From positions 1 through 64,000 of the IMG/VR virus record IMGVR_UViG_3300033520_000026: a DNA stretch of 64,000 bases. One strand, given 5' to 3'. How positions within the stretch are numbered: the first letter of the stretch is position 1; each line of letters opens with the position of its first letter. Source of the DNA: an uncultured virus (IMG/VR IMGVR_UViG_3300033520_000026). Lineage: Duplodnaviria; Heunggongvirae; Uroviricota; Caudoviricetes. Made by a program: the position numbers and the translations under genes. The notes beneath the pieces were generated by a model. That model did not search any database. It was not told where the DNA came from and saw only the letters and a program-made list of their open reading frames with translations. Positions 1 to 64,000 of the stretch are shown piece by piece.

Positions 1-1401
1 AGCGATGGGAAAACTTCTCTGAAGCGGGTCAGTCACGTCATCACGGACCTGTGGATCGAGAAGGGCCTGGTCATGGGCGAGGCCGAGATCTTGAACACGC
101 CGGAGGGGAAGACCTTGAAGGCGTTGATCGAGGCGCAGATCCCAATCGGCGTGTCGTCACGCGGGTTCGGCAGCACCAAGCCAGCGGCAGACGAGGCGGA
201 GGATGTGCAGGACGACTTCCTGCTGAAGACCTACGATTTCGTGGCGGACCCGGCTGTGAAGACGGCCATCCCCAATATCACCATGGAGTCCGTGGACGAT
301 CCTACGGCGGCGCAGATGTTCTTGGCGGAGTTCCCGGACGTGGCGACGCAGATCCAGGAGGCGGCGGCGCAGGATGCGTTGTCCAAGGCCAAGGACAAGG
401 TGACCTCGGGGTTGGAGGCGGCGGTGCAGGCGGCAGAGAAGCGCGTGCGCGTCGAGATGACGGAAGCGTTTGAGAAGAACCTGGCGCAGTCGCTGATCGA
501 GGTGCGTGAGGATCTTGGCAACCAACTCCGCGAGGAGTACGCGACCGATCCGGCTGTTGGTGCGGCGAAGGCTGTCTTGGCGCAGATCGCTGAGATGGTT
601 GGATCGTATCGCCAGCATCCAGACGAGGCGGCGGTACGGGATGCGTTGCGGGCCAAGGATCTGGAAGTGGCAGAGCGCACGCAAGAGCGGGACGAGGCGA
701 TTGATCTGGGCACGCGGGCAGCGGTGTTGCTGCATGTGGAGCGCAAGATAAGCGGGCACCCGATGGCCGAGGCCGTGCGGGCGCTGATGCACGGCGTACA
801 GGTCACGTCGATCATGGACGTTGACTCGAAGTTGGCGGCCATCATGGAGAACCTACCAGAGCAACCGGCTGTGGATGTGATCCCGACCGGGCCATCGGAG
901 GACGAGGTTCAGCTACGGGAAGAGAACGCGACACTGCGCGGCGAAATCAAGCTGGTGCAGGCAAAGGCGGAGTCGTTGGACGAGAAGTTGAGACGTGTTG
1001 TAGAGCTGACAAAACGGGCAGACGACCGCTTGGCGGAGTCCGATGCTCGGGCCGAGAAGGCAGAGGCGCTGTTGGAAGAGGCGCAAGAACGCGCCGTTCA
1101 GGCAGAGCTAGACGCCTACAAGGCCAGCAAGGTTGCAGGGATGGTGAACAGTTCGAGTGTGTTGGGTCTGTTGGAGGACGTCTCCTCCAGGGCCGATGTG
1201 GACAAGGTCGTGGCGAAACACGGGGCCATGGAGATCTCGGATCCGCTCTTGCGAGAGATGCGTAGATCGCTACAACGCGGTCATGGCGACGAGCAGGAGT
1301 TGACCGAGGACCGGCAGCCGCAGGGTGGTCGAGTGCGAGGTTCCGACGACTTCGGAAATTCGTTTGACATCATGCGGAAACTTGCTGGGTACAACAACTG
1401 A
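1..1401 (+). CDS. T4 gp21-like prohead protease fused to a long acidic, helical scaffold-like (gp22-like) region; 5' end lies before the window
   Basis: Frame is open from base 1 (SDGKTSLKRVSHVITDLWIE..GEAEILNTPEGK..GVSSRGFGS..YDFVADP), matching gp21-family motifs. It is followed by about 370 aa of E/A-rich coiled-coil-like sequence and lies directly upstream of the capsid gene. Confidence 0.85.
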   Translation, partial: SDGKTSLKRVSHVITDLWIEKGLVMGEAEILNTPEGKTLKALIEAQIPIGVSSRGFGSTKPAADEAEDVQDDFLLKTYDFVADPAVKTAIPNITMESVDDPTAAQMFLAEFPDVATQIQEAAAQDALSKAKDKVTSGLEAAVQAAEKRVRVEMTEAFEKNLAQSLIEVREDLGNQLREEYATDPAVGAAKAVLAQIAEMVGSYRQHPDEAAVRDALRAKDLEVAERTQERDEAIDLGTRAAVLLHVERKISGHPMAEAVRALMHGVQVTSIMDVDSKLAAIMENLPEQPAVDVIPTGPSEDEVQLREENATLRGEIKLVQAKAESLDEKLRRVVELTKRADDRLAESDARAEKAEALLEEAQERAVQAELDAYKASKVAGMVNSSSVLGLLEDVSSRADVDKVVAKHGAMEISDPLLREMRRSLQRGHGDEQELTEDRQPQGGRVRGSDDFGNSFDIMRKLAGYNN

Positions 1402-1424
1402 CAGACACACAGGAGACAATAGAC

Positions 1425-3035
1425 ATGCAAGCTCGAAACATCGTGGAAGAAGACGGCAAGCGGACCGTGTTCGACGAGTCCTACGGCAAGGTGTGCGAGG
1501 CGCGTTGGGCGAAGATTTTGCAGCCCATGAACGAGCGCGATCCCATCAACAGCCACTACGTCCGGCGCTGCACGGCGATCATCATGGAGAACGAGATGGA
1601 CCACATCAAGTCTCTCCATGAGGACACCCTCAGCACCAACGCAGGCGCGTTCACGAAGTACGTGTTCCCGGTTCTTCGCCGGGTGTTCCCGAACCTGATC
1701 GCCAACCAACTCGTCTCGGTGCAGCCGATGACCGCTCCCGTGGGCGGCATCTTCTACTACGAGAAGAAGTACGACGACCGCAAGGGCTCCAAGATCCCGC
1801 AGTACGGCATCACCAACGCTCCGTACAACATGGCCTATGACGGCCAGTTGGCGGCGGGCGACAACATCAACCAGAACTTCGCCCGCATGTACTCCTCGGA
1901 GTACGTGGACTACGACGTCATCTGCACAGAAGCCACCGCCGTGGCCTCCCTCTCGAACGTGGGAGCCAACTGCCGCCTGCCCGAGTGGAAGCCGATGAGA
2001 GCCCCTGGCGTGGACGGACAGCGCACGTTCTACACCAAGCTCTACTACCGCGTGCTAAACCACGCGGGCACACTGCCCATCGACATCGTGGCCACCCTCG
2101 ACCCGACCGGCCTGACCAGCAACCTCGTGGACCAGTACGGGGCCACCGTTGGCACGGTTACCGTGGGCACGGGAGCCTGGACCCTCAACGCCAAGGACGA
2201 GACCGGCGTCGCTTCGACCTTCACACCAAGCACCGTGATCTACGCGCAGTATTTCGTGAACTTCGAGCAAGCTGGCTACACCAGTGGCTCTGAGATCCCG
2301 AGCATCAGCCTGGACATCGCTCTTCACACCGTGAAGGCCGAGAGCCGCAAGCTGAAGGCTCGCTGGAGCGTCGAGGCAGTGGACGACATGCGCGCTCTGC
2401 ATGGGATGGACGCCGAGACCGAACTGGTCGGCACCTTCGCCAACGAGGTCATGCTGGAGACGGACCGCGAGATCGTGGACGCCCTCGTGACCGGAGCCAA
2501 GTTCGCCGCGACATACGCCTATTCGTACTCGGCCGGTTCCACGGGCGAGATCGAGACCATCCGCAACCTACTGACCAAGATCAGCGCGGTGGCGGCCAGC
2601 ATCCACACCGCGTCCGGTCGCGCGCCGGCCAACTTCATCGTGGTGTCTCCGAGCATCGGCGCATTGCTCGACCAGCTCTCGACCCATGGTGACTTCGCCA
2701 GCATCGAGCAGAACGTGCAGAGCCCGACCTATGGGCCTATCACGTCCGACTTCGGCATCGCCCGTATCGGAACCCTGCTCAAGCGCTTCGCGGTCTACCA
2801 AGACCCCTACATGACCGCCAACAAGGTGCTCATCGGCCTCAAGGGCAACAACTTCCTGGATGCCGGGTTCGTGTATGCACCGTACATCCCGCTCCAGGTC
2901 ACCCCGACCTTCATGGATCCCAACGACTTCACGTTCCGAAAAGGAGTCAGAACCCGATTCGCCTCCAAAATGCTACGCCCGGAATACTACGGCGTCATCA
3001 CCTGCTCCGGCCTTCCCGCTGTGACCGTGGTCTGA
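1425..3035 (+). CDS. Major capsid protein, T4 gp23 family
   Basis: Motifs LIANQLVSVQPMTAPVGGIF, ESRKLKARWSVEAVDDMRALHGMDAETEL and DAGFVYAPYIPL..DPNDF..GVRTRF. RBS AGGAG, and strongly C/G-ending codons. Confidence 0.95.
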   Translation: MQARNIVEEDGKRTVFDESYGKVCEARWAKILQPMNERDPINSHYVRRCTAIIMENEMDHIKSLHEDTLSTNAGAFTKYVFPVLRRVFPNLIANQLVSVQPMTAPVGGIFYYEKKYDDRKGSKIPQYGITNAPYNMAYDGQLAAGDNINQNFARMYSSEYVDYDVICTEATAVASLSNVGANCRLPEWKPMRAPGVDGQRTFYTKLYYRVLNHAGTLPIDIVATLDPTGLTSNLVDQYGATVGTVTVGTGAWTLNAKDETGVASTFTPSTVIYAQYFVNFEQAGYTSGSEIPSISLDIALHTVKAESRKLKARWSVEAVDDMRALHGMDAETELVGTFANEVMLETDREIVDALVTGAKFAATYAYSYSAGSTGEIETIRNLLTKISAVAASIHTASGRAPANFIVVSPSIGALLDQLSTHGDFASIEQNVQSPTYGPITSDFGIARIGTLLKRFAVYQDPYMTANKVLIGLKGNNFLDAGFVYAPYIPLQVTPTFMDPNDFTFRKGVRTRFASKMLRPEYYGVITCSGLPAVTVV

Positions 3036-3120
3036 TAGCGATTCTACAAACATTTCATTGAGTTGTGGCAATTCAAAGAGTTGAGCGCCATCAATTTGTG
3101 CTGCCATTTGATGCGTTGGC

Positions 3121-3149
3121 TTGATTTGTCAACATTGCCATGTTACCTT
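3121..3149 (+). promoter_or_regulatory. Putative sigma70-type promoter for the endonuclease gene (probably a leaderless mRNA)
   Basis: TTGATT-17 bp-TACCTT with a TGn extension. The ATG at 3156 is 6 nt after the -10 box and has no RBS. Confidence 0.45.
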
Positions 3150-3155
3150 TGCTGA

Positions 3156-4793
3156 ATGACAACTCAAGAGAAGAGATTGATTGTTGAAGTTGTTGATTTT
3201 GTTGATGCGTCTCAGTTGGCGCGGTTGGCGCGCGGGTTAGAATTTGGGACGGATCGAGTGACATTTTGGGGGGATGAGTGGGCGCAGCGTCGTCCGGCGT
3301 GTGAGGCGTTCGTGGCGGCGCGTGAAGGGCGGTTTGATCGGCGGTTGGGAGCGAGGAGATGTGTGGTGCTGGAAGTGCCGCGTGCGGATGCGGCGGCGTT
3401 TTTGGATGCGTACCATTTGCAGGGGTCGAGTCGCCTCAGTTTGGTTGTCTTTGGGTTGTATGATGATGGGGATCTATTGGGCGTTCTAAGTTTAGGTCGG
3501 CACAATCGTCAGTTGCAAGTGAACATGGTGCTGTTAGATCGGCTTTGTTTCAAACCAGGTGTGCAAGTTATTGGGGGAGCTTCTCGTCTCATGTCTCAGG
3601 CAATAACATGGGCACAGAGTCTAAAATACGAACAGATTGTGACGTTTAGCGATCTTCGATTGACGGACGGAGATGTGTATGAGCGGCTTGGATTTTCATT
3701 GGATCGTCGGTACAAGCCAGATTACTTTTATGTGCAGAATGGGAATCGAATTTCGAAGCAGAGCCAGCAGAAGCGTTGCACGGGATGTCCTGATGATGTG
3801 ACCGAGTTGGAATGGGCGGAAGCGCATGGACTTGTGCGGTGTTATGACGCTGGGAAGGTGCGCTGGGCCATGGACTTAGTTCCTGGCATTCAAGCGGCAT
3901 ATCAGCAGGCCAACTCGGAGAGGGCGGCGAAGATGCACGCAGACGGCGTGTTCAATAATTCGCATATGCGGGGGTACTTTCGGTCTCAGCGCTGGGGAGA
4001 GGTGTATTTTGGGTCATCTTATGAGTTGCGGTGCATGTTCGAGTTAGAGCAGGACCGATCAGTCAGATCGGTTCGTCGATGTGAGGCGTTCCAGACGTCA
4101 TGTGGTAATTGGCGCAATCCAGACTTGTGGGTTGAATTTTCGGACGGGCATGCGGAGATCTGGGAGGTGAAGCCGTCGATATTGGTGGATCAAGATGTGG
4201 TGCGCGAGCAGATTGCAGATACTATGATCTACGCGATGTCGAAGGGTGTGTCAGTTCGTGTCTGGACGGAACAGTCGAGTTCGTTGGATGGGGAACGATC
4301 CATCATGAAGTGGGCGCGGTCCTACCTTGCTGAGCAGCAGGGAGACACTTCTCATGTGGATCGTGAAAAACGTACTCGTAAGGCGATCCGGGAGCGGCAT
4401 TACAAAAAGGAGCAGGCGGCTTCGGTGGTGGTGCATTGCGATTACTGCCAGGCCGATCACATGGTGCTGCCGCGCACTTACGCCCGGAACGTGGCGCGAA
4501 ACAAAGGGGTGTACGTTTGCGAGCGCTATGGCGGGCACTTGGCGGGTAAAAAACCAAAGGACCACTTGAAGGTGACGAACCCTTACGCGGTGGAAGGAAA
4601 GAAGAAGTGCAGTCGATGTGGGGAGGTACGGGAGATGACGGAATTTGATCGGAGGATGCGGTCGTGGGATGGGTTGAATGCGACGTGCAAGCGGTGCGCG
4701 TCGGCGTACAACGCTGCCAAGTACCAACAGCGCAAGCACGCGAACCTGGGTTCGCCTGTAGAGGAGATCGCATGCGATTTGCATGGAGCATGA
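3156..4793 (+). CDS. Putative homing endonuclease: Hef-like region + TnsA-N/PD-(D/E)xK nuclease domain + C-terminal Cys zinc-finger
   Basis: ARRC..FLDAYHLQG..VIGGASRL..FSDLR..YERLGF..YDAGK (Hef-like phage family), then SSYELRCMFELE..PDLWV..IWEVKP (PD-(D/E)xK), then KKCSRCGE..CKRC. Composition is T-richer than the capsid gene. Confidence 0.65.
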   Translation: MTTQEKRLIVEVVDFVDASQLARLARGLEFGTDRVTFWGDEWAQRRPACEAFVAAREGRFDRRLGARRCVVLEVPRADAAAFLDAYHLQGSSRLSLVVFGLYDDGDLLGVLSLGRHNRQLQVNMVLLDRLCFKPGVQVIGGASRLMSQAITWAQSLKYEQIVTFSDLRLTDGDVYERLGFSLDRRYKPDYFYVQNGNRISKQSQQKRCTGCPDDVTELEWAEAHGLVRCYDAGKVRWAMDLVPGIQAAYQQANSERAAKMHADGVFNNSHMRGYFRSQRWGEVYFGSSYELRCMFELEQDRSVRSVRRCEAFQTSCGNWRNPDLWVEFSDGHAEIWEVKPSILVDQDVVREQIADTMIYAMSKGVSVRVWTEQSSSLDGERSIMKWARSYLAEQQGDTSHVDREKRTRKAIRERHYKKEQAASVVVHCDYCQADHMVLPRTYARNVARNKGVYVCERYGGHLAGKKPKDHLKVTNPYAVEGKKKCSRCGEVREMTEFDRRMRSWDGLNATCKRCASAYNAAKYQQRKHANLGSPVEEIACDLHGA

Positions 4794-5044
4794 CTGAGGA
4801 CGGGGCGCATACCGCTCCTTTGGGGGAATGGGCGGATGCTGGTCGAATTGAATTTCGTGTGTCCCATGATCCGAACGGCATGAAGTGGCGGATGGATGGG
4901 CATATTCACGGGCTGTCGTCGCGGCCGATCAAGATACTGCATGCGGTTCCTGACGATGGAATGATCTCGTTGGATTCGGTGTTGGAGGTATTCAAGTCGA
5001 TGTGCGAGCGAGACGTTTTGATCCACGCGGCTTCTCCCTACTGA
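4772..5044 (+). CDS. Hypothetical protein (90 aa, MRFAWSMTED...)
   Basis: RBS GAGGAG before the ATG at 4772; overlaps the end of the endonuclease ORF. Confidence 0.55.
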   Translation: MRFAWSMTEDGAHTAPLGEWADAGRIEFRVSHDPNGMKWRMDGHIHGLSSRPIKILHAVPDDGMISLDSVLEVFKSMCERDVLIHAASPY

Positions 5045-5051
5045 CCGCCTC

Positions 5052-5131
5052 GAAAACGGAATAGTTATTGGATATTCGTCTGGCTATATTCAAAATCTCG
5101 GGGTCGAAAAAAACCGAGCGGATAGATATGC
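5052..5131. repeat. 80-bp non-coding repeat, copy 1 (copy 2 at 28338-28417)
   Basis: Ungapped manual alignment gives 67/80 identical, with the first 26 bp identical. Confidence 0.9.
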
Positions 5132-5252
5132 AGAAATCCTTGGGTAGAATTCGATGTCTTTGACCGCGAGGCGTGGATGCGGTAGACTGCTTGTGACGGC
5201 CTGCTTTGGTGACCTACCGTGCGGTGAATATCCTCGGACATACCCCGCATTG

Positions 5253-5278
5253 CTCCCGCCTTCGGGCGGGAGGTCTTT
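5253..5278 (+). terminator. GC-rich hairpin with cUUCGg tetraloop, probable intrinsic terminator
   Basis: CTCCCGCC-TTCG-GGCGGGAG followed by GTCTTT. Confidence 0.6.
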
Positions 5279-5287
5279 GTAACACCT

Positions 5288-5316
5288 TTGACCTTCGAAG
5301 TTGAACAAGCTACTAT
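5288..5316 (+). promoter_or_regulatory. Sigma70-type promoter upstream of the neck/tail operon
   Basis: TTGACC-17 bp-TACTAT, followed by RBS AGGAGGT and ATG 5346. Confidence 0.6.
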
Positions 5317-5345
5317 GTTGTAGATAGCAACCAGGAGGTGTTCTC

Positions 5346-5723
5346 ATGGCGAAGTATATGTTGCGACGGGGCATGACGCGTCTTCCAATAGATGGCATCC
5401 GGGAAATTCAGCGCGAGGACTTGCCACCGTTGAAGCAGGGAGAGACCGTGATATTCGAGCCTGGCATGGTAGTGGAGACGGATCTCGACTTCGGTCCATG
5501 GGTAGAGGACGGCACGTTGGAGTGTGTGCGTGAGAACGGGGATCCTCCGCGCCCGACCCGTCCGGCACCAGCCGTGGTCGTCAAGCAGGAGACCGTGACT
5601 CCGATGCCTGCATTTGTGCAGGTGGAGGTGGTGAAAGAGGAAGCAGCGGGAGAGACATCGGCGGAAGATTCTTCGAGTGATTCCACCAACGGGGAGACGC
5701 CTCGCAGGCGTCGTCGTCAATGA
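5346..5723 (+). CDS. Hypothetical protein
   Basis: Strong RBS; acidic low-complexity C-terminal region ending in RRRRRQ. Confidence 0.7.
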   Translation: MAKYMLRRGMTRLPIDGIREIQREDLPPLKQGETVIFEPGMVVETDLDFGPWVEDGTLECVRENGDPPRPTRPAPAVVVKQETVTPMPAFVQVEVVKEEAAGETSAEDSSSDSTNGETPRRRRRQ

Positions 5724-6385
5724 CAATGCATCACAAGAGACGTGTGGATGGGGCGGTTCAGGCGGGCAGTCTTGGGATTGGCGAGACGGTCGAAGTGCGC
5801 ACGCGCATGGGCCAGATTGTGGCGCGTGGAGACGTGTGTGCTATGACGCCTTTTGGCGTGACGATCCGCGAGGACGGCACGAGCCACAAGTTCTACATGG
5901 CCGAGTATTTCCTATTCTTCCCGGAAGAGCCTGTGCTGCCTGAAGTCGCTGCGAATATGATCGTGGACGCGCATCCTGACGCACGAGTTCGCGCTCGTCT
6001 GGGACGTATGTTCGAGCAGGGCGCGGAGAAGCCTACCAAGGGCGCTCAACAGGTTGATGACGAAGAGGACGACGAAGAGGAAGATGATGAGCAGGCTGAG
6101 CCCGCGACACCTGCGGAGAAATCCGTAGCCAACGACACATCGTCTGTGGACGTGGAAAAGCTTCCTCCAGACATCAAGAAAGCCGTTCAAGTCGTACAGA
6201 AGTTGGACGTCGATCAATTGAACTATATCCTGGCTCAGACGGGGCAGTCGTTGATGAGTGCGTTGCGGAGGAATGGTGTGAGCGAATCGGATCTGCACGG
6301 GTTAGTGCAGAAGGCGCAAAACGCTGTGTACCGCATCCTGACGGGCAAGTCCGCGCGGGAGTGGAAGAAGGCGGCGGGAGAGTAG
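5720..6385 (+). CDS. Hypothetical protein with an acidic linker
   Basis: ATGA overlap with the upstream gene; poly-D/E tract. Confidence 0.7.
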   Translation: MTMHHKRRVDGAVQAGSLGIGETVEVRTRMGQIVARGDVCAMTPFGVTIREDGTSHKFYMAEYFLFFPEEPVLPEVAANMIVDAHPDARVRARLGRMFEQGAEKPTKGAQQVDDEEDDEEEDDEQAEPATPAEKSVANDTSSVDVEKLPPDIKKAVQVVQKLDVDQLNYILAQTGQSLMSALRRNGVSESDLHGLVQKAQNAVYRILTGKSAREWKKAAGE

Positions 6386-6389
6386 CACC

Positions 6390-7118
6390 ATGCAAAACGT
6401 CCAGACTGATGCGGAGCTGCGAGTGTGGATCAAGCGTCGTTTGGGCGATGGCATAGTTTGCGTGGAACTCACTGACGAGCAGTTGGACGTCAACATTCAG
6501 ATGTCCAAAGATTTCTGGCGCGCGTGGGTAGGCCAGGCGAAGATGATCTACCTTCAGGCGACGGGGGTAAGCGAGTATGCCGAGTCGCTCATTGGACCAG
6601 ATGTCGATAGCGTGGCAGAGGTCGTTTTCCCTGTGCATGACGACTTGACGCGGATGTTTTCCTGGGCCGACGTCGAGGTGAATCCGTACACATGGGTTTA
6701 CTCTGGATACGGTGGTTATGCGGCGCTTGTGCAGTTGATGCAGTACCGTGAGATGGGGAACCGCGTGATAAGCGCGGACCTGGACTGGGAATGGGATCGA
6801 GCGCGTCGTGTTCTCATGCTGACCCCTCCACTGAACACGAACTTGAACGGTCAACGGGTTGGCGTCGTTTACATTTCGACCGAAGTCGATATGACGAAGA
6901 TGAGCAACTCGGAGTATTGGCTATTTCGTGAGTACGCGCTTGTGCAGTCGATGAAGACGTTGGGCATGATTCGCATGAAGTATTCGGACAAGCCGAGCGC
7001 CACCGGATCGTTTTCCATGGACGGCGACTCGTTGTACGCGAACGCCGATGTGCGCGAGAAGGAACTGGAAGAGAAAATCCGTCAGTTGCAGTCGCCCGTC
7101 GGGTTTTGGACTGCGTAG
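6390..7118 (+). CDS. Neck protein, T4 gp13-like
   Basis: N-terminal WIKRRLGDGIVCVELTDEQLD and C-terminal LGMIRMKYS..MDGDSLY resemble gp13; position after the capsid gene. Confidence 0.8.
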   Translation: MQNVQTDAELRVWIKRRLGDGIVCVELTDEQLDVNIQMSKDFWRAWVGQAKMIYLQATGVSEYAESLIGPDVDSVAEVVFPVHDDLTRMFSWADVEVNPYTWVYSGYGGYAALVQLMQYREMGNRVISADLDWEWDRARRVLMLTPPLNTNLNGQRVGVVYISTEVDMTKMSNSEYWLFREYALVQSMKTLGMIRMKYSDKPSATGSFSMDGDSLYANADVREKELEEKIRQLQSPVGFWTA

Positions 7119-7129
7119 AGGAGGTCCGC

Positions 7130-8071
7130 ATGATCAAGTACGTGGGACAATTGAACGATTCGTTGGCGGCCATGGCCGGTTGCATGTCGAGAGAAGAGCG
7201 GAAGATGCTTGGCATCGATCCCAGCACGAAACAGGACGATGTCCTGCGGCATGGAGCGGCCAAGTATATCGCGGAAGACGCCATTGCGGCATCGCAGCAG
7301 CTCGAACCGTTGTCTGCTTCCAGATCCGTGCCTCGCAAGGATCTGAGGCCGTGGCAGGGCAAGGAGAGCGACGGCGAGATCATGTTCAACTTCGAGTCCG
7401 CGATGGACGCTCAAGACCTGTACGATTTCGTCCTTGGGACCGGGCTACTCACGCCGGGCGAGGTGAAGCTCTACATGAGCGAGCACCAGACCAGCGTGCA
7501 TTTCGCGCCGAGTGTATTGGTGCAGAAGCCCGAGATCATCCAGATGGCGTTGATTTCCTATCACGAGAAGGCCACGGAAGAGAGCATCGAGGCCATGGCA
7601 GATCTCGTGGAAGACGTGAACGCGATCATGGAGAAGAAGGCGAAGAGCGGTCGCGGAAGTGCGGAGCCCAAGACGAATCGAGTAGGTTTCAATCCGTTCC
7701 ATGACAAGGGTGGAAACTTCACGTCGCGTGAGGGCACCAAGAGTGGCGGGTCGTGGTCGGATGGAGCGCATGCCGGAAGTAAGAAATTGGCCGCGTCGAA
7801 GAAGGGCAAGAAGCTGCACTTCGTGGCTACCAAGTTGCCGTGCGGTCGGTCGGCTCGTGACGTGAGCAAAGACATCCGTTGTTGGGACGGTCGCACCGTG
7901 GGTGGCAAGCTTGCGTCGGTATCGAAAAAGTCATCGCGTGACAGCAGTGATCGTTTGATGCCTGGCGTCAAGGAAGGGTTTACCCGCGCGGATCTGGACA
8001 TCGTCAACGAGTGCCGGGCGATGTACGGCATCAAGACGCGTCTTTCCGAGGGATGGATGCGCGGAAGGTAG
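7130..8071 (+). CDS. Hypothetical virion-associated protein with a basic C-terminal half
   Basis: RBS GAGGAGG before ATG 7130; contains NPFHDKGGNFTS and a K-rich segment. Confidence 0.65.
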   Translation: MIKYVGQLNDSLAAMAGCMSREERKMLGIDPSTKQDDVLRHGAAKYIAEDAIAASQQLEPLSASRSVPRKDLRPWQGKESDGEIMFNFESAMDAQDLYDFVLGTGLLTPGEVKLYMSEHQTSVHFAPSVLVQKPEIIQMALISYHEKATEESIEAMADLVEDVNAIMEKKAKSGRGSAEPKTNRVGFNPFHDKGGNFTSREGTKSGGSWSDGAHAGSKKLAASKKGKKLHFVATKLPCGRSARDVSKDIRCWDGRTVGGKLASVSKKSSRDSSDRLMPGVKEGFTRADLDIVNECRAMYGIKTRLSEGWMRGR

Positions 8072-8074
8072 GAG

Positions 8075-8638
8075 ATGACCGCTCTTTACGGTCCCGAGTG
8101 TTGTCCAACCGAGTTGGCCTACCTCCGATCCCTGGAGGCAGAGCGCATCGCGTTATCGGGGCCGACCTGCGAGTATTACTCCTTGAACCGTGGGCGAAAT
8201 GTGGACCCATTGTATGGCGAGCCGAACAACGATCCGCTGTACGGTGGGCATGATCCGCGAGGGTCCGATCAGCACCATCCGACGTCGTGGAACTTCTCGC
8301 CACAAGTGACGAAGGGGGAAGCTCCGATGATGTTCCCGTGCGCGGTGGAGTACCAGGAGGCGGAAGGTCGCCAGCCTTCCGTGCGCGAGGAGGGCAAGGT
8401 CGTCGAGTACGACGCGACTTGCTGCATCGCTCTGGACCACTGGGAAGGGGCCTTGAAGGGGCGGACATTCGCGGGTCGCATACCCAAGGAGGGGGACGTG
8501 ATCTACGTGTTCAACCTGTGGTGGGACGTTGTGAACGCGGGGTCGGCGGGGAACATCCTGGGGTCGGCGCAATTCGTGGGGTTCAAGTTGATGCTCAAGC
8601 GCCGGTCGAAGTTCGTACCGGAGCGCAAGGTGGGTTGA
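8075..8638 (+). CDS. Neck protein, T4 gp14-like
   Basis: VDPLYGE and PKEGDVIY motifs typical of gp14. Confidence 0.75.
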   Translation: MTALYGPECCPTELAYLRSLEAERIALSGPTCEYYSLNRGRNVDPLYGEPNNDPLYGGHDPRGSDQHHPTSWNFSPQVTKGEAPMMFPCAVEYQEAEGRQPSVREEGKVVEYDATCCIALDHWEGALKGRTFAGRIPKEGDVIYVFNLWWDVVNAGSAGNILGSAQFVGFKLMLKRRSKFVPERKVG

Positions 8639-8654
8639 TTGCTGCATCATAGGG

Positions 8655-9032
8655 GTGGCCATGTTGAACGAGAAGATCATCAAGCTGGAAATTGAGAACG
8701 GATTGAGCGCTGTGTGCGCGTGGTGCGAGAATCACTGGGCTACGTTGCGCGAGGGCGCGACGCCTGGCTGTCAGCAGAAGGATTGCGGTGGGCCTATAAA
8801 GGGTCGGGCGTTCCCTTTCTATAAGGGGCCTAGACCCAATCTGGCATCGTACTGTTTTATCTGTGGCCAGGACGCGGATTTGTCCGTTGAGTTCAGTGGA
8901 CGAGGGCATGTTGGATGCTGTGCAATTCACGAGGTGCAGTTGCGAAAGATGTTGAGCCGGTCTGGTCATCCGGTGGTGGTTCGAGAGCGGATTGTGCCGG
9001 TGGTTGCCGCGCCTGTGGATTATGAAGAATGA
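8655..9032 (+). CDS. Hypothetical Cys-rich (putative Zn-binding) protein
   Basis: CAWC, C-x4-C, CFIC and CCAIH motifs; co-oriented within the operon. Confidence 0.6.
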   Translation: MAMLNEKIIKLEIENGLSAVCAWCENHWATLREGATPGCQQKDCGGPIKGRAFPFYKGPRPNLASYCFICGQDADLSVEFSGRGHVGCCAIHEVQLRKMLSRSGHPVVVRERIVPVVAAPVDYEE

Positions 9033-9892
9033 AGAAGCTGCGCTTTAGCCGTCCGCCTTTATCGACGATGTCTCCGACCCCAACTTTTTACAACCTGTCT
9101 CAGACCGTCGAGACGTACAACAACGTCGTCGCCAAGCTTCCACAGCGTGTCGAGCGTGGGAGGTTTCTCTTTTTGGCGATGATGGCTGGATTCCTACGGG
9201 AACGCATTCGGAGGAGATCTCCGAAGGTGATGATAAACGGACAGGAACGCGAGTACGCTGAGGACTTGAGGCTGGCTGTGGTGTCTGGGGCTCCTGACGG
9301 CATGGACATCTTGGCGATCTATTTCGACAGCGAGACAGAGACGTTGACAGAGGAGACATCTGGGAAGACGGCGTTGTACATTCTTCCGCATCGCACGTCG
9401 CCCGAGTGGGTGAGCGTGCTCACGAGATGGGGGCCATGGCCAGCAGAGATCTTGCCTGTGGCGTTGGAATCCAGGCATGCGAAGGTGGTATCCAGGAAGG
9501 GGAGGCCGGACGAGATGCGCGCTTTGAAGGCGAGACTGGGTCGCCGGCGTGCTGAGATCTTGAGAGAGCTGGAAGAGGCGGGTGCGGAAAATCCTCGCAT
9601 GGAGAGCACTATGCACGGTGTTGGGATGGTAGTGCGACAGGACATTTCTCACGCGGTTTTGCGTCGTGAATTTGGGATGGATGGTGCGGAGCCAAGGGCG
9701 CATTGGCGTCCGGCTTTGCGCGAGGTTGTGGAGGCAGTGCCTGCGGCCATGGATAGATTCAATCGCTATATAATCTCGGGGAAGGAGAATGCGTTCTTGT
9801 TGCCAGACATAGGGGATCATATTACGATAAGTCAGTTGCAGGATGGCGTGTCGTTTATGGGAGAGATCGCGCCGTTCGTGCCAAAACGCTGA
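9029..9892 (+). CDS. Hypothetical protein (possible tail completion/neck protein)
   Basis: ATGA overlap; located between neck and terminator genes; C-terminal PRAHWRPAL motif. Confidence 0.6.
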   Translation: MKKLRFSRPPLSTMSPTPTFYNLSQTVETYNNVVAKLPQRVERGRFLFLAMMAGFLRERIRRRSPKVMINGQEREYAEDLRLAVVSGAPDGMDILAIYFDSETETLTEETSGKTALYILPHRTSPEWVSVLTRWGPWPAEILPVALESRHAKVVSRKGRPDEMRALKARLGRRRAEILRELEEAGAENPRMESTMHGVGMVVRQDISHAVLRREFGMDGAEPRAHWRPALREVVEAVPAAMDRFNRYIISGKENAFLLPDIGDHITISQLQDGVSFMGEIAPFVPKR

Positions 9893-9905
9893 AGGAGATG
9901 CACAG

Positions 9906-10094
9906 ATGACTCAGATGACTCATGGGATGGACAGGTTGACGGCATTGAATCACACACTGGGCGATGTGGAGAACGAATTGCTACGGCGTCGGGTAGACCA
10001 AATGGACGTATCCTTGGGCCATGCCGTGGACGTGATCGATCAACTCGCGGCGGATGGCCATGTGGAGATCTGTCCGTGTGACGAAGAGGACTAG
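9906..10094 (+). CDS. Small hypothetical protein (62 aa)
   Basis: AAGGAG upstream; fills the gap before the palindrome at 10104. Confidence 0.45.
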   Translation: MTQMTHGMDRLTALNHTLGDVENELLRRRVDQMDVSLGHAVDVIDQLAADGHVEICPCDEED

Positions 10095-10132
10095 GGATAG
10101 CAGGCGAACCCAGGTTCGCGTGAGGTGGCCGT

Positions 10133-10819
10133 GTGACGATTATTGGCACCGTTAGTTTGCGCGATTGGGATGCTGGAATCCCGTTGACGCTGGAAGCCGA
10201 GATCGCCACCTATCCTGTGGACGGGGAAGACAGACCAATTCATGTGATACGAATTCCTGGGGTGGATTCGGAGCTGGCCCACCTGGACGGGCGAGTGCCG
10301 GTTTTGTTTCACACGCCCGAGGACGCCTACCAGGACTTCTTGCTGCCCTGCATTACCGTCAAGCGCAACGATATGACCCCCGCGTTCGACCGGCACCCAT
10401 GGTACACCTGGGTGGCGCGTGGTCCGGCCAAAGGGGCGAAGGTGGTCGTGTTGCCGGACGGTAGGCGTGGATACGACCGCTATGAGAACCAATGGAGGGC
10501 CACCCAATTCGATATCACCTATGACGTGCAGGTGATGGCGCGGCGGCAGGCGGAGTCGAACCCCATGCTGCAATATGTGTTGCGCCATTTTTTGCCGCCG
10601 TCGTTCATTTTCAAGGTTGTTGACAGTATAGGGGATGTGCGGGAATATGACGCTGTAGATGTTAGTGTTTCGGAAACGTCGGAGCTGGCCGACATTGCTG
10701 ACAGGACGGTGGGATGGACCATCTCTTTCACAGTGCGCGCGGAAATCGACCTCCACGACCCTGTGGAGGCACCTGCCGTTCAATCTGTGGATGTGACTTA
10801 CGCGAGATACCGTCCGTGA
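10133..10819 (+). CDS. Tail terminator / sheath stabiliser, T4 gp15-like
   Basis: LPCITVKRND..FDITYDVQVMARRQAESNPMLQYVLRHFLP resembles the gp15 core; upstream of the sheath gene. Confidence 0.6.
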   Translation: MTIIGTVSLRDWDAGIPLTLEAEIATYPVDGEDRPIHVIRIPGVDSELAHLDGRVPVLFHTPEDAYQDFLLPCITVKRNDMTPAFDRHPWYTWVARGPAKGAKVVVLPDGRRGYDRYENQWRATQFDITYDVQVMARRQAESNPMLQYVLRHFLPPSFIFKVVDSIGDVREYDAVDVSVSETSELADIADRTVGWTISFTVRAEIDLHDPVEAPAVQSVDVTYARYRP

Positions 10820-10829
10820 GGAGGCGCTA

Positions 10830-11282
10830 GTGGCGTGGTATTATTTTTCTGGTAACGTCGTGAAGTCGATTCCGGTATCGCGCACCAAATCCGTAGCTGT
10901 GCGGCCACATTCCAAGGTCGAGATTTTAGAGGTTACGCAGGAAGTGCAAGCGATGCTCAGTGCTGGCATCCTGAAGCGCACGGGCAAGCCGCTTGGTTCC
11001 GTGTCGATGGAGGATGCTCCCCCTGTGCCGCGAGTGCATTTGCGAGATGTGCTTCCCCCGTCTTCTTTGGCCCAGAACTTTGCTGAGAAAGGCGTGACAT
11101 CGTCCGCGACGATGCCGCCTCGCAAGCCGTTGGGGTCTCCTGAATTCACCGTGCATGAGTTGGCGGTGGAGGGGGTTATTGTTGCGCCCGAGAGCAGGGG
11201 CGAAGATGCTGCCGTGTTGCCGGTTGAAGAAGTTGTCGAGGACAATGAGCGCGCGAAGTCGAAACGGCGGCGCGGCCAGTAG
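10830..11282 (+). CDS. Hypothetical protein
   Basis: RBS GAGGAGG, GTG start; located between terminator and sheath genes. Confidence 0.6.
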   Translation: MAWYYFSGNVVKSIPVSRTKSVAVRPHSKVEILEVTQEVQAMLSAGILKRTGKPLGSVSMEDAPPVPRVHLRDVLPPSSLAQNFAEKGVTSSATMPPRKPLGSPEFTVHELAVEGVIVAPESRGEDAAVLPVEEVVEDNERAKSKRRRGQ

Positions 11283-11312
11283 GCCGGGCTTGCGGACAAC
11301 ACGGAGCAGATC

Positions 11313-14300
11313 ATGGAATTCACCTATCCGGGCGTCTATATCAAAGAGATTCCGAGCGGTCCGGGGCCGATCACCGGCGTTACGACGTCCAACATGGGGC
11401 TCATTGGGTTTACCACCCGAGGGCCTGTCGATCAGCCTGTCCTGGTAACAAGCTTCCAGGAGTTCACAACGAAGTTTGGCACTTTCACGGAGAAGGGTCT
11501 TGCGCCGACCATGGCGTATGCCTTCTTCCAGAACAGTGGCCAGCGCATGTACATGGTGCGCGTATGCCATGACGACGCTGCGAAGTCCCTGTGGGATTAC
11601 GAGATCGATCAGACCGGCGAGATTCTGGGAATCACGGCGGTCCCGAGCGGACTGTACGATCTCCAACTCGACCACATGCCTGTCAAGGAGACCGTCCCTG
11701 GCAGCGTGACGATCACCTTCCCGAACGCGGCGATCCCTGGAAACACCAACGTGTTTCGGGATGACGGAGCCGGATCTTTCGTTTCGGTTGGCGCGGGATC
11801 TGGTGGCTCTGGGTCCATCGACTACGTGACCGGCGAGGTGTCGATCCAGTTGGCGGTTCCCGGTGAGTTCACCGGAGCGCCGAACTCGATCACGGCGGCT
11901 TACACGTATCGCGTCTTGCGCTTCGAGATGAAGTGGCCGGGCGTGGTCGGCGACAACTTCCGCGTGCAGCTCCAGAACGGCAGCGACGACTACATGGTCT
12001 CCGCACAGGCCAGGTGGACGCGGCATACCGCAGTTGTGCAGGAAGACCTAAACGGAGATCCGCTGAATCGATCTTGGTCCACGTTGGAGACATTCGCGGA
12101 CGTGGTGCTCGACGATCCGACCAGCAAGAACTACATCGTGCTCGTCATGAACGATGCGATCAACGGGTCGCAGTACGTTCGCGTCACGGACTACGGCAAT
12201 CAGATCAATCCGCCGGAGCTGGCAGGCGATGCCATCACGGGCGAGGATCTCTCGTCGATGCAGCAGCACAGCGATGGGTCTGGCACCGTGCCGGCCGCTT
12301 ACGACGGTGTTTGGAAGGGCTGGAAGTACATCCTCGCCAACGAGGTATCTCCGACCACGTTGAAGGCGGAGTTCCAATTCGTCGAGGGCAATCCTTCGAG
12401 CCCTGGAGGCCCGCTGGCGCTGTCCATCGGAATTGGCGCGAGCCCGGCTTCGGCGGTTCCGATCCTCACCTGGCAGCAGGCGGCGGTGGATGCGAACAGC
12501 GTCCAAATCACCTGCACGCTGACGGGAGCGGGAGCCACCACGTTGACCGACGACGGTGCTTCGCACATCATGTCCGGCGCGACCCAGGTCGGAACGGTGA
12601 ACTACACGACCGGAGCCATCGTTCTCGACATCACGCCCATGGCGGACACCTTCGTGGCGAACAGCCCGCTGCTTCTGGATTGCGTCTATGCGCAGCCTGT
12701 GACGGTGGGAGACGACGGACAGGGCAATGCGTACATCGTCGATCCGGCCTCGTTGACCCCGCCGCTCGTAGGCGTCCCCGGGAAGTTCCAACTCAACGCC
12801 TCTGGCACGAACACCATCGACTATGCTTCTGGAGAGCTGACTCTCACCTGGAAGATTTCCGGGAATCCCGGCGCTGGTCCTTGCGGCGTGGCGACCTCGC
12901 CCACGGCAGCGGCCAAGGTCGGCGCAGTTGGCCCATACAATCTGAACACGGGTGACTCTTTCTCGGTCAAGGTGAACGGGGCGGGCGCGGTGGCGGTGGC
13001 CTTCACGGGCACGAAGGCGACTCGGGTTGGCGGTGCGGTGTTCCCGATTGTCGCCACGACGGGCGGCGAGAACTGCACCATCGTGATCGACGGCAACTCC
13101 TACGTAGTCACGGCGGGCGCGGGCCTCACGCTTGCCCTGGAGATCGCCAACCTCATCAACGGCGTGATCTCCGGCGGTAGCGCGGTGGAGACCGGCGGCG
13201 GCACGGGCGTGGACATCAAGTCCGACAGCGCGGGCACGGGATCGTCGGTGCAGATCATCGCGGGGTCTCCGAACCTGGCGACGCTCATCGGGCATACGGC
13301 TGGCACCACGGCGGGCACGGGCAACGTGGCCAACATCGACGCGGTGTTGAACACAGAGGTGAAGGCGGCGGTGGAGCTGGCGACCACGGCGGACGTGACG
13401 GCCAACATCGACGGGTCGTTCACGATCACGTCTCCGACCACAGGTGTTCTTTCCGAGCTGGACTTCACGGTGGGCCTGACGGCGTTGGGCATCACTGTAG
13501 AGACCATCAACGGCACGGACGGCTTCGGTGGCGGACAGACGGCGGACTACTACACCGTTCCACAGAGCAGCATCTTGGGCCTGTTTGATGGCGGCTCGGA
13601 CGGAAGCGCCACGGATTCGGACGACATCGTGAGCCCGCTACTCGCGGCGGACATGCGAGCCCTGTACAGCTTTGGCCAGGTGGACGAGTTGATGCAGCTT
13701 GTGGCTGCGGATTTCCAGACGGACACCTACGTCATCGACACCTTGCTCACCTACGCAGAGCTGATGAAGGACAAGTTCGTCATTGCGACGGTGCCATTTG
13801 GCATGGAGTACCAGACGGCGGTGACATGGAAGCGCTTCACGCTGAATCGCTATTCCAGCTTCGGCGCGATGTACTACCCCCACATCAAGATCCGCGACCC
13901 GCTCACGGGCACCAATGTGGACGTGCCTCCGGGCGGTCACGTTGCTGGCGTCTATGCGCGTACCGATGCGGCGAAGAACGTGGGCAAGGCTCCGGCGGGC
14001 ATGGAAGACGGCGTTCTGGCGTGGGCCACTGGTCTTGAGTACACGTTGACTCCTGCACAGGTGGGCGTGTTGACAGAGAACAAGATCAATTGCCTTGTGC
14101 AGTGGCCGCAGACGGGACGTGTGGTTTGGGGCGCGAGGTCGCTGGACGCTTCCGGCGGCGAGTGGCCGTACCTCCAGATGCGGAGACTGTTCATGTTCGT
14201 GGAGAAGTCGGTCTTCAAATCGACACACATCCACGTCTTCAAGAACAACGGTCCGCAGCTTTGGAACGACATCAGCACGCAGTTGGTGACGTTCCTGGCT

Positions 14301-14486
14301 GGCCTCCAGCAGGGCGGATATTTCGCGGGGAACACACCGGAGGAGTCGTTCTTCGTGGTGTGCAATCGCACCAACAACCCGCAGAACACGGTCGATCAGG
14401 GCATCGTGTACTGCGACGTTGGCATCGCAGCGAACAAGCCCGCCGAGTTCATCGTGTTCAGATTCTCACAAAAAAGCTTGAAGTAA
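11313..14486 (+). CDS. Contractile tail sheath protein with large internal insertions (1057 aa)
   Basis: N-terminal YPGVYIKE..GPVDQPVLVTSFQEF..FG; C-terminal VPPGGHVAGVYARTD..KAPAG, VWGARSL, RRLFMFVEKS and KPAEFIVFRF. Confidence 0.95.
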   Translation: MEFTYPGVYIKEIPSGPGPITGVTTSNMGLIGFTTRGPVDQPVLVTSFQEFTTKFGTFTEKGLAPTMAYAFFQNSGQRMYMVRVCHDDAAKSLWDYEIDQTGEILGITAVPSGLYDLQLDHMPVKETVPGSVTITFPNAAIPGNTNVFRDDGAGSFVSVGAGSGGSGSIDYVTGEVSIQLAVPGEFTGAPNSITAAYTYRVLRFEMKWPGVVGDNFRVQLQNGSDDYMVSAQARWTRHTAVVQEDLNGDPLNRSWSTLETFADVVLDDPTSKNYIVLVMNDAINGSQYVRVTDYGNQINPPELAGDAITGEDLSSMQQHSDGSGTVPAAYDGVWKGWKYILANEVSPTTLKAEFQFVEGNPSSPGGPLALSIGIGASPASAVPILTWQQAAVDANSVQITCTLTGAGATTLTDDGASHIMSGATQVGTVNYTTGAIVLDITPMADTFVANSPLLLDCVYAQPVTVGDDGQGNAYIVDPASLTPPLVGVPGKFQLNASGTNTIDYASGELTLTWKISGNPGAGPCGVATSPTAAAKVGAVGPYNLNTGDSFSVKVNGAGAVAVAFTGTKATRVGGAVFPIVATTGGENCTIVIDGNSYVVTAGAGLTLALEIANLINGVISGGSAVETGGGTGVDIKSDSAGTGSSVQIIAGSPNLATLIGHTAGTTAGTGNVANIDAVLNTEVKAAVELATTADVTANIDGSFTITSPTTGVLSELDFTVGLTALGITVETINGTDGFGGGQTADYYTVPQSSILGLFDGGSDGSATDSDDIVSPLLAADMRALYSFGQVDELMQLVAADFQTDTYVIDTLLTYAELMKDKFVIATVPFGMEYQTAVTWKRFTLNRYSSFGAMYYPHIKIRDPLTGTNVDVPPGGHVAGVYARTDAAKNVGKAPAGMEDGVLAWATGLEYTLTPAQVGVLTENKINCLVQWPQTGRVVWGARSLDASGGEWPYLQMRRLFMFVEKSVFKSTHIHVFKNNGPQLWNDISTQLVTFLAGLQQGGYFAGNTPEESFFVVCNRTNNPQNTVDQGIVYCDVGIAANKPAEFIVFRFSQKSLK

Positions 14487-14509
14487 ATCAATAGGTTAGG
14501 AGCGAAAAC

Positions 14510-15001
14510 ATGAGCGAGATTCGTCGAATCCCCCAAGTCCTGTTGCAGGCTGTGAACAATGGCGGCAGCGTCAGTGGAGTTGAGCCTTCTGGCGTGGCAA
14601 TGGTGGACAGCGGCGAGACTCTGTTCAGTGGGCAGTATCGTAAGTGGACTGTCTGTACGGCGGCTGGGTTGTTTCGACTGCCTGCCGTATTGCGGTACGG
14701 CTGGAGGCTGGAGCGATTGGTGTGGAACCTGCCGGGCGTAGGCGGGATCAAGGTCAACCTGATCGATGATGATGCCGTGTCCTACGAGCTGGCCGCGATC
14801 ACGGCGGTGGCGGGCCAGTACACCCCGGAGGAGAACGGCGGGTTGCTCGTGCTTCCGGGGTGGGCGATTCAGGTGGTCGGCACGAACGCGCTGTCGAGCG
14901 CGGGCCGGCTTGTCGCGTTCGCGTCGTCGGGTTGGCGAACGGACGCATTTGAAGTCAAAGTGTTGGGCGAGGGCTTGCTCCCTCCGCCTAAGCAGCCGTA
15001 G
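14510..15001 (+). CDS. Hypothetical protein between sheath and tube
   Basis: RBS AGGAG; beta-strand-like composition. Confidence 0.65.
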   Translation: MSEIRRIPQVLLQAVNNGGSVSGVEPSGVAMVDSGETLFSGQYRKWTVCTAAGLFRLPAVLRYGWRLERLVWNLPGVGGIKVNLIDDDAVSYELAAITAVAGQYTPEENGGLLVLPGWAIQVVGTNALSSAGRLVAFASSGWRTDAFEVKVLGEGLLPPPKQP

Positions 15002-15019
15002 GGCGGCGAGGAGAATACG

Positions 15020-15559
15020 ATGCGCGCAGCAGTAGACGATCTGATGCAGGGATTCCGATTCCACGTCCGTGGCAAGAACCGCGATGGCAAGGATCTTCTC
15101 CAGCCTGGGTTCATCCGTGGCGCGGAAGGCGGCGAGCCGTTCGAGGGCGGGGCAGAGGCAGGGTTCCAGAGCGTGACCTTGCCCGAGCTGTCGTTGGAGC
15201 CGGTGGAGTACCGCGAGGGCACCTTCACCTGGACGCAGAAGTACCCTGGCCCCCCGACCGTGAGCGACTGCACGCTGATGCGCGGCATCGCCAAGAAGGA
15301 CACCGCGTTCTTCGACTGGGTTTACGGGGCAGTGACGGGCGTCGAGTACCGCATGGACGTCACGATCTGGCATTACCAGAGGGCGGAGATGGGCAGCGCA
15401 TCGAAGTCGGCGACCAGTACCGACATGCGGCGGGTGCTTTGCCACAACTGCGCTCCGACCAGAGCCAAGCCGGCGGCGGATTTCGATTCGATGTCCGGCG
15501 AGGTATCGCTGGCCGAGGTGGACTTCGCGTTGGAGAGCTTCGAACTGCTGACCAAATAG
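15020..15559 (+). CDS. Tail tube protein 1 (gp19/Afp1-type)
   Basis: AGFQSVTLPELSLEPVEYREG..KYPG..TLMRG..FFDW..VSLAEVDFALE. Confidence 0.9.
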   Translation: MRAAVDDLMQGFRFHVRGKNRDGKDLLQPGFIRGAEGGEPFEGGAEAGFQSVTLPELSLEPVEYREGTFTWTQKYPGPPTVSDCTLMRGIAKKDTAFFDWVYGAVTGVEYRMDVTIWHYQRAEMGSASKSATSTDMRRVLCHNCAPTRAKPAADFDSMSGEVSLAEVDFALESFELLTK

Positions 15560-15598
15560 TACACGAGGCGGCGGGCGAGGAGGCCGCGTGATACCCAC

Positions 15599-16162
15599 AT
15601 GCCGAGTCGCCATCCATTGGAAGATCTGCTTCAGTCCTACCGCTTTTGGCTGGTAGACATGATCCCTTCCTCGACGTTTCCGTTCTACGTGATGGGAGCC
15701 CCTATCATGGGATTCCAGTCGATCACGATGCCGGAGGTGACGCTTGAGGTGGACGAGATCAAGCAGGTCAACTCAATGTACAAGCGGTACGCCTACAGCG
15801 GCGGGAGTGTTGGGCAGATCACGCTGACGCGCGGTGCGAGGGCGTATGACGACACGTTCATGATGTGGGTAGAGCGGGCGATTCGTGGGTACGACATGGT
15901 GCCGCGCAACCTGCTGCTGTTGCAGTACACGAACATCAACGTGGCGAACGCCCTGGGGGTGAGCGTGGACCTGCCCGTGGCCATCGAGGCGTGGGAGGTC
16001 GCGCAGTTCCTGCCGGGCCGAGCTTGGTTGTTGTGGGACGCAATACCGATCCGCTACAAGGCGGGCACGGACCTGGACGCGATGACGGGGGATGTGAGCA
16101 TCATGGAACTCGATGTGCAAGCTCACGCGATGACCGAGTTTTGTCTCTTGTCTGTTACGTAA
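15599..16162 (+). CDS. Tail tube protein 2 (gp19/Afp5-type paralogue)
   Basis: GFQSITMPEVTLE..ITLTRG..W..AWLLWDAIPIRYKAGTDLDAMTGDVSIMELDV. Confidence 0.85.
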   Translation: MPSRHPLEDLLQSYRFWLVDMIPSSTFPFYVMGAPIMGFQSITMPEVTLEVDEIKQVNSMYKRYAYSGGSVGQITLTRGARAYDDTFMMWVERAIRGYDMVPRNLLLLQYTNINVANALGVSVDLPVAIEAWEVAQFLPGRAWLLWDAIPIRYKAGTDLDAMTGDVSIMELDVQAHAMTEFCLLSVT

Positions 16163-16177
16163 AGAAAACGGTACAAT
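16148..16177 (+). promoter_or_regulatory. Putative promoter of the LAGLIDADG gene; its -35 box lies in the last codons of tube gene 2
   Basis: TTGTCT-18 bp-TACAAT, then GGAGGT RBS and ATG 16198. Confidence 0.45.
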
Positions 16178-16197
16178 CTCCAAATCGGAGGTGTGCC

Positions 16198-17211
16198 ATG
16201 GGAAAGAGATTTAGTGAGCAGGAACGGATGGAAGCGGTAGCCGCATACGTTGGCGGGGAATCCTTGGGAGCGGTGGCAACTCGTATGAGTGCCTCGGTGC
16301 AGTCCGTTAGCAACTGGGTAACTGCTTCTGGGATGCGCATGAGGAGTCATGCGGCATCGCATGCGTTGGCGGTGGAGCGAGGGCTTGGACGATTCCGTGG
16401 GAGAGCGGTATGTGAGCAGGCCGAGGCGCTGTATTGCGACGGGATGGGGACGACGGCTATTGCCAAAGAAATGGGTGTTCCGGTTGGCTTTGTGATGGGC
16501 GTCATAGAGCGTGCGGGCATCCTACGTACTCGGAAAGAGGCGGCGATATTGGCAGCGGATGCGACTTCGCAGCGTATGCGCCAGTACGCGGTCAACGAGG
16601 CGGCCTTCGATGGGGAGCTAGACGTTCCACGGGCATGGGCGCTGGGGGTCATTTACGGAAACGGGTGGATTGCTCGGGCCAATGGTGTGGAGCATGGCGT
16701 AGGTGTGTGTGGGGATGAGGATGTCGTGTGCAAGGTGTTGGCGATTCTTGGCAGTGAGCATCCGGTCAATAAAAAAGGCGGATGTTTCATTGCAGAGATC
16801 GGAAGCATGCGGTTGGCACGGAACATCGCACGGTGGGGGGTGACGCCTGCTAAGGCGCGCACGCTGGTGTGGCCGAGGTCTCTGCCAGTCGAATTGGAGA
16901 CACATTTTTTGCGCGGTCTGTTCGATGCGGATGGATGGGTGGGGCGTGATCCGATGAAGCCTGTCATCGGGATTGGGCTTGCAGCGAAATCGATCATTGA
17001 GTCCATTGCAGATCGGATGGCGCAGATCGCTGGTCGGCGGCCGAAGGTTCAGCATGGCAAGGCACGTAAGAAAACGCATGCGGATAGACACACCGTTGTT
17101 CTGTATGGAGATCGTGCTCGCTTGTGGGGCCAGTGGTTGTGGGGTGATAGTATCGAGACAATGCGCAGTGAGCGTAAGCATGGGCTATTCGCGCTCCTGA
17201 GCGTGACGTGA
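16198..17211 (+). mobile_element. Free-standing LAGLIDADG homing endonuclease gene with N-terminal HTH-like repeats
   Basis: Two LAGLIDADG-type helices (AWALGVIYGNGWI and HFLRGLFDADGWV); RBS GGAGGT; ends in a copy of the tube-2 C-terminus (FALLSVT). Confidence 0.85.
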
Positions 17212-17221
17212 GGAGGACGCG

Positions 17222-17650
17222 ATGAGGAAGTTGATCGAACAGATTCAGGACGTTATTGGGTCGATAGAGATGGATGAGGCCAGTGGTGCCATGGGTAAGT
17301 CCAAGGTTCCTGACATGTTCAAGCAGATTGAGAAGAATCATTCAGAACTGAATGGTCTCATACGCAAAGTAGAGCACGAGATCTTGCTGGAGTTGGATGC
17401 CATCATGGGACTACGGGGGTTGGATGTGAATGTCGATATTTCTCCGAATGGGAATATGCTTAGTATGGAAATCGAGGTGGTCGCGCCACCCGAGGCACTG
17501 AAACCTAATACTGGCGCATATGACGAGTATTTTGAGAAATTAAGTAATTGGACAAAACGGGCGTTCCCTTGGAACGCAGCGATAGACATAAAAGGAAGTG
17601 GTAATCTCTTGATTCATGGCGTTCGGATTGTCTCAACTCAGAGGAAGTAA
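17222..17650 (+). CDS. Leader-bearing putative internal (capsid-packaged) protein; A/T-richer cassette
   Basis: N-terminus MRKLIEQIQD..MDEA; flanked by 39-bp direct repeats. Confidence 0.7.
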   Translation: MRKLIEQIQDVIGSIEMDEASGAMGKSKVPDMFKQIEKNHSELNGLIRKVEHEILLELDAIMGLRGLDVNVDISPNGNMLSMEIEVVAPPEALKPNTGAYDEYFEKLSNWTKRAFPWNAAIDIKGSGNLLIHGVRIVSTQRK

Positions 17651-17733
17651 AGCAAGGACGCTGATTATCCGCAGGACTGAGTGTTCGTCCGTGACGGAAT
17701 TCGCCCTGCTGAGCGTGACATGAGGAGGACGTG

Positions 17734-19266
17734 ATGAGACGACTGATTAAGAGACTCAACCATCTGATGGCTTCCGCGAGAGAGATTCAATACGAGGGCA
17801 AGGGCGAGAAGGCGGCGGCGGAAGAAGCCAGGCGCATCGTCAATCTCCTTTCCGTCATGATGGAGCAGGCTGGGTACGAGATTGAGTATTCGTCGAAGGC
17901 CGACGAGTGGGTGGTGTGGGTCGATGGGAAGACCGGCGGTGCTGTGACGCTGTGGAAGAATCCCAAGGGCGACTGGCAGTTGATCAGCGGCGTGCCGGAG
18001 ATGGCCAAGCTGAGCACGAAGCCGTATGCGCACAAGGTCGACTTGCTCCGCGATCCGAAGCGCAAGGAGAACCGGGAGGCGTTGCGGGCCGCGACCGCGA
18101 TAGCGGAAAAGGTCATGGACAAGACGCGGGAGGGGACGCTGACCAAGGACTTCGCGCCCAAGTTTTCGACGGCGATACGGGCACGCAAGGACATGGGGGA
18201 TCCGGGCGGGGCAGCGGCGATGGGCGAAGAGATGGCGTTTGACATGCACAAGCAGGCCCAGGCGCTGTACCTCAAGGGCTGGGACGAGCACCCGAGCCCG
18301 AATGGCAAGCGGACGGCCTACGGGCGGACCTTCAAGTTGGGGTCAGTTGACGTGCCGCTGCGCATCATTCAGGAGGACGATGCGGGGAAGGCGTGGCGCG
18401 TAGACCGCAAGGGACTGCCCACCTGGGAGGCGATGTTCGACGGCAAGGAGTTCAAGTCGGCGGCAGCGGCGGGGCAGGCTGTAGCCGGTTGGTGGAAGCA
18501 GGTCGAGGCGGCATTCGAGCGGCTGACCAAGGATGGGTACAGAGCGCACGAGGCAGCCTTCAAGGCGCTGTCCAAGGTGCGGGAAGAGGACGTGGCGCGG
18601 GAGGGGCGAGCGGCGCTGCCCGAGGCCGAGGAGATGCTCTACGTTGACCAGCAGGCGGGGTTGGCAGTGGGGCAGACCATCGAGCGGGACAACCTGCGCA
18701 TGCACCGCTTCAATTCCAGCCTGCGCGTGACGGACGTCACCAATGCGGGGAAGCGCGGCAAGAAGTGCCCCGAGTTCGCCCTGTTCAACCTGGACTACGG
18801 CCAGCGCGATCCCAAGGACGTGGCGAAGATCAACGAGGCGTTGAAGGCCATCGTGAAGGCGAAGACCTATGCGCAGGCGGTGGCCATTGCCCGTGGGGTA
18901 GCGGCGAAGGATTCACAGCGCGGGATGTCGTTTGCGAGCATTGAGGAGCGCGATCTTCGCGGGGTCGATGTGGAGCCGATGGCACCGGCGGCGGGGTCCG
19001 CGATCCAGGTCGAGACGCCGACGTTCACGCTGAAGGCGTCGCGCACGGAATTCGACGTGATGGAGAAGCCCCGGCCGGGGACGGACGGCCAGGACGTGAC
19101 GGCGGTGATTCCGCCGGTAGGCGGCGCGAAGAAGACTGCGATTGCGCGGTTCTATGCGTGGGTGGGGTCGCACCAAGCGGAGATCAAGGGCATGACGTTC
19201 CGGGAGCTGTTGCGGGCGATGTCGGCAGCGGATCTGGACTATCACGCCTACAGCATGTTGGACTGA
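17734..19266 (+). CDS. Large leader-bearing putative internal protein, multi-domain
   Basis: N-terminus MRRLIKRL; RBS GAGGAGG; typical codon usage. Confidence 0.75.
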   Translation: MRRLIKRLNHLMASAREIQYEGKGEKAAAEEARRIVNLLSVMMEQAGYEIEYSSKADEWVVWVDGKTGGAVTLWKNPKGDWQLISGVPEMAKLSTKPYAHKVDLLRDPKRKENREALRAATAIAEKVMDKTREGTLTKDFAPKFSTAIRARKDMGDPGGAAAMGEEMAFDMHKQAQALYLKGWDEHPSPNGKRTAYGRTFKLGSVDVPLRIIQEDDAGKAWRVDRKGLPTWEAMFDGKEFKSAAAAGQAVAGWWKQVEAAFERLTKDGYRAHEAAFKALSKVREEDVAREGRAALPEAEEMLYVDQQAGLAVGQTIERDNLRMHRFNSSLRVTDVTNAGKRGKKCPEFALFNLDYGQRDPKDVAKINEALKAIVKAKTYAQAVAIARGVAAKDSQRGMSFASIEERDLRGVDVEPMAPAAGSAIQVETPTFTLKASRTEFDVMEKPRPGTDGQDVTAVIPPVGGAKKTAIARFYAWVGSHQAEIKGMTFRELLRAMSAADLDYHAYSMLD

Positions 19267-19278
19267 AGGAGCACTGCC

Positions 19279-20007
19279 ATGACGACCATGAACGATCTGT
19301 TTGAGAGCATGGAGACTGCCCAGGATGAGGCGGAGTTCTTCGAGGCGATCCTGGCAGCAGACGACGATCTTCTGGACGAGGTGTTCGACGAGGAAGATGT
19401 GGAGCGTCTGGCGATCATGGCCCAGCTCATTGGTGCGGCGGAGGCGGGGGCGCTATCCGAAGACCAGGACGATATGCTGGAGGGGTTTCGGAGCTGGATG
19501 GCCAAGAAGAAGACGCAGATTGCGAGCAAGTTGCCGCCGGGCGCGAAGATGGTATTCGGCAAGATCGTGAAGGGCGGCAAGGTGGTGGGGGGCGCGGCCA
19601 AGAAGGCCGTGGCGGGGGCGCAGAAGGCGGTCCAGAAGGGCGTGGCGGCCAAGCGGGCGGTGCAGGGCGCGGCGTATCGGTTCACGGACGCGGGCAAGAA
19701 GGCCCATGCGGCGGCGAAGAAGGTGGCGGACACCAAGGGCCGCAAGGCGGGGGACGCGGCGTGGAAGGCGTCCCAGGACACCTACAAGAAGCACGTCAAG
19801 GGCGGCGAGAGCCACGCCTATGCCACGGCGCAGGCGCAGAAGGCGGGGGCGCGATCCGGCGGGGAGAAGGCGAAGGCCAAGCCGAAGGCGGGCAAGGGCA
19901 AGAAGTCGGTTGCGCCGCCTCCACAGGGAGCGGAGCCGGTGAAGAAGACGCGGAAGCGCAAGCCGAAGATGGAAGACGTGTTTGCCTATGTGCAGGCTGA
20001 AGCATAG
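19279..20007 (+). CDS. Leader-bearing protein with an acidic N-terminus and a K/A-rich, histone-H1-like C-terminus
   Basis: MTTMNDLFESME; D/E-rich first about 68 aa, then K/A/G-rich. Confidence 0.75.
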   Translation: MTTMNDLFESMETAQDEAEFFEAILAADDDLLDEVFDEEDVERLAIMAQLIGAAEAGALSEDQDDMLEGFRSWMAKKKTQIASKLPPGAKMVFGKIVKGGKVVGGAAKKAVAGAQKAVQKGVAAKRAVQGAAYRFTDAGKKAHAAAKKVADTKGRKAGDAAWKASQDTYKKHVKGGESHAYATAQAQKAGARSGGEKAKAKPKAGKGKKSVAPPPQGAEPVKKTRKRKPKMEDVFAYVQAEA

Positions 20008-20037
20008 ACGCGAACCTGAGTTCGCCCGGAGGATGAC

Positions 20038-20493
20038 ATGACAACGATGCGGACACTGATCGAGGGGTTGGTTTTGCTGGGCAAAGGAAATACTAAAAAA
20101 TCTCTTGTCAGTGGTGTTCTGCTGCGATTGGCAACGGATCTGGCGCGGAAGTGGAAATTACCCAGTGTGGCATTGGACTTCTCCAAGACACTCAACCTTG
20201 CTGGATATGACGCATCATCAAACCAGTGGGATGTGCAGTTCTCGACGGATATTGTCGATGGGCGGTGGGCAGAAATCAGTTTTACGATTAATGATGACAG
20301 GATCGAATTGCTTGCGCAGTTACTTGATGACACCGGGAAGACTTATTCTGAACAGGGCAAGAAACATGAAAAGCGGAATGCGCGTGGGAAAGTGATCATT
20401 GGACGCGTGGTTGATGAGGTGAAAGGAGTCTTGGACCGTACTGAAGATAGTGATTTGTTTGCGATGAAATTATCTGATTTTTCAGTCAGGTGA
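20038..20493 (+). CDS. Leader-bearing putative internal protein; A/T-richer cassette
   Basis: MTTMRTLIEG; bracketed by ~49-bp repeats at 20003 and 20598. Confidence 0.7.
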   Translation: MTTMRTLIEGLVLLGKGNTKKSLVSGVLLRLATDLARKWKLPSVALDFSKTLNLAGYDASSNQWDVQFSTDIVDGRWAEISFTINDDRIELLAQLLDDTGKTYSEQGKKHEKRNARGKVIIGRVVDEVKGVLDRTEDSDLFAMKLSDFSVR

Positions 20494-20632
20494 TTTGTTG
20501 AAACGATCTGTAATCACTTGGAGGAAAGCCATGACATGGAATATCAATTCCTCAAAGGATATAAGCATGACTAGGATCGCTTCTGACCAGTAAGGAACAT
20601 AGACGCGAACCTGGGTTCGCCTGGAGGATGCC

Positions 20633-21226
20633 ATGACGACGATGCGACGACTATCCGGCCTGTTGACCGAGGCGACCATGAAGCGGCAGGGCCAGATCTT
20701 GCCGACCGAGCAGCGGGACTACGGGTACTTCGGACGGATCGAGTTCCGGTTTGAAAACGCGGACGCGATCTGGGCGGAGACATTTCGCCTGATCATGTCC
20801 GAGATGCCAGACGTATCGTCGGCGGCGATCCGTAACTACCTGGACTCGAAGAGCGGGATGAACTTTGGCGATCTGGTGGCGGCGGAATTGAAGGACACGT
20901 TGCCGACCCCGGATACGGCTGCGTATGGCCGGGTGTTCAATCCCAAGATGGCGGACGTGAAGCGCGTCGTGGCGTCCGTGTTTGGCAAAAACGCCTGGGT
21001 GCGGAAGCACGTCGAGGCGTATGCCAAGGACCAGGAAGCCTCCACCAGCGGGACGATGTCGGACATTGGCCGGTGGGTGATCGCTGTTGTCGATGATTTC
21101 GAGCTGGCACAGGACCAGGAGAAGAAGAAGAACTGGAAACAGCGGGATGCGGCTTTGCACAGCTTGCAGAAGGCGGCTGACCAGTTGCTCACGACGTCGC
21201 GGGCCTGGATGGCCCAGCGGAGGTAG
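20633..21226 (+). CDS. Leader-bearing putative internal protein
   Basis: MTTMRRLSGLLTEA; RBS GGAGG. Confidence 0.75.
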   Translation: MTTMRRLSGLLTEATMKRQGQILPTEQRDYGYFGRIEFRFENADAIWAETFRLIMSEMPDVSSAAIRNYLDSKSGMNFGDLVAAELKDTLPTPDTAAYGRVFNPKMADVKRVVASVFGKNAWVRKHVEAYAKDQEASTSGTMSDIGRWVIAVVDDFELAQDQEKKKNWKQRDAALHSLQKAADQLLTTSRAWMAQRR

Positions 21227-21234
21227 GGTCACTG

Positions 21235-21672
21235 ATGGATGAACGGGCACAGGTCGCGGCGGGCATCCTGGATCGCGTGCGGGCGATGCTGCTGGAGCGT
21301 CGCCTGACGGCCCGTGAGGCCCCACAGCCGCGCCCGAGCCAGGGGGCTGCTCGTGCTACGGCTCGCCTGTGGGCGCCGCTCCTGGGGGCGAACAAGCGCC
21401 CGGTGGGGGAGGTGCGCGTGGTGGTCATCGTGCCGAACGATCCGGCGGAGGCGGCGGACGTGCATGTGCGGTGGTCGCGGATGGGCTTTGGGTTCTGGTA
21501 CGTGAAGACGGCGGACGTGGGGGTGGTGGTGGAGGCCGAGGACGCGGACCTCGCAGCGGTAGAGATGATCCTGACGGCGGTGGGCTGGACGGCAGCGGGA
21601 TCGGTCCCGTTGCGGTCGATGAACATGATGTTTCCCAAGGTGCGCCGGAGCGTGAGCGACGTAGCGCGATAA
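21235..21672 (+). CDS. Hypothetical protein
   Basis: Co-oriented, tight packing, G/C-ending codons. Confidence 0.65.
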   Translation: MDERAQVAAGILDRVRAMLLERRLTAREAPQPRPSQGAARATARLWAPLLGANKRPVGEVRVVVIVPNDPAEAADVHVRWSRMGFGFWYVKTADVGVVVEAEDADLAAVEMILTAVGWTAAGSVPLRSMNMMFPKVRRSVSDVAR

Positions 21673-21682
21673 GGAGTGAGCC

Positions 21683-22483
21683 ATGGCAACGATGCGAACA
21701 TTGGTGAAGGACATGAGGGCGCTGGTCGAGGGCGACGTGGCAGCGGGACGTGGCCACAGGAGCCTGTCCGAAGGCGTTAGTGTAGATGATGTCAAGTCGG
21801 CGTTGAACAAGTTTGTTTTGAAAAAGATGGGACGCGGGCTGCATGACTGGAAGGTTGGAATACATTCTCCTCCAATGAACGTGCGTTTTGTCTTTGGTGT
21901 TCCATGGAAAAAATATCCTGGAGAGGCGTATGATCTTGAGGATGACATCGAAGCTGTTTTAGTCAGGACGATTGGAAGTGAAAATAAAATATGGGTGTGG
22001 CGACATGACGATGTTGATAACTATGTTTACTACCAAATAGAATTTCCTAAAAAAGCGGTATCTATTTACGAGGACGTTCGAGTGGTCTGTGGCCACAGGG
22101 GCCTGTCCGAAGCACGGATCGACGAGGCCAGCGGATCGGGACGTACCTGGGCCGACTTCGAGGGCGATGCCTTGGAGATGTTCTGTAAAGAGGTGGCGGC
22201 GGGCATCAAGAAATTGGCGGGTGGCCATGCCGAGTCCGTCAATGTGGAGCGCTCGCGCAACACTGTCTGGGTGGAGTACAAGGGGCAGAATCGCAGTGAT
22301 TTCGATCTGGAGTGGCAGGGGAGTTTAGTTACGGGAACAGGGGATGGTCACGAGGTTCTGATCAACGCGAGCTGGAAAGCGGCTGATGGCCTACAGCGCG
22401 TGGAACGCGATGTTCGGATGCGGGCAGGGATGGTTACGGCACAGAATGTCGTGAATCTCTTCGCCGAGGCATTTGGCAGATGA
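21683..22483 (+). CDS. Leader-bearing putative internal protein with an in-frame A/T-richer inserted domain
   Basis: MATMRTLVKDMRALVEG; internal 24-bp direct repeats at 21750 and 22089. Confidence 0.75.
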   Translation: MATMRTLVKDMRALVEGDVAAGRGHRSLSEGVSVDDVKSALNKFVLKKMGRGLHDWKVGIHSPPMNVRFVFGVPWKKYPGEAYDLEDDIEAVLVRTIGSENKIWVWRHDDVDNYVYYQIEFPKKAVSIYEDVRVVCGHRGLSEARIDEASGSGRTWADFEGDALEMFCKEVAAGIKKLAGGHAESVNVERSRNTVWVEYKGQNRSDFDLEWQGSLVTGTGDGHEVLINASWKAADGLQRVERDVRMRAGMVTAQNVVNLFAEAFGR

Positions 22484-23058
22484 CGACCATGCGATCCCTG
22501 TTCGAGGCGGTCGAGGGGAGGGAGTGGATCTTGGATCGTCCCTGGACGGTGGGGGCGTCGGCGTATCAGGCGGCCTTGAACGTCCATGAGCCCTGGGTCG
22601 CTGAGATCAGCCCGATGCAGTACGCGCACATGAGCAAGAGTGCCAAGGCGCAGTACGACAAGAAGCGGGCGGGGGAGTGGGAGGCGTCGGCGGCGGCGAA
22701 GGATAAGTGGCGGCAGGCGGTGTTGAAGGCGTTTGCCGAGGGGAAGTTCCAGCGCAAGGACGCGGACGTGCATCCTGACGCCGACATGGCGATCTTCCTG
22801 GCGCAGCAGGCAGCGGAGAAGGATGCGGCAGCGGCGCAGGCCAAGGAGCGCGGCCGGGAGAACGCCATTACGCGGGCCGACCAGGTGAAGGTGGGCGATG
22901 TCGTGTGGGTGGTGCTCTCGGGCAGCTACCAGACGGTGACCAAAGTCTCGCAGAAGTCCGTGATGGTGACGGGCAAGTTCGGGCCGATGAAGGTCACGAT
23001 GTCGGAGAAGTCGCCGCAGTTGAACTGGAAGAGCTACAATGACCTGCATGGCAAGTAG
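22480..23058 (+). CDS. Leader-bearing putative internal protein with an SH3/KOW-like C-terminus
   Basis: MTTMRSLFEAVEG; VKVGDVVWV..VTKVSQKSVMV. Confidence 0.7.
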   Translation: MTTMRSLFEAVEGREWILDRPWTVGASAYQAALNVHEPWVAEISPMQYAHMSKSAKAQYDKKRAGEWEASAAAKDKWRQAVLKAFAEGKFQRKDADVHPDADMAIFLAQQAAEKDAAAAQAKERGRENAITRADQVKVGDVVWVVLSGSYQTVTKVSQKSVMVTGKFGPMKVTMSEKSPQLNWKSYNDLHGK

Positions 23059-23073
23059 GGATAGGAGAGAGCC

Positions 23074-23490
23074 ATGACGATGAGAACCTTGATCGAGCGG
23101 TTTGAACGGATCATGGAGGCCCGCAGTGCGAATGTCGCCATCAGGCAGATAGCGGAGTTTTCTATGGAAATTCGTGCGATCCCGCGTGTTCGATCCAACG
23201 AGATTGCGCTTGAGGACAGGAACACGGCGGAGGACGTCTATCGCAATGCCCGGCGGATCGCCGACCGAGTCTTTTCCGGTCTCCTGGACGTTGGGAACGA
23301 CGAGCTTGCCCACGAAATTGAGGACATAGCTACCGACATGGATGCCGCTTACAAGGCGTTCGAGTCGGCGTGGATGAGGGTGCGAAAGGCTGGAACCACG
23401 GCATCGGATCCATCTGCTGTGGTGGAGAGTTATGAGCGTCTACGGGGGCAGGTGGATCGTTTGAAGAAAGCCATTGGGAGGATCGGATGA
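23074..23490 (+). CDS. Leader-bearing putative internal protein
   Basis: MTMRTLIERFERIMEAR; RBS AGGAG. Confidence 0.75.
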   Translation: MTMRTLIERFERIMEARSANVAIRQIAEFSMEIRAIPRVRSNEIALEDRNTAEDVYRNARRIADRVFSGLLDVGNDELAHEIEDIATDMDAAYKAFESAWMRVRKAGTTASDPSAVVESYERLRGQVDRLKKAIGRIG

Positions 23491-24101
23491 GGCACTTGAT
23501 CGAGCGAGTGGAGCGGATCATGGAGGCCCGTGGCACGGAGGTGCTCGTGAAGGAGCTGCCGGACGTGCTGCGCAAGGCGTTGAAGGACGTGGGCTACCGG
23601 AGCCGGGACATCGCGGTGGTGCCGCAGGCGCTGGTCAGCCTGAACCCCTACGCGGGGGACGGGGAGCGGGGCTTCGCGGTGCTGGTGAACCTGGCCACGG
23701 GCGCGACCAAGACGGTGCAGGGCGACTGGGGCGGGTACAGCCCGGTGGGGAAGCCCTCTATCGACCAGGATCGTGGCGAGCATCCGCTGCCTCGGGACGG
23801 CGTGGCCATCGTGGGGTCGAGTGGCGGGCGGGGCACCTACGCGACGATCTACGTGCATCCCGACAGCGTGGTGCCGTTGCTGCCGGGGGCCGTGGAGATG
23901 ACGGATCGTGAGGCGGGCATCCTGCGGAGCATGGCGATGACGTCGAGCTATCGCAAGGAGCTGTTCGCGGACATGAAGGTGCAGCCGGGCGAGGTGGACG
24001 CGCTGGTCGAGCGTGGATGGATTGCACGGAACAAGGCAGGGGCGTTGAGCTTGACGACGGCGGGCAAGAACGCGGCTTCGGCTGCTCACGGACGACGTTA
24101 G
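23487..24101 (+). CDS. Leader-bearing putative internal protein; its 3' end is repeated three times downstream
   Basis: MRHLIERVERIMEAR; winged-helix-like C-terminus LVERGWI..LSLTTAGKNAASAAHGRR. Confidence 0.75.
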   Translation: MRHLIERVERIMEARGTEVLVKELPDVLRKALKDVGYRSRDIAVVPQALVSLNPYAGDGERGFAVLVNLATGATKTVQGDWGGYSPVGKPSIDQDRGEHPLPRDGVAIVGSSGGRGTYATIYVHPDSVVPLLPGAVEMTDREAGILRSMAMTSSYRKELFADMKVQPGEVDALVERGWIARNKAGALSLTTAGKNAASAAHGRR

Positions 24102-24110
24102 GAGAGACGA

Positions 24111-24515
24111 ATGTCCACGATGCGCAAGCTGGCTGAGCAGTTGAAGGCAGCATCCGATGACGTTGCAGGCATTGGAACGATTAGATTATTGGGAGAGTCT
24201 ATGACGAATCCGAATGAACCGTATGCAACGTCGATACGGAACGCTTGGAGTGGGTTGTCCGTGTGGGCGGATGACATCGGGAAGCGGTTGACTAAGAGTA
24301 TTGGAGATGGCGTCAAGATCGTGGGAAGTATTGGTGTAGCCAAGGGAGTGGGTGATGCTGTGGAGGTGGTATTGAGTTTTCATATGCTTGGCACGCTGGA
24401 TGAAGAAGATGTATTTGATATGGCGTTGGTCAGGTTACAGAATTTAACGAATAGCACATGGGTGAAGGCAAAGCGGAACCGAAAGTTTGCGCTTGTTGCC
24501 ACCTATGATTTCTGA
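24111..24515 (+). CDS. Leader-bearing cassette protein, paralogue of ORF 26190
   Basis: MSTMRKLAEQL; shares W..W...G..L..IG..V...G..GV..D.VE..LVATYD with 26190. Confidence 0.75.
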   Translation: MSTMRKLAEQLKAASDDVAGIGTIRLLGESMTNPNEPYATSIRNAWSGLSVWADDIGKRLTKSIGDGVKIVGSIGVAKGVGDAVEVVLSFHMLGTLDEEDVFDMALVRLQNLTNSTWVKAKRNRKFALVATYDF

Positions 24516-24596
24516 AGCTTTAGATGCTGTTGAGTCTGACAACGGCGGGCAAGAACGCGGCTTCGGCTGCTCACGGTAGATGAAAAGGAGAGCGTC

Positions 24597-25049
24597 ATGG
24601 GAATAGAGCTACAGTCCTGGAATGCGTATCAGGTGATCCCGGATGAAGGGGTTAAGAAGCTTTTGGGTGTCGTGAAGACGAATCCTGGGAAAGATGCGAA
24701 GAAGCACGCCATCGGGAAAGCGATGAAAAAGTGGGGCGTGCATGGCGCCACCATTGGTTGGCATGTGGAAGTGAGCCCAGTTGAGCAGTCCGAACAACTG
24801 GCATCGAATGGGATGCGCCAGTTGTTTGAGAGACTCCAGATGGAGTCCATGGTCAAGGTTGGCAATGAAGAAATGGCGAAGGAATTCGCAAAAGAGAAAC
24901 AGGCATTTTACGGCATGAGTGTCTTTGATGGGAAATGGTACATCGGAGATATGGAGAAGCTGAAAAAGCTCGGAATCAATAGAATTATGGATGCTTCAGG
25001 GAAAGTAGCATGGGAGCAGAAGTTCCGTTTTCAGGGTAAGGAAATTTAA
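24597..25049 (+). CDS. Cassette protein with an internal leader-like motif
   Basis: RBS AGGAG; internal NGMRQLFERLQMES; A/T-richer. Confidence 0.7.
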   Translation: MGIELQSWNAYQVIPDEGVKKLLGVVKTNPGKDAKKHAIGKAMKKWGVHGATIGWHVEVSPVEQSEQLASNGMRQLFERLQMESMVKVGNEEMAKEFAKEKQAFYGMSVFDGKWYIGDMEKLKKLGINRIMDASGKVAWEQKFRFQGKEI

Positions 25050-25089
25050 GAACGCGGCTTCGGCTGCGCACAAGTAAAAGAGGTAAGCG

Positions 25090-25425
25090 ATGGCACGGAG
25101 CATGAAGAGTCTGATTGAGGGAATGCAGAAGATAATGGAGGCCCAATCTCTCGGAGGAGATCATGGCCGACCAAGAAGAATTGTGAAGATGGCAGCGGAA
25201 CAGATGCAAAGCATTGAAGGAAAAGATTGGTTACTGCGCGACGAAAGAGGCACATGGGAGAAAGAAGCTGCTCGACTTATAGATCAAGTGAAGGAAAAGG
25301 CAGAACAGCACGGGTTGAGTGATTCCGATGTTGATGAGCAGATTGCAACATATTTGTCTATAATGGTTTTGCAGACTCTTATAAATGATGCAAAGAAGGG
25401 ATCAAGAAAAAGAGCAAAGAAGTGA
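25090..25425 (+). CDS. Leader-bearing cassette protein
   Basis: MARSMKSLIEGMQKIMEA; A/T-richer. Confidence 0.7.
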   Translation: MARSMKSLIEGMQKIMEAQSLGGDHGRPRRIVKMAAEQMQSIEGKDWLLRDERGTWEKEAARLIDQVKEKAEQHGLSDSDVDEQIATYLSIMVLQTLINDAKKGSRKRAKK

Positions 25426-25488
25426 ACTTTTGAATATGTCATGAAATTGGATAAAAACGCGGCGGCGGCGCACGGACGGTGATGATGG

Positions 25489-26193
25489 ATGGCGGTGAAC
25501 GACGGTAGGCAGACAGGAGGCCCCATGCAGCCCTCGAACAGCTTGATCGTGAATGGTGAGAAGGTGTCGCTGCCCAAAGCGGTGTTGGACCTGGGCGTGC
25601 GTGGCACCAACTACATCGACGATGAGGAGCCCTGCTTGCGCAACAAGCCGCGCACGGCGAAGGTTTCGCATCTTGTGCTTCACGAGACGGCTGGGAACAG
25701 CGCGACGGGGTGCAAGGACACGTTGCGTGAGAAGAAGCTCGGCGTGCATCTGATCTTGGGCAAGGACGGTCTGCTGTCGTGTCACGCGGACTTGGCGTTG
25801 GACATTTGTTTTCACGGAAACCAGCTCAACTCCACCTCTGTTGGGATCGAGGTTGTGAACGCCTACAGACCGGAATTCGCAAGGAAGCCGTGCGGTCCTG
25901 TGTTGCCGGCGAATTGGTGGACGTGGGTTCCGCCTGGTCATGCGCGGACCTACCAGGCACCGCTTGGAATCCAGGTGGCGTGCATTCAAGCGCTGGTTCC
26001 TTGGCTGTGCGAATTGATGAAGATTCCATATGTGTTTCCGACGAAGAACTTTAACGCGAAGACACCCAAGATCTCTGGCTGGAAGGCTCCTCCATTGGGG
26101 TGGTACGCGAAGCCGGGACCGGGCGTTGTGGCGCATTCTGATTTCGCCAGCCATGCAGACGGCCGCTACCTACTAGAGCAGTTGATCGTATGA
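25489..26193 (+). CDS. N-acetylmuramoyl-L-alanine amidase (Amidase_2-type), probable endolysin; the start may be at 25525
   Basis: HLVLHETAG, GVHLILGKDG, FHGNQLNSTSVGIEVVN and VVAHSDF zinc-amidase motifs. Confidence 0.85.
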   Translation: MAVNDGRQTGGPMQPSNSLIVNGEKVSLPKAVLDLGVRGTNYIDDEEPCLRNKPRTAKVSHLVLHETAGNSATGCKDTLREKKLGVHLILGKDGLLSCHADLALDICFHGNQLNSTSVGIEVVNAYRPEFARKPCGPVLPANWWTWVPPGHARTYQAPLGIQVACIQALVPWLCELMKIPYVFPTKNFNAKTPKISGWKAPPLGWYAKPGPGVVAHSDFASHADGRYLLEQLIV

Positions 26194-26549
26194 AAGGGTC
26201 GCACATGGAAACCATGCTGAAGCTGTTTGAGGCGAGGGCCAATGCCGGGGAGCCAGTGGTTGCGGATTTTCGGAAGTCATGGGGTGAGATGGAGGAGTGG
26301 GCGAGCCAGTTGGGGCGGGCCTTGAACCGGGAGATCGGCGGGAAGGTGCGCTTCTTGGGCGGTGTTGGAGTGTCGAGAACCGCGCTTGATACGGTGGAGA
26401 TCTATGTGAATCTGGACGCGCCTGGGGAGCGCGAGAAGGATGAGACGTTGCGGCAGGCCATGACCTGGTTGAAGCAGCACACGAAGAGCGCCTGGGAGTT
26501 GAAGGAGCGTTACGGGAAGCCATCGTTGGTGGCCACATACGATCTCTGA
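26190..26549 (+). CDS. Leader-bearing protein, paralogue of ORF 24111
   Basis: METMLKLFEAR; ends SLVATYDL. Confidence 0.7.
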   Translation: MKGSHMETMLKLFEARANAGEPVVADFRKSWGEMEEWASQLGRALNREIGGKVRFLGGVGVSRTALDTVEIYVNLDAPGEREKDETLRQAMTWLKQHTKSAWELKERYGKPSLVATYDL

Positions 26550-26564
26550 AGGGATGCGTGGAGG

Positions 26565-26900
26565 ATGAATTCAAGCGACCGATTGCGTGCTTTGCTCGAC
26601 GATTTGCCTCCGGCTCCCCGAAGGGTTGTGCTGTCTGAGGCTGACGAGCGGATAATGCGGTCGTTGCGGACTCAGGGGGAGCGTGCGGTACGAGGTCGGC
26701 TTGTGACGCGCTATCGGTTTGAGGCGGTGGAGAGGCCGCGTGGGATTTCGTTGGTTATGCGGATCGAGGGGCGGCATGCGATGTCTGTGGCGCAGCAGCT
26801 TGCCAAGCGGTTTGGCATGGCGGAAGATATTGGGAATGCCGAGGTGACCCGCACCGAGCGGGGGGCCGTGTTGGAGCTGCGGCCACGGGAGACGCGATGA
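26565..26900 (+). CDS. Hypothetical protein (variant leader RLRALLDDL..VLSEA)
   Basis: GGAGG directly upstream; tight packing. Confidence 0.6.
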   Translation: MNSSDRLRALLDDLPPAPRRVVLSEADERIMRSLRTQGERAVRGRLVTRYRFEAVERPRGISLVMRIEGRHAMSVAQQLAKRFGMAEDIGNAEVTRTERGAVLELRPRETR

Positions 26901-27052
26901 TTGTCGAGGTAAAGAAGATCCAGAGCACGAGGAAGGGTCGAAAATCTTCGGTTGATTTGCGGCGGTCTCGCACGTCGGGTATTGTGCCGTTGCCGATATC
27001 CATGAGCACCAATGCGCCGTTGCCGGCGGTCCCAGCCACAGGCGGGCCATAG
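26897..27052 (+). CDS. Small basic hypothetical protein (51 aa, MIVEVKKIQST...)
   Basis: ATGA overlap with the previous stop and exactly fills the gap; not in the ORF track. Confidence 0.4.
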   Translation: MIVEVKKIQSTRKGRKSSVDLRRSRTSGIVPLPISMSTNAPLPAVPATGGP

Positions 27053-27061
27053 GAGAATCTG

Positions 27062-27397
27062 ATGAACGCGAAAATTTCCAAGATGAACACCATGCGGAAG
27101 ATCATGCGCGAGGTTGAGCTGTCGAGCGGCGGCGAACCGATGGGCGAGGCAGTGAACGCGGGGCTGATAGACCGCATGGCGAAGGCCATGTTGAACAGCC
27201 CGAAGCTGGACCCGCTGACGGGGCGCATCTTCGACACGGACCAGTTGGAGATGTTCCATGGGTTGATGTTGGAGCCCTTGCGGGCTCTGATTGCGAAGGC
27301 CCTGGACGTCGCCGGCGTGGAGGTTTCCGGTGGCGTGTTGGCCAAGGCAGGCAGGGAAATGAAGAGCGCAGCACGGGGCGACATCGGCGTTGAGTAG
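27062..27397 (+). CDS. Leader-bearing hypothetical protein
   Basis: MNTMRKIMREVE motif near the N-terminus; RBS AGGAG. Confidence 0.65.
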   Translation: MNAKISKMNTMRKIMREVELSSGGEPMGEAVNAGLIDRMAKAMLNSPKLDPLTGRIFDTDQLEMFHGLMLEPLRALIAKALDVAGVEVSGGVLAKAGREMKSAARGDIGVE

Positions 27398-27413
27398 ACG
27401 CCTGGAGGCAAGC

Positions 27414-27743
27414 ATGACGTTACGCAGGTTGGCTCATGAAGTGCGGCGTGCTTTGGAAGAGGCAGCGCCGGAGTTTCGATCCGGGCGCGCTGAAGTGGAG
27501 CGCTTGATCGACGCCATGCTGTCGGGGTCGCAGGTGTCGCCAAAGGCACAGGCGGTCATCGGCAAGGACGGCGACGTGAACGCGCTTGTGGCAGAGCTGC
27601 GCCTAGCGCTGTACCCCATCGTCGTACACACCCTGCAAAAGCTCGGCGGTAAGGTGAGCGGGTCGAGCAACGTGAAGGCTGCCTTGCGCGGCCTGGCCCG
27701 GGAGGAGCGCGAGCACCCCCCGAGGCCCGCCGTGGAGCTGTAG
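27414..27743 (+). CDS. Leader-bearing hypothetical protein, weakly similar to ORF 27062
   Basis: GGAGG RBS, MTLRRLAHEVRRALEEA; both proteins have LID..ML.S and (E/K)VSG segments. Confidence 0.6.
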   Translation: MTLRRLAHEVRRALEEAAPEFRSGRAEVERLIDAMLSGSQVSPKAQAVIGKDGDVNALVAELRLALYPIVVHTLQKLGGKVSGSSNVKAALRGLAREEREHPPRPAVEL

Positions 27744-27755
27744 GCGACTAGGCGA

Positions 27756-28217
27756 CTAGGCGGTCTGGAGGGCAGCGTCGGCGGCGGCGGCGGTGACTTC
27801 GACCACTTCCCCTTTGAACTTGGCAGCGCCAGAGACTTTCGTCTTGGGCAGGCTGTTCTTGACATCCGCGAAGATGGCAGAGATGCGACCTTGAGGGTCG
27901 TACTCTTCGACGAGCGCCTGGCGATTGGTCTTGTTGACCTTGGCGTCGCCGTTGACGGACTGCTTGGCGAGGTCGGAGATGATCTCGCAGGCGCGTTCGC
28001 GGGTGCATCCGCTCATCTTGAGCGCGATGATGAGGAACTCTTCGGAGAGAAGGCTCGAAGTGGAGGTCTTCTCGGTGTCAGGACCGATCTCAAGGGAGCC
28101 GGAGATGTGGACGGTGACGTCCACGAGATGTTCGCCCGGGGTGAGGGCGGAGCGGGCGTCTTTGGCGTCCTTGTCTTTGACGGCCTTACTGATGGCGATG
28201 ATACTGGCGTTGTCCAT
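27756..28217 (-). CDS. Hypothetical protein (153 aa, MDNASIIAISK...)
   Basis: AAGGAGG RBS on the minus strand; own promoter upstream. Confidence 0.75.
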   Translation of the reverse strand: MDNASIIAISKAVKDKDAKDARSALTPGEHLVDVTVHISGSLEIGPDTEKTSTSSLLSEEFLIIALKMSGCTRERACEIISDLAKQSVNGDAKVNKTNRQALVEEYDPQGRISAIFADVKNSLPKTKVSGAAKFKGEVVEVTAAAADAALQTA

Positions 28218-28270
28218 ATGAGCCTCCTTGTGCGACCGAGCATCCGCGCTCGGCATCTTGCCTGTCTCTC

Positions 28271-28299
28271 AATTTAACCGCTCACATTTTGTTTGTCAA
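28271..28299 (-). promoter_or_regulatory. Sigma70-type (early-like) promoter
   Basis: Minus strand gTTGACAaac..17 bp..TAAATT. Confidence 0.7.
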
Positions 28300-28337
28300 C
28301 AACTGCGTTTGCGCTTTTTTGGAGAAAAGACTCCCAT

Positions 28338-28417
28338 GAAAACGGAATAGTTATTGGATATTCCTTGGGCGATATGCAAAATCCCGAGGTCGTCCAGAAC
28401 CGACCGGATAAATATGC
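28338..28417. repeat. 80-bp non-coding repeat, copy 2
   Basis: Matches 5052-5131. Confidence 0.9.
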
Positions 28418-28445
28418 TGGAAAAGGGGACGAACCCAGGTTCGTA

Positions 28446-28739
28446 TCAGGCGTCGTCGTCATCGTCACCGGATTCCTTTCGCGTGAGCAGGATCGCCGGC
28501 CCGGCGATGTAGTCGCCTTCCCGCAGGTAGGGGGCGACGTAGGCGGTGGCCAGCAGGTTGGGTGGCAATCCGTGCAGCTTGCCTTCCTCGTTGATGCAGA
28601 GGATGAGTCCCTCTTGATCCAGCGTGACGAATTCGATGTAGCCGCCCACCAATGATTGCAGCTCGTCCAGGTCGAACGAGGCACCTTTGTTTGGGGTGAT
28701 CCATGTGGCTTCGCCGGTCACGGGGATGAGTCGTGCCAT
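28446..28739 (-). CDS. DUF3846-like phage protein
   Basis: LDELQSLVGGYIE..INEEGKLHGLPPN..AT..DYIAGPAIL. Confidence 0.75.
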   Translation of the reverse strand: MARLIPVTGEATWITPNKGASFDLDELQSLVGGYIEFVTLDQEGLILCINEEGKLHGLPPNLLATAYVAPYLREGDYIAGPAILLTRKESGDDDDDA

Positions 28740-28964
28740 TTATTTCCTCCCGAGGTGGCGGGCGATTTCTTGGAGCGCCCTAGTTTGTTCTTCTTGCGTG
28801 CGCACGAGGCGTTCGAGCAGGGCGTCGGCCTGACGTTGCTGGTAGGTCGTCTCGGCGTGTGCCGGTGACGCGACCAGCGCGGCCAGTGATCCGCCCAGGA
28901 CGAAGACAAGCAGGACGAACAGGCCCACGAACATCCAACGTGGAAGTGGAAACTCTGGTCCCAT
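28740..28964 (-). CDS. Small membrane or signal-peptide protein (74 aa)
   Basis: Hydrophobic helix followed by AHA|E and a coiled-coil-like tail. Confidence 0.55.
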   Translation of the reverse strand: MGPEFPLPRWMFVGLFVLLVFVLGGSLAALVASPAHAETTYQQRQADALLERLVRTQEEQTRALQEIARHLGRK

Positions 28965-28966
28965 GG

Positions 28967-29335
28967 TCAACTCCAGACCAGGGCGGTGTTGAGGAGGATG
29001 CACGTCGAGACGACCTTGAGGAGGCCGTGGATGCGCTCGCGCTCGCGCTCCTCGGTGGTCCCGCAGTCGACGACTCCGCAGCGTTCGGGACCGGGGCGCT
29101 GGAGGACGGTGGCTTCGCAGGAGTACACCTCGCGTTGGTTGAGGGCGCGGAGCAGGTTCCGGGTCACGGCGTAGAGGTCGGCGACCGGGACTTCGCCCGT
29201 GGAATCGTTGGGGAGCCCGGCTACGTCCATCATGCGGGATGCGTTGCCGTTGGAGAAGTTGATCCACGCCTGGGGCTCGGGACCGTATGGGCCCTCGATC
29301 TCGGGGCACTCGCGGGGTTTGAATGTGACGCTCAT
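28967..29335 (-). CDS. Hypothetical protein (MSVTFKPREC...)
   Basis: AAGGAGG RBS; INFSNGNASRMMDVAGL. Confidence 0.65.
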   Translation of the reverse strand: MSVTFKPRECPEIEGPYGPEPQAWINFSNGNASRMMDVAGLPNDSTGEVPVADLYAVTRNLLRALNQREVYSCEATVLQRPGPERCGVVDCGTTEERERERIHGLLKVVSTCILLNTALVWS

Positions 29336-29583
29336 GCGTCCTCCTTGGGGGCCGGGATGAACCGGCATCCTGGGACTGTGGCCACGATGTCGGCCAGCGT
29401 GCCATACCGGATGACCATTGGCTGGTCTTTCCGGTCGTATTCGCCATCGTCGCGGGGGGCGAGGCACATGTCGTACAGGATCATTCCTTCGGGAATGGCC
29501 CAGGAGATGTCGGACTCGTCGCGGTCGTAGATGCTGGCGATGATGGTTTTTTCTACGAGCATTTGGAACCTCCCGGCGGCCAT
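29332..29583 (-). CDS. Hypothetical protein
   Basis: First gene after the minus-strand promoter; ATGA overlap with the next gene. The start may be the internal Met (MLVEK). Confidence 0.6.
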   Translation of the reverse strand: MAAGRFQMLVEKTIIASIYDRDESDISWAIPEGMILYDMCLAPRDDGEYDRKDQPMVIRYGTLADIVATVPGCRFIPAPKEDA

Positions 29584-29605
29584 CGTTGACCGCCATCTGC
29601 CCTAG

Positions 29606-29633
29606 AATTTAAGGCTGCAATAGCGTTTGTCAA
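29606..29633 (-). promoter_or_regulatory. Sigma70-type (early-like) promoter
   Basis: Minus strand gTTGACAaac..16 bp..TAAATT; same extended consensus as 28271-28299. Confidence 0.65.
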
Positions 29634-29669
29634 CCGAATTTGCAAGCTGAGTATGCTCGGCGTTGCAGA

Positions 29670-29717
29670 TTGACAGGATGAGCACATGATGAGTAAGGTT
29701 TGAGCATGATATGAGCA
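29670..29717 (+). promoter_or_regulatory. Promoter overlapped by four TGAG(C/T)A repeats at 11-bp spacing (putative RHH operator)
   Basis: TTGACA-18 bp-TAAGGT; TGAG at 29679, 29690, 29701 and 29712. Confidence 0.6.
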
Positions 29718-29727
29718 AGGGGTGCGC

Positions 29728-29922
29728 ATGCGTCTGAATGTAGAGTGCCAGGATGATGTGTTGGAAGAGTTTCGCAAGCGGGCAGACGGCATTGGGCGAT
29801 CCGTGTCGGACGTGATCCGCGAGTTGATTGTTGGGTGGGTTCGTTCGGAGCGTCGTGCTGAAGCAGAACGGCTGTCACTGGATGCACAGCTAAAACAAAG
29901 ATGGAGGGATGGAGATGACTGA
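29728..29922 (+). CDS. Ribbon-helix-helix (CopG/Arc-like) DNA-binding protein
   Basis: MRLNVEC..VLEEFRKRA...GRSVSDVIRELI pattern. Confidence 0.75.
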   Translation: MRLNVECQDDVLEEFRKRADGIGRSVSDVIRELIVGWVRSERRAEAERLSLDAQLKQRWRDGDD

Positions 29923-30721
29923 GGAGACAACGACTCTGGCGAAGACGAAGGGGCATCTCATGGATGTGTCAGCGGGCATGCTCGCTGTGGAGTTGCCGTG
30001 TGGATATCTGGATTCTTCTGGCATGGTGCATCGTGATCTCGTGGTTGGGGAGATGACTGGTTACGAGGAGGACTTGTTGGCTGGGAAGGGGCCTATCCTG
30101 CCACGTCTGAATCAGATCATCATGAATTGCACGCGTCGCATTGGTGGATTTGAGGACCGATCTCAGATTGGTGCGGCTGTAAATGGTCTGACCGCGAGTG
30201 ATCGCATGGTGGCGTTCCTGGCTATCCGGCGGGTATCGCTCGGGGATTTCTACGACGTGAAGGTGCAGTGTCCGAACCCAGACTGTCGAGAAGAGGTTCG
30301 ATATGCTCTGAATCTTGCGGACGTGGAGATTCATGCCATGGAAGATCCTACGCAGCGGGTGTTTGTGCATACGCTGAAGTCGGGAAGGGTGGTGAGTTGG
30401 CACATCATGTCGAGCACGGACGAAGAGTGGCTGACCACCAAGACGAAGAAGTCCAAGGATGACGTGTTGACGTTGGGCATCATGGCTCGCGTGGACGAAA
30501 TCAATGGTGTGCCGATCAACCGGGAGAAGGACATTGTTGGGGCCATGGCGTTGCTCAAGGCGTTACCCACGCGAGATAGAAACGACATACGTTCTCTGTT
30601 TGAGAAACATGAGGGACACGTCGATACGAATGTAGATTTTTCATGTCCTTCATGTGAGCATGAGTGGAAAGCGGAATTGAATCTGGGGCAGCCCAGTTTT
30701 TTCTTCCCATCGGCCTCGTAG
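29909..30721 (+). CDS. Tail assembly chaperone / baseplate hub assembly protein (T4 gp26-like) with two Cys pairs
   Basis: LPCGY..EMTGYEEDLL..LTASDR..AIRRVSLG..CPNPDC..CPSC..FFFP; directly upstream of the tape measure gene. Confidence 0.75.
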   Translation: MEMTEETTTLAKTKGHLMDVSAGMLAVELPCGYLDSSGMVHRDLVVGEMTGYEEDLLAGKGPILPRLNQIIMNCTRRIGGFEDRSQIGAAVNGLTASDRMVAFLAIRRVSLGDFYDVKVQCPNPDCREEVRYALNLADVEIHAMEDPTQRVFVHTLKSGRVVSWHIMSSTDEEWLTTKTKKSKDDVLTLGIMARVDEINGVPINREKDIVGAMALLKALPTRDRNDIRSLFEKHEGHVDTNVDFSCPSCEHEWKAELNLGQPSFFFPSAS

Positions 30722-30915
30722 AGCACTTGGAGGCGGAGGTCTTCTTCCTAATGGAGCTACAGGGCGGCACGTATGACAGTGTGATGGCGATGCCCTTCAG
30801 CCGCCGCAAGCGGTTTGTGGAGCAGAAACAGAACCTGGAGACGAGCCGTCGGTCCAACGAGGAGCAGGCAGCGTCCAAAGCGCGTATGCGGGCTCGCACG
30901 CGAGGCAGACGGTAG
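30697..30915 (+). CDS. -1 frame extension of the tail chaperone (G-T type) or gp51-like small protein
   Basis: Slippery T TTT TTC at 30697-30703; the -1 frame reads LPIGLVEHLEAEVFFLMELQGGTYDSVMAMPFSRRKRFV. Confidence 0.65.
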   Translation, partial: FFLPIGLVEHLEAEVFFLMELQGGTYDSVMAMPFSRRKRFVEQKQNLETSRRSNEEQAASKARMRARTRGRR

Positions 30916-30945
30916 GACGCGAACCCGGGTTCGCGTGGAGGCATC

Positions 30946-33900
30946 ATGAATCTGCTGGGGATATCCTGGGGCATGGGTGCGAGGGACGTCGGCATGAAGG
31001 CCGCTGTGGACTCGGCGCAAAAGGGTATTGACAGCCTAAATGAGGGTCTTGAGAAGCAGTCCAAGATCGCGTCCAAGTCGAAGATTCCGGGATTCCTTGA
31101 GGGTCTGAAGCACTTCAACCTTGGGTCCATTGCGCAGTCGGTGCGGGAGATGGCCGGCGACACCGGAAACCTCACAAACTCATTGGAGGCCATGGGGGTA
31201 GCCAACGCGAAGACGGCCAAGCCGTTTGTTGCTGCCATGAACCTGAGCGCGGACGCGGCCCGCAAGATGGTTGGTCGGATTTCTGGCATGGCAATTGGCA
31301 TGAACGTTGGTGCGGAGAGCGTGGCCAAGGTGTTCACGGAGTTCAACCGCATGACGCCAGCGGCCAAGGCGACGTCCAAGGCTCTGGGAATGACCGAGAA
31401 GGACTTTGTGAAGTTCAGCGAGACGACCGGGGTCTCGGCGGCGGATCTGAACGACTCGATATCCAACCTGACTGGTTCGTGGAACATGGCTCCCGAGAGC
31501 GTGGCCAAGTTCTTGAACTCGGTGACGGAGCTTGGCAAGAAGACTGGCGTTGGCATGACGCCTATCGCCGGGCTGAAGGACAACCTTCAATCCCTGGACG
31601 ACATCTTCGAGAAGATGCCTCCTGGGCTCCAGCGTACTGGGGATGAGATCACAGGACTGGTGGAAAGTTCTGTTCGGTTGGCGGGAGCTTTTGCGGCGAA
31701 TGGATCGAGCCAAGAGGACGCAACAAAGGCGGGTGCTGCGACGGCGAAGATGTTTGCCGAGCAATCCGTTGAGGTCGAGCGTTTGATGAAGATGGGGATG
31801 GGGGATAAGGATCTTGCTGCCGCGTCACCATTGATCAAGTACCTGACAGGGCTTGGCATTGGGTTTGAGGAGGCAAAGGACATCGTCGATGTTGGGTCGC
31901 GGGACACCGTAGCAGGCGTCCAGCGGATACAGGAGGCGTTTACCAAGTACAATGTCAGCGGTGCGCAACAGCAGGCCATGCTGTCTGGGCTGAGCGAGTC
32001 GCTTGGAGAGGGCACAGTAGGACTTGGATTCCTAGCGGCGGGCGGTGATAAAGCGGCGGCGTCCCTCAAGGCCATGTCGGACATCACGGTGACGGGCAAG
32101 GACACTCTGAAGAAGTACGGGGACCAGGCGTTCAGTAGCGGGCGCACCATGCAGGAATCCTTGGACCTCATGAAGAGTTCTTTCGAGACGCGGCTACGCA
32201 GCATCGCGCGCAAGGACGTATCCAACTTCGTGGGCGACCTGGGAAAGGCGTACAAGCAGGTTGGAGACGAGACGATAGCGCTGGCAGGGGACAAAAACTG
32301 GGGGCCTATTGTGAAGCGCCTTTCGGCCATGCAGCAGATGGGTGCCAAGGGGCTGTTCATCAAGATGGACGGCGGGTCGAACAAGGAGATGGCGCGGTCA
32401 TCAGCCATGATCGATGCGGTGGGCGGGGCTTTCGATTCGGTGGCGAAGTCCATGGGGCCTGTGGTCAGCATCTTCTCTGAGCTTGTGATCGTGGCCGGGC
32501 CGCTGCTCAAGGTGTTCGGGAAAATACTGTCGAGCCCGCTGGGCAAGTTGGGGCTGTGGGGTGGCGCGATTGCCGGGTTGGCTCTGGGGTTCGACTGGCT
32601 GGCGAAGTCTGGGGTGAAGCTGTCGGACGTGCTGGCCAAGGTGGTGAAGTGGGTGGGCGGCGCTGCGGGGAACCTGGCGGACTGGCTCGGTAATATGGAC
32701 TGGGAGACGCTTGGGAAGAAGCTGGGCGACTTCGCGGTGGAGGCGGTGACGTTCATCCCGAAGGCCATTGCGACCTGGGCGAGCGGGGCGGAGTCCAACT
32801 CGGCGCTGGCCAATGCGGCCTCGACGCTCATGCAGAACATGGGGCGCGCGCTGTGGGCGGCGGCGAAGGGGCTGTTCGTGGCGGCCCGGGAGATCGGCAA
32901 GAAGGCCGTCGAGGCGACGACGCAGTGGTGGGACTCGTGGACGTGGGACGACGTGCAACCGGCCTTCGAGCGGGTGGGGGACAACATCAAGGATTGGTGG
33001 TCGAATCTGACGGCAGACGCGGAGTTCCGGCAGTTCAAGCTGGACGCGGGGCAGTTCTTTGGGGACGCCTTCAATAGCGTCAAGGACGGCGGGCGCAAGC
33101 TGGCGGAGAAGGCGTGGGTGGGGCTCGGGGATGGGATTGCGGCGCTCAACGAGGATGGGGCCGGGCTGCTCCTGGGCGACAAGATCCGCAGTACGGTCCA
33201 GGGGGCGTACCTCTCGGCCTCGTCCTTTGCCAAGAATGCGGCCAACAACTTTGCCAATGAATCCATCGTGGAGCTGTCCAACGTGGATCTGTCCAGCGTG
33301 GACACGCGCTGGGCGACCTACGCGGCGGAGTTTGTGTTGAAATACAAGGGCATGTTTGAGGGGATTCGCAATGCGCTGGGCGGCTTCGTCAAGGGCATCT
33401 TCAACCCGGCGCAATCCTTGTCGAACATGGCGGACTACTTTGCGAACCTATGGGATGCGGCCAAGCAGTTCATCTACGGGCTCGTGTATAAAATGGGCAC
33501 CCTGACGCAGAAGCTGGGGGCCGGGACGGCCGAGTTCATTTGGCAGCTCACGCATCCCGAGGCGCACGCGGAGAAGATGAAGCAGCTCCAGGCGGAGAGC
33601 TTGGTGGCCCAGCGGAAGGACTTGCAGGCGCGCGTGGCGACCGAGATCGCGGGGGTCAAGGAGCAGCGGGCGATCATTGAGAAGCAGCGGGCGAAGTGGC
33701 AGCCGCTGATCGAGCGCTCCATGGGGGGCATCGGCGTGGCCGAGGCGGGCAAGAGTGAGAAGCAGCTCGCCAAGGAGCAGGCGTGGAAGGCGACCCAGTG
33801 GAGCCAGACGGCGTCCGAGGTGACCAGTGCCGCGCGGACGTATGGCAAGGCGAAGGCGTCCCTGGACCAGTTGATGCAGTCGGAGGGCGTCGATCTGGGC

Positions 33901-34824
33901 GGGGTCGAGGTGGCGACGGCGCAGAAGAACCTGGACGACGCGACCAAGGCCATGGAGGCGGCCAAGAAGACGGGGCTGTCCCAGGCCAAGGGGGCGGGAC
34001 TCGGGGACAAGGGCCTGACGGGCGTCGCCGGGGCCATGGACATCCTGGTGAAGCAGCAGGCGGACACGGCGAAGTACGAGGCGCTGGCGCTGGCGCAGGA
34101 GCAGCGGTTGGCGGAGGCGCAGGCCAAGGTGCAGGCGTTCACGCAGGCCAACGCGGCGACGATCACGGACGCGCTGGGGCAGGCGGCGATGGGGGCTAGT
34201 GACGCGGGCATCGCGGTGGTGGACGACTTCGCGCGGGGCATCAACAACCCCGATGCCAACAAGCTCTTGCAGGATTCGGTCTTTGGAGCATCGGACATGG
34301 TGAGCAAGTCGATGACGACGCACTCTCCGATCCTTGAGGGACCGTTGATGGGTGTTGGCGGAGGTGGAGAGTCGGATCCTGCATGGATTGCGGGCCGCAC
34401 GCTCATGGAGTCCATGGCGCTCGGTATCGAGAGCGGTACGACGGTGGTGTCGGAGGCCGTGGCGCGGGCTTTGGACGAGTCTGTGTTTGCTACTTTCGAC
34501 GCCTACAAGATCAAGATGGCGGAGTTAGCCAAGAAGAAGAGCCTCTTAAACGACGTGGCGGACATGATGATGCGCGACTTCGGGAGAGAGGGCAGCATCG
34601 TCAACACGATCACGGTGGATGACAAGACCGAAGACGTGCGGTCTAACATGAAGGCCATGTTGAACGTCCCGGGCCTGGCCGGCGTGACGATGGCGATTAT
34701 GAATGAGGGCGCGAAGCAGCGGGCGATTTTGGACAAGATCCGTGGGTTCACGCAGGTCATCGCGGAGAGCGAGTTGATCAAAAATGGCGGTTCACCAACG
34801 GCGAAGCCAGTAGTGCTTGGATAA
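30946..34824 (+). CDS. Tape measure protein (1292 aa)
   Basis: Long A/G/K/M-rich helical protein with a central hydrophobic segment and periodic Trp/Phe; located between chaperone and baseplate genes. Confidence 0.85.
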   Translation: MNLLGISWGMGARDVGMKAAVDSAQKGIDSLNEGLEKQSKIASKSKIPGFLEGLKHFNLGSIAQSVREMAGDTGNLTNSLEAMGVANAKTAKPFVAAMNLSADAARKMVGRISGMAIGMNVGAESVAKVFTEFNRMTPAAKATSKALGMTEKDFVKFSETTGVSAADLNDSISNLTGSWNMAPESVAKFLNSVTELGKKTGVGMTPIAGLKDNLQSLDDIFEKMPPGLQRTGDEITGLVESSVRLAGAFAANGSSQEDATKAGAATAKMFAEQSVEVERLMKMGMGDKDLAAASPLIKYLTGLGIGFEEAKDIVDVGSRDTVAGVQRIQEAFTKYNVSGAQQQAMLSGLSESLGEGTVGLGFLAAGGDKAAASLKAMSDITVTGKDTLKKYGDQAFSSGRTMQESLDLMKSSFETRLRSIARKDVSNFVGDLGKAYKQVGDETIALAGDKNWGPIVKRLSAMQQMGAKGLFIKMDGGSNKEMARSSAMIDAVGGAFDSVAKSMGPVVSIFSELVIVAGPLLKVFGKILSSPLGKLGLWGGAIAGLALGFDWLAKSGVKLSDVLAKVVKWVGGAAGNLADWLGNMDWETLGKKLGDFAVEAVTFIPKAIATWASGAESNSALANAASTLMQNMGRALWAAAKGLFVAAREIGKKAVEATTQWWDSWTWDDVQPAFERVGDNIKDWWSNLTADAEFRQFKLDAGQFFGDAFNSVKDGGRKLAEKAWVGLGDGIAALNEDGAGLLLGDKIRSTVQGAYLSASSFAKNAANNFANESIVELSNVDLSSVDTRWATYAAEFVLKYKGMFEGIRNALGGFVKGIFNPAQSLSNMADYFANLWDAAKQFIYGLVYKMGTLTQKLGAGTAEFIWQLTHPEAHAEKMKQLQAESLVAQRKDLQARVATEIAGVKEQRAIIEKQRAKWQPLIERSMGGIGVAEAGKSEKQLAKEQAWKATQWSQTASEVTSAARTYGKAKASLDQLMQSEGVDLGGVEVATAQKNLDDATKAMEAAKKTGLSQAKGAGLGDKGLTGVAGAMDILVKQQADTAKYEALALAQEQRLAEAQAKVQAFTQANAATITDALGQAAMGASDAGIAVVDDFARGINNPDANKLLQDSVFGASDMVSKSMTTHSPILEGPLMGVGGGGESDPAWIAGRTLMESMALGIESGTTVVSEAVARALDESVFATFDAYKIKMAELAKKKSLLNDVADMMMRDFGREGSIVNTITVDDKTEDVRSNMKAMLNVPGLAGVTMAIMNEGAKQRAILDKIRGFTQVIAESELIKNGGSPTAKPVVLG

Positions 34825-34836
34825 CAGGAGGCCGAG

Positions 34837-35202
34837 ATGCCTGCACCGACCCCGACCATACCCAAACGGGTGCTGAACGCGACCATGGGATCGCCCATGA
34901 GGTTCATGGACGAGGAGGTCATCTGGGATCTAGAGATGTCGTCTTCGGTGCGGTTTAGAAGGCCGTTTGAGATGCCGAGTTGGGAGGGCGTGACGGACAA
35001 CGAGGTGGAGTACGTCATTGAAGATCCGTGGATGCGGATCGACATCTTAGCCAAGAGTTTTTACGGAAACGAGGAGATGGGGTGGATCATTTCAGCGCGC
35101 AACAATTTGGACCTTCCAGATGTTGAGTTGTACCCAGGCCGGCGCTTGAAGATTCCTATGCGGGCGTGGGTAGAGCGCGTGTTGTTGCGGCAGGGGAGAT
35201 AG
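34837..35202 (+). CDS. LysM/gp53-like baseplate wedge protein
   Basis: RIDILAKSFYGNEEMGWIISARNNL..LYPGRRLKIP. Confidence 0.8.
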   Translation: MPAPTPTIPKRVLNATMGSPMRFMDEEVIWDLEMSSSVRFRRPFEMPSWEGVTDNEVEYVIEDPWMRIDILAKSFYGNEEMGWIISARNNLDLPDVELYPGRRLKIPMRAWVERVLLRQGR

Positions 35203-35204
35203 GG

Positions 35205-36584
35205 ATGTTTACCGACCCAGTAGCGCAGATCGTTATCACGAACCCGACGAGCGGGAATGTTTGGTATTTCAACGCGCCAGATTACCCGTTTGTGACCGGG
35301 GTGAGCCTAGCGTTTGAGTTCGCGCGCAAGGCTGCTTTGCAGGTCACATTTGACGCGCCATACGACGTGGCGGTTGATAAGCTGCTGGGCCTGGATTCGC
35401 CGTTCACCATGGGGAACAACGTGCGGGCTCGGATTGGATATGCGAAGCATCCGACATGGTGGACGGAGTGGTTCGAGGGGTTTTTGGCGGCGGGTGGGGA
35501 CGGTCTGACCTTGGATGCAAACGGCATGACGGGAACGATCACGGTGCAGGTGATTTCGGAGGGTTCGGGATACACGGTGTCTGGCGAGGCTCTGAAGGTG
35601 ACCAACCCGAACGATATGTTTGTGCAGTGCGCGAAGGCGTTGGGTGTTGAGTTCAAACCGTCGCCTGGGTCGGCAACGTTGATGAATGGTTTAAATTCTG
35701 ATTTGGAAAAGGGAAAGCCAACAGATGCCGAGGCGGGTTGGAAGCCGGAGGCGTTTGCTGGGATGACGGTGTGGGAGGCGGCAGATGCCCTTGCCAAGAT
35801 GGCGAATTTGAGGATGTGGATAGGCCCGAATCCGGCAAGTCCTGGTGGGGGAGTGCATATTCTGTATCTTGGCACTGAAGAGGAGCTATCGACTGGCGTT
35901 CTGAGCCATCTCAAGGAAGCTGGGACGGCCGGAGGAGTTGGCGTGCGGCCGACGTTTAGGTTGCGTGGGGTGGTTGATTTAAACACGTCTACGTTCCCGT
36001 GTTTGTCGTGGGCACCAGAGGGATCTGGGTTTGCGTCGTGGCTTCCGACGAACATGGTCCAGACGGGCAAGGGCGTTGAGAAGGTATTTGTAAATACAAA
36101 AACGGGCTTGATCGAGTCTGTGAATGCGAAGGCGGTAGATCGCAAGGTGGCTACGGTAGGCGCGGTGGCCACGCCTGGGCCAGAGGACATCAAGACGACG
36201 GACGCCACGGGGAAGAGTTTGACTGGAGATGAGAAGAAGGCGGACGGCAAGGAGGCGGTCATTACGAGTTCGCCGGTGCCTGGGGGAGAGGCGGGCAAGG
36301 CGCGGGCGCAGTTGGCGGCGGAGAAAGAGCGTGATGCGGGGAGCCCTTCGCAGGTGGGGGTGATCACGTCCTTGGGATTGCCGTGGGTGGTGCCGTCTGA
36401 GCTGTGTTTCTTGCGTGGGTGCGGGATGATCTACGACGGGCCGTACCTTGTGGACAAGGCGACGCACAAGTGGGGGCCTGGAACCTATGAGATGACGCTG
36501 ACGTGCCGCCGCCAGGGTGACGGCACGGCGATGAAGGCTGGCGAGAAGGTCCAGACGCCCGTGGGCACGATGCCGGAGAAATAA
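35205..36584 (+). CDS. Baseplate hub protein (gp27/gpD/VgrG-N-like)
   Basis: GNNVRARIGY..FEG and GLPWVVP..LRGCGMIYDGPYLVDKATH..YEMTLTCRR; synteny. Confidence 0.7.
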   Translation: MFTDPVAQIVITNPTSGNVWYFNAPDYPFVTGVSLAFEFARKAALQVTFDAPYDVAVDKLLGLDSPFTMGNNVRARIGYAKHPTWWTEWFEGFLAAGGDGLTLDANGMTGTITVQVISEGSGYTVSGEALKVTNPNDMFVQCAKALGVEFKPSPGSATLMNGLNSDLEKGKPTDAEAGWKPEAFAGMTVWEAADALAKMANLRMWIGPNPASPGGGVHILYLGTEEELSTGVLSHLKEAGTAGGVGVRPTFRLRGVVDLNTSTFPCLSWAPEGSGFASWLPTNMVQTGKGVEKVFVNTKTGLIESVNAKAVDRKVATVGAVATPGPEDIKTTDATGKSLTGDEKKADGKEAVITSSPVPGGEAGKARAQLAAEKERDAGSPSQVGVITSLGLPWVVPSELCFLRGCGMIYDGPYLVDKATHKWGPGTYEMTLTCRRQGDGTAMKAGEKVQTPVGTMPEK

Positions 36585-36587
36585 GTC

Positions 36588-37553
36588 ATGTTTGGCAACA
36601 GGAGCGATTCACTACGCCTGGCAACCGACCCGATTGGGTGGCTGCGTGACACCCTTGCGCGGATCGGCCTAGAGGGCTTTGCGCGACGATTCTACGGCCT
36701 TTACCCAGGGGTGGTGGTGAGCAACGCGGACCCAGACAATCGAGGCAGGATTCAAGCGCTGTGCCCTGCTGTGGGACTCAATACGGCGGACCAGTTGGGG
36801 CCGAGCTGGTGGGCGTTGCCGTGCATGCCTGGTTTATCTGTGGACCCAGACACCAAGCAGGCGAGCGGGATCTTCCATCCGCCGGACGCGAACGCCCAGG
36901 TGTGGTTGATGTTTCAGCATGGAGATCCAGAGTTCCCGGTCTACATGGGCGGGTACATGGCGGCGGACAAGGCGAGCGATACGTTCGACGCGGAGACCGC
37001 ATTGAGGAAGGGATTTCGCACGCGCACGGGGCACTACCTGCGCATGTCGGACGACCCGGAGGATCTGCACCTCATCATTGGCAAGGGTGATGGAGCGGGC
37101 GGGCCGAGCCCCGCGTTCCTGACGGTGGACAAGGACGGTTCGACACTGCTCACCAACGAGATGGGCAGCATGCTGTTCATGAACGCCACGACCCCGGAGA
37201 CAAGCTTGATGACGGCCAACGACAAGGGCGAGGTCACGGCGATGCTGATGCTGGGGGACGACAAGATCACGCTGGCCACCAAGAGCGGGGGAGCCATTGG
37301 AATCGACGGCAAGAATATCACCTTGACGGGGGACAACGTGATCGCTGATGCGAGCAAGCAGTTTGTAGCGAACGCGGGGACGGTCATGTTGGGCAAGGGG
37401 GCAGCGGAACCGGCGGTACGCGGGATGAAGTTGATGACGTGGGCTCTGGCGCACCAACATGTGAGCGCGGCTCCCGGAGCGCCGACGGGGCCTGGACCGC
37501 TGCCTCCGCCGATGCTGTATAAAGAGCTTTCTGAGGTCGTTTTTCTCAAGTAG
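36588..37553 (+). CDS. Baseplate spike (gp5/gpV/VgrG OB-fold + beta-helix)
   Basis: FYGLYPGVVVSNADPDNRGRIQ..PPD..VWLMFQHGDPEFPVYMG..RTRTGH. Confidence 0.9.
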   Translation: MFGNRSDSLRLATDPIGWLRDTLARIGLEGFARRFYGLYPGVVVSNADPDNRGRIQALCPAVGLNTADQLGPSWWALPCMPGLSVDPDTKQASGIFHPPDANAQVWLMFQHGDPEFPVYMGGYMAADKASDTFDAETALRKGFRTRTGHYLRMSDDPEDLHLIIGKGDGAGGPSPAFLTVDKDGSTLLTNEMGSMLFMNATTPETSLMTANDKGEVTAMLMLGDDKITLATKSGGAIGIDGKNITLTGDNVIADASKQFVANAGTVMLGKGAAEPAVRGMKLMTWALAHQHVSAAPGAPTGPGPLPPPMLYKELSEVVFLK

Positions 37554-37571
37554 AGGTGAGGATGAGGCCAA

Positions 37572-37922
37572 ATGTCCAAGTGCAAGATTCCAACTCCGCC
37601 TACCTTGGCGCTGGCCATTCCGATCCCAGGCATCCCGTTTGCGATGCCTGCGATCCCGACTTTGCCCGCGATACCGGCGATGCCTGCGATCCCTGGATTG
37701 ACTATGCCGACGTTGGCACTGGCGATCCCGATCCCGAGCCCGCCGTTTGCATTGCCTGCGATTCCGACGTTGCCAAGCATGCCGAGTTTGCCATCGATCC
37801 CGAATCCGCCGAGCATGCCGACGTTGGCGCTGGCCATTCCGATCCCTGGATTGCCGTTTGCACTGCCCGCGCTGCCGAGCTTGCCAGCGATGCCCGGACT
37901 TCCAAGTTGTCCGTTGGGCTGA
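37572..37922 (+). CDS. Proline-rich repeat protein
   Basis: Three PTLALAIPIP units plus PAIP/PSMP repeats; RBS GAGG. Confidence 0.6.
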   Translation: MSKCKIPTPPTLALAIPIPGIPFAMPAIPTLPAIPAMPAIPGLTMPTLALAIPIPSPPFALPAIPTLPSMPSLPSIPNPPSMPTLALAIPIPGLPFALPALPSLPAMPGLPSCPLG

Positions 37923-37965
37923 CACGCGAACCTGGGTTCGCCTCAAACTGTGATAGGATGCGTTC

Positions 37966-38397
37966 ATGCCGAATGTGAACCAACTCCCGCCTCTGTTGGA
38001 CGCTGACATCATGAGGACGTTGGCGTTTCCATTTCAGATGGGTTTGTCTGGATTTCCAGCCATGAGCGGATCGGAGCGGGCGATTTACCAGTCGATACTT
38101 TCGTTGATGATGACTGGTACAAACGAGAGGTTGATGCATGTGGATTTGGGAGTGAATTTGCACAGGTTGGTATTCGACAACATGACGCCGTTATTGCAGG
38201 CGCGCATTGCGACCGAGGTGACGCGTGCCATTGAGACCTGGGAGCCGCGTGCCGAGGTGATGGGTGTAGATTCTCGCATGGGCGACAAGTCGGACGGTGT
38301 GACGACGGCGATCATTGTGGACGTGCTGTACCGCGTGGCGGGGCAGCCTCAGAGCCAGCAGGTGCAGATCCCGCTGGTCGGGAGCCCAAATGGCTAA
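37966..38397 (+). CDS. Baseplate wedge subunit, gp25/GPW-like
   Basis: IYQSILSLMMTGTNERLM..LGVNL..VFD..IETWEPR. Confidence 0.9.
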   Translation: MPNVNQLPPLLDADIMRTLAFPFQMGLSGFPAMSGSERAIYQSILSLMMTGTNERLMHVDLGVNLHRLVFDNMTPLLQARIATEVTRAIETWEPRAEVMGVDSRMGDKSDGVTTAIIVDVLYRVAGQPQSQQVQIPLVGSPNG

Positions 38398-40594
38398 CGA
38401 TACCCATGCTCCATTGGTGGCGGATCGCGCCCCGCTGAACTCTGTGAAGTGGGCGGCCCGGGACTATCCGAGCATCTTCGACGACCTGTTGCGGCGGCTG
38501 AAGCTGTTGTATCAGGAAACATACAACGACTACGCGACGACGACGCAGGGCATCATGCTGATCGAGATGATGGCCTACGCCACGGCGCAGATTCAGTGGT
38601 ACATGGACCGCATCGCGTCCGATTGCTTCCTGGACACGGCGCGCACGCATACGGCGGTGGGGCGTATTGTGCGGCAACTTGGGTACAAGTTGAGGCCGGC
38701 GAGTGCGGCTTCGACAACGTTGACCTTGACCTTCCCTGACGGCACGCCTGGACCGTTTGTGATGCCGGCTCGCTGGCGTTTCCAGGGGCCAAACGGGCTT
38801 GTGTACGAGTCGTATGCTCCGCTCACGGAAACGGCAGCGTTGCCACCTGGAACCACGCGCACGATCATGGTTCGGCAGGGGGATTCTCGGATTCTGACGT
38901 TCACTGGAAACGGCCAGGCGAACCAGGTTTATAATCTTTCGGGAATCCCGGAATCTCGCTATCTCGCAGACCTGAGCGTTGAGTGTTGGGTGGACGGATT
39001 GGAGTGGGAAGAGCGGTCTTTTCTAACCTACGTTGCAGACGAGCAGTTCGAGGTGGAATATCTGACCGAGCCACCGAAGGTGCGGTTTGGAGATGGAATT
39101 GCAGGGGCGATCCCGCCATTGGGTGCAGAGGTAAAGTTTCGGTTTGTGATTATCGACGGTGTGAAGGGAAACAATCCGAAGTCGGGGAGCATTCGATCCA
39201 GCATCGACACGTTGGTGGTGGGCGGCACGCTGGTCACGATGACGGTGTCGAATCCGGTATCTCCGAGCGGCGGTGCGGACCCCGAGACGGTGGAGCACGC
39301 CAAGAAGCTGGCACCGTTGTCCTTTGCGGCGCGAGGTGTGGCGATTACCGAGAACGACTACAACGCGCTGTCCAACAGCTTTGTGGACGCGCTCTATGGG
39401 TCGGTGGCCAAGGCGTATGCCTTCAACCCTCGCGGCACGTATTCAGACATCACGTTTGACACGCTGGTGGTGGAGATTGTCGGTGCGCTCATCGTGTATG
39501 TGGATGCCGTCTCGTTATTGGAGACGAGTATCTCGGCTGACGTGGCAGCCATCACGCCATTGCTGGCGTCCATCAACGCCGACCTTGTAAATTTAGAGGA
39601 GTTGCGCGTCGATCAGGAGGGGTTTGCTGGGTCGGCGAAGTCGATCATTGGTGGGGCGCAGGCGAACTGCACGACGGCCGAGTCCACGCTGGTCGGAATC
39701 AAGACCACGGCGGAAGACCAGAAGGCGGCGTTGCAAGATCTGGTCGATTATGTGCTGATGAATGTGACTGCCGGGGCGACGCGGGATCATATCGAGGCGG
39801 AGCTGAACGCGGCGATAGCGCAAGCGACGACGATTGTACAGAAGTCCACGCAGGCCACCGGAGATGTCCAGACGGCGCAGAACGCCATGGGCAACGCGAT
39901 TTCGAACGCGATCAATCCGCTGTTGGAGACGATTACGGATTTGTCTCCAACCTCGCCTGACACGTCGTTACCGCAGATCATCGCAGCGATGACGGCGGAC
40001 ACAGCGGGCATTGACGCGCTCTTGCCTGGGATGACAGCGGACGCGACGGCCATGGTAGGTGCTTCGCAGGCGTTGAAGACGGACATCGACGCTCATTTGG
40101 CGAGCATGCAGGTACGGATTGGAGAGTTGTTCTCGGACGACTGCTTGAGCAACTACGTACAGGTGCCGATTCTGGCGCAGGACGCGGATGGAAACTACAT
40201 CGCTCCTTCGGCCGGGCTCATGGCGAGTCTCCAGACGTATTTGGACGGGGTAAAAGAGGTCACGCAGCAGGTGGAGGTCATCGACGGGTCTCCAATTCTG
40301 GTGCCGGCGCAGATTGCGATCCAGGCGCTAGTCGGTTCGGCCTACATCTACGACGAGGAGATCGCTAAGGTGAGATCTGCGGTGATTGAGTTACTCAAGG
40401 CGAGGGATTTCAACACGCCGTTGTACCTATCTCAGCTTTACGATACGGCGAAGAAGGCGAGCATTGGATTCTCGCATGTGAACATTCAGATCGCGGGTCC
40501 GGTGGAGTTCTTGGACGCGGGCGGCAACTTGGTTCCGCCTGAAAACCGGATCATCACGTTGGGTAGCCTCACCATTACGCAGCTCTACTCGTAG
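38390..40594 (+). CDS. Baseplate wedge protein gp6/J-like with a helical insertion
   Basis: ARDYPSI..FLDTAR..LGYKLRPASAA, VRFGDGIAGAIPP and GGADPET..AP...ARGVAITENDY. Confidence 0.9.
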   Translation: MANDTHAPLVADRAPLNSVKWAARDYPSIFDDLLRRLKLLYQETYNDYATTTQGIMLIEMMAYATAQIQWYMDRIASDCFLDTARTHTAVGRIVRQLGYKLRPASAASTTLTLTFPDGTPGPFVMPARWRFQGPNGLVYESYAPLTETAALPPGTTRTIMVRQGDSRILTFTGNGQANQVYNLSGIPESRYLADLSVECWVDGLEWEERSFLTYVADEQFEVEYLTEPPKVRFGDGIAGAIPPLGAEVKFRFVIIDGVKGNNPKSGSIRSSIDTLVVGGTLVTMTVSNPVSPSGGADPETVEHAKKLAPLSFAARGVAITENDYNALSNSFVDALYGSVAKAYAFNPRGTYSDITFDTLVVEIVGALIVYVDAVSLLETSISADVAAITPLLASINADLVNLEELRVDQEGFAGSAKSIIGGAQANCTTAESTLVGIKTTAEDQKAALQDLVDYVLMNVTAGATRDHIEAELNAAIAQATTIVQKSTQATGDVQTAQNAMGNAISNAINPLLETITDLSPTSPDTSLPQIIAAMTADTAGIDALLPGMTADATAMVGASQALKTDIDAHLASMQVRIGELFSDDCLSNYVQVPILAQDADGNYIAPSAGLMASLQTYLDGVKEVTQQVEVIDGSPILVPAQIAIQALVGSAYIYDEEIAKVRSAVIELLKARDFNTPLYLSQLYDTAKKASIGFSHVNIQIAGPVEFLDAGGNLVPPENRIITLGSLTITQLYS

Positions 40595-40602
40595 GAGTGC
40601 AG

Positions 40603-41748
40603 ATGACGACTTCGCATACCCCGCGCTTCTCGCTGCCCATCCCGACCTGGAACGCCGATTGGCAAAAGTGGCAGCAGGTATTTGAGACCTTTGCCACTGG
40701 TGTGGACTCAACCATGTTCTCGTTGTTGGAGCACACGACGCTCCTTCCTCGCGTGCTTCCGACCGTGTCGATTACGGGGGACGTGTTTTCGCAATCCGGT
40801 CCGGCTCAGTTCATCTCGCGCACGTTGCAGGTGGCGATAGAGGTCGGTCCAAACTCGTTGACGTTGGTCCCGGGATCGCTCGTGTGCGCGCATTTGCTAG
40901 CTGGAGCTGTGGGTCCGCAGGCCATCGAGTGGGAGTTGCGGATCACGAGCACTGAGGCAGACGCGGACCTTGTGGTGTTTGGCGTGGTGGGGGACGACTA
41001 CGCGATCACTTGGTACAACGGGGCGCGGCTCGTGCCTGGCACGCCGATGGCGCTGTTTGCGTTTGCTGGTGGAGGTGGAGGGGCCAGTTCGCTTCAAGAA
41101 GCCTACAATGGCGGAGCGAGCATTGCGATTCCCGTAGGGGGAGATCCGGTACGGGTAAACAATGGCGTCACGGGGGCTCCAGCCATAGTTTTGGGTGGAG
41201 CGGGGCCACAGAGGTTGTCGGCGGACGACGATCTAGAATTGTCGGATGGCAACTATTATGGAGAGATTGGCCCGGCAGATGCGATACCGCTGACGAGCGT
41301 TGGGGCACGAGACTTTACGTTTGCCTGTGCATCGCTTGTGGACGCGATCAACAAGGCGTATGCGTCTGTCGGCGAGTTGAAGTTTTTAGAGACGTGGGAC
41401 CAGGCGGTGGCGGCGGGAACTACCGAGGTCGGCGTGGTTGACGTGGGGGTTGCCCACGGCATTGTGTACAGCATGAAGATCGAGATTGTGGGGGGTACAG
41501 CTCCGACCGGAGCGGACATCGAATTAGCCGACGCGGTGCTCTCTGGGTCGCATGAGTTGCTGTACCAGATCGGCATGGCTGGGGTCGATCCGCGCTGGCA
41601 GCCGAGCGTGAATCCGACGTGGAAGGACCGCACGCCGTTTGGGATCGAGGGGTTGAGCGCGGGTATTCTGCATTGGCGACTGAACAACATGGGCAGCGCG
41701 TCAGCGACGTTCCGTGTGACGTTGCGTGGCATGGGATGGAGTAGTTGA
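40603..41748 (+). CDS. Baseplate-associated fibre/attachment protein; N-terminus paralogous to ORF 46303
   Basis: FSLPIPTWNADWQKWQQ..YAITWYNGARL shared with 46303. Confidence 0.65.
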   Translation: MTTSHTPRFSLPIPTWNADWQKWQQVFETFATGVDSTMFSLLEHTTLLPRVLPTVSITGDVFSQSGPAQFISRTLQVAIEVGPNSLTLVPGSLVCAHLLAGAVGPQAIEWELRITSTEADADLVVFGVVGDDYAITWYNGARLVPGTPMALFAFAGGGGGASSLQEAYNGGASIAIPVGGDPVRVNNGVTGAPAIVLGGAGPQRLSADDDLELSDGNYYGEIGPADAIPLTSVGARDFTFACASLVDAINKAYASVGELKFLETWDQAVAAGTTEVGVVDVGVAHGIVYSMKIEIVGGTAPTGADIELADAVLSGSHELLYQIGMAGVDPRWQPSVNPTWKDRTPFGIEGLSAGILHWRLNNMGSASATFRVTLRGMGWSS

Positions 41749-41749
41749 C

Positions 41750-42808
41750 ATGACGGAACCCACACGAACGAAGACGTGGACGAAGTATTCGGCGTGGATA
41801 CAGGATGGGGATGGCCCGACGCCCCAAGCTGGGCAGACATCGGATCGCAGTGCGGCGCGGTTGATCCTGTACCTCATCAAGACGCAGATGCTCGCAGCCG
41901 GATGGACGGTGGTGCGGAGCTGCGGATATTACGATGCCGGTGGCGGAGCTGCCTGGCATTACGGGGCGGCGGATCACTGGCCCAGTGCGGAGGCAGTCCG
42001 GTGGAAGGAAGCGGACAACAAGTTCGGCTGGATGGTGCTCAAGAACACGAACTTGCACGCCGATGGCAACGGATTCCAGGTGATGTTCGCGTTGGATGCC
42101 GGGGTGACGCTGACCTACCGGATGACCATGCACACGTCCATCGAGGCGGGGTTTTCGGGTGGCAGCGAGACGGCGTATCCCACGGCAACGGACGCGATAG
42201 TCATCTACGACGATGCGAGCGATGCGTGGTACTCGACGATTAGTGCTGGGTTCCCTCAGTGCCCGATGGCGCTGAACATTTGGTACAGCAGCGATGGGCA
42301 ATCGTTCCGCGTATGGGGCGCAGGTCAGATAATCTTGGAACAAGGAACAGAGGTGTATCGCTCGTTGCATCCGATGATGTTCGAGCGGCTGGTGAACGCG
42401 CCCTCGTGGCTGGACAAGCCGGTCTTGGCGGGGGTCATGCGGTGGCGTCGGGCCTCGATGGCCACGCCGGGATCGACCGCCAGCTATGAGCGTCGTCTGT
42501 ACTTCGGGTGCGAGGGCGTGGTGAAGTGCGCGGTGTTGATGGTCGCGGAGGGGATCAGCAACGGGCTGTTGATCAATCATGCGGCCTCGCAGATCCCGGA
42601 CATGGGCGGGCGGTGGGCGGTCTATCCGGTGAGCGTCATCAGCATGAATGGCATGGTGCCGGGCGTAGTGGGCACCCTGGCTGACTTCTGGATGGTGCCC
42701 GCCGCGCTGGTCACAGGGGACTACTTCCCCGGCGATGGGTCGCGGGAGTTGGCGGTCATCCAGAGCGTCTTGCAGGGCAACGACGGCACCGCCGTCTCGA
42801 TACCGTGA
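41750..42808 (+). CDS. Virion structural protein A1 of the duplicated module
   Basis: Paralogue of 44035 (RTKTWTKYS, AVRWKEADNKFGW, FERLV.APSW.DKPV). Confidence 0.7.
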   Translation: MTEPTRTKTWTKYSAWIQDGDGPTPQAGQTSDRSAARLILYLIKTQMLAAGWTVVRSCGYYDAGGGAAWHYGAADHWPSAEAVRWKEADNKFGWMVLKNTNLHADGNGFQVMFALDAGVTLTYRMTMHTSIEAGFSGGSETAYPTATDAIVIYDDASDAWYSTISAGFPQCPMALNIWYSSDGQSFRVWGAGQIILEQGTEVYRSLHPMMFERLVNAPSWLDKPVLAGVMRWRRASMATPGSTASYERRLYFGCEGVVKCAVLMVAEGISNGLLINHAASQIPDMGGRWAVYPVSVISMNGMVPGVVGTLADFWMVPAALVTGDYFPGDGSRELAVIQSVLQGNDGTAVSIP

Positions 42809-42816
42809 GGTGAGCG

Positions 42817-43797
42817 ATGGCAGGGTTAACCAAGATCAAGATGTATGTGGTCAATCGGCATTTTGCCTATGCACCAATCTGGGTTGGCGATCAGTTCGGC
42901 ATGAAGATGTGGCTGATCAAGGAGGCATTCCTCTACGGTACGGATGGGATCAAAGGGGGGCCTACCGCGTGGGAGGTCGTCGGAAGCTGCGATAGCATCA
43001 ATTTCAATATGTCAGGTACGGACTTGCTAACCGGCCCATCGAAGTTCGTTAATTCGACGGGTAACCATTCGTGGATTGTTATGAGGCAACCTTTACAGGG
43101 GGCCGCGCCGGGGTATCTCCAGGTGTGCCTTGATTGGCCGTATACGTCGTCTGCTCCATCAGCATGTTATGTGTCGTTTTCTGTTGCGGCTGGGTACACG
43201 GGCGGGGCGCTCAATGCGAGACCGAACGCAACCGATCTGGTGATGGCGAACACTGCAACAGTGACAGCCACAGGAATGGTTGGCAGTTGCGGGGTGAACT
43301 GTATCAAGAGCACGGATGGCAAGGTCATGCGGTTGATCTTTACGGTTGACGGGGTGTTGCAGACGAGGGCGTATTGGGCCTTTGAGGAGCTGTTGGACGT
43401 TGAGTCATACTGGACGAGCAAGACCATTGTTACGGTCGCGCCGTTGACGCATGTGGGTTTGAACGGGACATCAAATCTGTTTAATTATCAGGGAGGCGGT
43501 CACTCCGGGCGCATGTCGTGGGCGAGTACCATTGGCTATGCGTTGTCAGATGTGAATGCTGTTTCGATGATGCACCGCCCGGATTACGGCGGAGCCTGGC
43601 CGGTCTTCCCATGTGGTGTGTTCAATGATTTGGGGGCCAGCCGTGGCAAGCTTGGGAATTGCGCGGATCTGTATGCGACCTCGTACAATGTCCCCACGGG
43701 GGAGTATTACGCTGCGGCGGGAGGCGGGGACTTCCAGTTTGTGAACATTGGAGGCATCGTGTTCCCGTTGAACGGCGAGCCCCTGGTGTTGCCGTAG
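42817..43797 (+). CDS. Virion structural protein B1 of the duplicated module
   Basis: Paralogue of 45063 (LYGTDG.KGGP, GNHSWIV, RPDYGGAWPV). Confidence 0.7.
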   Translation: MAGLTKIKMYVVNRHFAYAPIWVGDQFGMKMWLIKEAFLYGTDGIKGGPTAWEVVGSCDSINFNMSGTDLLTGPSKFVNSTGNHSWIVMRQPLQGAAPGYLQVCLDWPYTSSAPSACYVSFSVAAGYTGGALNARPNATDLVMANTATVTATGMVGSCGVNCIKSTDGKVMRLIFTVDGVLQTRAYWAFEELLDVESYWTSKTIVTVAPLTHVGLNGTSNLFNYQGGGHSGRMSWASTIGYALSDVNAVSMMHRPDYGGAWPVFPCGVFNDLGASRGKLGNCADLYATSYNVPTGEYYAAAGGGDFQFVNIGGIVFPLNGEPLVLP

Positions 43798-44025
43798 ATG
43801 GCCAACCGGACGGGCACGGTAGGTGGTGGAGCGGTGTCGCGGGCGGACACGCAGGCGGACGGCGTAGATGGTATCATTGAGCCGGTGGTGCGAACCGATC
43901 CCATGTTGGAGAGCACGGTGGGGGACGGCACGGTGGATCTGGTCAAGTGGGAAGGCAGTTGCCCCGAGGACTACGGGGAGATCGTGCGGGCGGTTCCGCG
44001 TCTAGTGCGGGCGTGGCACGGGTAA
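43798..44025 (+). CDS. Small protein C1 of the duplicated module
   Basis: Paralogue of 46046 (VDL.KWEG.CP..YG...RA.P.LVR). Confidence 0.65.
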   Translation: MANRTGTVGGGAVSRADTQADGVDGIIEPVVRTDPMLESTVGDGTVDLVKWEGSCPEDYGEIVRAVPRLVRAWHG

Positions 44026-44034
44026 GGAGCGGAC

Positions 44035-45054
44035 ATGGCGGCACCAGTGAGGACGAAGACCTGGACGAAGTATTCGACGTATGTGGCCACCGCAGATGGG
44101 CCGCCGCCACAGCCTGGTCAGGATGCTGGCGAGAGCGCATCACGAGAGGTTTTCTACCGGCTGAAGGCGACGTTCCTTGCGGCGGGGTGGACGGTGGTGT
44201 CGAGCTGCGGAAAATACGACGATGGGGGCGGGGAGGCGTGGCATTACGGGGCGACGGACCACTGGCCCAATGCGGTGGCCGTCAGATGGAAGGAAGCGGA
44301 CAACAAGTTCGGGTGGATCGTGCTCAGGAACACGAACTTGCACGCGGGAGGTGCGGGGTTCCAGGTGTGCATTGCGCTGACAGGGACGGTCAACTCGACT
44401 CAGACGGGGACCATGGCGTTTTCGTGCGAGGGCGGGTTCACGGGCGGGAGCGAGACGGCGCGGCCCACGGCGACGGATGAAGTGGTGGTGTTCAATAATG
44501 AGCAGTTGACTGGGTATTCATTGGCTTCGTTTGAAAACAACGCGATGAACATTTGGTATACAAGCGACGGAACGTCGTTTCGGCTGTGGTGGGGTAAAGG
44601 GCTTGCCAATATGACTTTGGACATTAACCCGCCGTGGCTGTTCGAGCGGTTGGTTGACGCGCCGAGCTGGATGGACAAGCCCGTTGTGGCTGGAAGCACG
44701 CGCTGGGAGGCGATGGATTTATTCGCGGATAGTTCGCGTCGATTTTATTTCTGTTGTGATGAATTTATAAAGTGCGATGTTCTATTATCGGCGGAGGCAA
44801 ACGCCTCTGGGATCTTGTCCAGGCAAGCGCAGTTCCAGGTGCCAGATCCAGGCGGAAGGTGGCCAGTATTCCCGGTGTCCGTGATCAGCCGTTCTCCCCT
44901 GGTGAACGGTTACGTCGGGAAGCTGGCAGATATGTGGGTGGTTCCAACAGCGTTGGCGTTTGGGGATTACATGCCGGGGGACGGCAGTAAGAAGTTTGTC
45001 GTGATGAACGATCTCTTGTTGGGGAACGACGGTACAGCCGTCATGTTGCCGTGA
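44035..45054 (+). CDS. Virion structural protein A2
   Basis: Paralogue of 41750. Confidence 0.7.
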   Translation: MAAPVRTKTWTKYSTYVATADGPPPQPGQDAGESASREVFYRLKATFLAAGWTVVSSCGKYDDGGGEAWHYGATDHWPNAVAVRWKEADNKFGWIVLRNTNLHAGGAGFQVCIALTGTVNSTQTGTMAFSCEGGFTGGSETARPTATDEVVVFNNEQLTGYSLASFENNAMNIWYTSDGTSFRLWWGKGLANMTLDINPPWLFERLVDAPSWMDKPVVAGSTRWEAMDLFADSSRRFYFCCDEFIKCDVLLSAEANASGILSRQAQFQVPDPGGRWPVFPVSVISRSPLVNGYVGKLADMWVVPTALAFGDYMPGDGSKKFVVMNDLLLGNDGTAVMLP

Positions 45055-45062
45055 GGTGAAGA

Positions 45063-46046
45063 ATGGGCCTGACTACGATCAAGACCTACGCGAACAAGTT
45101 GCTGTACACGGTGGGGGTGCTGACGGCGGCGGACACGTCGAAGGAGCTGGGGTATCTGCTCAAGGAGTCGTTATTGTACGGCACTGACGGTCTCAAGGGC
45201 GGGCCTGCCGCGTGGTCTGTTGCTGGTAGCGGTGATGGGGTCGATCCTGCATCTGGGATGGACGCTGTAGACCGCTGGACGAATCGAACGAAGGTCGTGA
45301 TGGCAGCGGGGAACCATTCGTGGATCGTCGTGAAGCAACCTGCGCTCGGATCTGCGCCGGGCTACTTGCAGGTCTGCATTGACTTCAACTCAGCGACAAA
45401 CGGGACGCTCAGCGTCGTCTTTTCGCGGGCGGCTGGGTTCACTGGTGGGTCGATTAGTGCGCGTCCCACGGCCACGGACCAGGTCGTCATCGCCGAGGCT
45501 ACCGCTCTGTGGCCTACGACGGCAGCGGTGGGGAGTTGCGGCATCAACTGCCTCAAGAGTACGGACGGCAAGGTTACGCGGTTGATGCGGTCAGTCGACG
45601 GGATCTTTTCTACATCTCGTGTGTACTGGTTCATGGAGCAACTCAACCAGGTGGAGACGTACTGGCCCAGCGATTGCGTGGTGGGCGTGTGCGCCATGTC
45701 GATTAGTGGGTTAGCGGGGAGTTCGCACATCTTCACGCAGCAGGGCAGCTCGCATGCGGGGCGCATGTCATGTGATGGCACTTACAACTATCAGCTTTCA
45801 AATGCGCTTAGCGTGTCGGGCATGTTACGCCCGGATTACGGCGGGGCTTGGCCGGTTTACCCTTGTGGATTTTATGTGGACACAGGGTTGTTTAAGGGCA
45901 AGATTGGCGACTTCTTCGACCTGTGGGCCGCGCCGGAGACGCTGCCCAATTATGAGTATCTGGCGGGCAGTGGGGGCGATTTCGAGTTCGTCAACGTGGG
46001 CGGTATCGTACAGCCTTGGGTGGGTACGACGCTGATCGTGCCGTAG
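45063..46046 (+). CDS. Virion structural protein B2
   Basis: Paralogue of 42817. Confidence 0.7.
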   Translation: MGLTTIKTYANKLLYTVGVLTAADTSKELGYLLKESLLYGTDGLKGGPAAWSVAGSGDGVDPASGMDAVDRWTNRTKVVMAAGNHSWIVVKQPALGSAPGYLQVCIDFNSATNGTLSVVFSRAAGFTGGSISARPTATDQVVIAEATALWPTTAAVGSCGINCLKSTDGKVTRLMRSVDGIFSTSRVYWFMEQLNQVETYWPSDCVVGVCAMSISGLAGSSHIFTQQGSSHAGRMSCDGTYNYQLSNALSVSGMLRPDYGGAWPVYPCGFYVDTGLFKGKIGDFFDLWAAPETLPNYEYLAGSGGDFEFVNVGGIVQPWVGTTLIVP

Positions 46047-46270
46047 TGGCCAACCTGGACGGAAGCGTGGCCGGTGGAGGCGTATTGGATGGCGGCGATT
46101 CCCGCCTTGATGGGTATTTGGCAGGTAGCGGCGTGGACGCGGCAGACGCGGAGTTAGAGGGCGTGGTGGCTGGAGGCGGCGTAGATCTCTCGAAGTGGGA
46201 GGGCGGATGCCCGCCGAGTTACGGTGATGTGGGGCGGGCGATGCCGAAGTTGGTGCGGATCGATCCATGA
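46046..46270 (+). CDS. Small protein C2 (GTG start overlapping the preceding TAG)
   Basis: MANLDGSVAGGG parallels MANRTGTVGGG of 43798. Confidence 0.6.
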   Translation: MANLDGSVAGGGVLDGGDSRLDGYLAGSGVDAADAELEGVVAGGGVDLSKWEGGCPPSYGDVGRAMPKLVRIDP

Positions 46271-46302
46271 TTTGTTACGGTTTTTGAAGACAGGAGCACG
46301 GC

Positions 46303-47859
46303 ATGGCGCAGGCGAGTAATACCGGACATTTTCAGTGGCCGATTCCGAATTGGAACGCCGACTGGCAGAAGTGGCAGCAGATGTTCGGGACGTTTGCCCA
46401 CGGGGTGGACGCCTGCGTCTTTGGCATCCTGGAGCACATCACGGTGCTCGCCAAGGCGCTCCCGAGCGTGGTGATCATCGACCCGGGGACGCACGTGTTT
46501 TCTCAGAACGCGGCGGCGGTATTTGTATCGCGGACGCTTCAGACTCAGATCAGCGTTGGGCCGACCCCGTTGACGTTGATTCCGGGGGCGCTTGTGTGCG
46601 CGTCTCTTCAGCCGGGAGCGGTTGGTCCACAGGTTGTGGATTGGGAGTTGCGGGATGGAAGCACTCCGGTCGATCCGGCATTGGTTGTGTTTGGCGTGGT
46701 GGCGGACGACTATGCGATCCGCTGGTACAACGGGGCTCGGTTGCCGCTTGGCACGGCGATGGTGTTGTTCGAATTTCCGGGCGGGAGTAGTCCGGGCGGT
46801 GGATTAGATCCAGCGCCGTTCCTGACGCTTTCGGCGAACACGGTGCTGACCGAATCTCAAAACGGCCAGTATTTCGAGACGAACAATGTTGGTGGCACGG
46901 TAACAGTGACGCTTCCGACCGACCCGACGGACGGCATGCAGTACACGGTGGTTGCTGGGAAGGGCACTACGACCGTCGTGGAGGCAGGTGGGACGAACGG
47001 CATACTCTGGCCGCAGTCCACGGTGAGCGTGCCCCTGGTGCCTGATTTGCGGGCGGCTCCGACGACGTTGGCACCTGTTCGATTGACGGTCACGGCGAAG
47101 GATCTCACGGCGTTTGGAATCTCGGAGATCGCGTGGATAGCGACGTCGGCGACGGGGTTGTGGACAGACGCGGTGAGTGGCAAGGCGTTTGACTTCAATT
47201 TCCCGGTGACGGTGAGTAGCGGGTTGCTCATCGACGATCCTTTGGTTGGGACAAAGTCGGTGGCGGGTGCGCCTGCGTTGGTAAGTGACGCAGCGGCGGT
47301 GACACCGTTCCGGCTGAAGTGCGAGTCGGACACCCATTTGCGCAGCGTGGACATGACGGTGACGCGAACCCAGGTTCGTGCCTTACTGGAGAGCTACCAC
47401 GGGTCTACCTCGGTGGTCCCGGTAGTGTTTACGGTAAACACCACGGGGTTTGCAGCGGTGGCAGACGACGGGTGGGTGGCCACGTTCAAGGTCGGAGCGA
47501 ACACGTCGGGTGCAGCGGTTCCAATCGTTGTGCAGAACGAGGGCGTGGTGACCGAGATTTCCATTGGAGACGCGCCATTTGTCCACAGCATTACCTGCTC
47601 GCAGCTCGGGGCGAGTATCATCCTGCGGCATACTGGAAATCCGTTTGGATCTCGTGGCCGGTTTCAAGTCATAGCGGGGTCTGGCACATGGACGGACAAT
47701 CTTGGAGGCGTGCATGTTTTCGATAGTTTGGGCGCGCTGGACGGGGCTGCGAATCCCAATGGGATCGTGACCGGGGTTCTTGGGCAGTCGTACTATCAGA
47801 CCGGGGTGGGCGTATTTTGGATCAATATAGACGGCAGCACGGAATGGATCGTACAGTAG
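46303..47859 (+). CDS. Tail fibre/attachment protein
   Basis: N-terminus paralogous to 40603; C-terminal NPNGIVTGVLG motif also present in 47913. Confidence 0.7.
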   Translation: MAQASNTGHFQWPIPNWNADWQKWQQMFGTFAHGVDACVFGILEHITVLAKALPSVVIIDPGTHVFSQNAAAVFVSRTLQTQISVGPTPLTLIPGALVCASLQPGAVGPQVVDWELRDGSTPVDPALVVFGVVADDYAIRWYNGARLPLGTAMVLFEFPGGSSPGGGLDPAPFLTLSANTVLTESQNGQYFETNNVGGTVTVTLPTDPTDGMQYTVVAGKGTTTVVEAGGTNGILWPQSTVSVPLVPDLRAAPTTLAPVRLTVTAKDLTAFGISEIAWIATSATGLWTDAVSGKAFDFNFPVTVSSGLLIDDPLVGTKSVAGAPALVSDAAAVTPFRLKCESDTHLRSVDMTVTRTQVRALLESYHGSTSVVPVVFTVNTTGFAAVADDGWVATFKVGANTSGAAVPIVVQNEGVVTEISIGDAPFVHSITCSQLGASIILRHTGNPFGSRGRFQVIAGSGTWTDNLGGVHVFDSLGALDGAANPNGIVTGVLGQSYYQTGVGVFWINIDGSTEWIVQ

Positions 47860-47912
47860 CGTAAAGTTACACGGTTCTCGGCAATATCGCCGGATCACAA
47901 AGGAGTTCACCA

Positions 47913-49067
47913 ATGGCAGGGTTCACAAGTCCGTATCGCTACCACAACTTCATTGGCAATCACGCAGACGCAGCGGCAGCCACCACGTTCTTCCAGACCA
48001 CCCTGGGCTGGGGCACGCTGGGAGCATCGGTCGGCCTCGGCGTCACCTACTGGGACGACACCGCCGCGCTGCTCAAGGTCTGGGACGGATCGGCCTGGTC
48101 CGCCATGGAGGCCGCGACCCCGACCCTGAGCGAAGTGCTCACCGCGGGCGCGGACGCAGGCGCGACCACCATCACGAACCTCGGAGCGCCGTCTGCGGCA
48201 ACCGACGCGGCGACCAAGAGCTACGTGGACAGCGTGGCCACGGGCCTCATGTGGAAGCCCCCGGTCCTCGTGATCAACATGGTGAGCGACTTCGACTACG
48301 GCGGGACCACCGATCCGACCGGAATGGTGGCAGGGGATTGCTACGTCGTAAAGGGCTGGCTGACCGGCGGATTCACCGATGGCGACATCGTGGAGTACAG
48401 CGGGACGGCATGGGTGCTGATCCAGGCGGATACAGCGGGCGAGCCAGCCGATGGCACCCGCGTGATCGTGAAGGCGACCGGCGGGGCCGGATCGTTTGCG
48501 ACCCACGGCAAGAAGATCGCGACCTACAACGCCACCACGGACACCTGGGCGGTCGAGGCCCCGGCAGACGGCTGGGCGGCGCTCGTCACCGGCGACGGCG
48601 GCATCTGGAGCGACACCGGCTGGACCTACAACGGCACCGACTGGGTGCAGTTCACGGGCGCGGGGCAGATCAACGCGGGATCCGGTCTCACCAAGACCGG
48701 CAACACCCTGGACGTCGGGCGCGGCGACGGTATCTCGGTGGGCAACGACACCGTGAACGTCGACCTGACCGCCAGCAACCCCGGCTTGGAGCTGACCGGC
48801 ACCTCGGGCAGCAAGACCCTGCAAGTCCAGGCGGACGGCGCCCACGGTATCGTGCGCGGTGCGTCCGGCGTCGAGATCGAGCTGGCGGCCACGGCGGCCA
48901 AGGGCGGCCTGGTCGTCGACTCCGATGGCGTGCGCTCGATGCAGTTCAACGTGGGCAACCCCAACAGCGTCGTGACCGGCGTGCTGGGCGAGTTCTGCCT
49001 GGATACCACCAGCAAGGTGCTCTACGTCTGCACGACGGCGGGCAGCGCGAACTGGAACGTGGTCTGA
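47913..49067 (+). CDS. Fibre/decoration-like virion protein
   Basis: DAATKSYVD fibre repeat and AGSGLTKTGNTL; capsid-like optimal codon use; strong RBS. Confidence 0.7.
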   Translation: MAGFTSPYRYHNFIGNHADAAAATTFFQTTLGWGTLGASVGLGVTYWDDTAALLKVWDGSAWSAMEAATPTLSEVLTAGADAGATTITNLGAPSAATDAATKSYVDSVATGLMWKPPVLVINMVSDFDYGGTTDPTGMVAGDCYVVKGWLTGGFTDGDIVEYSGTAWVLIQADTAGEPADGTRVIVKATGGAGSFATHGKKIATYNATTDTWAVEAPADGWAALVTGDGGIWSDTGWTYNGTDWVQFTGAGQINAGSGLTKTGNTLDVGRGDGISVGNDTVNVDLTASNPGLELTGTSGSKTLQVQADGAHGIVRGASGVEIELAATAAKGGLVVDSDGVRSMQFNVGNPNSVVTGVLGEFCLDTTSKVLYVCTTAGSANWNVV

Positions 49068-49082
49068 CGAGTTCGGGAGCTT

Positions 49083-49143
49083 GTGGGGTCGGGTAGGCTG
49101 TCTCTTCTGCTTTTCTCCTCGGGCTACCCGGCCCCACCTTTTT
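49083..49143 (+). terminator. Long GC hairpin with T tract, probable terminator/attenuator
   Basis: GTGGGGTCGGGTAG (49083-49096) pairs with CTACCCGGCCCCAC (49124-49137), followed by CTTTTT. Confidence 0.55.
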
Positions 49144-49166
49144 GCGCTGCGCGATGAGGTGCCTGC

Positions 49167-52100
49167 ATGAGTTTGACCATGCCCTACGGGCAGAACCACT
49201 ACATGGGCGAGTGCGCCACCGAGTCGGCGGCGCTGGTGTGGATTCGCGACAACAAGTGGGACAGCGTGGGGGACGGCACGGGCAATCCGCAGGCGGGCAT
49301 GGCGTTCTTCGATACGGGGGCGACCAAGCTCAAGGTGCATGACGGCAGCGCGTGGGTGGCGCTGGGATCGGCCACGCCCGGTGGGTCGTCGGGACAGATT
49401 CAGTACAACAACAGTTCGACTCTGGGCGGCGCATCGCAGTTGTACTGGGACAGCGGGAACGCGGGCTTGGCCTACGGCAAGACCACGGTGGACGGGTCGC
49501 GGTTCGATGTGGTGACGGTCGAGGGGACGTACCCGTACCAGGCGACGATGCACGGCAGCAATCAGTCCTATGGTTGCTTCGTGTCGATCCGTAAGGCGCG
49601 GGGCTCGCAGGGGTCGGAGACGACCGTGGCCGATGGCGATCCCATCGGTGGGGTTTCGTTTCGCGGGTATGGGTCAGCGTTCACGACGGTGGCCGCGATC
49701 AAGGCCACGGTCAGTGGCACGGTGTCCGGGAACAACATCCCGACCAAGTTGGAGTTGCAGACGCACAATGGCACCGCGTTTGATATGCGGGTGCTCATCA
49801 CCGCCGCAGGCAAGGTGGGCATCGCCAATGCGTCTCCAGTGGCGTTGCTCGCGTTAGGTACGGCGGGAACGACAGCGGGCTCGTTGAGCCTGGCGGGGGC
49901 CACGAGCGGCACCTGTACGGTGCAGGTCGCAGCGGCAGCGGGCACGAGTACGGTCTTCCAGCTACCCGCGACCAATGGCACCGATGGCTATTTTTTGAAG
50001 ACCAACGGGTTAGGCGTGACCTCGTGGTCAGTGGTGTCTGCCACACCAGCGGGCAGCACCGGCTACGTGCAGTTCAACAATGCGGGCGCGTTCGGCGCGG
50101 ATGCGGCGTTCTTCTGGGACAACACCAACAAGCGGTTGGGCATCGGCTGCACAAATCCCATAGGGGCGATTGAGATCAGCAAGGACACGGCGAACGCGTC
50201 GATGTTCGCGAGCGTGTTCAGCAGTTCAACGAACTGTGCCAGCGTCTATGTGCAGCGCGGCAGGGGGACGAGAGCGTCAAAATCGGCAGTGCAATCGGGC
50301 GACCGACTGGGGCAGCTTGGCTTCGCCGGATATTACGATACGTCCAACAACTACGGGTGCTCGTTCGTCGCGGCCTATGCCACGGAGAACTGGGGGGCCG
50401 GGGCGCGAGGGTCGGATCTGCGGTTTGAGTTGACGGCAGCGACGACGGCGACGGTGGTCGAGCGGATGCGGCTGACGAGTGCGGGCAACGTGTTCATCGG
50501 CACGACAAGTGGAAATAGTATCAATGGAACTGTTTATACATATTCAATGATAGTCGCCGGGGCTGATGCTTCGACCCAAATCAACGGGATTATTTCAGAA
50601 GGGAGCGCGTCTGCTGGTCGCTTTGTTGGCATTAGACATAATGGATCTTTGTCTGGCAAAACAGCAGTGGCAAGTGGCGATGTTATTGCGTCATTTTCGG
50701 GTTTAGGTTGGGATGGTGGAGTTAGTAGTCCGACATATGTTGATGCAGCACAGATAAGGATTGAGGTCGATGGAACCGTTTCCGAAGACATCGTTCCAGG
50801 GCGGATGGTGTTCAATATCAGGAACACGTCTGGAACGTACGCTGAGCGTATGAGAATCACGAATTCCGGCAATGTGTTCATAGGAACGACAGCCGGAGTC
50901 AGTATAAATGGAGCTACTCAAGTACATTCTTTGATTGTTTATGGTACTGATTCCAACCCGCAATTTAGCAGTATTTCAAATGAAAGCAGCGCGAATACAT
51001 CAAGATTTCAAGGCTTTAGGCATAATGGAACATTTTCCGTAAAGACAGCAGTTGCAAGTGGAGATGTGCTTTGTTCTTTGAATTCTGTAGGTTGGGATGG
51101 TGGAGCCTCCCCAACTTATATAACAGCTACAAACGTACAGGGTGTTGTTGACGGAACTGTTTCGGCAGGGATCGTACCTGGAAGAATTGCTTTTAATACA
51201 AGGAATTCAACAGGAACGTTAGCCGAGCGCATGCGGATCACGAGCGCGGGATTTGTTGGCATCGCAAATGTGTCTCCAAGTTCCTTGCTCACGTTGGGGA
51301 CAGCCGGAACGACGGCGGGCTCGCTGAGTCTGGAAGGGCTAACCAGCGGCACATGCACGGTTCGTGTGGCATCTGTAGCAGGCACGAGCACGATCTTCCA
51401 GTTGCCAGCGACAAACGGAACGAACGGTCATTTCCTCAAGACGGATGGCACTGGGGTGACGAGTTGGGCGGCGGTCTCGGCCACGCCAGCGGGCAGTAGC
51501 AACCAGATCCAGTACAACAATGGCGGGGCCTTTGGCGCTAGTGCCAACATGGCTTGGGACGGCACGTCAAGGTTTACGATGACTGCCGATCAGACCTGGG
51601 CTGGATGTAGTTCGTTCGTGTACGCTTCTGGTGGGAATATCTCTCCGTACTATGGCTTCTACCGATACAACAACACGCAAGCTTCTCCAACGGCAGTTGT
51701 GTCCGGGAATATTCTCGGAGAGCTGCTGTTCCACGGTTCGTACAGCTCATCACAGCATGCCATTGGTTGGCGTGTTGCGGCGGTTGCGAGCGGAACTTGG
51801 TCTTCTGGTACGACGCCAAGTTATTTTCATTTCACCCTGCGCAATAATGGCACGGATGATGTCAGAATCATGACGTTGGCGTCAGGGGTGGTGGCCATTG
51901 GTACGCACACGACGGCGACGGAGCGCTTGGACATCCAGGACGGGTCGGCCAATGGGGCGATCCGGGTGGGCAATACCGCCAACAGCAACGCGGGCACCAT
52001 CAAGTACACGAGCAACACGTTCAGCGGCTACAATGGGTCAGCCTGGGTCAACTTCGGTGCCGGTGCGCCAGCGGGCAGCAATACACAAGTTCAATTCAAT

Positions 52101-53336
52101 AACAGTGGTTCTTTCGGTGCAGACAGTGCATTCACTTGGGATAACACAAATAAACAAATTCTTCTTCCAGGAAATGATGTGTATTCTGGCATACACATTA
52201 CATCAGCGGCAACAACAAATAAGTTTTCATTTATCATACTTAGAAGATATAGAAATACAATCGCTTCTCCGTCCGCAGTTCAGAGTGAGGATGCTCTTGG
52301 GCAGATAGCTTTTCAAGGTTTTGGAGCTACTGCAAATCGCACTGGAGCTGATTTCGTTGGCTACGCAGATGGTACATGGACAGATTCGTCAGCTCCTACT
52401 TACATGGTTTTTAGAACGTCAGCGTCAGGGTCGACTACGCCTACTGAGCGCATGCGGATTACGAGTGCTGGTAATATTGGGATTGGTTGTGCAGATCCTT
52501 CTTGCATAATTGAGTCAAGTTTGGATTCTGGAAACAACATTGGATTGGCAAGTACATTCAGCACTGATTCTCATGGAATTTGGGGAGTGCATCATGCTCG
52601 TGGAACTCGTTCTTCTCCAGCGGTAGTTCAAGCAAACGATACTCTTGGTGGATTTTTATTTTTTGGACAATACAACACTGCACTAGCAAACAGATCAAGT
52701 AATGCGTCAATGTATGGATATGCTTCAGAACTTTGGAGCAATACAGCTCGCGGTTCGTATATTGTTTTTTATACAACTGCAAATACAACAACATCTACCA
52801 TAGAACGAATGAGAATCACAGATGCTGGAATCGTTCAGATAGGTCGTGTAGGCGGTGCGACTGGGCAAATAAATCTTCTTGGAACGACTTCTGGGACTGT
52901 TTCCCTCAAAGTAGCCGATGTAGCCGGGTCATGGACGATGACGTTGCCAGCAGCGGCACCTGGAGTGACGGGGTACGTGTTGAGCGCCACGACGGCGGGT
53001 GTGTGTAGTTGGGTTGCGGCTGGTAGCAGCACAGCGGTTGATGCTGGCACAGCGGCAGGCCAGGTCTTGTATTGGAACAGTGGTAGTTCCAAGTGGACCT
53101 ACACCGAGACAAGCGAACTGGTGTGGGACGACACCAACAAGCGGGTGGGCATCAACGAGGCAGCCCCTAGCTCGCGCCTGGACGTGGGCGGGGACGTGGA
53201 GATCGCCAGCAACGGCTGGCACTACTACGGAGATCCGAGCACGGACGGGTCGTGGCGCACGGGGCGGGTGAGTGCGGATCTGGTGGTGCAGAAGCGGGAT
53301 AGCGGCACCTGGAATACGAAGCACACGTTCTCGTGA
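49167..53336 (+). CDS. Long modular tail fibre (1389 aa)
   Basis: Seven related modules ending in ERMRITxxG-like motifs; PAGS..Q.NN.G.FGA linkers. Confidence 0.85.
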   Translation: MSLTMPYGQNHYMGECATESAALVWIRDNKWDSVGDGTGNPQAGMAFFDTGATKLKVHDGSAWVALGSATPGGSSGQIQYNNSSTLGGASQLYWDSGNAGLAYGKTTVDGSRFDVVTVEGTYPYQATMHGSNQSYGCFVSIRKARGSQGSETTVADGDPIGGVSFRGYGSAFTTVAAIKATVSGTVSGNNIPTKLELQTHNGTAFDMRVLITAAGKVGIANASPVALLALGTAGTTAGSLSLAGATSGTCTVQVAAAAGTSTVFQLPATNGTDGYFLKTNGLGVTSWSVVSATPAGSTGYVQFNNAGAFGADAAFFWDNTNKRLGIGCTNPIGAIEISKDTANASMFASVFSSSTNCASVYVQRGRGTRASKSAVQSGDRLGQLGFAGYYDTSNNYGCSFVAAYATENWGAGARGSDLRFELTAATTATVVERMRLTSAGNVFIGTTSGNSINGTVYTYSMIVAGADASTQINGIISEGSASAGRFVGIRHNGSLSGKTAVASGDVIASFSGLGWDGGVSSPTYVDAAQIRIEVDGTVSEDIVPGRMVFNIRNTSGTYAERMRITNSGNVFIGTTAGVSINGATQVHSLIVYGTDSNPQFSSISNESSANTSRFQGFRHNGTFSVKTAVASGDVLCSLNSVGWDGGASPTYITATNVQGVVDGTVSAGIVPGRIAFNTRNSTGTLAERMRITSAGFVGIANVSPSSLLTLGTAGTTAGSLSLEGLTSGTCTVRVASVAGTSTIFQLPATNGTNGHFLKTDGTGVTSWAAVSATPAGSSNQIQYNNGGAFGASANMAWDGTSRFTMTADQTWAGCSSFVYASGGNISPYYGFYRYNNTQASPTAVVSGNILGELLFHGSYSSSQHAIGWRVAAVASGTWSSGTTPSYFHFTLRNNGTDDVRIMTLASGVVAIGTHTTATERLDIQDGSANGAIRVGNTANSNAGTIKYTSNTFSGYNGSAWVNFGAGAPAGSNTQVQFNNSGSFGADSAFTWDNTNKQILLPGNDVYSGIHITSAATTNKFSFIILRRYRNTIASPSAVQSEDALGQIAFQGFGATANRTGADFVGYADGTWTDSSAPTYMVFRTSASGSTTPTERMRITSAGNIGIGCADPSCIIESSLDSGNNIGLASTFSTDSHGIWGVHHARGTRSSPAVVQANDTLGGFLFFGQYNTALANRSSNASMYGYASELWSNTARGSYIVFYTTANTTTSTIERMRITDAGIVQIGRVGGATGQINLLGTTSGTVSLKVADVAGSWTMTLPAAAPGVTGYVLSATTAGVCSWVAAGSSTAVDAGTAAGQVLYWNSGSSKWTYTETSELVWDDTNKRVGINEAAPSSRLDVGGDVEIASNGWHYYGDPSTDGSWRTGRVSADLVVQKRDSGTWNTKHTFS

Positions 53337-53372
53337 GGACGCGAACCCAGGTTCGCCTGGGATGGAGATGGC

Positions 53373-56300
53373 ATGGCAATCCAGTACGATAGCGCGAACA
53401 ATCAGGTGGTCTTCAGCGGGGATGCCTATGTGAAGCGGGAGGCGGCGGGCGCGATCCGGTTGGGCAACGCCAGCACGGGCCTGGTGGCATCCGACCACGC
53501 GTTGTTCGCGGCGATCAGCACGCCGACTACGCCCGGATCGGGGCTCGGGCGACTGTTCGCAGGTGGGGCCGGGGCGAGCGACGTGTACTGGCTGAATAGC
53601 AGCGGTGTGGCGGTCTCGTTGACGCAGTCGCAGACGTTCTCGACGTTGCAAGGCGAGCCCACGGGCTTGCCGAATCGCACGGACTCGACGCTGTCGTTCA
53701 ACAACACCACGCGGGAGTTCACGATTGCTCCAGCGGTGACGAGTTTCGACGTCTATTCGAAGGGCACCAAGTACACCAAGAGTAGCGCCCAGACGGTGAC
53801 GCTGACTGACGTGACAGGGCTGCACTATGTCTACTTCGACGCGAGCGGCGTGCTTCAGAAGGCGACCTCGGCGTGGGATCTCAGCGCGGGGATCTCGCCA
53901 GTGGCGACGGTGTACTGGAATACCGATCTGGACCAGGGGCGTATCGGCGAGGAGCGGCACGGCTTGGTCATGGACTGGGCCACCCATGACTACATGCACG
54001 AGACGCTGGGGTCTCGCTATGTGAACGGGCTCGGCGGTAGTTTCACGAACACCACGTTCACGATCACGGACGGCGTGTATCGAGACGAGGACATCCGTCA
54101 TGTGCCCGGTGAGCAGACGCAGTGTCGGGTGTTTCGGCGCGATGGGAGTGGGAACTGGACCTGGGGTAGCAAGGGCACGCTGTACTACGTGGTTCAGAAC
54201 ACGCACCTGACCTACGACAACGGCGGCACGCTGACCGAGACGAACAGCAACGACTACGTGGCGGTCTGGTTCTTCGTGACGAACGATCCCGAGACGCCGA
54301 TCTACGTGATCATGGGGCAGCGCAAGGACGGTAACATCGCCGATGCGCGCAACAACAACACCTACGACCAGTTGAGCCTGACCAATCTCCCGGCCAAGGA
54401 GTTCAAGGTGCTGTATCGCGTCCTCCTGCGGGACGACGCGAGTCCCTACGAGGAGGCGCAGGATCTGCGCAGCCTGGCGGTGGTGTCCTCGGGGACGTAT
54501 GTGGCGACAGACCACAACAGCCTCACGAATCGCACCGTGCTGGGGTCGCATCCGGCGAGCGCGATCACGGTGGATGTGGGAGCGTTCACGGGGTTCCTGA
54601 CCGGGACGACCAGTGCGCAGACGGCGTTTGCGACGTTGGACACGCACACGCATGCGCCGCCCACGGGCGATACCAAGGTGATCTACAACGACGGCGGGGC
54701 GTGGGCCGCAGCGGACGTCTACTACACCAAGGGCAACGGGTATCTCGGGGTGGGCCAGGCCACGCCGGGCGAGCGCCTGCACCTCAAGGACGGGTCGGGC
54801 AACGGCGCGGTCGTGCTCGGGGCGCACCAGAACGGCACGGCCATCGCGGGCACCGTGGAGTGGACGGGGTCGGCGCTGCGCTGGTACGACGGGTCGACTT
54901 GGAAGAGTGCGGGCATCGAGCTGACCGATCCGTTGCTGTACAAGGGTGCCATCGACTGCTCGGGGAACCCCAACTATCCGGCAGCGGACGCGGGGTTCAC
55001 CTACCGCATCAGCGTGGCGGGCAAGATCGGCGGGGCCAGCGGGCCGAACGTCGAGGCGGGCGACATGCTGGTCTGCCATGTGGATGGGTCCGCAGCGGGC
55101 ACCCACGCTGTCGTGGGGGCCAACTGGGACATCCTCCAGATCAATTTGGACGGGGCGGTGATCGGCCCGACGAGCGCGACGGATTCGGCGGTCGCGCTGT
55201 TCGATTCGACGACGGGGAAGTTGATCAAGAACTCGCTGGTCACGATTGACGGGAGCGGGTCGGTCAACATTCCTAGTGGGCAGAGCTATAAGATCAATGG
55301 GACCGCGTTGACGGCGGCGAACGTGGGGGCGGAGCCGACGTTGCCGTTGAGTACGCGAGGGGATCTGCTCTACCGCAACGCGAGCAACGTGACGGCGCGG
55401 TTTCCTGTGGGGACGAACGAGCAGGTGATCACGACGAACGGGACCGACGTATCCTGGGGGGCGGTGCCAGGGCGGCATGATGCCGTGACGTTGGCGACGT
55501 CAGCGACCACGGGCGGGCTTGGCCTGTCTACGCAGGAGATCAGCTTTCAGGCGGCGTCAGGGTCCACGAACGGGTATCTGACGAGCACCAACTGGACCAC
55601 GTTCAACAGTAAGGTGAGCGGGGCGGCGGGTAGCAACACCGAGATCCAGTACAACAGCAGTGGCGCGTTCGCAGCGAGTTCCAATCTGGTGTGGGACAAC
55701 GGGAATGTGCGGCTAGGCATCGGTGGGGCACCGCAGGCGACGTTGGACGTGCAGGCGGCCTCGGCGTGGATTCGGGCCATGGGGTCCACGGACCCATACG
55801 TCTCAGCCCAGGACACGACCAACAGTTGCGTGGTGAAGATCCAGGCGTTGGATACAGCCGTTTCCGTGGGCGCACAGAGCGACCACGAGGTGCGCTTCAT
55901 CGTGAACAACGCGGCGAAGATGTACCTCACGACGACGGGCCGATTAGGGATCAACGTCGCCGCGCCCTCGTACATCCTGCACACGTCCGTAGATGGGCGT
56001 GGGGACGTCCAGTTCGACTCGCACAGCGCCTCGGATGACGGGGTGTTCTTGTGGTTGCGTCGGAGCGGCGGCACGCAGGCGAGTCCGGCAGCGGTGTCAT
56101 CGGGGCATCGGCTGGGGAACATCGTCTTCGCAGGGTACTATGATACGTCCAATTCGAGCTGGGGTGCCGTGATCCAGTCCATGGCATACGGGTTGTGGTC
56201 GGCCACGAATCGCGGAGCCTGCCTGCAATTCTACACGACGACTACGGGCACGACCGCGCTGACCGAGCGCATGCGGATCATCGACAACGGGTACGTGGGG

Positions 56301-59084
56301 ATCGGAGCCACAACGCCCGACGCGAAGTTGCAGGTCAACACCTGGGTCGAGAGCAATGTCGTAGGGAATACGCCGACCGTCCTGGTTTGGGGCAACGTCG
56401 GCATGTCCGATACGTCCGAGACGGTGCTGCGCTTGCAGCGTCCCGTGGCGTCGGGGACGTCGTACAACGGCGGCGTTGATTTCAACATCCACAGGTACAA
56501 TACGAGCGGAATCTCGCCATACACGCAGATGGACATCGCGTTGAAGTCCGTCAATTCGTACACGCAGACGGCCACGGTCAACGTGATCTCCCTGCGAGAT
56601 ACCGGGGCAGTGGGCATTGGCAACGTTGCGCCAGACACGTTGCTCACCTTGGGCACGGCGGGCACGACGGCGGGCGTGATCAAGATCGCTGGTTTGACCA
56701 GCGGGACGTGTACGGTGCGTGTGGCAGCGGTGGCAGGAAGCGGTACGATTTTCGAGTTGCCAGCGACCAATGGCACCAACGGATATTTCCTCAAGACGGA
56801 CGGAACGGGTGTGACAAGTTGGGCGGCGGCGGGTGGCGGGTCGCCTGGGGGTAGTGATACCTATGTGCAATACAACAATTCGAGTGCCTTTGGAGGCATG
56901 GATACCTTCCGTTGGGATGGTAGTACCTTCAAGCTGATTTTGGGGAAGGTGGGACAGGCGGCGAAGTTGCAGTTGGCTGGGAGTACGTCCGGGACGGTGG
57001 ACATTGCGGCACCAGCGACGGTGACGAGCTACACGTTGACGCTGCCTGCAAACGACGGTGATAACGGTCAGTTTTTGAAAACGAACGGAAGTGGAACGTG
57101 TACGTGGGGCTGGCAGAGCTACAACGCGGATGGGGTATCTACCGGAGCGGAGACGACGGACACGACGTGTTTCCCAGTTTTCGTGACTACCAACACTGGA
57201 TACAATGCGGCGAAGGTTAATCCTTATTTGCTTTATAACTCATCGACAGGATTGTTGACGTTGGGAGCGTCGGGCTCGACCAAGACCGGAATGTTGGGTT
57301 TGGCCGGGGCGACGAGTGGACTGGTAACGGTGACGACGGTTGCGGCGGCTGGGACGTGGACGATGACGTTGCCGACGACCGGAGGCACGAACGGGTATTT
57401 CCTCAAGACGAACGGAAGTGGAACATGTACGTGGGCTGCTGCTGGAGCTTCTCCAAATGGTAGTTACGGATACGTACAGTTGTACAACGATGCCATATCC
57501 TTCTTTAGTCATTTGGGATTCAGGTGGGAAAATACCAATAAGAGATTGGCGGTTGGATATACGTCGTTAACTCCACAGGCTACGTTGCATGTACAGTCAG
57601 AGACAAACGATCCTGTCATGGGTAGCGAGTTGGTAACAAACGGTAGCTTTACGGGATCGGCTACGGGTTGGACGCTGGGCACAGGATGGGCATATGGCAC
57701 CAATAATGTTATTTGTACTCTGAGTGGATCTGTCGAAGGCAGTTTGTATCAGGCGATCACGGTTACGAACGGAAGAAGATACCAGATCACTTGGAGACAG
57801 ACGAACTCTGCAACATTGAACGGTGGCGTGCGTATCTCTTTAGGTGGTAATACGACTGTGGCCACTGGTTTTATGAACATTACGACTTCATCCATTTTGT
57901 GGACAGTGCATTTGCTTTCAACTGTAACAGGATCGTCAAACTTGGTATTTGAGGTGATTGATAGGCTGTCTAGTGGTACGATTACTATTGATGACGTCTC
58001 TGTCATGGAGATTACTGAGGGACGAGCGACAGCAAGGTTTGATACTGCGGACGGTGGAGGGATACAGTTCAGATCCAATGCCCTGACGAATTTCGGCATT
58101 GGCGACAATGTGATGAACAATCTTTCTGGCAGTACGCAGGAGAATTGTGGATTTGGGTATTACACGTTAGGAGAATTATCAACTGGGAATGGAAACACTG
58201 CGATTGGATCTTCTGCTATGGCTAGAGCCACAAGACTAACATCCAGTGTGGCGATTGGCTCACAGTCGATGCGAAATCAAGTCGTTGGATCTTATAATGT
58301 CGCATGTGGAGCTTATGCGATGTCAAGCTCTGTAAATTGCGACGCTTTCGTAGCTATTGGGCATCAGTCTGCACATAATATGCTTTCTGGCAGTAACGGA
58401 GTGGCAGTTGGACAGGCTGCGTTGATGTCACAGCAGTATGGAGATCAAAACACTTCAATAGGGTCCATGTCGCTGTATAGCCTCACGACTGGATCGCAGA
58501 ATATAGCGATTGGATATATGACTGGACGGTACTATGGTTCTGGAACGTCTAGTCTTACAACGGCAACCGCGTCAATTTTCATTGGGTCGTTATCGAGAGC
58601 TAGTGCAGATGGAAATACAAACGAGATTGTCATTGGGGCAAACGCCATTGGAAATGGAAGCAATACGGCAACCATTGGCCATACTAACGTCACGAAGATT
58701 TACTTGCGCGGGGACATCTACAGCAACACGGCCTATGCGAAGGCGGTGGGCGGCACGAATCGAGCGGCCTACGTGGACAGTACGGGGCTCATCGGAACGA
58801 TTTCGTCCTCCTTGCGCACGAAGCAGGACGTCGTGGACATGGAGGACGTGGGGTGGATCGACCGGCTGCATCCGGTGAACTTCTGCTATCGGTCTACGCC
58901 TGGGGTGAAGCAGTACGGCTTGATCGCGGAAGAGGTCGAGGGCGTGAACCGGGACATCGTCGGATACGATTGGGAGGGGCTACCGGACAGCGTGAATTAC
59001 GACCGGCTCGTTCCTGTGCTGCTCAAGGCGGTCAAGGATCTGCGGGGCGAGGTGCAACGATTACGGGCCGAGCTGTTACCATAG
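53373..59084 (+). CDS. Long tail fibre (1903 aa) with YadA-like repeats and a C-terminal peptidase S74 intramolecular chaperone
   Basis: NTAIG/NIAIG repeats; SSLRTKQDV..LHPVNF.Y..YGLIAEEVE..SVNYDRLVPVLLKAVKDL. Confidence 0.9.
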   Translation: MAIQYDSANNQVVFSGDAYVKREAAGAIRLGNASTGLVASDHALFAAISTPTTPGSGLGRLFAGGAGASDVYWLNSSGVAVSLTQSQTFSTLQGEPTGLPNRTDSTLSFNNTTREFTIAPAVTSFDVYSKGTKYTKSSAQTVTLTDVTGLHYVYFDASGVLQKATSAWDLSAGISPVATVYWNTDLDQGRIGEERHGLVMDWATHDYMHETLGSRYVNGLGGSFTNTTFTITDGVYRDEDIRHVPGEQTQCRVFRRDGSGNWTWGSKGTLYYVVQNTHLTYDNGGTLTETNSNDYVAVWFFVTNDPETPIYVIMGQRKDGNIADARNNNTYDQLSLTNLPAKEFKVLYRVLLRDDASPYEEAQDLRSLAVVSSGTYVATDHNSLTNRTVLGSHPASAITVDVGAFTGFLTGTTSAQTAFATLDTHTHAPPTGDTKVIYNDGGAWAAADVYYTKGNGYLGVGQATPGERLHLKDGSGNGAVVLGAHQNGTAIAGTVEWTGSALRWYDGSTWKSAGIELTDPLLYKGAIDCSGNPNYPAADAGFTYRISVAGKIGGASGPNVEAGDMLVCHVDGSAAGTHAVVGANWDILQINLDGAVIGPTSATDSAVALFDSTTGKLIKNSLVTIDGSGSVNIPSGQSYKINGTALTAANVGAEPTLPLSTRGDLLYRNASNVTARFPVGTNEQVITTNGTDVSWGAVPGRHDAVTLATSATTGGLGLSTQEISFQAASGSTNGYLTSTNWTTFNSKVSGAAGSNTEIQYNSSGAFAASSNLVWDNGNVRLGIGGAPQATLDVQAASAWIRAMGSTDPYVSAQDTTNSCVVKIQALDTAVSVGAQSDHEVRFIVNNAAKMYLTTTGRLGINVAAPSYILHTSVDGRGDVQFDSHSASDDGVFLWLRRSGGTQASPAAVSSGHRLGNIVFAGYYDTSNSSWGAVIQSMAYGLWSATNRGACLQFYTTTTGTTALTERMRIIDNGYVGIGATTPDAKLQVNTWVESNVVGNTPTVLVWGNVGMSDTSETVLRLQRPVASGTSYNGGVDFNIHRYNTSGISPYTQMDIALKSVNSYTQTATVNVISLRDTGAVGIGNVAPDTLLTLGTAGTTAGVIKIAGLTSGTCTVRVAAVAGSGTIFELPATNGTNGYFLKTDGTGVTSWAAAGGGSPGGSDTYVQYNNSSAFGGMDTFRWDGSTFKLILGKVGQAAKLQLAGSTSGTVDIAAPATVTSYTLTLPANDGDNGQFLKTNGSGTCTWGWQSYNADGVSTGAETTDTTCFPVFVTTNTGYNAAKVNPYLLYNSSTGLLTLGASGSTKTGMLGLAGATSGLVTVTTVAAAGTWTMTLPTTGGTNGYFLKTNGSGTCTWAAAGASPNGSYGYVQLYNDAISFFSHLGFRWENTNKRLAVGYTSLTPQATLHVQSETNDPVMGSELVTNGSFTGSATGWTLGTGWAYGTNNVICTLSGSVEGSLYQAITVTNGRRYQITWRQTNSATLNGGVRISLGGNTTVATGFMNITTSSILWTVHLLSTVTGSSNLVFEVIDRLSSGTITIDDVSVMEITEGRATARFDTADGGGIQFRSNALTNFGIGDNVMNNLSGSTQENCGFGYYTLGELSTGNGNTAIGSSAMARATRLTSSVAIGSQSMRNQVVGSYNVACGAYAMSSSVNCDAFVAIGHQSAHNMLSGSNGVAVGQAALMSQQYGDQNTSIGSMSLYSLTTGSQNIAIGYMTGRYYGSGTSSLTTATASIFIGSLSRASADGNTNEIVIGANAIGNGSNTATIGHTNVTKIYLRGDIYSNTAYAKAVGGTNRAAYVDSTGLIGTISSSLRTKQDVVDMEDVGWIDRLHPVNFCYRSTPGVKQYGLIAEEVEGVNRDIVGYDWEGLPDSVNYDRLVPVLLKAVKDLRGEVQRLRAELLP

Positions 59085-59093
59085 GAGGAGATC

Positions 59094-59342
59094 ATGGCGT
59101 GGAGTGACAAGCAGAAGCGTTGGGCCAAGGAGATGGCAAGGGATCATTTTTATGCAGGAGAGTCCGTGTCCGAGTTGGACATCGAGACGCTCTTGTTCGG
59201 GGATACGGATGCGGAGCGGCAGGCCGTCGCGGTACAGTACGCGAAGGATGTTATCAAGGTTAAGCGGTTGGCGCGAAAGGCGACATTGAATTCCGAAATC
59301 GACGGCCTGGACGCCGAGGTGGCGGACATTCCGGTCGATTGA
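59094..59342 (+). CDS. Small hypothetical protein, paralogue of 59402 (possible fibre chaperone)
   Basis: MAWS..K.WA.E..DIETL.FG..A.R.AVA..YA...IK. Confidence 0.7.
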   Translation: MAWSDKQKRWAKEMARDHFYAGESVSELDIETLLFGDTDAERQAVAVQYAKDVIKVKRLARKATLNSEIDGLDAEVADIPVD

Positions 59343-59401
59343 AAACGTGGCCTAGATGCGCGGCAGCGTGCTAACGTGGCGCAAGATGTTGGAGGTGATC
59401 T

Positions 59402-59656
59402 ATGTCGTGGAGTGCAAACGAGAAGAAGTGGGCGCATGAGATTTTGCGCGGGTATTACGGAGGTATGTCGAGCCAGCCAGTGACGTCACAGGACATCGAC
59501 ACGTTGGTGTTTGGGGCAGATGAGGCAGACCGTAGGGCGGTGGCGACGGCGTATGCCCATGGCACCATAAAGCCTCGGTTGCAGGCAAGTTTGACGGCGT
59601 TGGATGATCAGGCGGCGGTTGTGGAGTCGGAGATCGCTGAAATACCGGCCTCTTGA
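59402..59656 (+). CDS. Small hypothetical protein, paralogue of 59094
   Basis: Same motif pattern; GGAGGT RBS. Confidence 0.7.
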   Translation: MSWSANEKKWAHEILRGYYGGMSSQPVTSQDIDTLVFGADEADRRAVATAYAHGTIKPRLQASLTALDDQAAVVESEIAEIPAS

Positions 59657-59702
59657 AATGGGGGGTCGGACGTTGGTGCATGATGCACGTTGAAAGGATG
59701 AG

Positions 59703-60200
59703 ATGATAAAGTTGAAGAACGAGTTGTGTTTCGAGGGTGATGCGGTGATGGCGCAGGTCGAGAAGGTGAAGAACGTTCCGGTGGCATGGGCCATGGCCCG
59801 CAACAGGGAGAAGCTGGAGAAGCCGTTGGCGGACGTGCGCAAGATGCTGGAGAGCACGCCTGCGATGAAGGCGTTGAATGAGGCTATCCAGAAGGCGGCG
59901 GAGGCGCATGCTGAGAAGAACGCGGACGGCAAGCCGAAGACTGAGATTGCCAACGACCGTGTGATGATGCGGTTGGCGGACACGGCAGGGTACTCGGCGG
60001 CGGTGGATGTGTTGCGTGCGTCTGAGGAGCATGCGCAGGCCCTCTCGGACGAGAAGGAACTGAAGGAAAAAGAGACGGCACTACTGGCTGAAGAGATCGA
60101 CTTCGAGCCGTACAAGCTCAAGGTGGAGCGTTTGAAGGACGGCGACATGGACGGCGCGCAGATGCGCGTGCTGTTCAAGATGGGCATTTTGGAGGAGTAG
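59703..60200 (+). CDS. Hypothetical charged helical protein
   Basis: AAGGA RBS; E/K-rich. Confidence 0.7.
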   Translation: MIKLKNELCFEGDAVMAQVEKVKNVPVAWAMARNREKLEKPLADVRKMLESTPAMKALNEAIQKAAEAHAEKNADGKPKTEIANDRVMMRLADTAGYSAAVDVLRASEEHAQALSDEKELKEKETALLAEEIDFEPYKLKVERLKDGDMDGAQMRVLFKMGILEE

Positions 60201-60225
60201 CGCAAACCAAAGAGGAGGCGACGCC

Positions 60226-60549
60226 ATGGATTTAGTGAGCATTCTGATTACGCCACAGGTGTTGGCCATTGCGGCGGCGACGGTAGCGTTGATCTATTTC
60301 CTTGGCCAGATTCCGTTTCGGCGTAGCAAGTTAGTCAATGCTCGTTGGTGGCGTCGTCTCCTTCCACTTTTTCCGTTGGCCATGGGCGTTGGGATGGCGT
60401 TTTTGCCGGGGGTGTTACCGGCGGATGTGGCGTTGTCCAAGGGCTGGGGAACCAACGTCCTTGTGGGGCTATGGTCGGGGCTGGTAGCATCGCAGGGGCG
60501 CGCTGTATTCAAGCGTCTTGTTGTGGATAAGCTCGAACCCAAGGAGTAG
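60226..60549 (+). CDS. Holin-like membrane protein
   Basis: Three hydrophobic segments, charged C-terminus, 107 aa. Confidence 0.6.
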   Translation: MDLVSILITPQVLAIAAATVALIYFLGQIPFRRSKLVNARWWRRLLPLFPLAMGVGMAFLPGVLPADVALSKGWGTNVLVGLWSGLVASQGRAVFKRLVVDKLEPKE

Positions 60550-60591
60550 TCCTGGGGTCGATTACCCTGTACGCGGAAGGAATAGGGACAC

Positions 60592-62700
60592 ATGACGACC
60601 CTCAAGGAAATCTCCATTCCCGAGAATCAACTGAAGCTGCGGTGGCGCGAGCCCTATGTGACGGACGGCACCAACAAGGCGTTGGCGGTGTTGGATCCGG
60701 GGGCGTACAGGGGCGGGTACGCACGGGAGACGGACCCGATCAGCACGTCGTTCCGTATTACGGCGGAGGGCGAGCAGGACAATTCTTTCTTGTGGGTGGA
60801 CAAGGCCACGGGGACGGCGTTGTCGATACTGTACGGCGCGGACGTGCTGGTCGATATGGCACCGCAGTTCTCCGGGCCTGGAGGAACGTTGCCGAGTGCG
60901 CAGACTTGGTACGTCTGGCTGGACTGTTCTTACAGCGTGGGGGCGGCGACCACTGGCAAGTTCTACGTGACGACTACGGCTCCGACCAGCGCGAATGCGG
61001 TGAAGATCGCTCGCATCAACATGCCGAACGGGGTGATGAGTATTCTGACCAGCTACATCGACTGGTCCACCACGTACCGCACGGTGGCGCATGTGGATCG
61101 GCCGCTATTGATCGCGAAGGCCGTGACGAAGTCGGTCTCCACCAACAAGTTCCAACTCTCGGGCAAGGTGTATCTGCCTGCTGGCACGGCCAACTGGGCG
61201 ACGCGGGATTTCTATATCAATCTGCTGGGCGGATTGGGTCTGACCCGTTGGGCCTATGCAGGGGACGACGGGGCGCTGATCTGGGTTAAGAACGTGTGGG
61301 CGGACAGCGGCCTATCGGTTGGGATCGCGTCCGATTCCGAGGGGTTTATTGAAGATCCTTGGATCGAGCTGGACGTCTCGCAGACGACGGATCCAACTCC
61401 TCCGATGTGTTATGTGCGGTACTGGACGCGAGGGACGATGCGCGACCTCGTACTGGACGACCAGATCAAGGCGGACTGGATGCCGCACGATCATGCGGCC
61501 TATGTGGCAGCGCGGGCGAAGGCGGGGTCACCGACGGCATTGACCAGTGGGACGGTGCAGTCGCAGATCGAGGCGTTGCTGACGGCTGTCAATGAGCGCA
61601 TCAGTGAGCTGGCACCCGAGAGTGCTCCAGCAAATCCTGTGTTGCTGTGGAGGTCGCACAACATCGCCAGCGACGCTCTGGTAACGGGCACGACGATCAG
61701 CATCTACTGGGGCACCAACCTGGGCTTTGCGGTCATCGTGGGCGGGTACATCTCAGGGGGCAACGCGGTACGAGCGCTGGTCAGCCCGGGGGATACGATG
61801 GTCCTGCTGCGCCTGCACGGGAACCTGGGGGCGGGGCCGGAGCTGCTGTCGAGTCCGGCGGTGGCGGGGGCCACGCGCGCTTGGAACATCGTGACCGACT
61901 GGACGGCGGGGCTGTACACGACGGATTTCTTTGGGGTGCCGCTGTTCACGATGCCTGCGCTGCTGGTGCAGCTCCTCAGTGTGACCCTGGGGATCACCCT
62001 GGACAGCTCGCCCCTGTTGCTCACCAATCATCAGAGCTACATTGCGGGGAATCAGCCGGGATCTGTCGGGCTGGACGCCTACTGCCGCCTGTTTGAATCC
62101 GTTGGCACGGATGCGAAGATGCGCCTGTACTACGGCGACCATTCGTTCTGGCTGACGTTCAATGCAGAGTGGGTGTCCGGGTCGCCCTCCAAATGGTACG
62201 AAGACGACAATACGAAAGATGCGCTGGCGGTGGGTGTGTACCTCACGGGTAGCAATCCCGTGTTTGCGATTCGGAAGAAGTTCAATGCCAACTTCGGATC
62301 GGGGTGGACGACGGCGGAGTGGGATTCGGTCTTTCGGCAGGGCGCGCAGCCCCCGTCATCGATCCCGGGCTATGCGACGCGGACGTTCGTGCCCATGGTC
62401 GCAGTCGGAGAGTACGTGGACATCTGCCGGTGGATGGTGTGCATTCCCCCATATCCGGAACCGCATCCTCCATTGATGTCAGCGTTCGGGTACATATGTG
62501 TGAACTATCATGCGTACTTGACGACGACGCCGAACTTCACCGTGATCGAAGACCCGCCCGAGGGGTCCACTGGGACATGGGTCGTCAATCCCATGGTCGT
62601 ACTGGCCGATGAGATTGGGGCGTACATATCAGGGGCGGCTGCGTTTGATGCTTCGCTCTCAAGTACAGCCTATGGGAGATTGTACATCTACAACGATTGA
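60592..62700 (+). CDS. Putative virion structural/baseplate-fibre protein (702 aa)
   Basis: Long beta-rich ORF in the structural region; GTVQSQIEALL fibre-like motif. Confidence 0.6.
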   Translation: MTTLKEISIPENQLKLRWREPYVTDGTNKALAVLDPGAYRGGYARETDPISTSFRITAEGEQDNSFLWVDKATGTALSILYGADVLVDMAPQFSGPGGTLPSAQTWYVWLDCSYSVGAATTGKFYVTTTAPTSANAVKIARINMPNGVMSILTSYIDWSTTYRTVAHVDRPLLIAKAVTKSVSTNKFQLSGKVYLPAGTANWATRDFYINLLGGLGLTRWAYAGDDGALIWVKNVWADSGLSVGIASDSEGFIEDPWIELDVSQTTDPTPPMCYVRYWTRGTMRDLVLDDQIKADWMPHDHAAYVAARAKAGSPTALTSGTVQSQIEALLTAVNERISELAPESAPANPVLLWRSHNIASDALVTGTTISIYWGTNLGFAVIVGGYISGGNAVRALVSPGDTMVLLRLHGNLGAGPELLSSPAVAGATRAWNIVTDWTAGLYTTDFFGVPLFTMPALLVQLLSVTLGITLDSSPLLLTNHQSYIAGNQPGSVGLDAYCRLFESVGTDAKMRLYYGDHSFWLTFNAEWVSGSPSKWYEDDNTKDALAVGVYLTGSNPVFAIRKKFNANFGSGWTTAEWDSVFRQGAQPPSSIPGYATRTFVPMVAVGEYVDICRWMVCIPPYPEPHPPLMSAFGYICVNYHAYLTTTPNFTVIEDPPEGSTGTWVVNPMVVLADEIGAYISGAAAFDASLSSTAYGRLYIYND

Positions 62701-62710
62701 CGAGGGAAAC

Positions 62711-63085
62711 ATGGGATTGAAGCGCATTTCGGAGCAACACGTTATCGCCACCTGTGTGCTGTGCAGCACGGCGAACAGTTATGCTTTGGCGGATCTGCGG
62801 GCGGGGCAGCGCATGGTGATCTTCCCTCGATGTCCGGCGTGCCAGAAGGGGACGTTGCAGGGGCACCTCTCGACGGGTCCGATCACACAGGTGGGTCGGG
62901 CGGGGCAGATGCAGTCGTGGATCCGTGCCTTGCACCAGAAGCTGGTCGCCGCTGGACAGTTAGTCGACGGGGTGACGCTGGAATCCATCCCCAGCGGCAT
63001 GTATGACGGGGCCGTCACATGGCCTGTTGGTGACGAGGTTGTCGAGGCGATGACGGGATCACAGGCGTTGGAAGGCGACGAGTAG
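62711..63085 (+). CDS. Hypothetical protein with two CxxC motifs
   Basis: GAGGG RBS; CVLC and CPAC. Confidence 0.55.
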   Translation: MGLKRISEQHVIATCVLCSTANSYALADLRAGQRMVIFPRCPACQKGTLQGHLSTGPITQVGRAGQMQSWIRALHQKLVAAGQLVDGVTLESIPSGMYDGAVTWPVGDEVVEAMTGSQALEGDE

Positions 63086-63117
63086 GCGAACCTGGGTTCG
63101 CGTGCAAGGGACGTGAC

Positions 63118-64000
63118 ATGACGGACGAGTCCGGCAGCGGCTTCTTCGGCAGGGGGTACTGGGGGCGGCGCGTGCTGTGGGAGAACGTCCCGGTACAGCA
63201 TCGCAACCTCGACGTGAACGGATACCTCCAGCGACTCTTGCAGGCGTATGGGGACACATTGGAGTCGTTCATAGCGCAGATCGCGGCGCTCCCGTTTCAG
63301 CGAGATCCATTTGATGCCAGGGCGGAAGAAAACCAAGAAGAGTGGTTTTACGTCACGGCGGCAGAGCGCTACACGGACCCGGTACGAGGGGCGGTGACGC
63401 GTTTGATCGGAGAGCGAGATCCGTCGGAGAGTCCGGGCGCGGAGAATCCTTCCATGCCGGGACCGTTGGAGCGATATCCGTGGGATCCATACGAGCCGAT
63501 ACAGCGGATTGCCAGATGGTGGAAGTCCATCATTCCGACTGTGGACGAGGCGACTGGGACAGAGGATCCGACCGAGTACGCGGTGGCGATGGTGCGGGCT
63601 CGCAACTTCGACGCGGGAGATCTGTACGACGTGGATCGGTCCCTTGGGAACGAGGTATGGGTGGAGGGTGGAGACCTGACGTTGCCGATGTCCTTGCCCG
63701 CTGGCTGGCTCGTGTATGGCCCAACGATGCCGGGTGTGCCTGTGGGGTTAGGGGACGGAACTGGGACGCCATCTGTGGCCATCCCTGGGCTTCACACGCG
63801 GTTTGAGCAGGGGGACGGCACGGTGGCTGGCGCGTGTGTAGTGCTGGACGTGCCGACTCCGACTGTTTTGAGGCTGTACGACAAGCCTGATGCGCCTGCG
63901 ACGCTTGAGACCGGGGTGTTGTACCGCGAGGATCCGTTGGTTCCTGGATCGCTGGATCTTGTGAATCCGCTTGGTACGGTGGACTACTTCGGCGGCACTG
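63118..64000 (+). CDS. Probable baseplate protein (gpI/gp7-like N-terminus), truncated by the window end
   Basis: MTDESGSGFFGRGYWGRRVLWENVPVQHRNLDVNGYLQRLLQAYG..IAALPFQRDP; absent from the ORF track, apparently because it runs off the end. Confidence 0.55.
   Translation, partial: MTDESGSGFFGRGYWGRRVLWENVPVQHRNLDVNGYLQRLLQAYGDTLESFIAQIAALPFQRDPFDARAEENQEEWFYVTAAERYTDPVRGAVTRLIGERDPSESPGAENPSMPGPLERYPWDPYEPIQRIARWWKSIIPTVDEATGTEDPTEYAVAMVRARNFDAGDLYDVDRSLGNEVWVEGGDLTLPMSLPAGWLVYGPTMPGVPVGLGDGTGTPSVAIPGLHTRFEQGDGTVAGACVVLDVPTPTVLRLYDKPDAPATLETGVLYREDPLVPGSLDLVNPLGTVDYFGGT

Follow-up and report, generated by a model that had tools for sequence, protein, structure and literature searches.

The second tail tube gene of an uncultured virus raises the question why its last codons are present three times in close succession, and how an endonuclease gene and a small ORF came to lie between the copies. 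The analysis covered a stretch of 64,000 nucleotides (hereafter the window), in which the product of the tube gene was recognized by a Pfam search as Phage_T4_gp19 (E 1.5e-7), with an identity to its relatives of 54-100%. All three copies were found where the preliminary description had placed them (Table 1). The third is owned by no credible gene and represents an uninterrupted version of what is presumed to be the target region. Copies 2 and 3 match at 18/21 nt, copies 1 and 2, being the substitute and the native end, at 12/21, and copy 1 contains 10 T's against 4 in each of the other two. When measured against 8356 codons from long genes of this phage, codons used in copy 1 account for 0.12 (TCT), 0.14 (GTT), 0.36 (TGT) and 0.29 (TTT) of their synonymous sets, and codons used in copy 2 for 0.56 (GTG) and 0.55 (GCG). 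As had been described before, copies 2 and 3 continue into a shared direct repeat, which comprises 40 nt with 90% identity (4 mismatches) and spans the stop codon, the Shine-Dalgarno sequence GAGGAGGAC and ATGAG. A 31-nt core of this repeat, with at most 3 mismatches allowed, has exactly 2 matches in the 64-kb window, against an expectation of 0.00, while 2 matches were reached in 0 of 100 shuffles.

Table 1. Features of the tube gene locus, with positions counted from the first nucleotide of the window
Feature	Position	Strand	Remarks
Tail tube gene 2	15599..16162	+	187 aa; hybrid of native codons 1-181, six substitute codons and TAA
Hypervariable tube codons 171-180 (ten)	16109..16138	+	directly 5' of the insertion point
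Copy 1 of the tube end	16130-16162	+	MTEFCLLSVT and stop; functional end of tube gene 15599-16162
Homing-endonuclease element, 1049 bp	16142..17190	+	from alignment with unoccupied relatives L004, L028 and L029
Substitute tube end, CLLSVT and TAA	16142..16162	+	element-borne; completes the tube as ...EFCLLSVT
Hairpin	16170..16197	+	pairs the endonuclease Shine-Dalgarno (16187-16191)
-10-like TACAAT	16172-16177	+	within the 5' arm of the hairpin
Endonuclease ORF, 337 aa	16198..17211	+	no stop of its own; terminates at the old tube TGA
AAC, Asn155	16660..16662	+	catalytic position of LAGLIDADG motif 1
Junction repeat, 40 nt, left copy	17187..17226	+	tube end, stop, Shine-Dalgarno, ATGAG
Copy 2 of the tube end	17188-17211	+	FALLSVT and stop; end of ORF 16198-17211
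Displaced native end, ALLSVT and TGA	17191..17211	+	within copy 2; now the last codons of the endonuclease
ORF142	17222..17650	+	low-GC cargo; MRKLIEQ start typical of the phage group's post-tube genes
Remnant, SKDADYPQD and stop	17651..17680	+	in frame after the ORF142 TAA; a different cargo gene, in L006, has a matching 3' end
Copy 3 of the tube end	17691-17723	+	orphan; VTEFALLSVT and TGA
Junction repeat, 40 nt, right copy	17699..17738	+	direct repeat of 17187..17226
Conserved downstream gene	17734..19266	+	adjoins the tube gene directly in unoccupied relatives

We consider it likely that this arrangement represents a free-standing homing-endonuclease element which has replaced the end of tube gene 2, together with a separate insertion of ORF142. 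The anatomy of the element is demonstrated by the comparison with relatives. It had been predicted that endonuclease-free relatives would end in EFALLSVT, followed directly by the homologue of gene 17734, and this form was recovered in L004 (tube identity to the window 97%), L028 and L029 (both 95%); gene 17734 is 100% identical to that of L004 over 17739-17938. The alignments place the insertion point at the boundary of a Phe and an Ala codon, seven codons ahead of the tube-2 stop, with an ambiguity of one Phe codon in the ends of the element (TTT 16139-16141 or TTC 17188-17190). The 21 nt of the displaced end in copy 2 match the ends of the unoccupied relatives L006, L028 and L029 at 20/21 and that of L004 at 17/21, whereas copy 1 matches the ends of these same relatives at 10-11/21 (11/21 for L006, L028 and L029). 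None of the 19 endonuclease-free contigs carries the T-rich ending. The proposal that the endonuclease entered the tube gene with a differently spelled end and reads into the displaced original one is supported by this absence and by L004, L028 and L029. The TGA of the displaced end overlaps the Shine-Dalgarno sequence of the next gene. The GC3 of the element is 0.60, versus 0.80-0.86 for the core genes.

Repeated gene ends could also arise when occupied and unoccupied variants are merged in a chimeric metagenome contig, and the site is indeed polymorphic within single runs, while ORF142 was covered by none of the four runs that were compared. Such an assembly artefact is nevertheless very improbable, considering that the whole arrangement recurs in L003, a separately filed viral record, with 1 mismatch in 12,561 nt, that the endonuclease layout is repeated in L005, L032, L039 and contigs of runs X1, X2 and X6, and that the sequence differences among the three copies are ordered. 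LAGLIDADG genes are often located in introns or inteins, and the endonuclease ORF does end in frame with the old codons of the tube, but we regard it as improbable in the extreme that the gene belongs to a group I intron or an intein: a search of 15000-19000 against Rfam yielded 0 matches at E <= 1, the tube ORF already terminates in a TAA (16160-16162) ahead of the endonuclease, the length of the element is no multiple of 3, and the endonuclease has its own Shine-Dalgarno sequence and ATG in a frame that differs from that of the tube body. Hence Rfam recognized no self-splicing RNA fold, and the insertion is not an in-frame one uninterrupted by a stop.

The element was found in 5 of the 24 related contigs with a visible tube end, being the window, L003, L032, L005 (where it measures 1045 bp) and L039 (1047 bp). 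These occupied contigs represent three tube lineages and share one codon junction, between EF and A(T). A substitute gene end is present in every copy, and in none does the endonuclease have a stop of its own; the substitute/native pairs are CLLSVT/ALLSVT, CLFSVS/ALLSVQ and SLLTPL/TLLSPL. The tube ORF is completed to 187 aa by CLLSVT (window and L032), to 187 aa by CLFSVS (L005) and to 179 aa by SLLTPL (L039), in each case followed by a stop. Judged by these alignments, occupied and unoccupied alleles alternate at one fixed site in all three lineages, which is the presence/absence polymorphism that characterizes a homing element. The same was seen in Logan contigs from three runs of three studies, which, aligned at 88% likeness, join across the element as unoccupied forms (X1, 16120->17709; X7, 16140->17712; X2, 16141->17194, the latter with only 24 nt on the shorter side of the joint). 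Runs X1 and X2 contained endonuclease-bearing contigs alongside the unoccupied ones.

In a comparison of the window with L032, the substitute end (100% identical) and leader are the same at 56/56 positions and the endonuclease body is 98.1% identical, compared to 96.7% for the tube body and only 66.7% for the 33 nt left of the insertion. By this likeness the element looks mobile. The divergence of the endonuclease does track that of the tube (endonuclease/tube identities of 96/96%, 55/75% and 47/59%), a parallel that also fits a long vertical co-descent with losses. Directly upstream of the insertion point the tube gene is unusually variable. The nucleotide diversity of tube nt 514-543 (window 16112-16141), which cover most of codons 171-180, is 0.338, versus 0.02-0.19 for the 17 other 30-nt bins. 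Among 6 close relatives, codons 171-180 showed 63 nonsynonymous and 33 synonymous codon differences, against 116 and 320, respectively, for codons 1-170.

The spelling of the substitute end, which matches that of L005 at 16/21 nt, may be explained in more than one way. Besides immunity to cleavage, a promoter of the endonuclease is a possible explanation, as the substitute end contains the -35-like hexamer of the sequence TTGTCT-18-TACAAT at 16148-16177, in a scan that was weak (3 matches versus 1.5 expected). The first substituted position is a Cys or Ser also in endonuclease-free tubes of other lineages (L007, L018-L020) and therefore the end may be a foreign natural allele instead of a purpose-made recoding. 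It is followed by a leader of 35 nt that is conserved across lineages. A hairpin at the ribosome-binding site was predicted in all three tube lineages, with a dG of -15.3 (z -3.4) for the window, -19.5 (z -5.4) for L005 and -16.9 (z -2.9) for L039; compensatory changes were observed in 0 of 23 pairs among these 3 sequences only.

The endonuclease itself has two helix-turn-helix modules in its N-terminal part, then a core with double LAGLIDADG motifs, and a tail that is disordered. It matched Pfam HTH_23 and LAGLIDADG_3 (23.2 bits in the protein search and 25.7 bits in the genome scan, at a cut-off of 22.5) as well as the endonuclease family phrog_4645 (3.8e-16). The motifs are ALGVIYGNGW (residues 148-157) and LRGLFDADGW (238-247). 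In the predicted structure (pLDDT 80.7, with residues 318-337 below 50) strands and helices come after each of the two helices at 143-155 and 231-245, in keeping with the beta-beta-alpha-beta-beta-alpha unit that follows either LAGLIDADG helix in this class, and the model has the fold of a monomeric, double-motif LAGLIDADG enzyme. A Foldseek comparison retrieved I-Tsp061I, I-DmoI, PI-PfuI, PI-SceI, I-OnuI and I-AniI, with TM-scores by target of 0.59-0.66 overall. The core folds of I-Tsp061I (2dch; E 2.4e-7) and I-DmoI (2vs7, 4unc and others; TMt 0.63-0.66) match the predicted core with E-values of 2.4e-7 to 5e-5. The differences are that the identity is only 14-20%, that the window protein adds around 130 N-terminal residues with the two helix-turn-helix modules, and that it has an Asn at the catalytic position of motif 1. 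In all seven family proteins (7/7) the terminal tail is local and tube-like, and agrees with one of the known tube lineages.

In LAGLIDADG enzymes the penultimate residue of each motif is acidic, and is the catalytic residue that binds metal. The family has such a residue in both motifs, with Asp245 in motif 2 (FDADGW) invariant (7/7), but the window copy has one of the two sites: at motif 1 an Asp is kept in P0003-P0006 (4/7) and an Asn is found in the window, P0001 and P0002 (3/7). Given this replacement the window enzyme may be inactive, may nick or may only bind. It is conceivable, although we doubt it, that the element is a fossil that no longer cuts and spreads only by ordinary recombination, and that it persists because its deletion would harm both the tube end and the start region downstream, or else because of a reuse for DNA binding or repression. 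Such a fossil would agree with Asn155, with the intact target-like orphan tolerated 500 bp away and with the joint drop of endonuclease and tube identities. In addition, the left half of the presumed target adjoins the leader of the endonuclease, which resembles the I-TevI operator arrangement (PMC2988022). However, the ORF is intact and constrained (19 synonymous versus 12 nonsynonymous codon differences from L032), the likeness of the element between the window and L032 exceeds that of its flanks, and occupied and unoccupied alleles occur together in two runs. Moreover, enzymes that cut a single strand can still drive homing.

For an active homing element we infer the following course of events. 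In a mixed infection the enzyme would cut unoccupied tube alleles around the junction of EF and ALLSVT, upon which repair, with the occupied genome as template, would copy the element. The target would be split by the insertion, and the respelled end would keep the left junction from rebuilding it and so provide immunity. The hairpin, with the -10-like box in its 5' arm, may hide the ribosome-binding site of the endonuclease. Since ORF142 is situated to the right of the endonuclease and ahead of gene 17734, the first long homology on that side, it would be co-copied into an unoccupied genome. Against this course of events speaks copy 3, an uninterrupted target-like site in the same genome, which an active enzyme of such specificity should cut.

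The layout matches that of two eukaryotic systems, shrunk to a replacement of six codons: the carried alternative 3' end completes the host ORF in frame, and the displaced fragment lies behind the endonuclease, starts where the element was inserted and resembles the unoccupied alleles more than the carried copy does. No phage description of such an end-replacing endonuclease was found in the literature searched. WHO elements of Torulaspora yeasts (Osborne, Monnin and Wolfe, bioRxiv 10.64898/2026.08.13.744650) likewise have a LAGLIDADG gene just downstream of an essential host gene, which they keep whole by carrying an alternative version of its 3' part. They also have a displaced native 3' fragment behind the endonuclease (beginning at the cut site in WHO), coexisting occupied and unoccupied alleles, an unusually variable target region in the host gene and clusters formed by repeated entry beside it. 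On the other hand, WHO elements reside in the yeast nucleus, replace half a gene and encode a C-terminal zinc finger, whereas the element of the phage replaces 6 codons and encodes N-terminal helix-turn-helix modules; unlike in WHO, its endonuclease ORF is not closed by its own stop but extends into the displaced fragment, and there is no nuclease in the second unit, ORF142. Whereas cleavage and an arms race were demonstrated for WHO, they are presumed for the window element. In the 'gene hybrids' of fungal mitochondria, described in PMC3630166 for atp6 of Allomyces macrogynus and atp6, atp9, cox2 and nad3 of Glomus, a C-terminal portion inserted with a LAGLIDADG (in these mORFs also GIY-YIG) ORF replaces the native end, and the downstream native C-terminal part is, as in the window, closer to unoccupied relatives than the inserted copy. 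The mORFs are mitochondrial, and their inserted ends of 50-240 nt are read as horizontally acquired from another species, whereas the substitute ends of the three tube lineages follow the local tube tail. Free-standing T4-type endonucleases resemble the element as intron-less genes in or beside essential phage genes with co-conversion of flanking DNA, but are GIY-YIG or HNH enzymes located between genes or splitting a gene; the passages of the review covered (PMC2988022) describe no carried substitute end with a stranded native end.

ORF142 (GC 0.46, GC3 0.54) had been proposed to have inserted by the same logic, a proposal that we could not support in this form. It has no Pfam or PHROG family and no nuclease signature in either database, and its sole relatives are the C-terminal domains of P0008 and P0009, ordinary post-tube genes. 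It is missing from L032, L004, L028 and L029. Because the endonuclease of L032 is followed directly by the 17734 homologue, without ORF142, and L006 has another cargo plus an orphan EFNPLSVT and stop without an endonuclease, ORF142 represents a separate event. Furthermore, the tube-end copy flanking it is not recoded and the start of the orphan lies 12 nt upstream of where the endonuclease was inserted. ORF142 would then be a second, independent insertion of a low-GC module from the pool of post-tube genes of this phage group, with a remnant of an earlier cargo gene (17657-17680 match the end of L006 6576-7181 at 22/24 nt) and the orphan tube end on its 3' side. Most likely the orphan is the trace of an old non-homologous join, which later spread by recombination in the junction repeats of 40 nt; recombination between these two repeats could also lead to the loss of ORF142. 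The best analogue for such gain and loss can be found in PeSLs, where direct repeats of a short regulatory sequence flank small ORFan genes of variable regions, which are inserted, deleted or swapped by recombination between these repeats. PeSLs consist of promoter and terminator stem-loops, whereas the repeats that bracket ORF142 contain a gene end, a Shine-Dalgarno sequence and a start, and scans found no promoter or terminator within them; unlike for PeSLs, mini-circles are no part of the evidence.

Alternatively, ORF142 and copy 3 could be the relic of an older end-replacing element that displaced VTEFALLSVT and its stop, before the endonuclease element displaced ALLSVT and its stop in a second step, as in a WHO cluster. 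The order fits the WHO model as given in the preprint, with the newest element beside the host gene and displaced 3' fragments between the elements; a second displaced end is indeed present and L006 shows the cargo-plus-orphan pattern at the same site. We consider this unlikely, given that the unit in question lacks a nuclease signature, that Pfam and PHROGs recognized no nuclease family in 16 of the post-tube ORFs of the window besides the endonuclease or in 5 ORFs of relatives, that the relatives of ORF142 are confined to ordinary post-tube genes, and that the copy brought with it has a shifted start and was not respelled. A scan of the whole 133-kb record for HNH, HNH_3, GIY-YIG and LAGLIDADG_3 gave the LAGLIDADG gene at the tube site as the sole match over the cut-off. 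This also bears on the suggestion that homing endonucleases may be linked to the stacking of cassettes at 24044-25482, which is borne out in part: no nuclease was found there, but the manner of growth agrees, and the latter does speak for an older element beside the tube gene. In relative G001 the gene has as its functional end the sequence that forms the second orphan of that stack, so that newer cassettes must have been inserted between the body of the gene and its old end, and the orphans become shorter and more diverged with distance.

The tail region lies in the window, the first 64 kb of a linear 133-kb viral record, for which a completeness of 72% is estimated, and 3' of its tube genes follows a long run of small genes of unassigned function, many of which begin with MRKLIE.. 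or MTTMR... The GenBank phage collection yielded no relatives, neither by DNA (4.8 kb, distant mode) nor by tube protein, and all relatives used here come from IMG/VR and metagenome contigs.

Features of the tail region and the basis of their assignment
Feature	Coordinates	Basis
Tail sheath gene	11313-14486	Pfam Phage_sheath_1 and PHROG tail families
Tube gene 1	15020-15559	Pfam Phage_T4_gp19 and PHROG tail families
Tube gene 2	15599-16162	Pfam Phage_T4_gp19 and PHROG tail families
Copy 1 of the tube end (MTEFCLLSVT*)	16130-16162	direct sequence reading
Inserted element (1049 bp)	16142-17190	
Endonuclease ORF (337 aa)	16198-17211	Pfam HTH_23 and LAGLIDADG_3, PHROG
Divergent patch in endonuclease gene	17113-17175	
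Copy 2 (FALLSVT*)	17188-17211	direct sequence reading
ORF142 (cargo gene)	17222-17650	
Copy 3 (VTEFALLSVT*, orphan)	17691-17723	direct sequence reading
Gene 17734 (conserved downstream gene)	17734-19266	
68-nt direct repeat	19984-20051/20579-20646	
Low-GC ORF bracketed by the 68-nt repeat	20038-20493	
Anchor gene of the cassette stack	23487-24101	
Cassette stack	24044-25482	
Junction duplication	24044-24091/24529-24576	
Shorter orphans	25050-25077; 25455-25482	

The preliminary description had noted that the C-terminal end of tube gene 2 is present three times, and all three copies were confirmed. Copies 2 and 3 lie within a 40-nt direct repeat with 4 mismatches, which extends from the last seven codons across the stop and the Shine-Dalgarno sequence to ATGAG. 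The 31-nt core of this repeat (at most 3 mismatches) occurs at two places in the window, namely the two copies, where none is expected and none of 100 shuffles reached two. Copy 1 encodes the peptide of copy 2 with Cys for Ala, at a nucleotide match of 12/21; it contains 10 T versus 4 in copy 2 and is spelled in codons uncommon in this phage. By their GC3, the endonuclease ORF (0.60) and ORF142 (0.54) are set apart from the core genes (0.80-0.86).

The endonuclease had been proposed to have inserted with a recoded end and to have captured the original tube end as its own, which predicts that endonuclease-free relatives carry EFALLSVT followed directly by the homologue of gene 17734. Searches by tube protein, tube alignment and endonuclease alignment gave 24 contigs with a readable tube end (window included), five with and 19 without the endonuclease. 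The predicted order was seen exactly in the closest unoccupied contigs, L004 (tube 97% identical), L028 and L029 (95%), and none of the 19 unoccupied contigs had the T-rich ending that had been named as refuting the proposal. The ends of unoccupied relatives (L006, L028 and L029) were matched by copy 2 at 20/21 nt and by copy 1 at 11/21. The alignment with unoccupied relatives thus supports the part of the interpretation that concerns the endonuclease. The occupied contigs are the window, its near-twin L003, L032 (tube 96%), L005 (75%) and L039 (59%); in all five the insertion point is one identical codon junction, with a substitute end 5' and a native end 3' of the endonuclease (CLLSVT/ALLSVT, CLFSVS/ALLSVQ and SLLTPL/TLLSPL). 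Beyond the window the endonuclease family comprised 6 clusters among 5.8 billion proteins, and each of the seven family members terminates in a tube-like tail (FALLSVT in three, FALLSVQ in two, FTLLSPL and FRLLSALDPI in one each) that fits the tube ends of known lineages, for example L016 and L021. A group I intron or intein could be ruled out, given that the tube ORF is closed by TAA, that the element measures 1049 bp and that the endonuclease ORF begins at a start codon of its own, out of frame with the tube ORF; an Rfam scan of 15000-19000 gave no match.

The three substitute ends match one another at 16, 12 and 11 of 21 nt, about as well as each matches its own native end (12, 10 and 13 of 21), and their peptides follow the local tube tail in each lineage, which argues that the end travels with the element and remains a working tube tail. 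It is reasonable to infer that the end was recoded for immunity, since an end equal to the native one would restore the target at the left junction. Alternatively, it may represent a foreign natural allele, as is argued for the inserted gene ends of Allomyces and Glomus (PMC3630166); endonuclease-free tubes of other lineages (L007, L018-L020) also have Cys or Ser where the substituted stretch begins. Its spelling may, as another alternative, reflect a -35-like hexamer of a putative endonuclease promoter.

Between substitute end and endonuclease lies a 35-nt leader, the conservation of which exceeds that of the endonuclease protein. In all three lineages a hairpin is predicted that pairs the Shine-Dalgarno sequence, up to the base preceding the AUG (-15.3, -19.5 and -16.9 kcal/mol; z-scores -3.4, -5.4 and -2.9). 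Its 5' arm contains a -10-like box and the substitute codons a -35-like hexamer (TTGTCT, 18 nt, TACAAT in the window; a closer match in L039), and the promoter scan gave 3 hits versus 1.5 expected, which alone is not above chance. On read-through transcripts from the tube gene the ribosome-binding site would be hidden in the hairpin and on transcripts begun at the -10-like box it would be exposed, an arrangement described for I-TevI, segB and Aeh1 mobE (PMC2988022). Considering that the alignment of three sequences held no compensatory pairs (0/23), hairpin control of endonuclease translation stays a prediction.

The Pfam match of the endonuclease to LAGLIDADG_3 was barely above cut-off, that to the endonuclease PHROG reached 3.8e-16, and sequence comparison with the PDB gave only chance-level matches (2dch, E 0.26), so that its placement required a search by fold. 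The AlphaFold model (7 homologues in the alignment, mean pLDDT 80.7) consists of two N-terminal three-helix modules and two alpha-beta-beta-alpha-beta-beta-alpha units, and its top Foldseek matches in the PDB were all LAGLIDADG proteins (the TliVMA intein endonuclease domain, I-Tsp061I, PI-PfuI, PI-SceI, I-DmoI, I-OnuI and I-AniI). The final 20 residues, including the seven derived from the tube, had a pLDDT below 50, which makes the captured tail look like a passive product of read-through outside the fold. Motif 2 (DADG) is invariant in the seven aligned family members, and motif 1 reads GNG in the window and in the family members P0001 and P0002 and GDG in the remaining four. A LAGLIDADG protein that has lost one catalytic Asp would at best nick DNA or merely bind it. 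The ORFs of the window and L032 show 19 synonymous versus 12 nonsynonymous differences, and on this comparison the gene is under constraint despite the GNG. With copy 3, the genome that encodes the endonuclease also contains a target-like site without interruption, which would be more easily tolerated if the enzyme of the window were impaired. The endonuclease genes of the window and L032 are 98% identical except for a 63-nt patch near the 3' end, where identity falls to 65%, and P0002 has the L032 version of this patch; the gene thus reads as a mosaic.

Between the window and L032, substitute end and leader are identical at 56/56 positions, the endonuclease body is 98.1% and the tube body 96.7% identical, and the 33 nt immediately left of the insertion only 66.7%. 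The same element therefore abuts different tube alleles. Among Logan contigs, which were placed at 88% likeness and so show presence only, unoccupied joins were found in three public runs from three studies, X1 (side 42), X7 (side 241) and X2, the last being weak because its shorter side is only 24, and endonuclease-bearing contigs in X1, X2 and X6; both states thus occur in X1 and X2. The identities of endonuclease and tube drop in step (96/96, 55/75 and 47/59%), which speaks against recent cross-lineage spread and also fits long co-descent with repeated loss. As a signal of co-conversion the comparison with L004 was not distinctive (identity 0.93-1.00 per 100-nt bin around the insertion).

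In a comparison of six close tubes, the last 30-nt bin before the insertion had a nucleotide diversity of 0.338, versus 0.02-0.19 in the other bins. Tube codons 171-180 showed 63 nonsynonymous and 33 synonymous differences in 150 codon pairs, and codons 1-170 showed 116 and 320 in 2355, counts in which the pairs are not independent and stem from only five haplotypes. Three readings fit this hypervariable patch: escape from cleavage, as in the WHO/FBA1 case of Torulaspora yeasts (bioRxiv 10.64898/2026.08.13.744650), conversion tracts brought in from elsewhere, or a tail under loose constraint. The endonuclease-free contigs L007 (6541-6615) and L008 (6530-6585), with tubes 72% identical, have differing and longer C-termini (EFCMFTAEQ...DVVL and AFTELRIFSAREGLAGRF), and homology to other tubes ceases around 30-100 nt before the end, so that the tube 3' end has also been replaced by other routes. 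The L007 tail was considered as the scar of a lost endonuclease and rejected, as blastn and tblastn against the sequences compared here showed no likeness to any endonuclease element or other locus.

In L032 the endonuclease is followed directly by the homologue of gene 17734, and L006, which lacks the endonuclease, carries another cargo gene (201 aa), behind which lie an orphan of its own (EFNPLSVT*) and the same junction repeat. Among 14 loci scanned, orphan tube ends were confined to two lineages, the window's and that of L006. Comparison of the loci indicates that the insertion of ORF142 is an event separate from that of the endonuclease. The proposal that ORF142 entered by the same end-replacement logic could not be substantiated, considering that L032 has the endonuclease without ORF142 and that ORF142 matches no nuclease family. 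The two cargo genes have only the MRKLIEQ start and the 3' flank in common; the TAA of ORF142 is followed by ten in-frame codons (SKDADYPQD*) that agree with the 3' end of the L006 cargo gene at 22/24 nt, a remnant which suggests that the gene interior was swapped within older flanks. ORF142 has no Pfam or PHROG family and a word search returned only itself; HMMER over 1.8 billion representatives found two relatives, P0008 and P0009, in both of which the ORF142-like part is the C-terminal domain (about half). The N-terminal part resembles that of gene 17734 in P0008 and the first post-tube gene of L007 in P0009, which points to domain shuffling among post-tube genes and to ORF142 as a module of the phage group's own variable gene pool. 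Under the double-strand-break repair model in its standard form, the right-hand side of a break in an unoccupied L004-type genome would not meet long homology until past copy 3, and endonuclease and ORF142 would then be copied jointly into that genome; recombination between the two 40-nt repeats could subsequently remove ORF142 and yield the L032 form. The closest known process for such gain and loss is PeSL-mediated shuffling. Contigs of 4 public runs leave 17249-17674 uncovered and have no bearing either way on ORF142.

Further junction duplications surround low-GC ORFs elsewhere in the window, and shorter orphans are also present. One of these duplications, a 68-nt direct repeat (81% identical) that contains a gene end, a small GC hairpin, a Shine-Dalgarno sequence and ATGACNACGATGCG, brackets an ORF with a GC3 of 0.51, and in L004 this slot is taken by a different 104-aa gene. 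In the cassette stack, three low-GC cassettes alternate with orphan copies of the anchor gene's 3' end, one behind each cassette. In the related locus G002 (L052) the anchor gene is followed by an ordinary 460-aa gene and no cassette, and in G001 (L051) by a single cassette, which corresponds to the third of the window, and a single orphan. The functional anchor end of G001 equals the window's second orphan (25050-25077), which argues that the insertion of two newer cassettes separated the anchor body from its old end and that the newest cassette is nearest the gene, as described for WHO clusters (bioRxiv 10.64898/2026.08.13.744650). Pfam and PHROGs revealed no nuclease family in the cassette and cargo ORFs (16 window ORFs besides the endonuclease and 5 from relatives). 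Among four families tried, no second endonuclease above cut-off was found in the 133-kb record, itself an estimated 72% complete (HNH gave one sub-threshold match at 112041, HNH_3 and GIY-YIG none). The suggested link between homing endonucleases and stacking therefore holds for its form, in that the end-replacement logic common to tube end and stacks is real on the G001/G002 comparison; a causal role of a homing endonuclease in the stacks is unproven, given the lack of nuclease families in the cassettes.

Endonuclease genes of phages are usually described between genes or within introns and inteins. A full-text literature search found no phage element described as carrying a substitute end for its host gene, and none was met in passages of a survey of phage nuclease genes (PMC10448857). 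The closest known systems are the WHO elements (bioRxiv 10.64898/2026.08.13.744650) and the fungal mitochondrial mORF gene hybrids (PMC3630166), and with respect to regulation and co-conversion the T4-type free-standing endonucleases (PMC2988022). A 2026 paper on endonuclease-driven segmental amplification in phage T6 indicates that such enzymes can remodel neighbouring DNA.

The observations can be combined in one joint reading, which we consider rather unlikely to hold as a whole. The 3' ends of tail-operon genes would serve as entry ports for gene gain in this phage group, with the break supplied by an endonuclease of this type; nuclease-free cargo flanked by stranded gene ends would be copied along with the endonuclease or in trans, and cargo genes would pile up beside the anchor gene, with the latest arrival adjacent to it. 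Immediately left of the cut site, the tube tail would diversify to escape cleavage, a phage counterpart of the WHO/FBA1 arms race, and the respelled end would serve a dual purpose, since it would prevent self-cleavage and also contribute the -35 box of a promoter specific to the endonuclease. If cargo genes ride such breaks, this would offer one concrete mechanism for the build-up of ORFan cassettes in the variable regions of large phages.

The element resides in an essential structural gene, for which it pays with a six-codon spare end, and it extends to phages the end-replacing design of fungal mitochondria and a yeast nuclear locus. A minimal testable model is at hand, as one genome offers three defined substrates (a split target, a junction with altered spelling and an orphan copy that is intact). 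The case also accounts for a class of short duplicated gene ends that have been puzzling in the annotation of phages, and the last seven residues of the endonuclease and the small 'extra' tube tail should be annotated as footprints rather than functional domains.

The tail sheath protein is unusually long (1057 aa), with recognisable sheath domains only at residues 580-1055 and a Gly/Thr/Ala-rich middle part that matches nothing. Dozens of the post-tube small genes across the group (window 17222-26200, loci L004-L025) share a start motif (MRKLIE, MTTMRxL or MKNLIE) and are otherwise unrelated in content; this start may act as a linker in recombination or as a signal for protein sorting.

Follow-up and report, generated by a model that had tools for sequence, protein, structure and literature searches.

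Why would the end of one phage gene reappear, nearly letter for letter, behind each of the genes that follow it? This arrangement is found in a 64,000-nt stretch of DNA, hereafter the window, taken from a 133-kb record of an uncultured virus (IMG/VR IMGVR_UViG_3300033520_000026) that is present in sediment and wetland samples, where the 3′ end of a gene that we term X recurs after the next three genes, giving three near-exact copies and one decayed copy. Judged from its sequence, the phage is a distant T4-like myovirus: the window yielded matches to Gp23 (232 bits), sheath, gp19, gp25 and T4_baseplate, and a related record those to the S77 protease (51 bits) and the T4 portal (201 bits). A blastn search with positions 22000–28000 against GenBank phages gave no match. 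At the protein level, the major capsid protein shares no more than 30.5% identity with any record and X matched one uncultured 485-kb phage only, leaving no cultured relative from which an annotation could be taken. We consider it probable, at roughly 0.7, that general homologous recombination at the repeated X tails turns over cassettes in a hyperplastic region of this phage.

The 3′ end of X recurs across a cassette array

Gene X (23487..24101, + strand) encodes 204 amino acids, with a beta-rich core between a leader MRHLIERVERIMEA and a carboxy-terminal winged-helix-like domain, and ends in ALSLTTAGKNAASAAHGRR* (the asterisk denotes the stop codon). The original repeat copy, R1 (24044..24091), lies within the last 19 codons of X. 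The first relic, R2 (24529..24583, +), consists of 48 nt plus GGTAGATGA; its 24529–24576 portion is identical to R1 at 45 of 48 positions (94%), the three differences being all synonymous (AGC>AGT, TTG>CTG, ACG>ACA), and encodes LSLTTAGKNAASAAHGR* in the matching frame. R3 (25048..25077, +) reads KNAASAAHK*, and the decayed relic R4 (25453..25494, +) reads KNAAAAHGR* (25453–25482), shorter by one codon, followed by about 15 nt (25480–25494) matching the start of the 5′ untranslated region (5′UTR) of a cassette, termed E, present in relatives. The recurrence itself, as described in the first-pass annotation, was thus confirmed in its particulars.

These copies are not a product of chance or of assembly. 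With up to three mismatches allowed, the 24-mer AAGAACGCGGCTTCGGCTGCTCAC matched three places in the 64-kb window (0, 0 and 1 mismatches) and none in 100 shuffled sequences, no match being expected by chance. Across the 133-kb record, a 17-mer of the repeat core (up to two mismatches) occurred at just these three places and gave no control matches. R4 is too decayed for both searches and was accepted as a repeat copy because the orthologous position (6985–7010) of a related record, L005, holds a copy identical to R1 at 25 of 26 positions. Moreover, a second public record, L004, carries the same arrangement at 99.99% identity over 12.6 kb, which excludes an assembly artefact.

The copies could further be traced to X alleles and junctions of other genomes. 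The repeats are relics of the X 3′ end. The 22-nt left extension of R2 agrees at every position with the L005 allele of X, and the R2 relic therefore came from another genome. The right flank of R3 equals the junction of X with cassette C in L005 and L010. Counted from the AAGAAC motif, the relics begin on their left side at −22, 0, −4 and about −8 nt, all four within 48 nt of the X stop codon, a clustering that hints at a local hot spot and that plain homologous recombination leaves unexplained.

Between X and an endolysin gene the window carries three co-oriented genes on the + strand: cassette A (24111..24515; 134 amino acids; leader present), cassette B (24597..25049; 150 amino acids; neither leader nor family match) and cassette C (25090..25425; 111 amino acids; leader MARSMKSLIEGMQKIMEA), the latter lying directly 3′ of X in L005 and L010. 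As previously noted, these genes are AT-richer, with GC fractions of 0.49, 0.48 and 0.44, respectively, versus 0.68 for X and 0.58 for the endolysin, an N-acetylmuramoyl-L-alanine amidase (25489..26193, +; Pfam Amidase_2, E 9.8e-9). The amidase forms the fixed right border of the array and is kept in L005, L006 and L009; its true start is likely ATG 25525, which is preceded by the ribosome-binding site CAGGAGG. Cassette A and the conserved gene 26205–26549 are paralogues with 31% identity.

Cassette content differs among relatives

Comparison of related records showed that gene content at the site is not fixed, corroborating the description of a variable cassette array; uniform content in all relatives, which the first-pass annotation had named as evidence against its reading, is not what was observed. 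The window and L004 carry X–A–B–C–amidase, L005 carries X–C–D–E, L010 X–C–D before its contig ends, L009 X–E and L006 X–D; across close relatives, five cassettes thus form at least six arrangements. In the more distant L007 and L008 (X 58–59% identical), another gene occupies the site. In viral contig searches, cassettes A and B were each found in this phage and L004 only, and the same searches did not return the predicted genome joining X directly to B as a locus.

Contigs of four sequencing runs, X1–X4, in the Logan collection provided additional joints (shares up to 0.25; X1 comprised three uninformative pieces below 40 nt, and stretches that X1–X4 leave uncovered carry no information). One contig (X4 record 17, depth 24) joins X to the B-UTR (the 5′ leader of B), connecting 24045 to 24531 and thereby leaving out precisely the 485 nt that separate R1 from R2, without cassette A; a second (X2 record 7, depth 3.65) joins C to B and may be chimeric at this depth; a third (X4 record 19) holds 446 extra letters between 25494 and 25496, the expected place of E. 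These contigs were placed at 88% likeness, with one side of a joint resting on only 23 letters. Among the Logan contigs, which are assembled contigs only, no circular joint was seen.

Mosaic flanks point to a shared recombination joint

We aligned nine copies of the repeat with their flanks. The left flank tracks the upstream gene and the right flank tracks the downstream cassette, and the assembled loci together hold nine left-to-right joins: X>A, A>B, B>C, C>E-UTR, X>C, C>D, D>E, X>E and X>D. This mosaic indicates that the repeat is a shared recombination joint and not an age-ordered stack. In particular, the junction between the C 3′ flank and the repeat (...attgga/CAAGAAC) recurs unchanged in front of three different partners on its right, namely D, B and a remnant of the E 5′UTR, and thus requires repeat-to-repeat exchange rather than serial insertion beside X.

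Serial insertion had formed the core of the first-pass annotation. In a strictly polar model of this kind, each new cassette enters beside X with a replacement X tail, through one homologous and one imprecise crossover, and displaces the older tails downstream, so that the order of cassettes gives their age. Such polar growth accommodates that A, C, D, E and the 5′ leader of B each abut X in some record, that the relic left ends differ as from independent imprecise joins, and that R2 has a foreign X allele, and it would be compatible with both B–C and C–B orders. However, the C-flank junction with its three partners would then need three independent imprecise joins at one nucleotide, and R4 retains the start of the E 5′UTR, implying a loss of downstream cassettes. 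Nor is a general decay of similarity with distance, as had been proposed, supported: the internal copy of L005 is identical at 25 of 26 positions to the X tail of the window, whereas the X tail of L005 itself matches that of the window at only 82% over 28 nt, leaving no age gradient. We therefore regard polar growth as an unlikely account of the array. Polar-type events were probably the original source of the relics, and the first duplications must have been imprecise joins because the relic left ends differ.

In the recombination reading that we favour, the repeats, relics of the last 8–16 codons of X with one on the 5′ side of each internal cassette, would now serve as a shared homology patch of 24–45 nt. 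At this patch the general recombination machinery of the phage would exchange DNA, either with co-infecting relatives or between repeat copies within one genome, and the single-gene cassettes bounded by X and the amidase may thereby be added, deleted, replaced or reordered, each exchange also altering the final one to three codons of X. The search of the genome for recombinases did reveal a RecA/UvsX-like gene (RecA, E 5e-40; genome positions 121597–122844). No other part of X is as conserved as its tail, which is also the last homology island before variable DNA, and for this reason the tail would act as the joint.

The X-tail relics, the differing cassette content, the mosaic flanks, hybrid leaders and the lack of integrases are observed directly; homologous recombination as the agent we infer, from evidence that consists throughout of the comparison of assemblies. 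Exact homology between some copies is short (21–35 nt), near the lower limit even of T4-type recombination, for which homologies below 50 bp have been given (PMC2839356). The indel of cassette E shows a microhomology of at most 2 nt, and thus not every event used the repeat. The core of R4 is a clean match to neither R2 nor R3 of L005, so that the loss of D and E cannot be mapped to one crossover. The divergence of X (~4%) is spread evenly along the gene in its SNP pattern, so that neither a donor tract nor the direction of the A/B event can be read from it.

Alternative roles of the repeat

The position of the repeat, always 10–30 nt upstream of a Shine–Dalgarno sequence, would also suit a selected regulatory RNA element that each cassette needs ahead of its ribosome-binding site, such as a stabilising UUCG hairpin or a processing or coupling site, and structure prediction indeed gives a UUCG-loop hairpin for copies 1 and 3 and part of one for copy 2. 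However, the fold z-scores are about 0 and no Rfam family was matched. None of the 10 promoter-like sites in 17000–30000 falls at any copy, leaving the repeat without a sigma-70-like promoter, and the predicted 5–6-bp UUCG hairpin lacks a U-tract, no + strand terminator-like site being found at the copies. The motif occurs nowhere else in the 133 kb, the phage uses a different stem-loop genome-wide, and the D–amidase junction of L006 and several other cassette borders are devoid of it. Furthermore, the 22 extra coding nucleotides of R2 with their allele-specific synonymous changes have no regulatory rationale. That the repeat recurs for a regulatory function, and not as a trace of recombination, is accordingly quite unlikely.

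We judge as highly improbable an integron- or att-like system, which the first-pass annotation had also considered, with the repeat and its GCGGC-TTCG-GCTGC hairpin cut by an unrecognised dedicated recombinase or nuclease. An array of single genes that are promoterless, co-oriented and bounded at their ends by a common core, exchanges all within ~26–45 nt, relic left ends clustered within 48 nt, a core able to form a 5–6-bp hairpin and a genome with many ORFs without known function would all be compatible with it, and the repeat directly duplicates the 3′ end of a target gene as att-type sites do. However, the predicted hairpin is no stabler than in shuffled sequence (z 0.04 to 1.03), no compensatory changes keep it in R1 and R3 of L005 or in R4 of the window, the relic left ends vary, and unrelated short repeats in the region yield the same indels. 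The earlier statement that no integrase is visible in the window holds beyond it: tyrosine (PF00589) and serine (PF00239) recombinases are absent from all four related records searched (completeness 72, 91, 83 and 31%), PF00589 being found in 0 of 4 records versus 14 of 14 control genomes. Among 153 ORFs of the phage's own genome, no recombinase family was detected beyond RecA, a TnpB located far from the array and a weak LAGLIDADG match, and no tRNA was found as an att target.

A CRISPR-like array can be dismissed, the units being whole genes and the repeats copies of coding sequence. We likewise rejected a frameshift appending the repeat peptide to the cassette proteins, for want of an in-register slippery site; only at the end of D (L005, L010) does the repeat share the reading frame of a cassette.

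Other boundary sequences in the hyperplastic region

The array sits in a hyperplastic region of ~10 kb (17222..27743, +) between the tail-tube and baseplate modules, comprising ~19 co-oriented small genes that mostly begin with M-x-x-M-R-x-L-(I/F)-E. Two further short conserved sequences in this region, the N-terminal leader and a genome-wide stem-loop, give like indels, and in the favoured reading these boundary sequences, the leader-coding sequence and the stem-loop with its ribosome-binding site, would do the same job as the X tail.

For the leader, the joint is the leader-coding start (23074..23117, +) of the gene 23074–23490, whose 5′ part is of F13 type and whose 3′ part is of F3 type. 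At this site L005 carries two extra genes flanked by leader copies. Hybrid leaders were observed at the indel borders, F8/F3 in the window and F13/F3 in L009.

The stem-loop (GCGAACCnnGGTTCGC) occurs at 24 sites genome-wide. Two of its boundary repeats flank a low-GC cassette (20038..20493, +; 151 amino acids; GC 0.47): the first (20003..20051, +) comprises a stop codon, the stem-loop GCGAACCTGAGTTCGC, a ribosome-binding site and the leader start, and the second (20598..20646, +), 92% identical to it, the stem-loop, ribosome-binding site and leader. The cassette is absent in L006, which has one stem-loop copy, and is replaced by another gene in L005.

A leader peptide with the features of a capsid-targeting sequence

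The leader pattern, which was defined post hoc, was found in 10 of 17 region ORFs versus 3 of 139 elsewhere. [LI]xE within the first 14 residues, a short motif, occurred in 9 of 17 versus 12 of 139, and most leader carriers have L-I-E or L-F-E at residues 7–9. The 12 leader carriers of the window fall into 11 BLASTP families, and synonymous variation is present inside the leader. In the X family, 11 of 29 aligned homologues carry the leader and 16 begin at the core; cassette B and the amidase are devoid of it.

Most cassettes encode small proteins with nothing in common but this 9-residue leader with its L-I-E end. The leader, MTTMRTLIE, resembles the T4 capsid-targeting sequence, and by this analogy its carriers are probably head-packaged proteins. 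T4 IPII and IPIII begin with MKTYQEFIAE and adjoin the lysozyme gene e, and the cleavage motif of gp21 is L/I-X-E (PMC9026906). An S77 prohead protease (PF03420) scored 51.3 bits in the relative G001, with a cut-off of 27; the window match of 21.5 bits lies below this cut-off in a truncated ORF, which is 100% identical over its 466 residues. We infer a role of the leader in capsid loading, and the leader-bearing proteins are possibly injected into the host. If the leader is indeed a capsid-loading tag, the same few codons would both direct a protein into the virion and provide a gene-swapping handle, which would explain a fast diversification of packaged proteins in the arms race with the host and would render candidate injected proteins readable from sequence in uncultured phages.

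A bolder reading, in our estimate very unlikely, would combine both elements: the X tail as a dedicated hairpin-forming hot spot at which an unrecognised phage nuclease or recombination mediator initiates exchange and, with the in-frame leader, an integron-like platform on which captured genes would be expressed, tagged for the capsid and delivered to the next host, hence a self-diversifying injected arsenal of environmental T4-like phages.

Relation to known systems

The closest known system is the modular shuffling of promoter-early stem-loop (PeSL) type (Arbiol et al. 2010, Comeau et al. 2014). In that system, hyperplastic ORFans of T4-type phages are flanked by short conserved sequence copies at which relatives differ, a single hybrid copy being left where the gene is absent, and recombination by the phage itself, for which small patches of homology suffice, is held responsible for the exchange (PMC2839356, PMC4122927). 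The likeness is close: repeat copies here flank ORFans in a hyperplastic region, relatives show indels and replacements at the copies, and the stem-loop pair at 20010/20605 has the classic PeSL geometry. In contrast, the X repeat is the coding 3′ end of an upstream conserved gene and not a regulatory cassette, measures 24–48 nt as compared with ~100 nt for PeSLs, and is confined to one locus. What the first-pass annotation had taken for a possibly undescribed route of gene acquisition is thus short-boundary recombination of the kind reported for T4-type hyperplastic regions (PMC2839356, PMC4122927).

The mechanism itself is known, and a specialist would be interested rather than very surprised. 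The locus is a clear and unusually legible natural record of a lytic phage without integrase turning over its accessory genes, with joints readable at the nucleotide level. It extends the PeSL idea in that a joint need not be regulatory: any short sequence kept constant by selection can take this role, in the present case the conserved 3′ coding end of the adjacent gene and the codons of a common leader peptide.

The leader-bearing genes resemble ipI, ipII and ipIII of T-even phages, which encode unrelated small proteins with a common N-terminal peptide of ~9–10 residues ending in L/I-x-E (PMC3012670, PMC9026906). Both systems include a gp21/S77-type prohead protease and a gene set that varies among relatives; the genes also adjoin an endolysin gene, as do e, ipIII and ipII in T4. 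The leaders differ in sequence, and there are ~15 putative cargo proteins with the leader here versus 3–4. Repoila et al. are said to have described in 1994 that T-even internal protein genes are swapped by recombination inside the leader.

With integrons (attI x attC, IntI) the locus shares a one-directional, promoterless array of single genes, a recurring site, a fixed platform and varying content. It differs in the absence of IntI or a tyrosine recombinase, in repeats that are the platform gene's own tail and not diverse attC hairpins, in imprecise crossovers with varying relic ends and in the lack of support for polar insertion. attC sites are imperfect palindromes of ~57–141 nt with RYYYAAC...GTTRRRY ends; the repeat core here, in contrast, spans 26 nt with a 5-bp stem and ends in CAAGAAC...CTCACGG. 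Similarly, elements integrated in tandem at att sites in the 3′ end of a gene or tRNA are separated by direct repeats duplicating the target 3′ end, as are the successive inserts here. However, these are single genes of 0.3–1.4 kb without integrase or mobility genes, no tRNA is present, and the same relic joins different partners.

Features of the X and cassette proteins

Neither X nor cassettes A–E matched a Pfam or PHROGs family, and none of the 31 X homologues, all of them unnamed, contains a Pfam domain. The best-conserved part of the X family is the carboxy-terminal motif NKAGAxS(I/L)TTAGKNA. The AlphaFold model of X has a pLDDT of 83.6, with residues 1–13 below 50, the leader being modelled as a detached low-confidence helix. 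Foldseek comparison of this model with the PDB returned nothing at E <= 0.001; its sole local fold match was the MarR structure 3vb2_B (71 columns, E 0.084). For cassette D, an Atlas search, to be read as a lead only, gave scores of 0.90–0.91 to unnamed clusters with weak shares of zincin-peptidase families at an Atlas model pLDDT of 0.57, and the protein itself contains an HExxH motif.

The 3′ end of gene X recurs behind the next three genes

The anchor gene X (ORF 23487–24101, plus strand) ends in ...ALSLTTAGKNAASAAHGRR and a stop, and this 3′ end (copy R1) recurs downstream. The 48 nucleotides at 24044–24091 are 45/48 identical to those at 24529–24576 (R2), and further copies lie at 25048–25077 (R3, reading KNAASAAHK and stop) and 25453–25482 (R4, KNAAAAHGR and stop). 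Read in the matching frame, R2 gives LSLTTAGKNAASAAHGR and a stop, and all three nucleotide differences to R1 are synonymous, as the first-pass annotation had stated. With ≤3 mismatches allowed, a 24-nt core of the repeat matched the window three times and 100 shuffles not once, and the sole sites of a 17-nt core at ≤2 mismatches in the whole 133-kb record are the same three places, R4 being too decayed for both searches. The position orthologous to R4 in the related locus L005 carries a repeat 25/26 identical to R1, and a second public record (L004) shows the same gene arrangement at 99.99% identity over 12.6 kb. Together, the core searches, the shuffles and these two loci establish the repetition as real and non-random. 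The three genes between the copies, termed A, B and C, have GC contents of 0.49, 0.48 and 0.44, compared with 0.68 for X. The array sits in a block of ~19 small co-oriented genes (17.2–27.7 kb), flanked by the tail-tube module on one side and the baseplate on the other and including an Amidase_2 endolysin (25489–26193).

Gene content at the site varies among relatives

Searches with X as query yielded seven further loci, whose gene maps we compared. Behind X, the window and L004 carry A, B, C and the amidase; L005 carries C, D, E and the amidase, with a D of ~452 aa containing an HExxH motif; L010 carries C and D up to the contig end; L009 carries E and the amidase, and L006 D and the amidase. 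In L007 and L008, whose X is 58–59% identical, another gene follows. We also aligned Logan contigs, which are assemblies and not reads, from four public runs (X1–X4) at ≥88% likeness; run X1 was uninformative. One contig of depth 24 skips exactly 24045 to 24531, leaving A absent and X joined to the 5′ leader of B; from there to R4, B and C are replaced by 340 other letters. We further found a contig with 446 extra letters between 25494 and 25496, the expected place of E, as well as contigs with the X|E order. A contig with a depth of 3.65 has C ahead of B, which is suggestive of this order at low depth, and one joint among the contigs has a side of only 23 letters. The initial inference of an array of variable cassettes, founded on duplicates of the 3′ end of a gene, was correct.

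Joints indicate exchange within the repeat

An alignment of nine repeat copies with their flanks revealed that the sequence left of the core tracks the upstream gene (X, the 3′ flank of C, and so on), and that right of ...GC(T/G)CAC it tracks the downstream cassette. Copies before C have CACAAGT(A/G)Aaagaggtaag in common and copies before E GGACA(A/G)TGAT(C/G)ATGGATG(G/A)CGAAG; therefore the last one to three codons of X change with the following cassette, reading GRR, K, GQ or ARR before the stop. Nine left-to-right combinations occur in the assembled loci; Logan contigs contribute two further ones. The window, L005, L010 and record 7 of run X2 share an identical junction between the C 3′ flank and the repeat, which has three right-hand partners: a remnant of the E 5′UTR (window), D (L005, L010) and B (X2 record 7). 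Polarised growth of the array, proposed initially, is unsupported because one junction with three partners points to exchange within the repeat, by which the module would move without the C-flank junction being made afresh each time.

The X sequence kept on the left of the relics amounts to 22 nt before B, 0 before C, ~4 before D and ~8 before E, and these differing ends argue for several imprecise joins with no fixed crossover nucleotide. The 22-nt extension of R2 matches the L005 allele of X at every letter, which accounts for its 'synonymous' differences as allelic and shows the R2 module to have come from another genome. As ~15 nt directly after R4 match the start of the E 5′UTR, the window's lineage has lost E, and also D, when set against an array like that of L005. 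Microhomology at the E indel amounts to ≤2 nt, so some events took place without the repeat.

An att- or integron-like mechanism is likewise unsupported, given the lack of a fixed crossover nucleotide and of a tyrosine or serine recombinase in 4/4 records. PF00589 and PF00239 were absent from all four in a six-frame search (completeness 72, 91, 83 and 31%; control genomes positive), extending beyond the window the earlier remark that no integrase is visible. The suggested check of the rest of the genome, made by Pfam scans of 61 window ORFs and 92 further record ORFs (four ORFs across locus borders scanned only in part), returned a RecA/UvsX-like protein (E 5e-40) and no tyrosine or serine type. 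The same scans detected a DnaB helicase, a TnpB/IS605 OrfB-type gene outside the window at genome 126605–127864 (126.6 kb; Cas12f1-like TNB, OrfB_IS605, HTH_OrfB_IS605) and a weak LAGLIDADG match at 15865–17211, and no other recombinases. Neither a tRNA nor an Rfam family was found in the region. The hairpin GCGGC-UUCG-GCUGC of the repeat does not exceed shuffled sequence in stability (z 0.04 to 1.03), and no repeat copy has promoter-like or plus-strand terminator-like sites.

These comparisons best support general homologous recombination, acting where short conserved sequences bound the genes of a T4-type hyperplastic region; it would exchange the cassettes once occasional imprecise joins had first created the relics. 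We count the array as a new variant of this known kind because its joint is a coding tail, whereas that of promoter-early stem-loops (PeSLs) is a promoter-terminator cassette.

The tail of X is its best-conserved part

X has 31 homologues, all unnamed. In an alignment of 29 of them (all but the fragments P0006 and P0023), the best-conserved stretch is the C-terminal NKAGAxS(I/L)TTAGKNA. In the structure model of X (pLDDT 83.6), this stretch covers the wing and the final helix of a predicted winged-helix-like domain, and the model's sole local PDB match is MarR (71 columns, E 0.084). Such conservation makes the repeat the last island of nucleotide conservation ahead of variable DNA, where recombination between diverged relatives would naturally resolve. 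In the distant homologues P0010, P0012 and P0013, the X reading frame has no stop and continues into three different bodies, each of which opens with a leader (MRDLLRKLEE and the like), either as real fusions or through missing stop codons at the same variable slot; the slot behind X therefore varies at deeper evolutionary distances as well.

Other short repeats in the block behave alike

M-(T/A/S)-T-M-R-x-L-(I/F)-E opens most genes of the block. At a point where the window lacks any gene, L005 carries two additional ones (F13 and F21); the leader left in the window there combines a 5′ part of F13 type with a 3′ part of F3 type, and L009, which is without F21, has an F21/F3 hybrid. These hybrid leaders mark crossovers within the sequence that encodes the leader.

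A genome-wide stem-loop, the 16-nt palindrome GCGAACC(Y)(R)GGTTCGC, occurs at 24 sites (≤1 mismatch) in the 133-kb record and at none for the reversed control. The sites (window 4740, 10104, 20010, 20605, 28429, 30919, 37926, 47364, 53341 and 63086, others up to genome 130361) are almost all intergenic, just behind stop codons, and likely represent a phage-wide terminator, processing or operator element. Several at 94–118 kb adjoin, by eye, GTTGACAAAC-type promoter-like (-35-like) sequences, resembling a PeSL-like composite. Two copies, each with a ribosome-binding site and leader start, flank the low-GC gene 20038–20493 in the geometry described for PeSLs (PMC2839356); L006 has one stem-loop copy and no gene at this site, and L005 another gene. 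The gene at 21683–22483 encodes 266 aa here versus 151 aa in L005, its extra ~340 nt lying between 40-nt direct repeats (21734–21773 and 22073–22112, 80% identical), which makes it an in-frame insertion or duplication inside the gene, again bordered by repeats on both sides.

Cassette proteins and their leader

Pfam and PHROG gave no match for any of the cassettes. A is 31% identical to its paralogue, the conserved gene 26205–26549, and has an extra leader in front. Within 24111–24200, this leader (MSTMRKLAEQL) is followed after ~22 residues by another leader-like stretch, the decayed TIRLLGES, which aligns with the paralogue's leader; recombination thus seems to have placed a newer leader before an older one. 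For D, a protein Atlas search gave weak leads to zincin peptidases besides the HExxH motif, to be read as a lead only.

About 15 otherwise unrelated ORFs begin M-x-x-M-R-x-L-(I/F)-E, mostly in 17222–27743, and a second small cluster lies at genome 80863–85254 (80863, 81490, 83113, 83908). The leader occurs on at least 11 unrelated families, and its coding sequence varies synonymously. It is present in 11 of the 29 aligned X homologues, 16 of which start at the core, and is predicted in the X model as a detached helix of low confidence. Ending in L-I-E (residues 7–9), it resembles the capsid targeting sequence (CTS) of T4. The motif after which gp21 cuts is L/I-X-E, and a peptide of 10 residues is enough to target a protein to the capsid (PMC9026906); T-even internal-protein loci are described as encoding a diverse set with only the CTS conserved (PMC3012670). 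T4 IPII and IPIII start MKTYQEFIAE and adjoin the lysozyme gene e, and the prohead protease of the relative G001 itself starts MPQLLIE. By analogy with these loci, the leader-bearing proteins could be head-packaged, to which we give slightly less than an even chance.

Genome setting

The virus record is rated 72% complete. Pfam matches on the window's plus strand comprise the T4 major capsid protein Gp23 (232 bits), tail sheath, two gp19 tube proteins, T4_baseplate, gp25 and a gp5-like OB. The S77 prohead-protease match is weak in the window, on the truncated first ORF; the full ORF of G001 reaches 51 bits, and its portal 201 bits for T4 Gp20. The capsid protein is ≤30.5% identical to any GenBank phage, placing the phage by sequence as a distant, uncultured T4-like myovirus.

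Immediately after the gene for the major capsid protein, 3156–4793 encodes a 545-aa protein with a Mom-family/GNAT acetyltransferase match (Mom E 1.9e-9), which suggests a possible DNA-modification function. The ORF at 15865–17211, overlapping the end of the second tail-tube gene, has weak LAGLIDADG_3 and HTH matches (E ~1e-4) and may be a homing endonuclease within the tail module. A four-ORF minus-strand block (27756–29930) breaks into the plus-strand structural genes, with two TTGACA-N16/17-TAAATT promoter-like sites (10/12 matches) at 29633 and 28299, likewise on the minus strand. In G001 (locus L020), the terminase-like ORF (5425–10650; 1741 aa) has an Intein_splicing domain and HNH_3/NUMOD3 matches, and the prohead protease ORF (14338–17133; 931 aa) a large insert, intein-like by eye, ahead of its S77 part.
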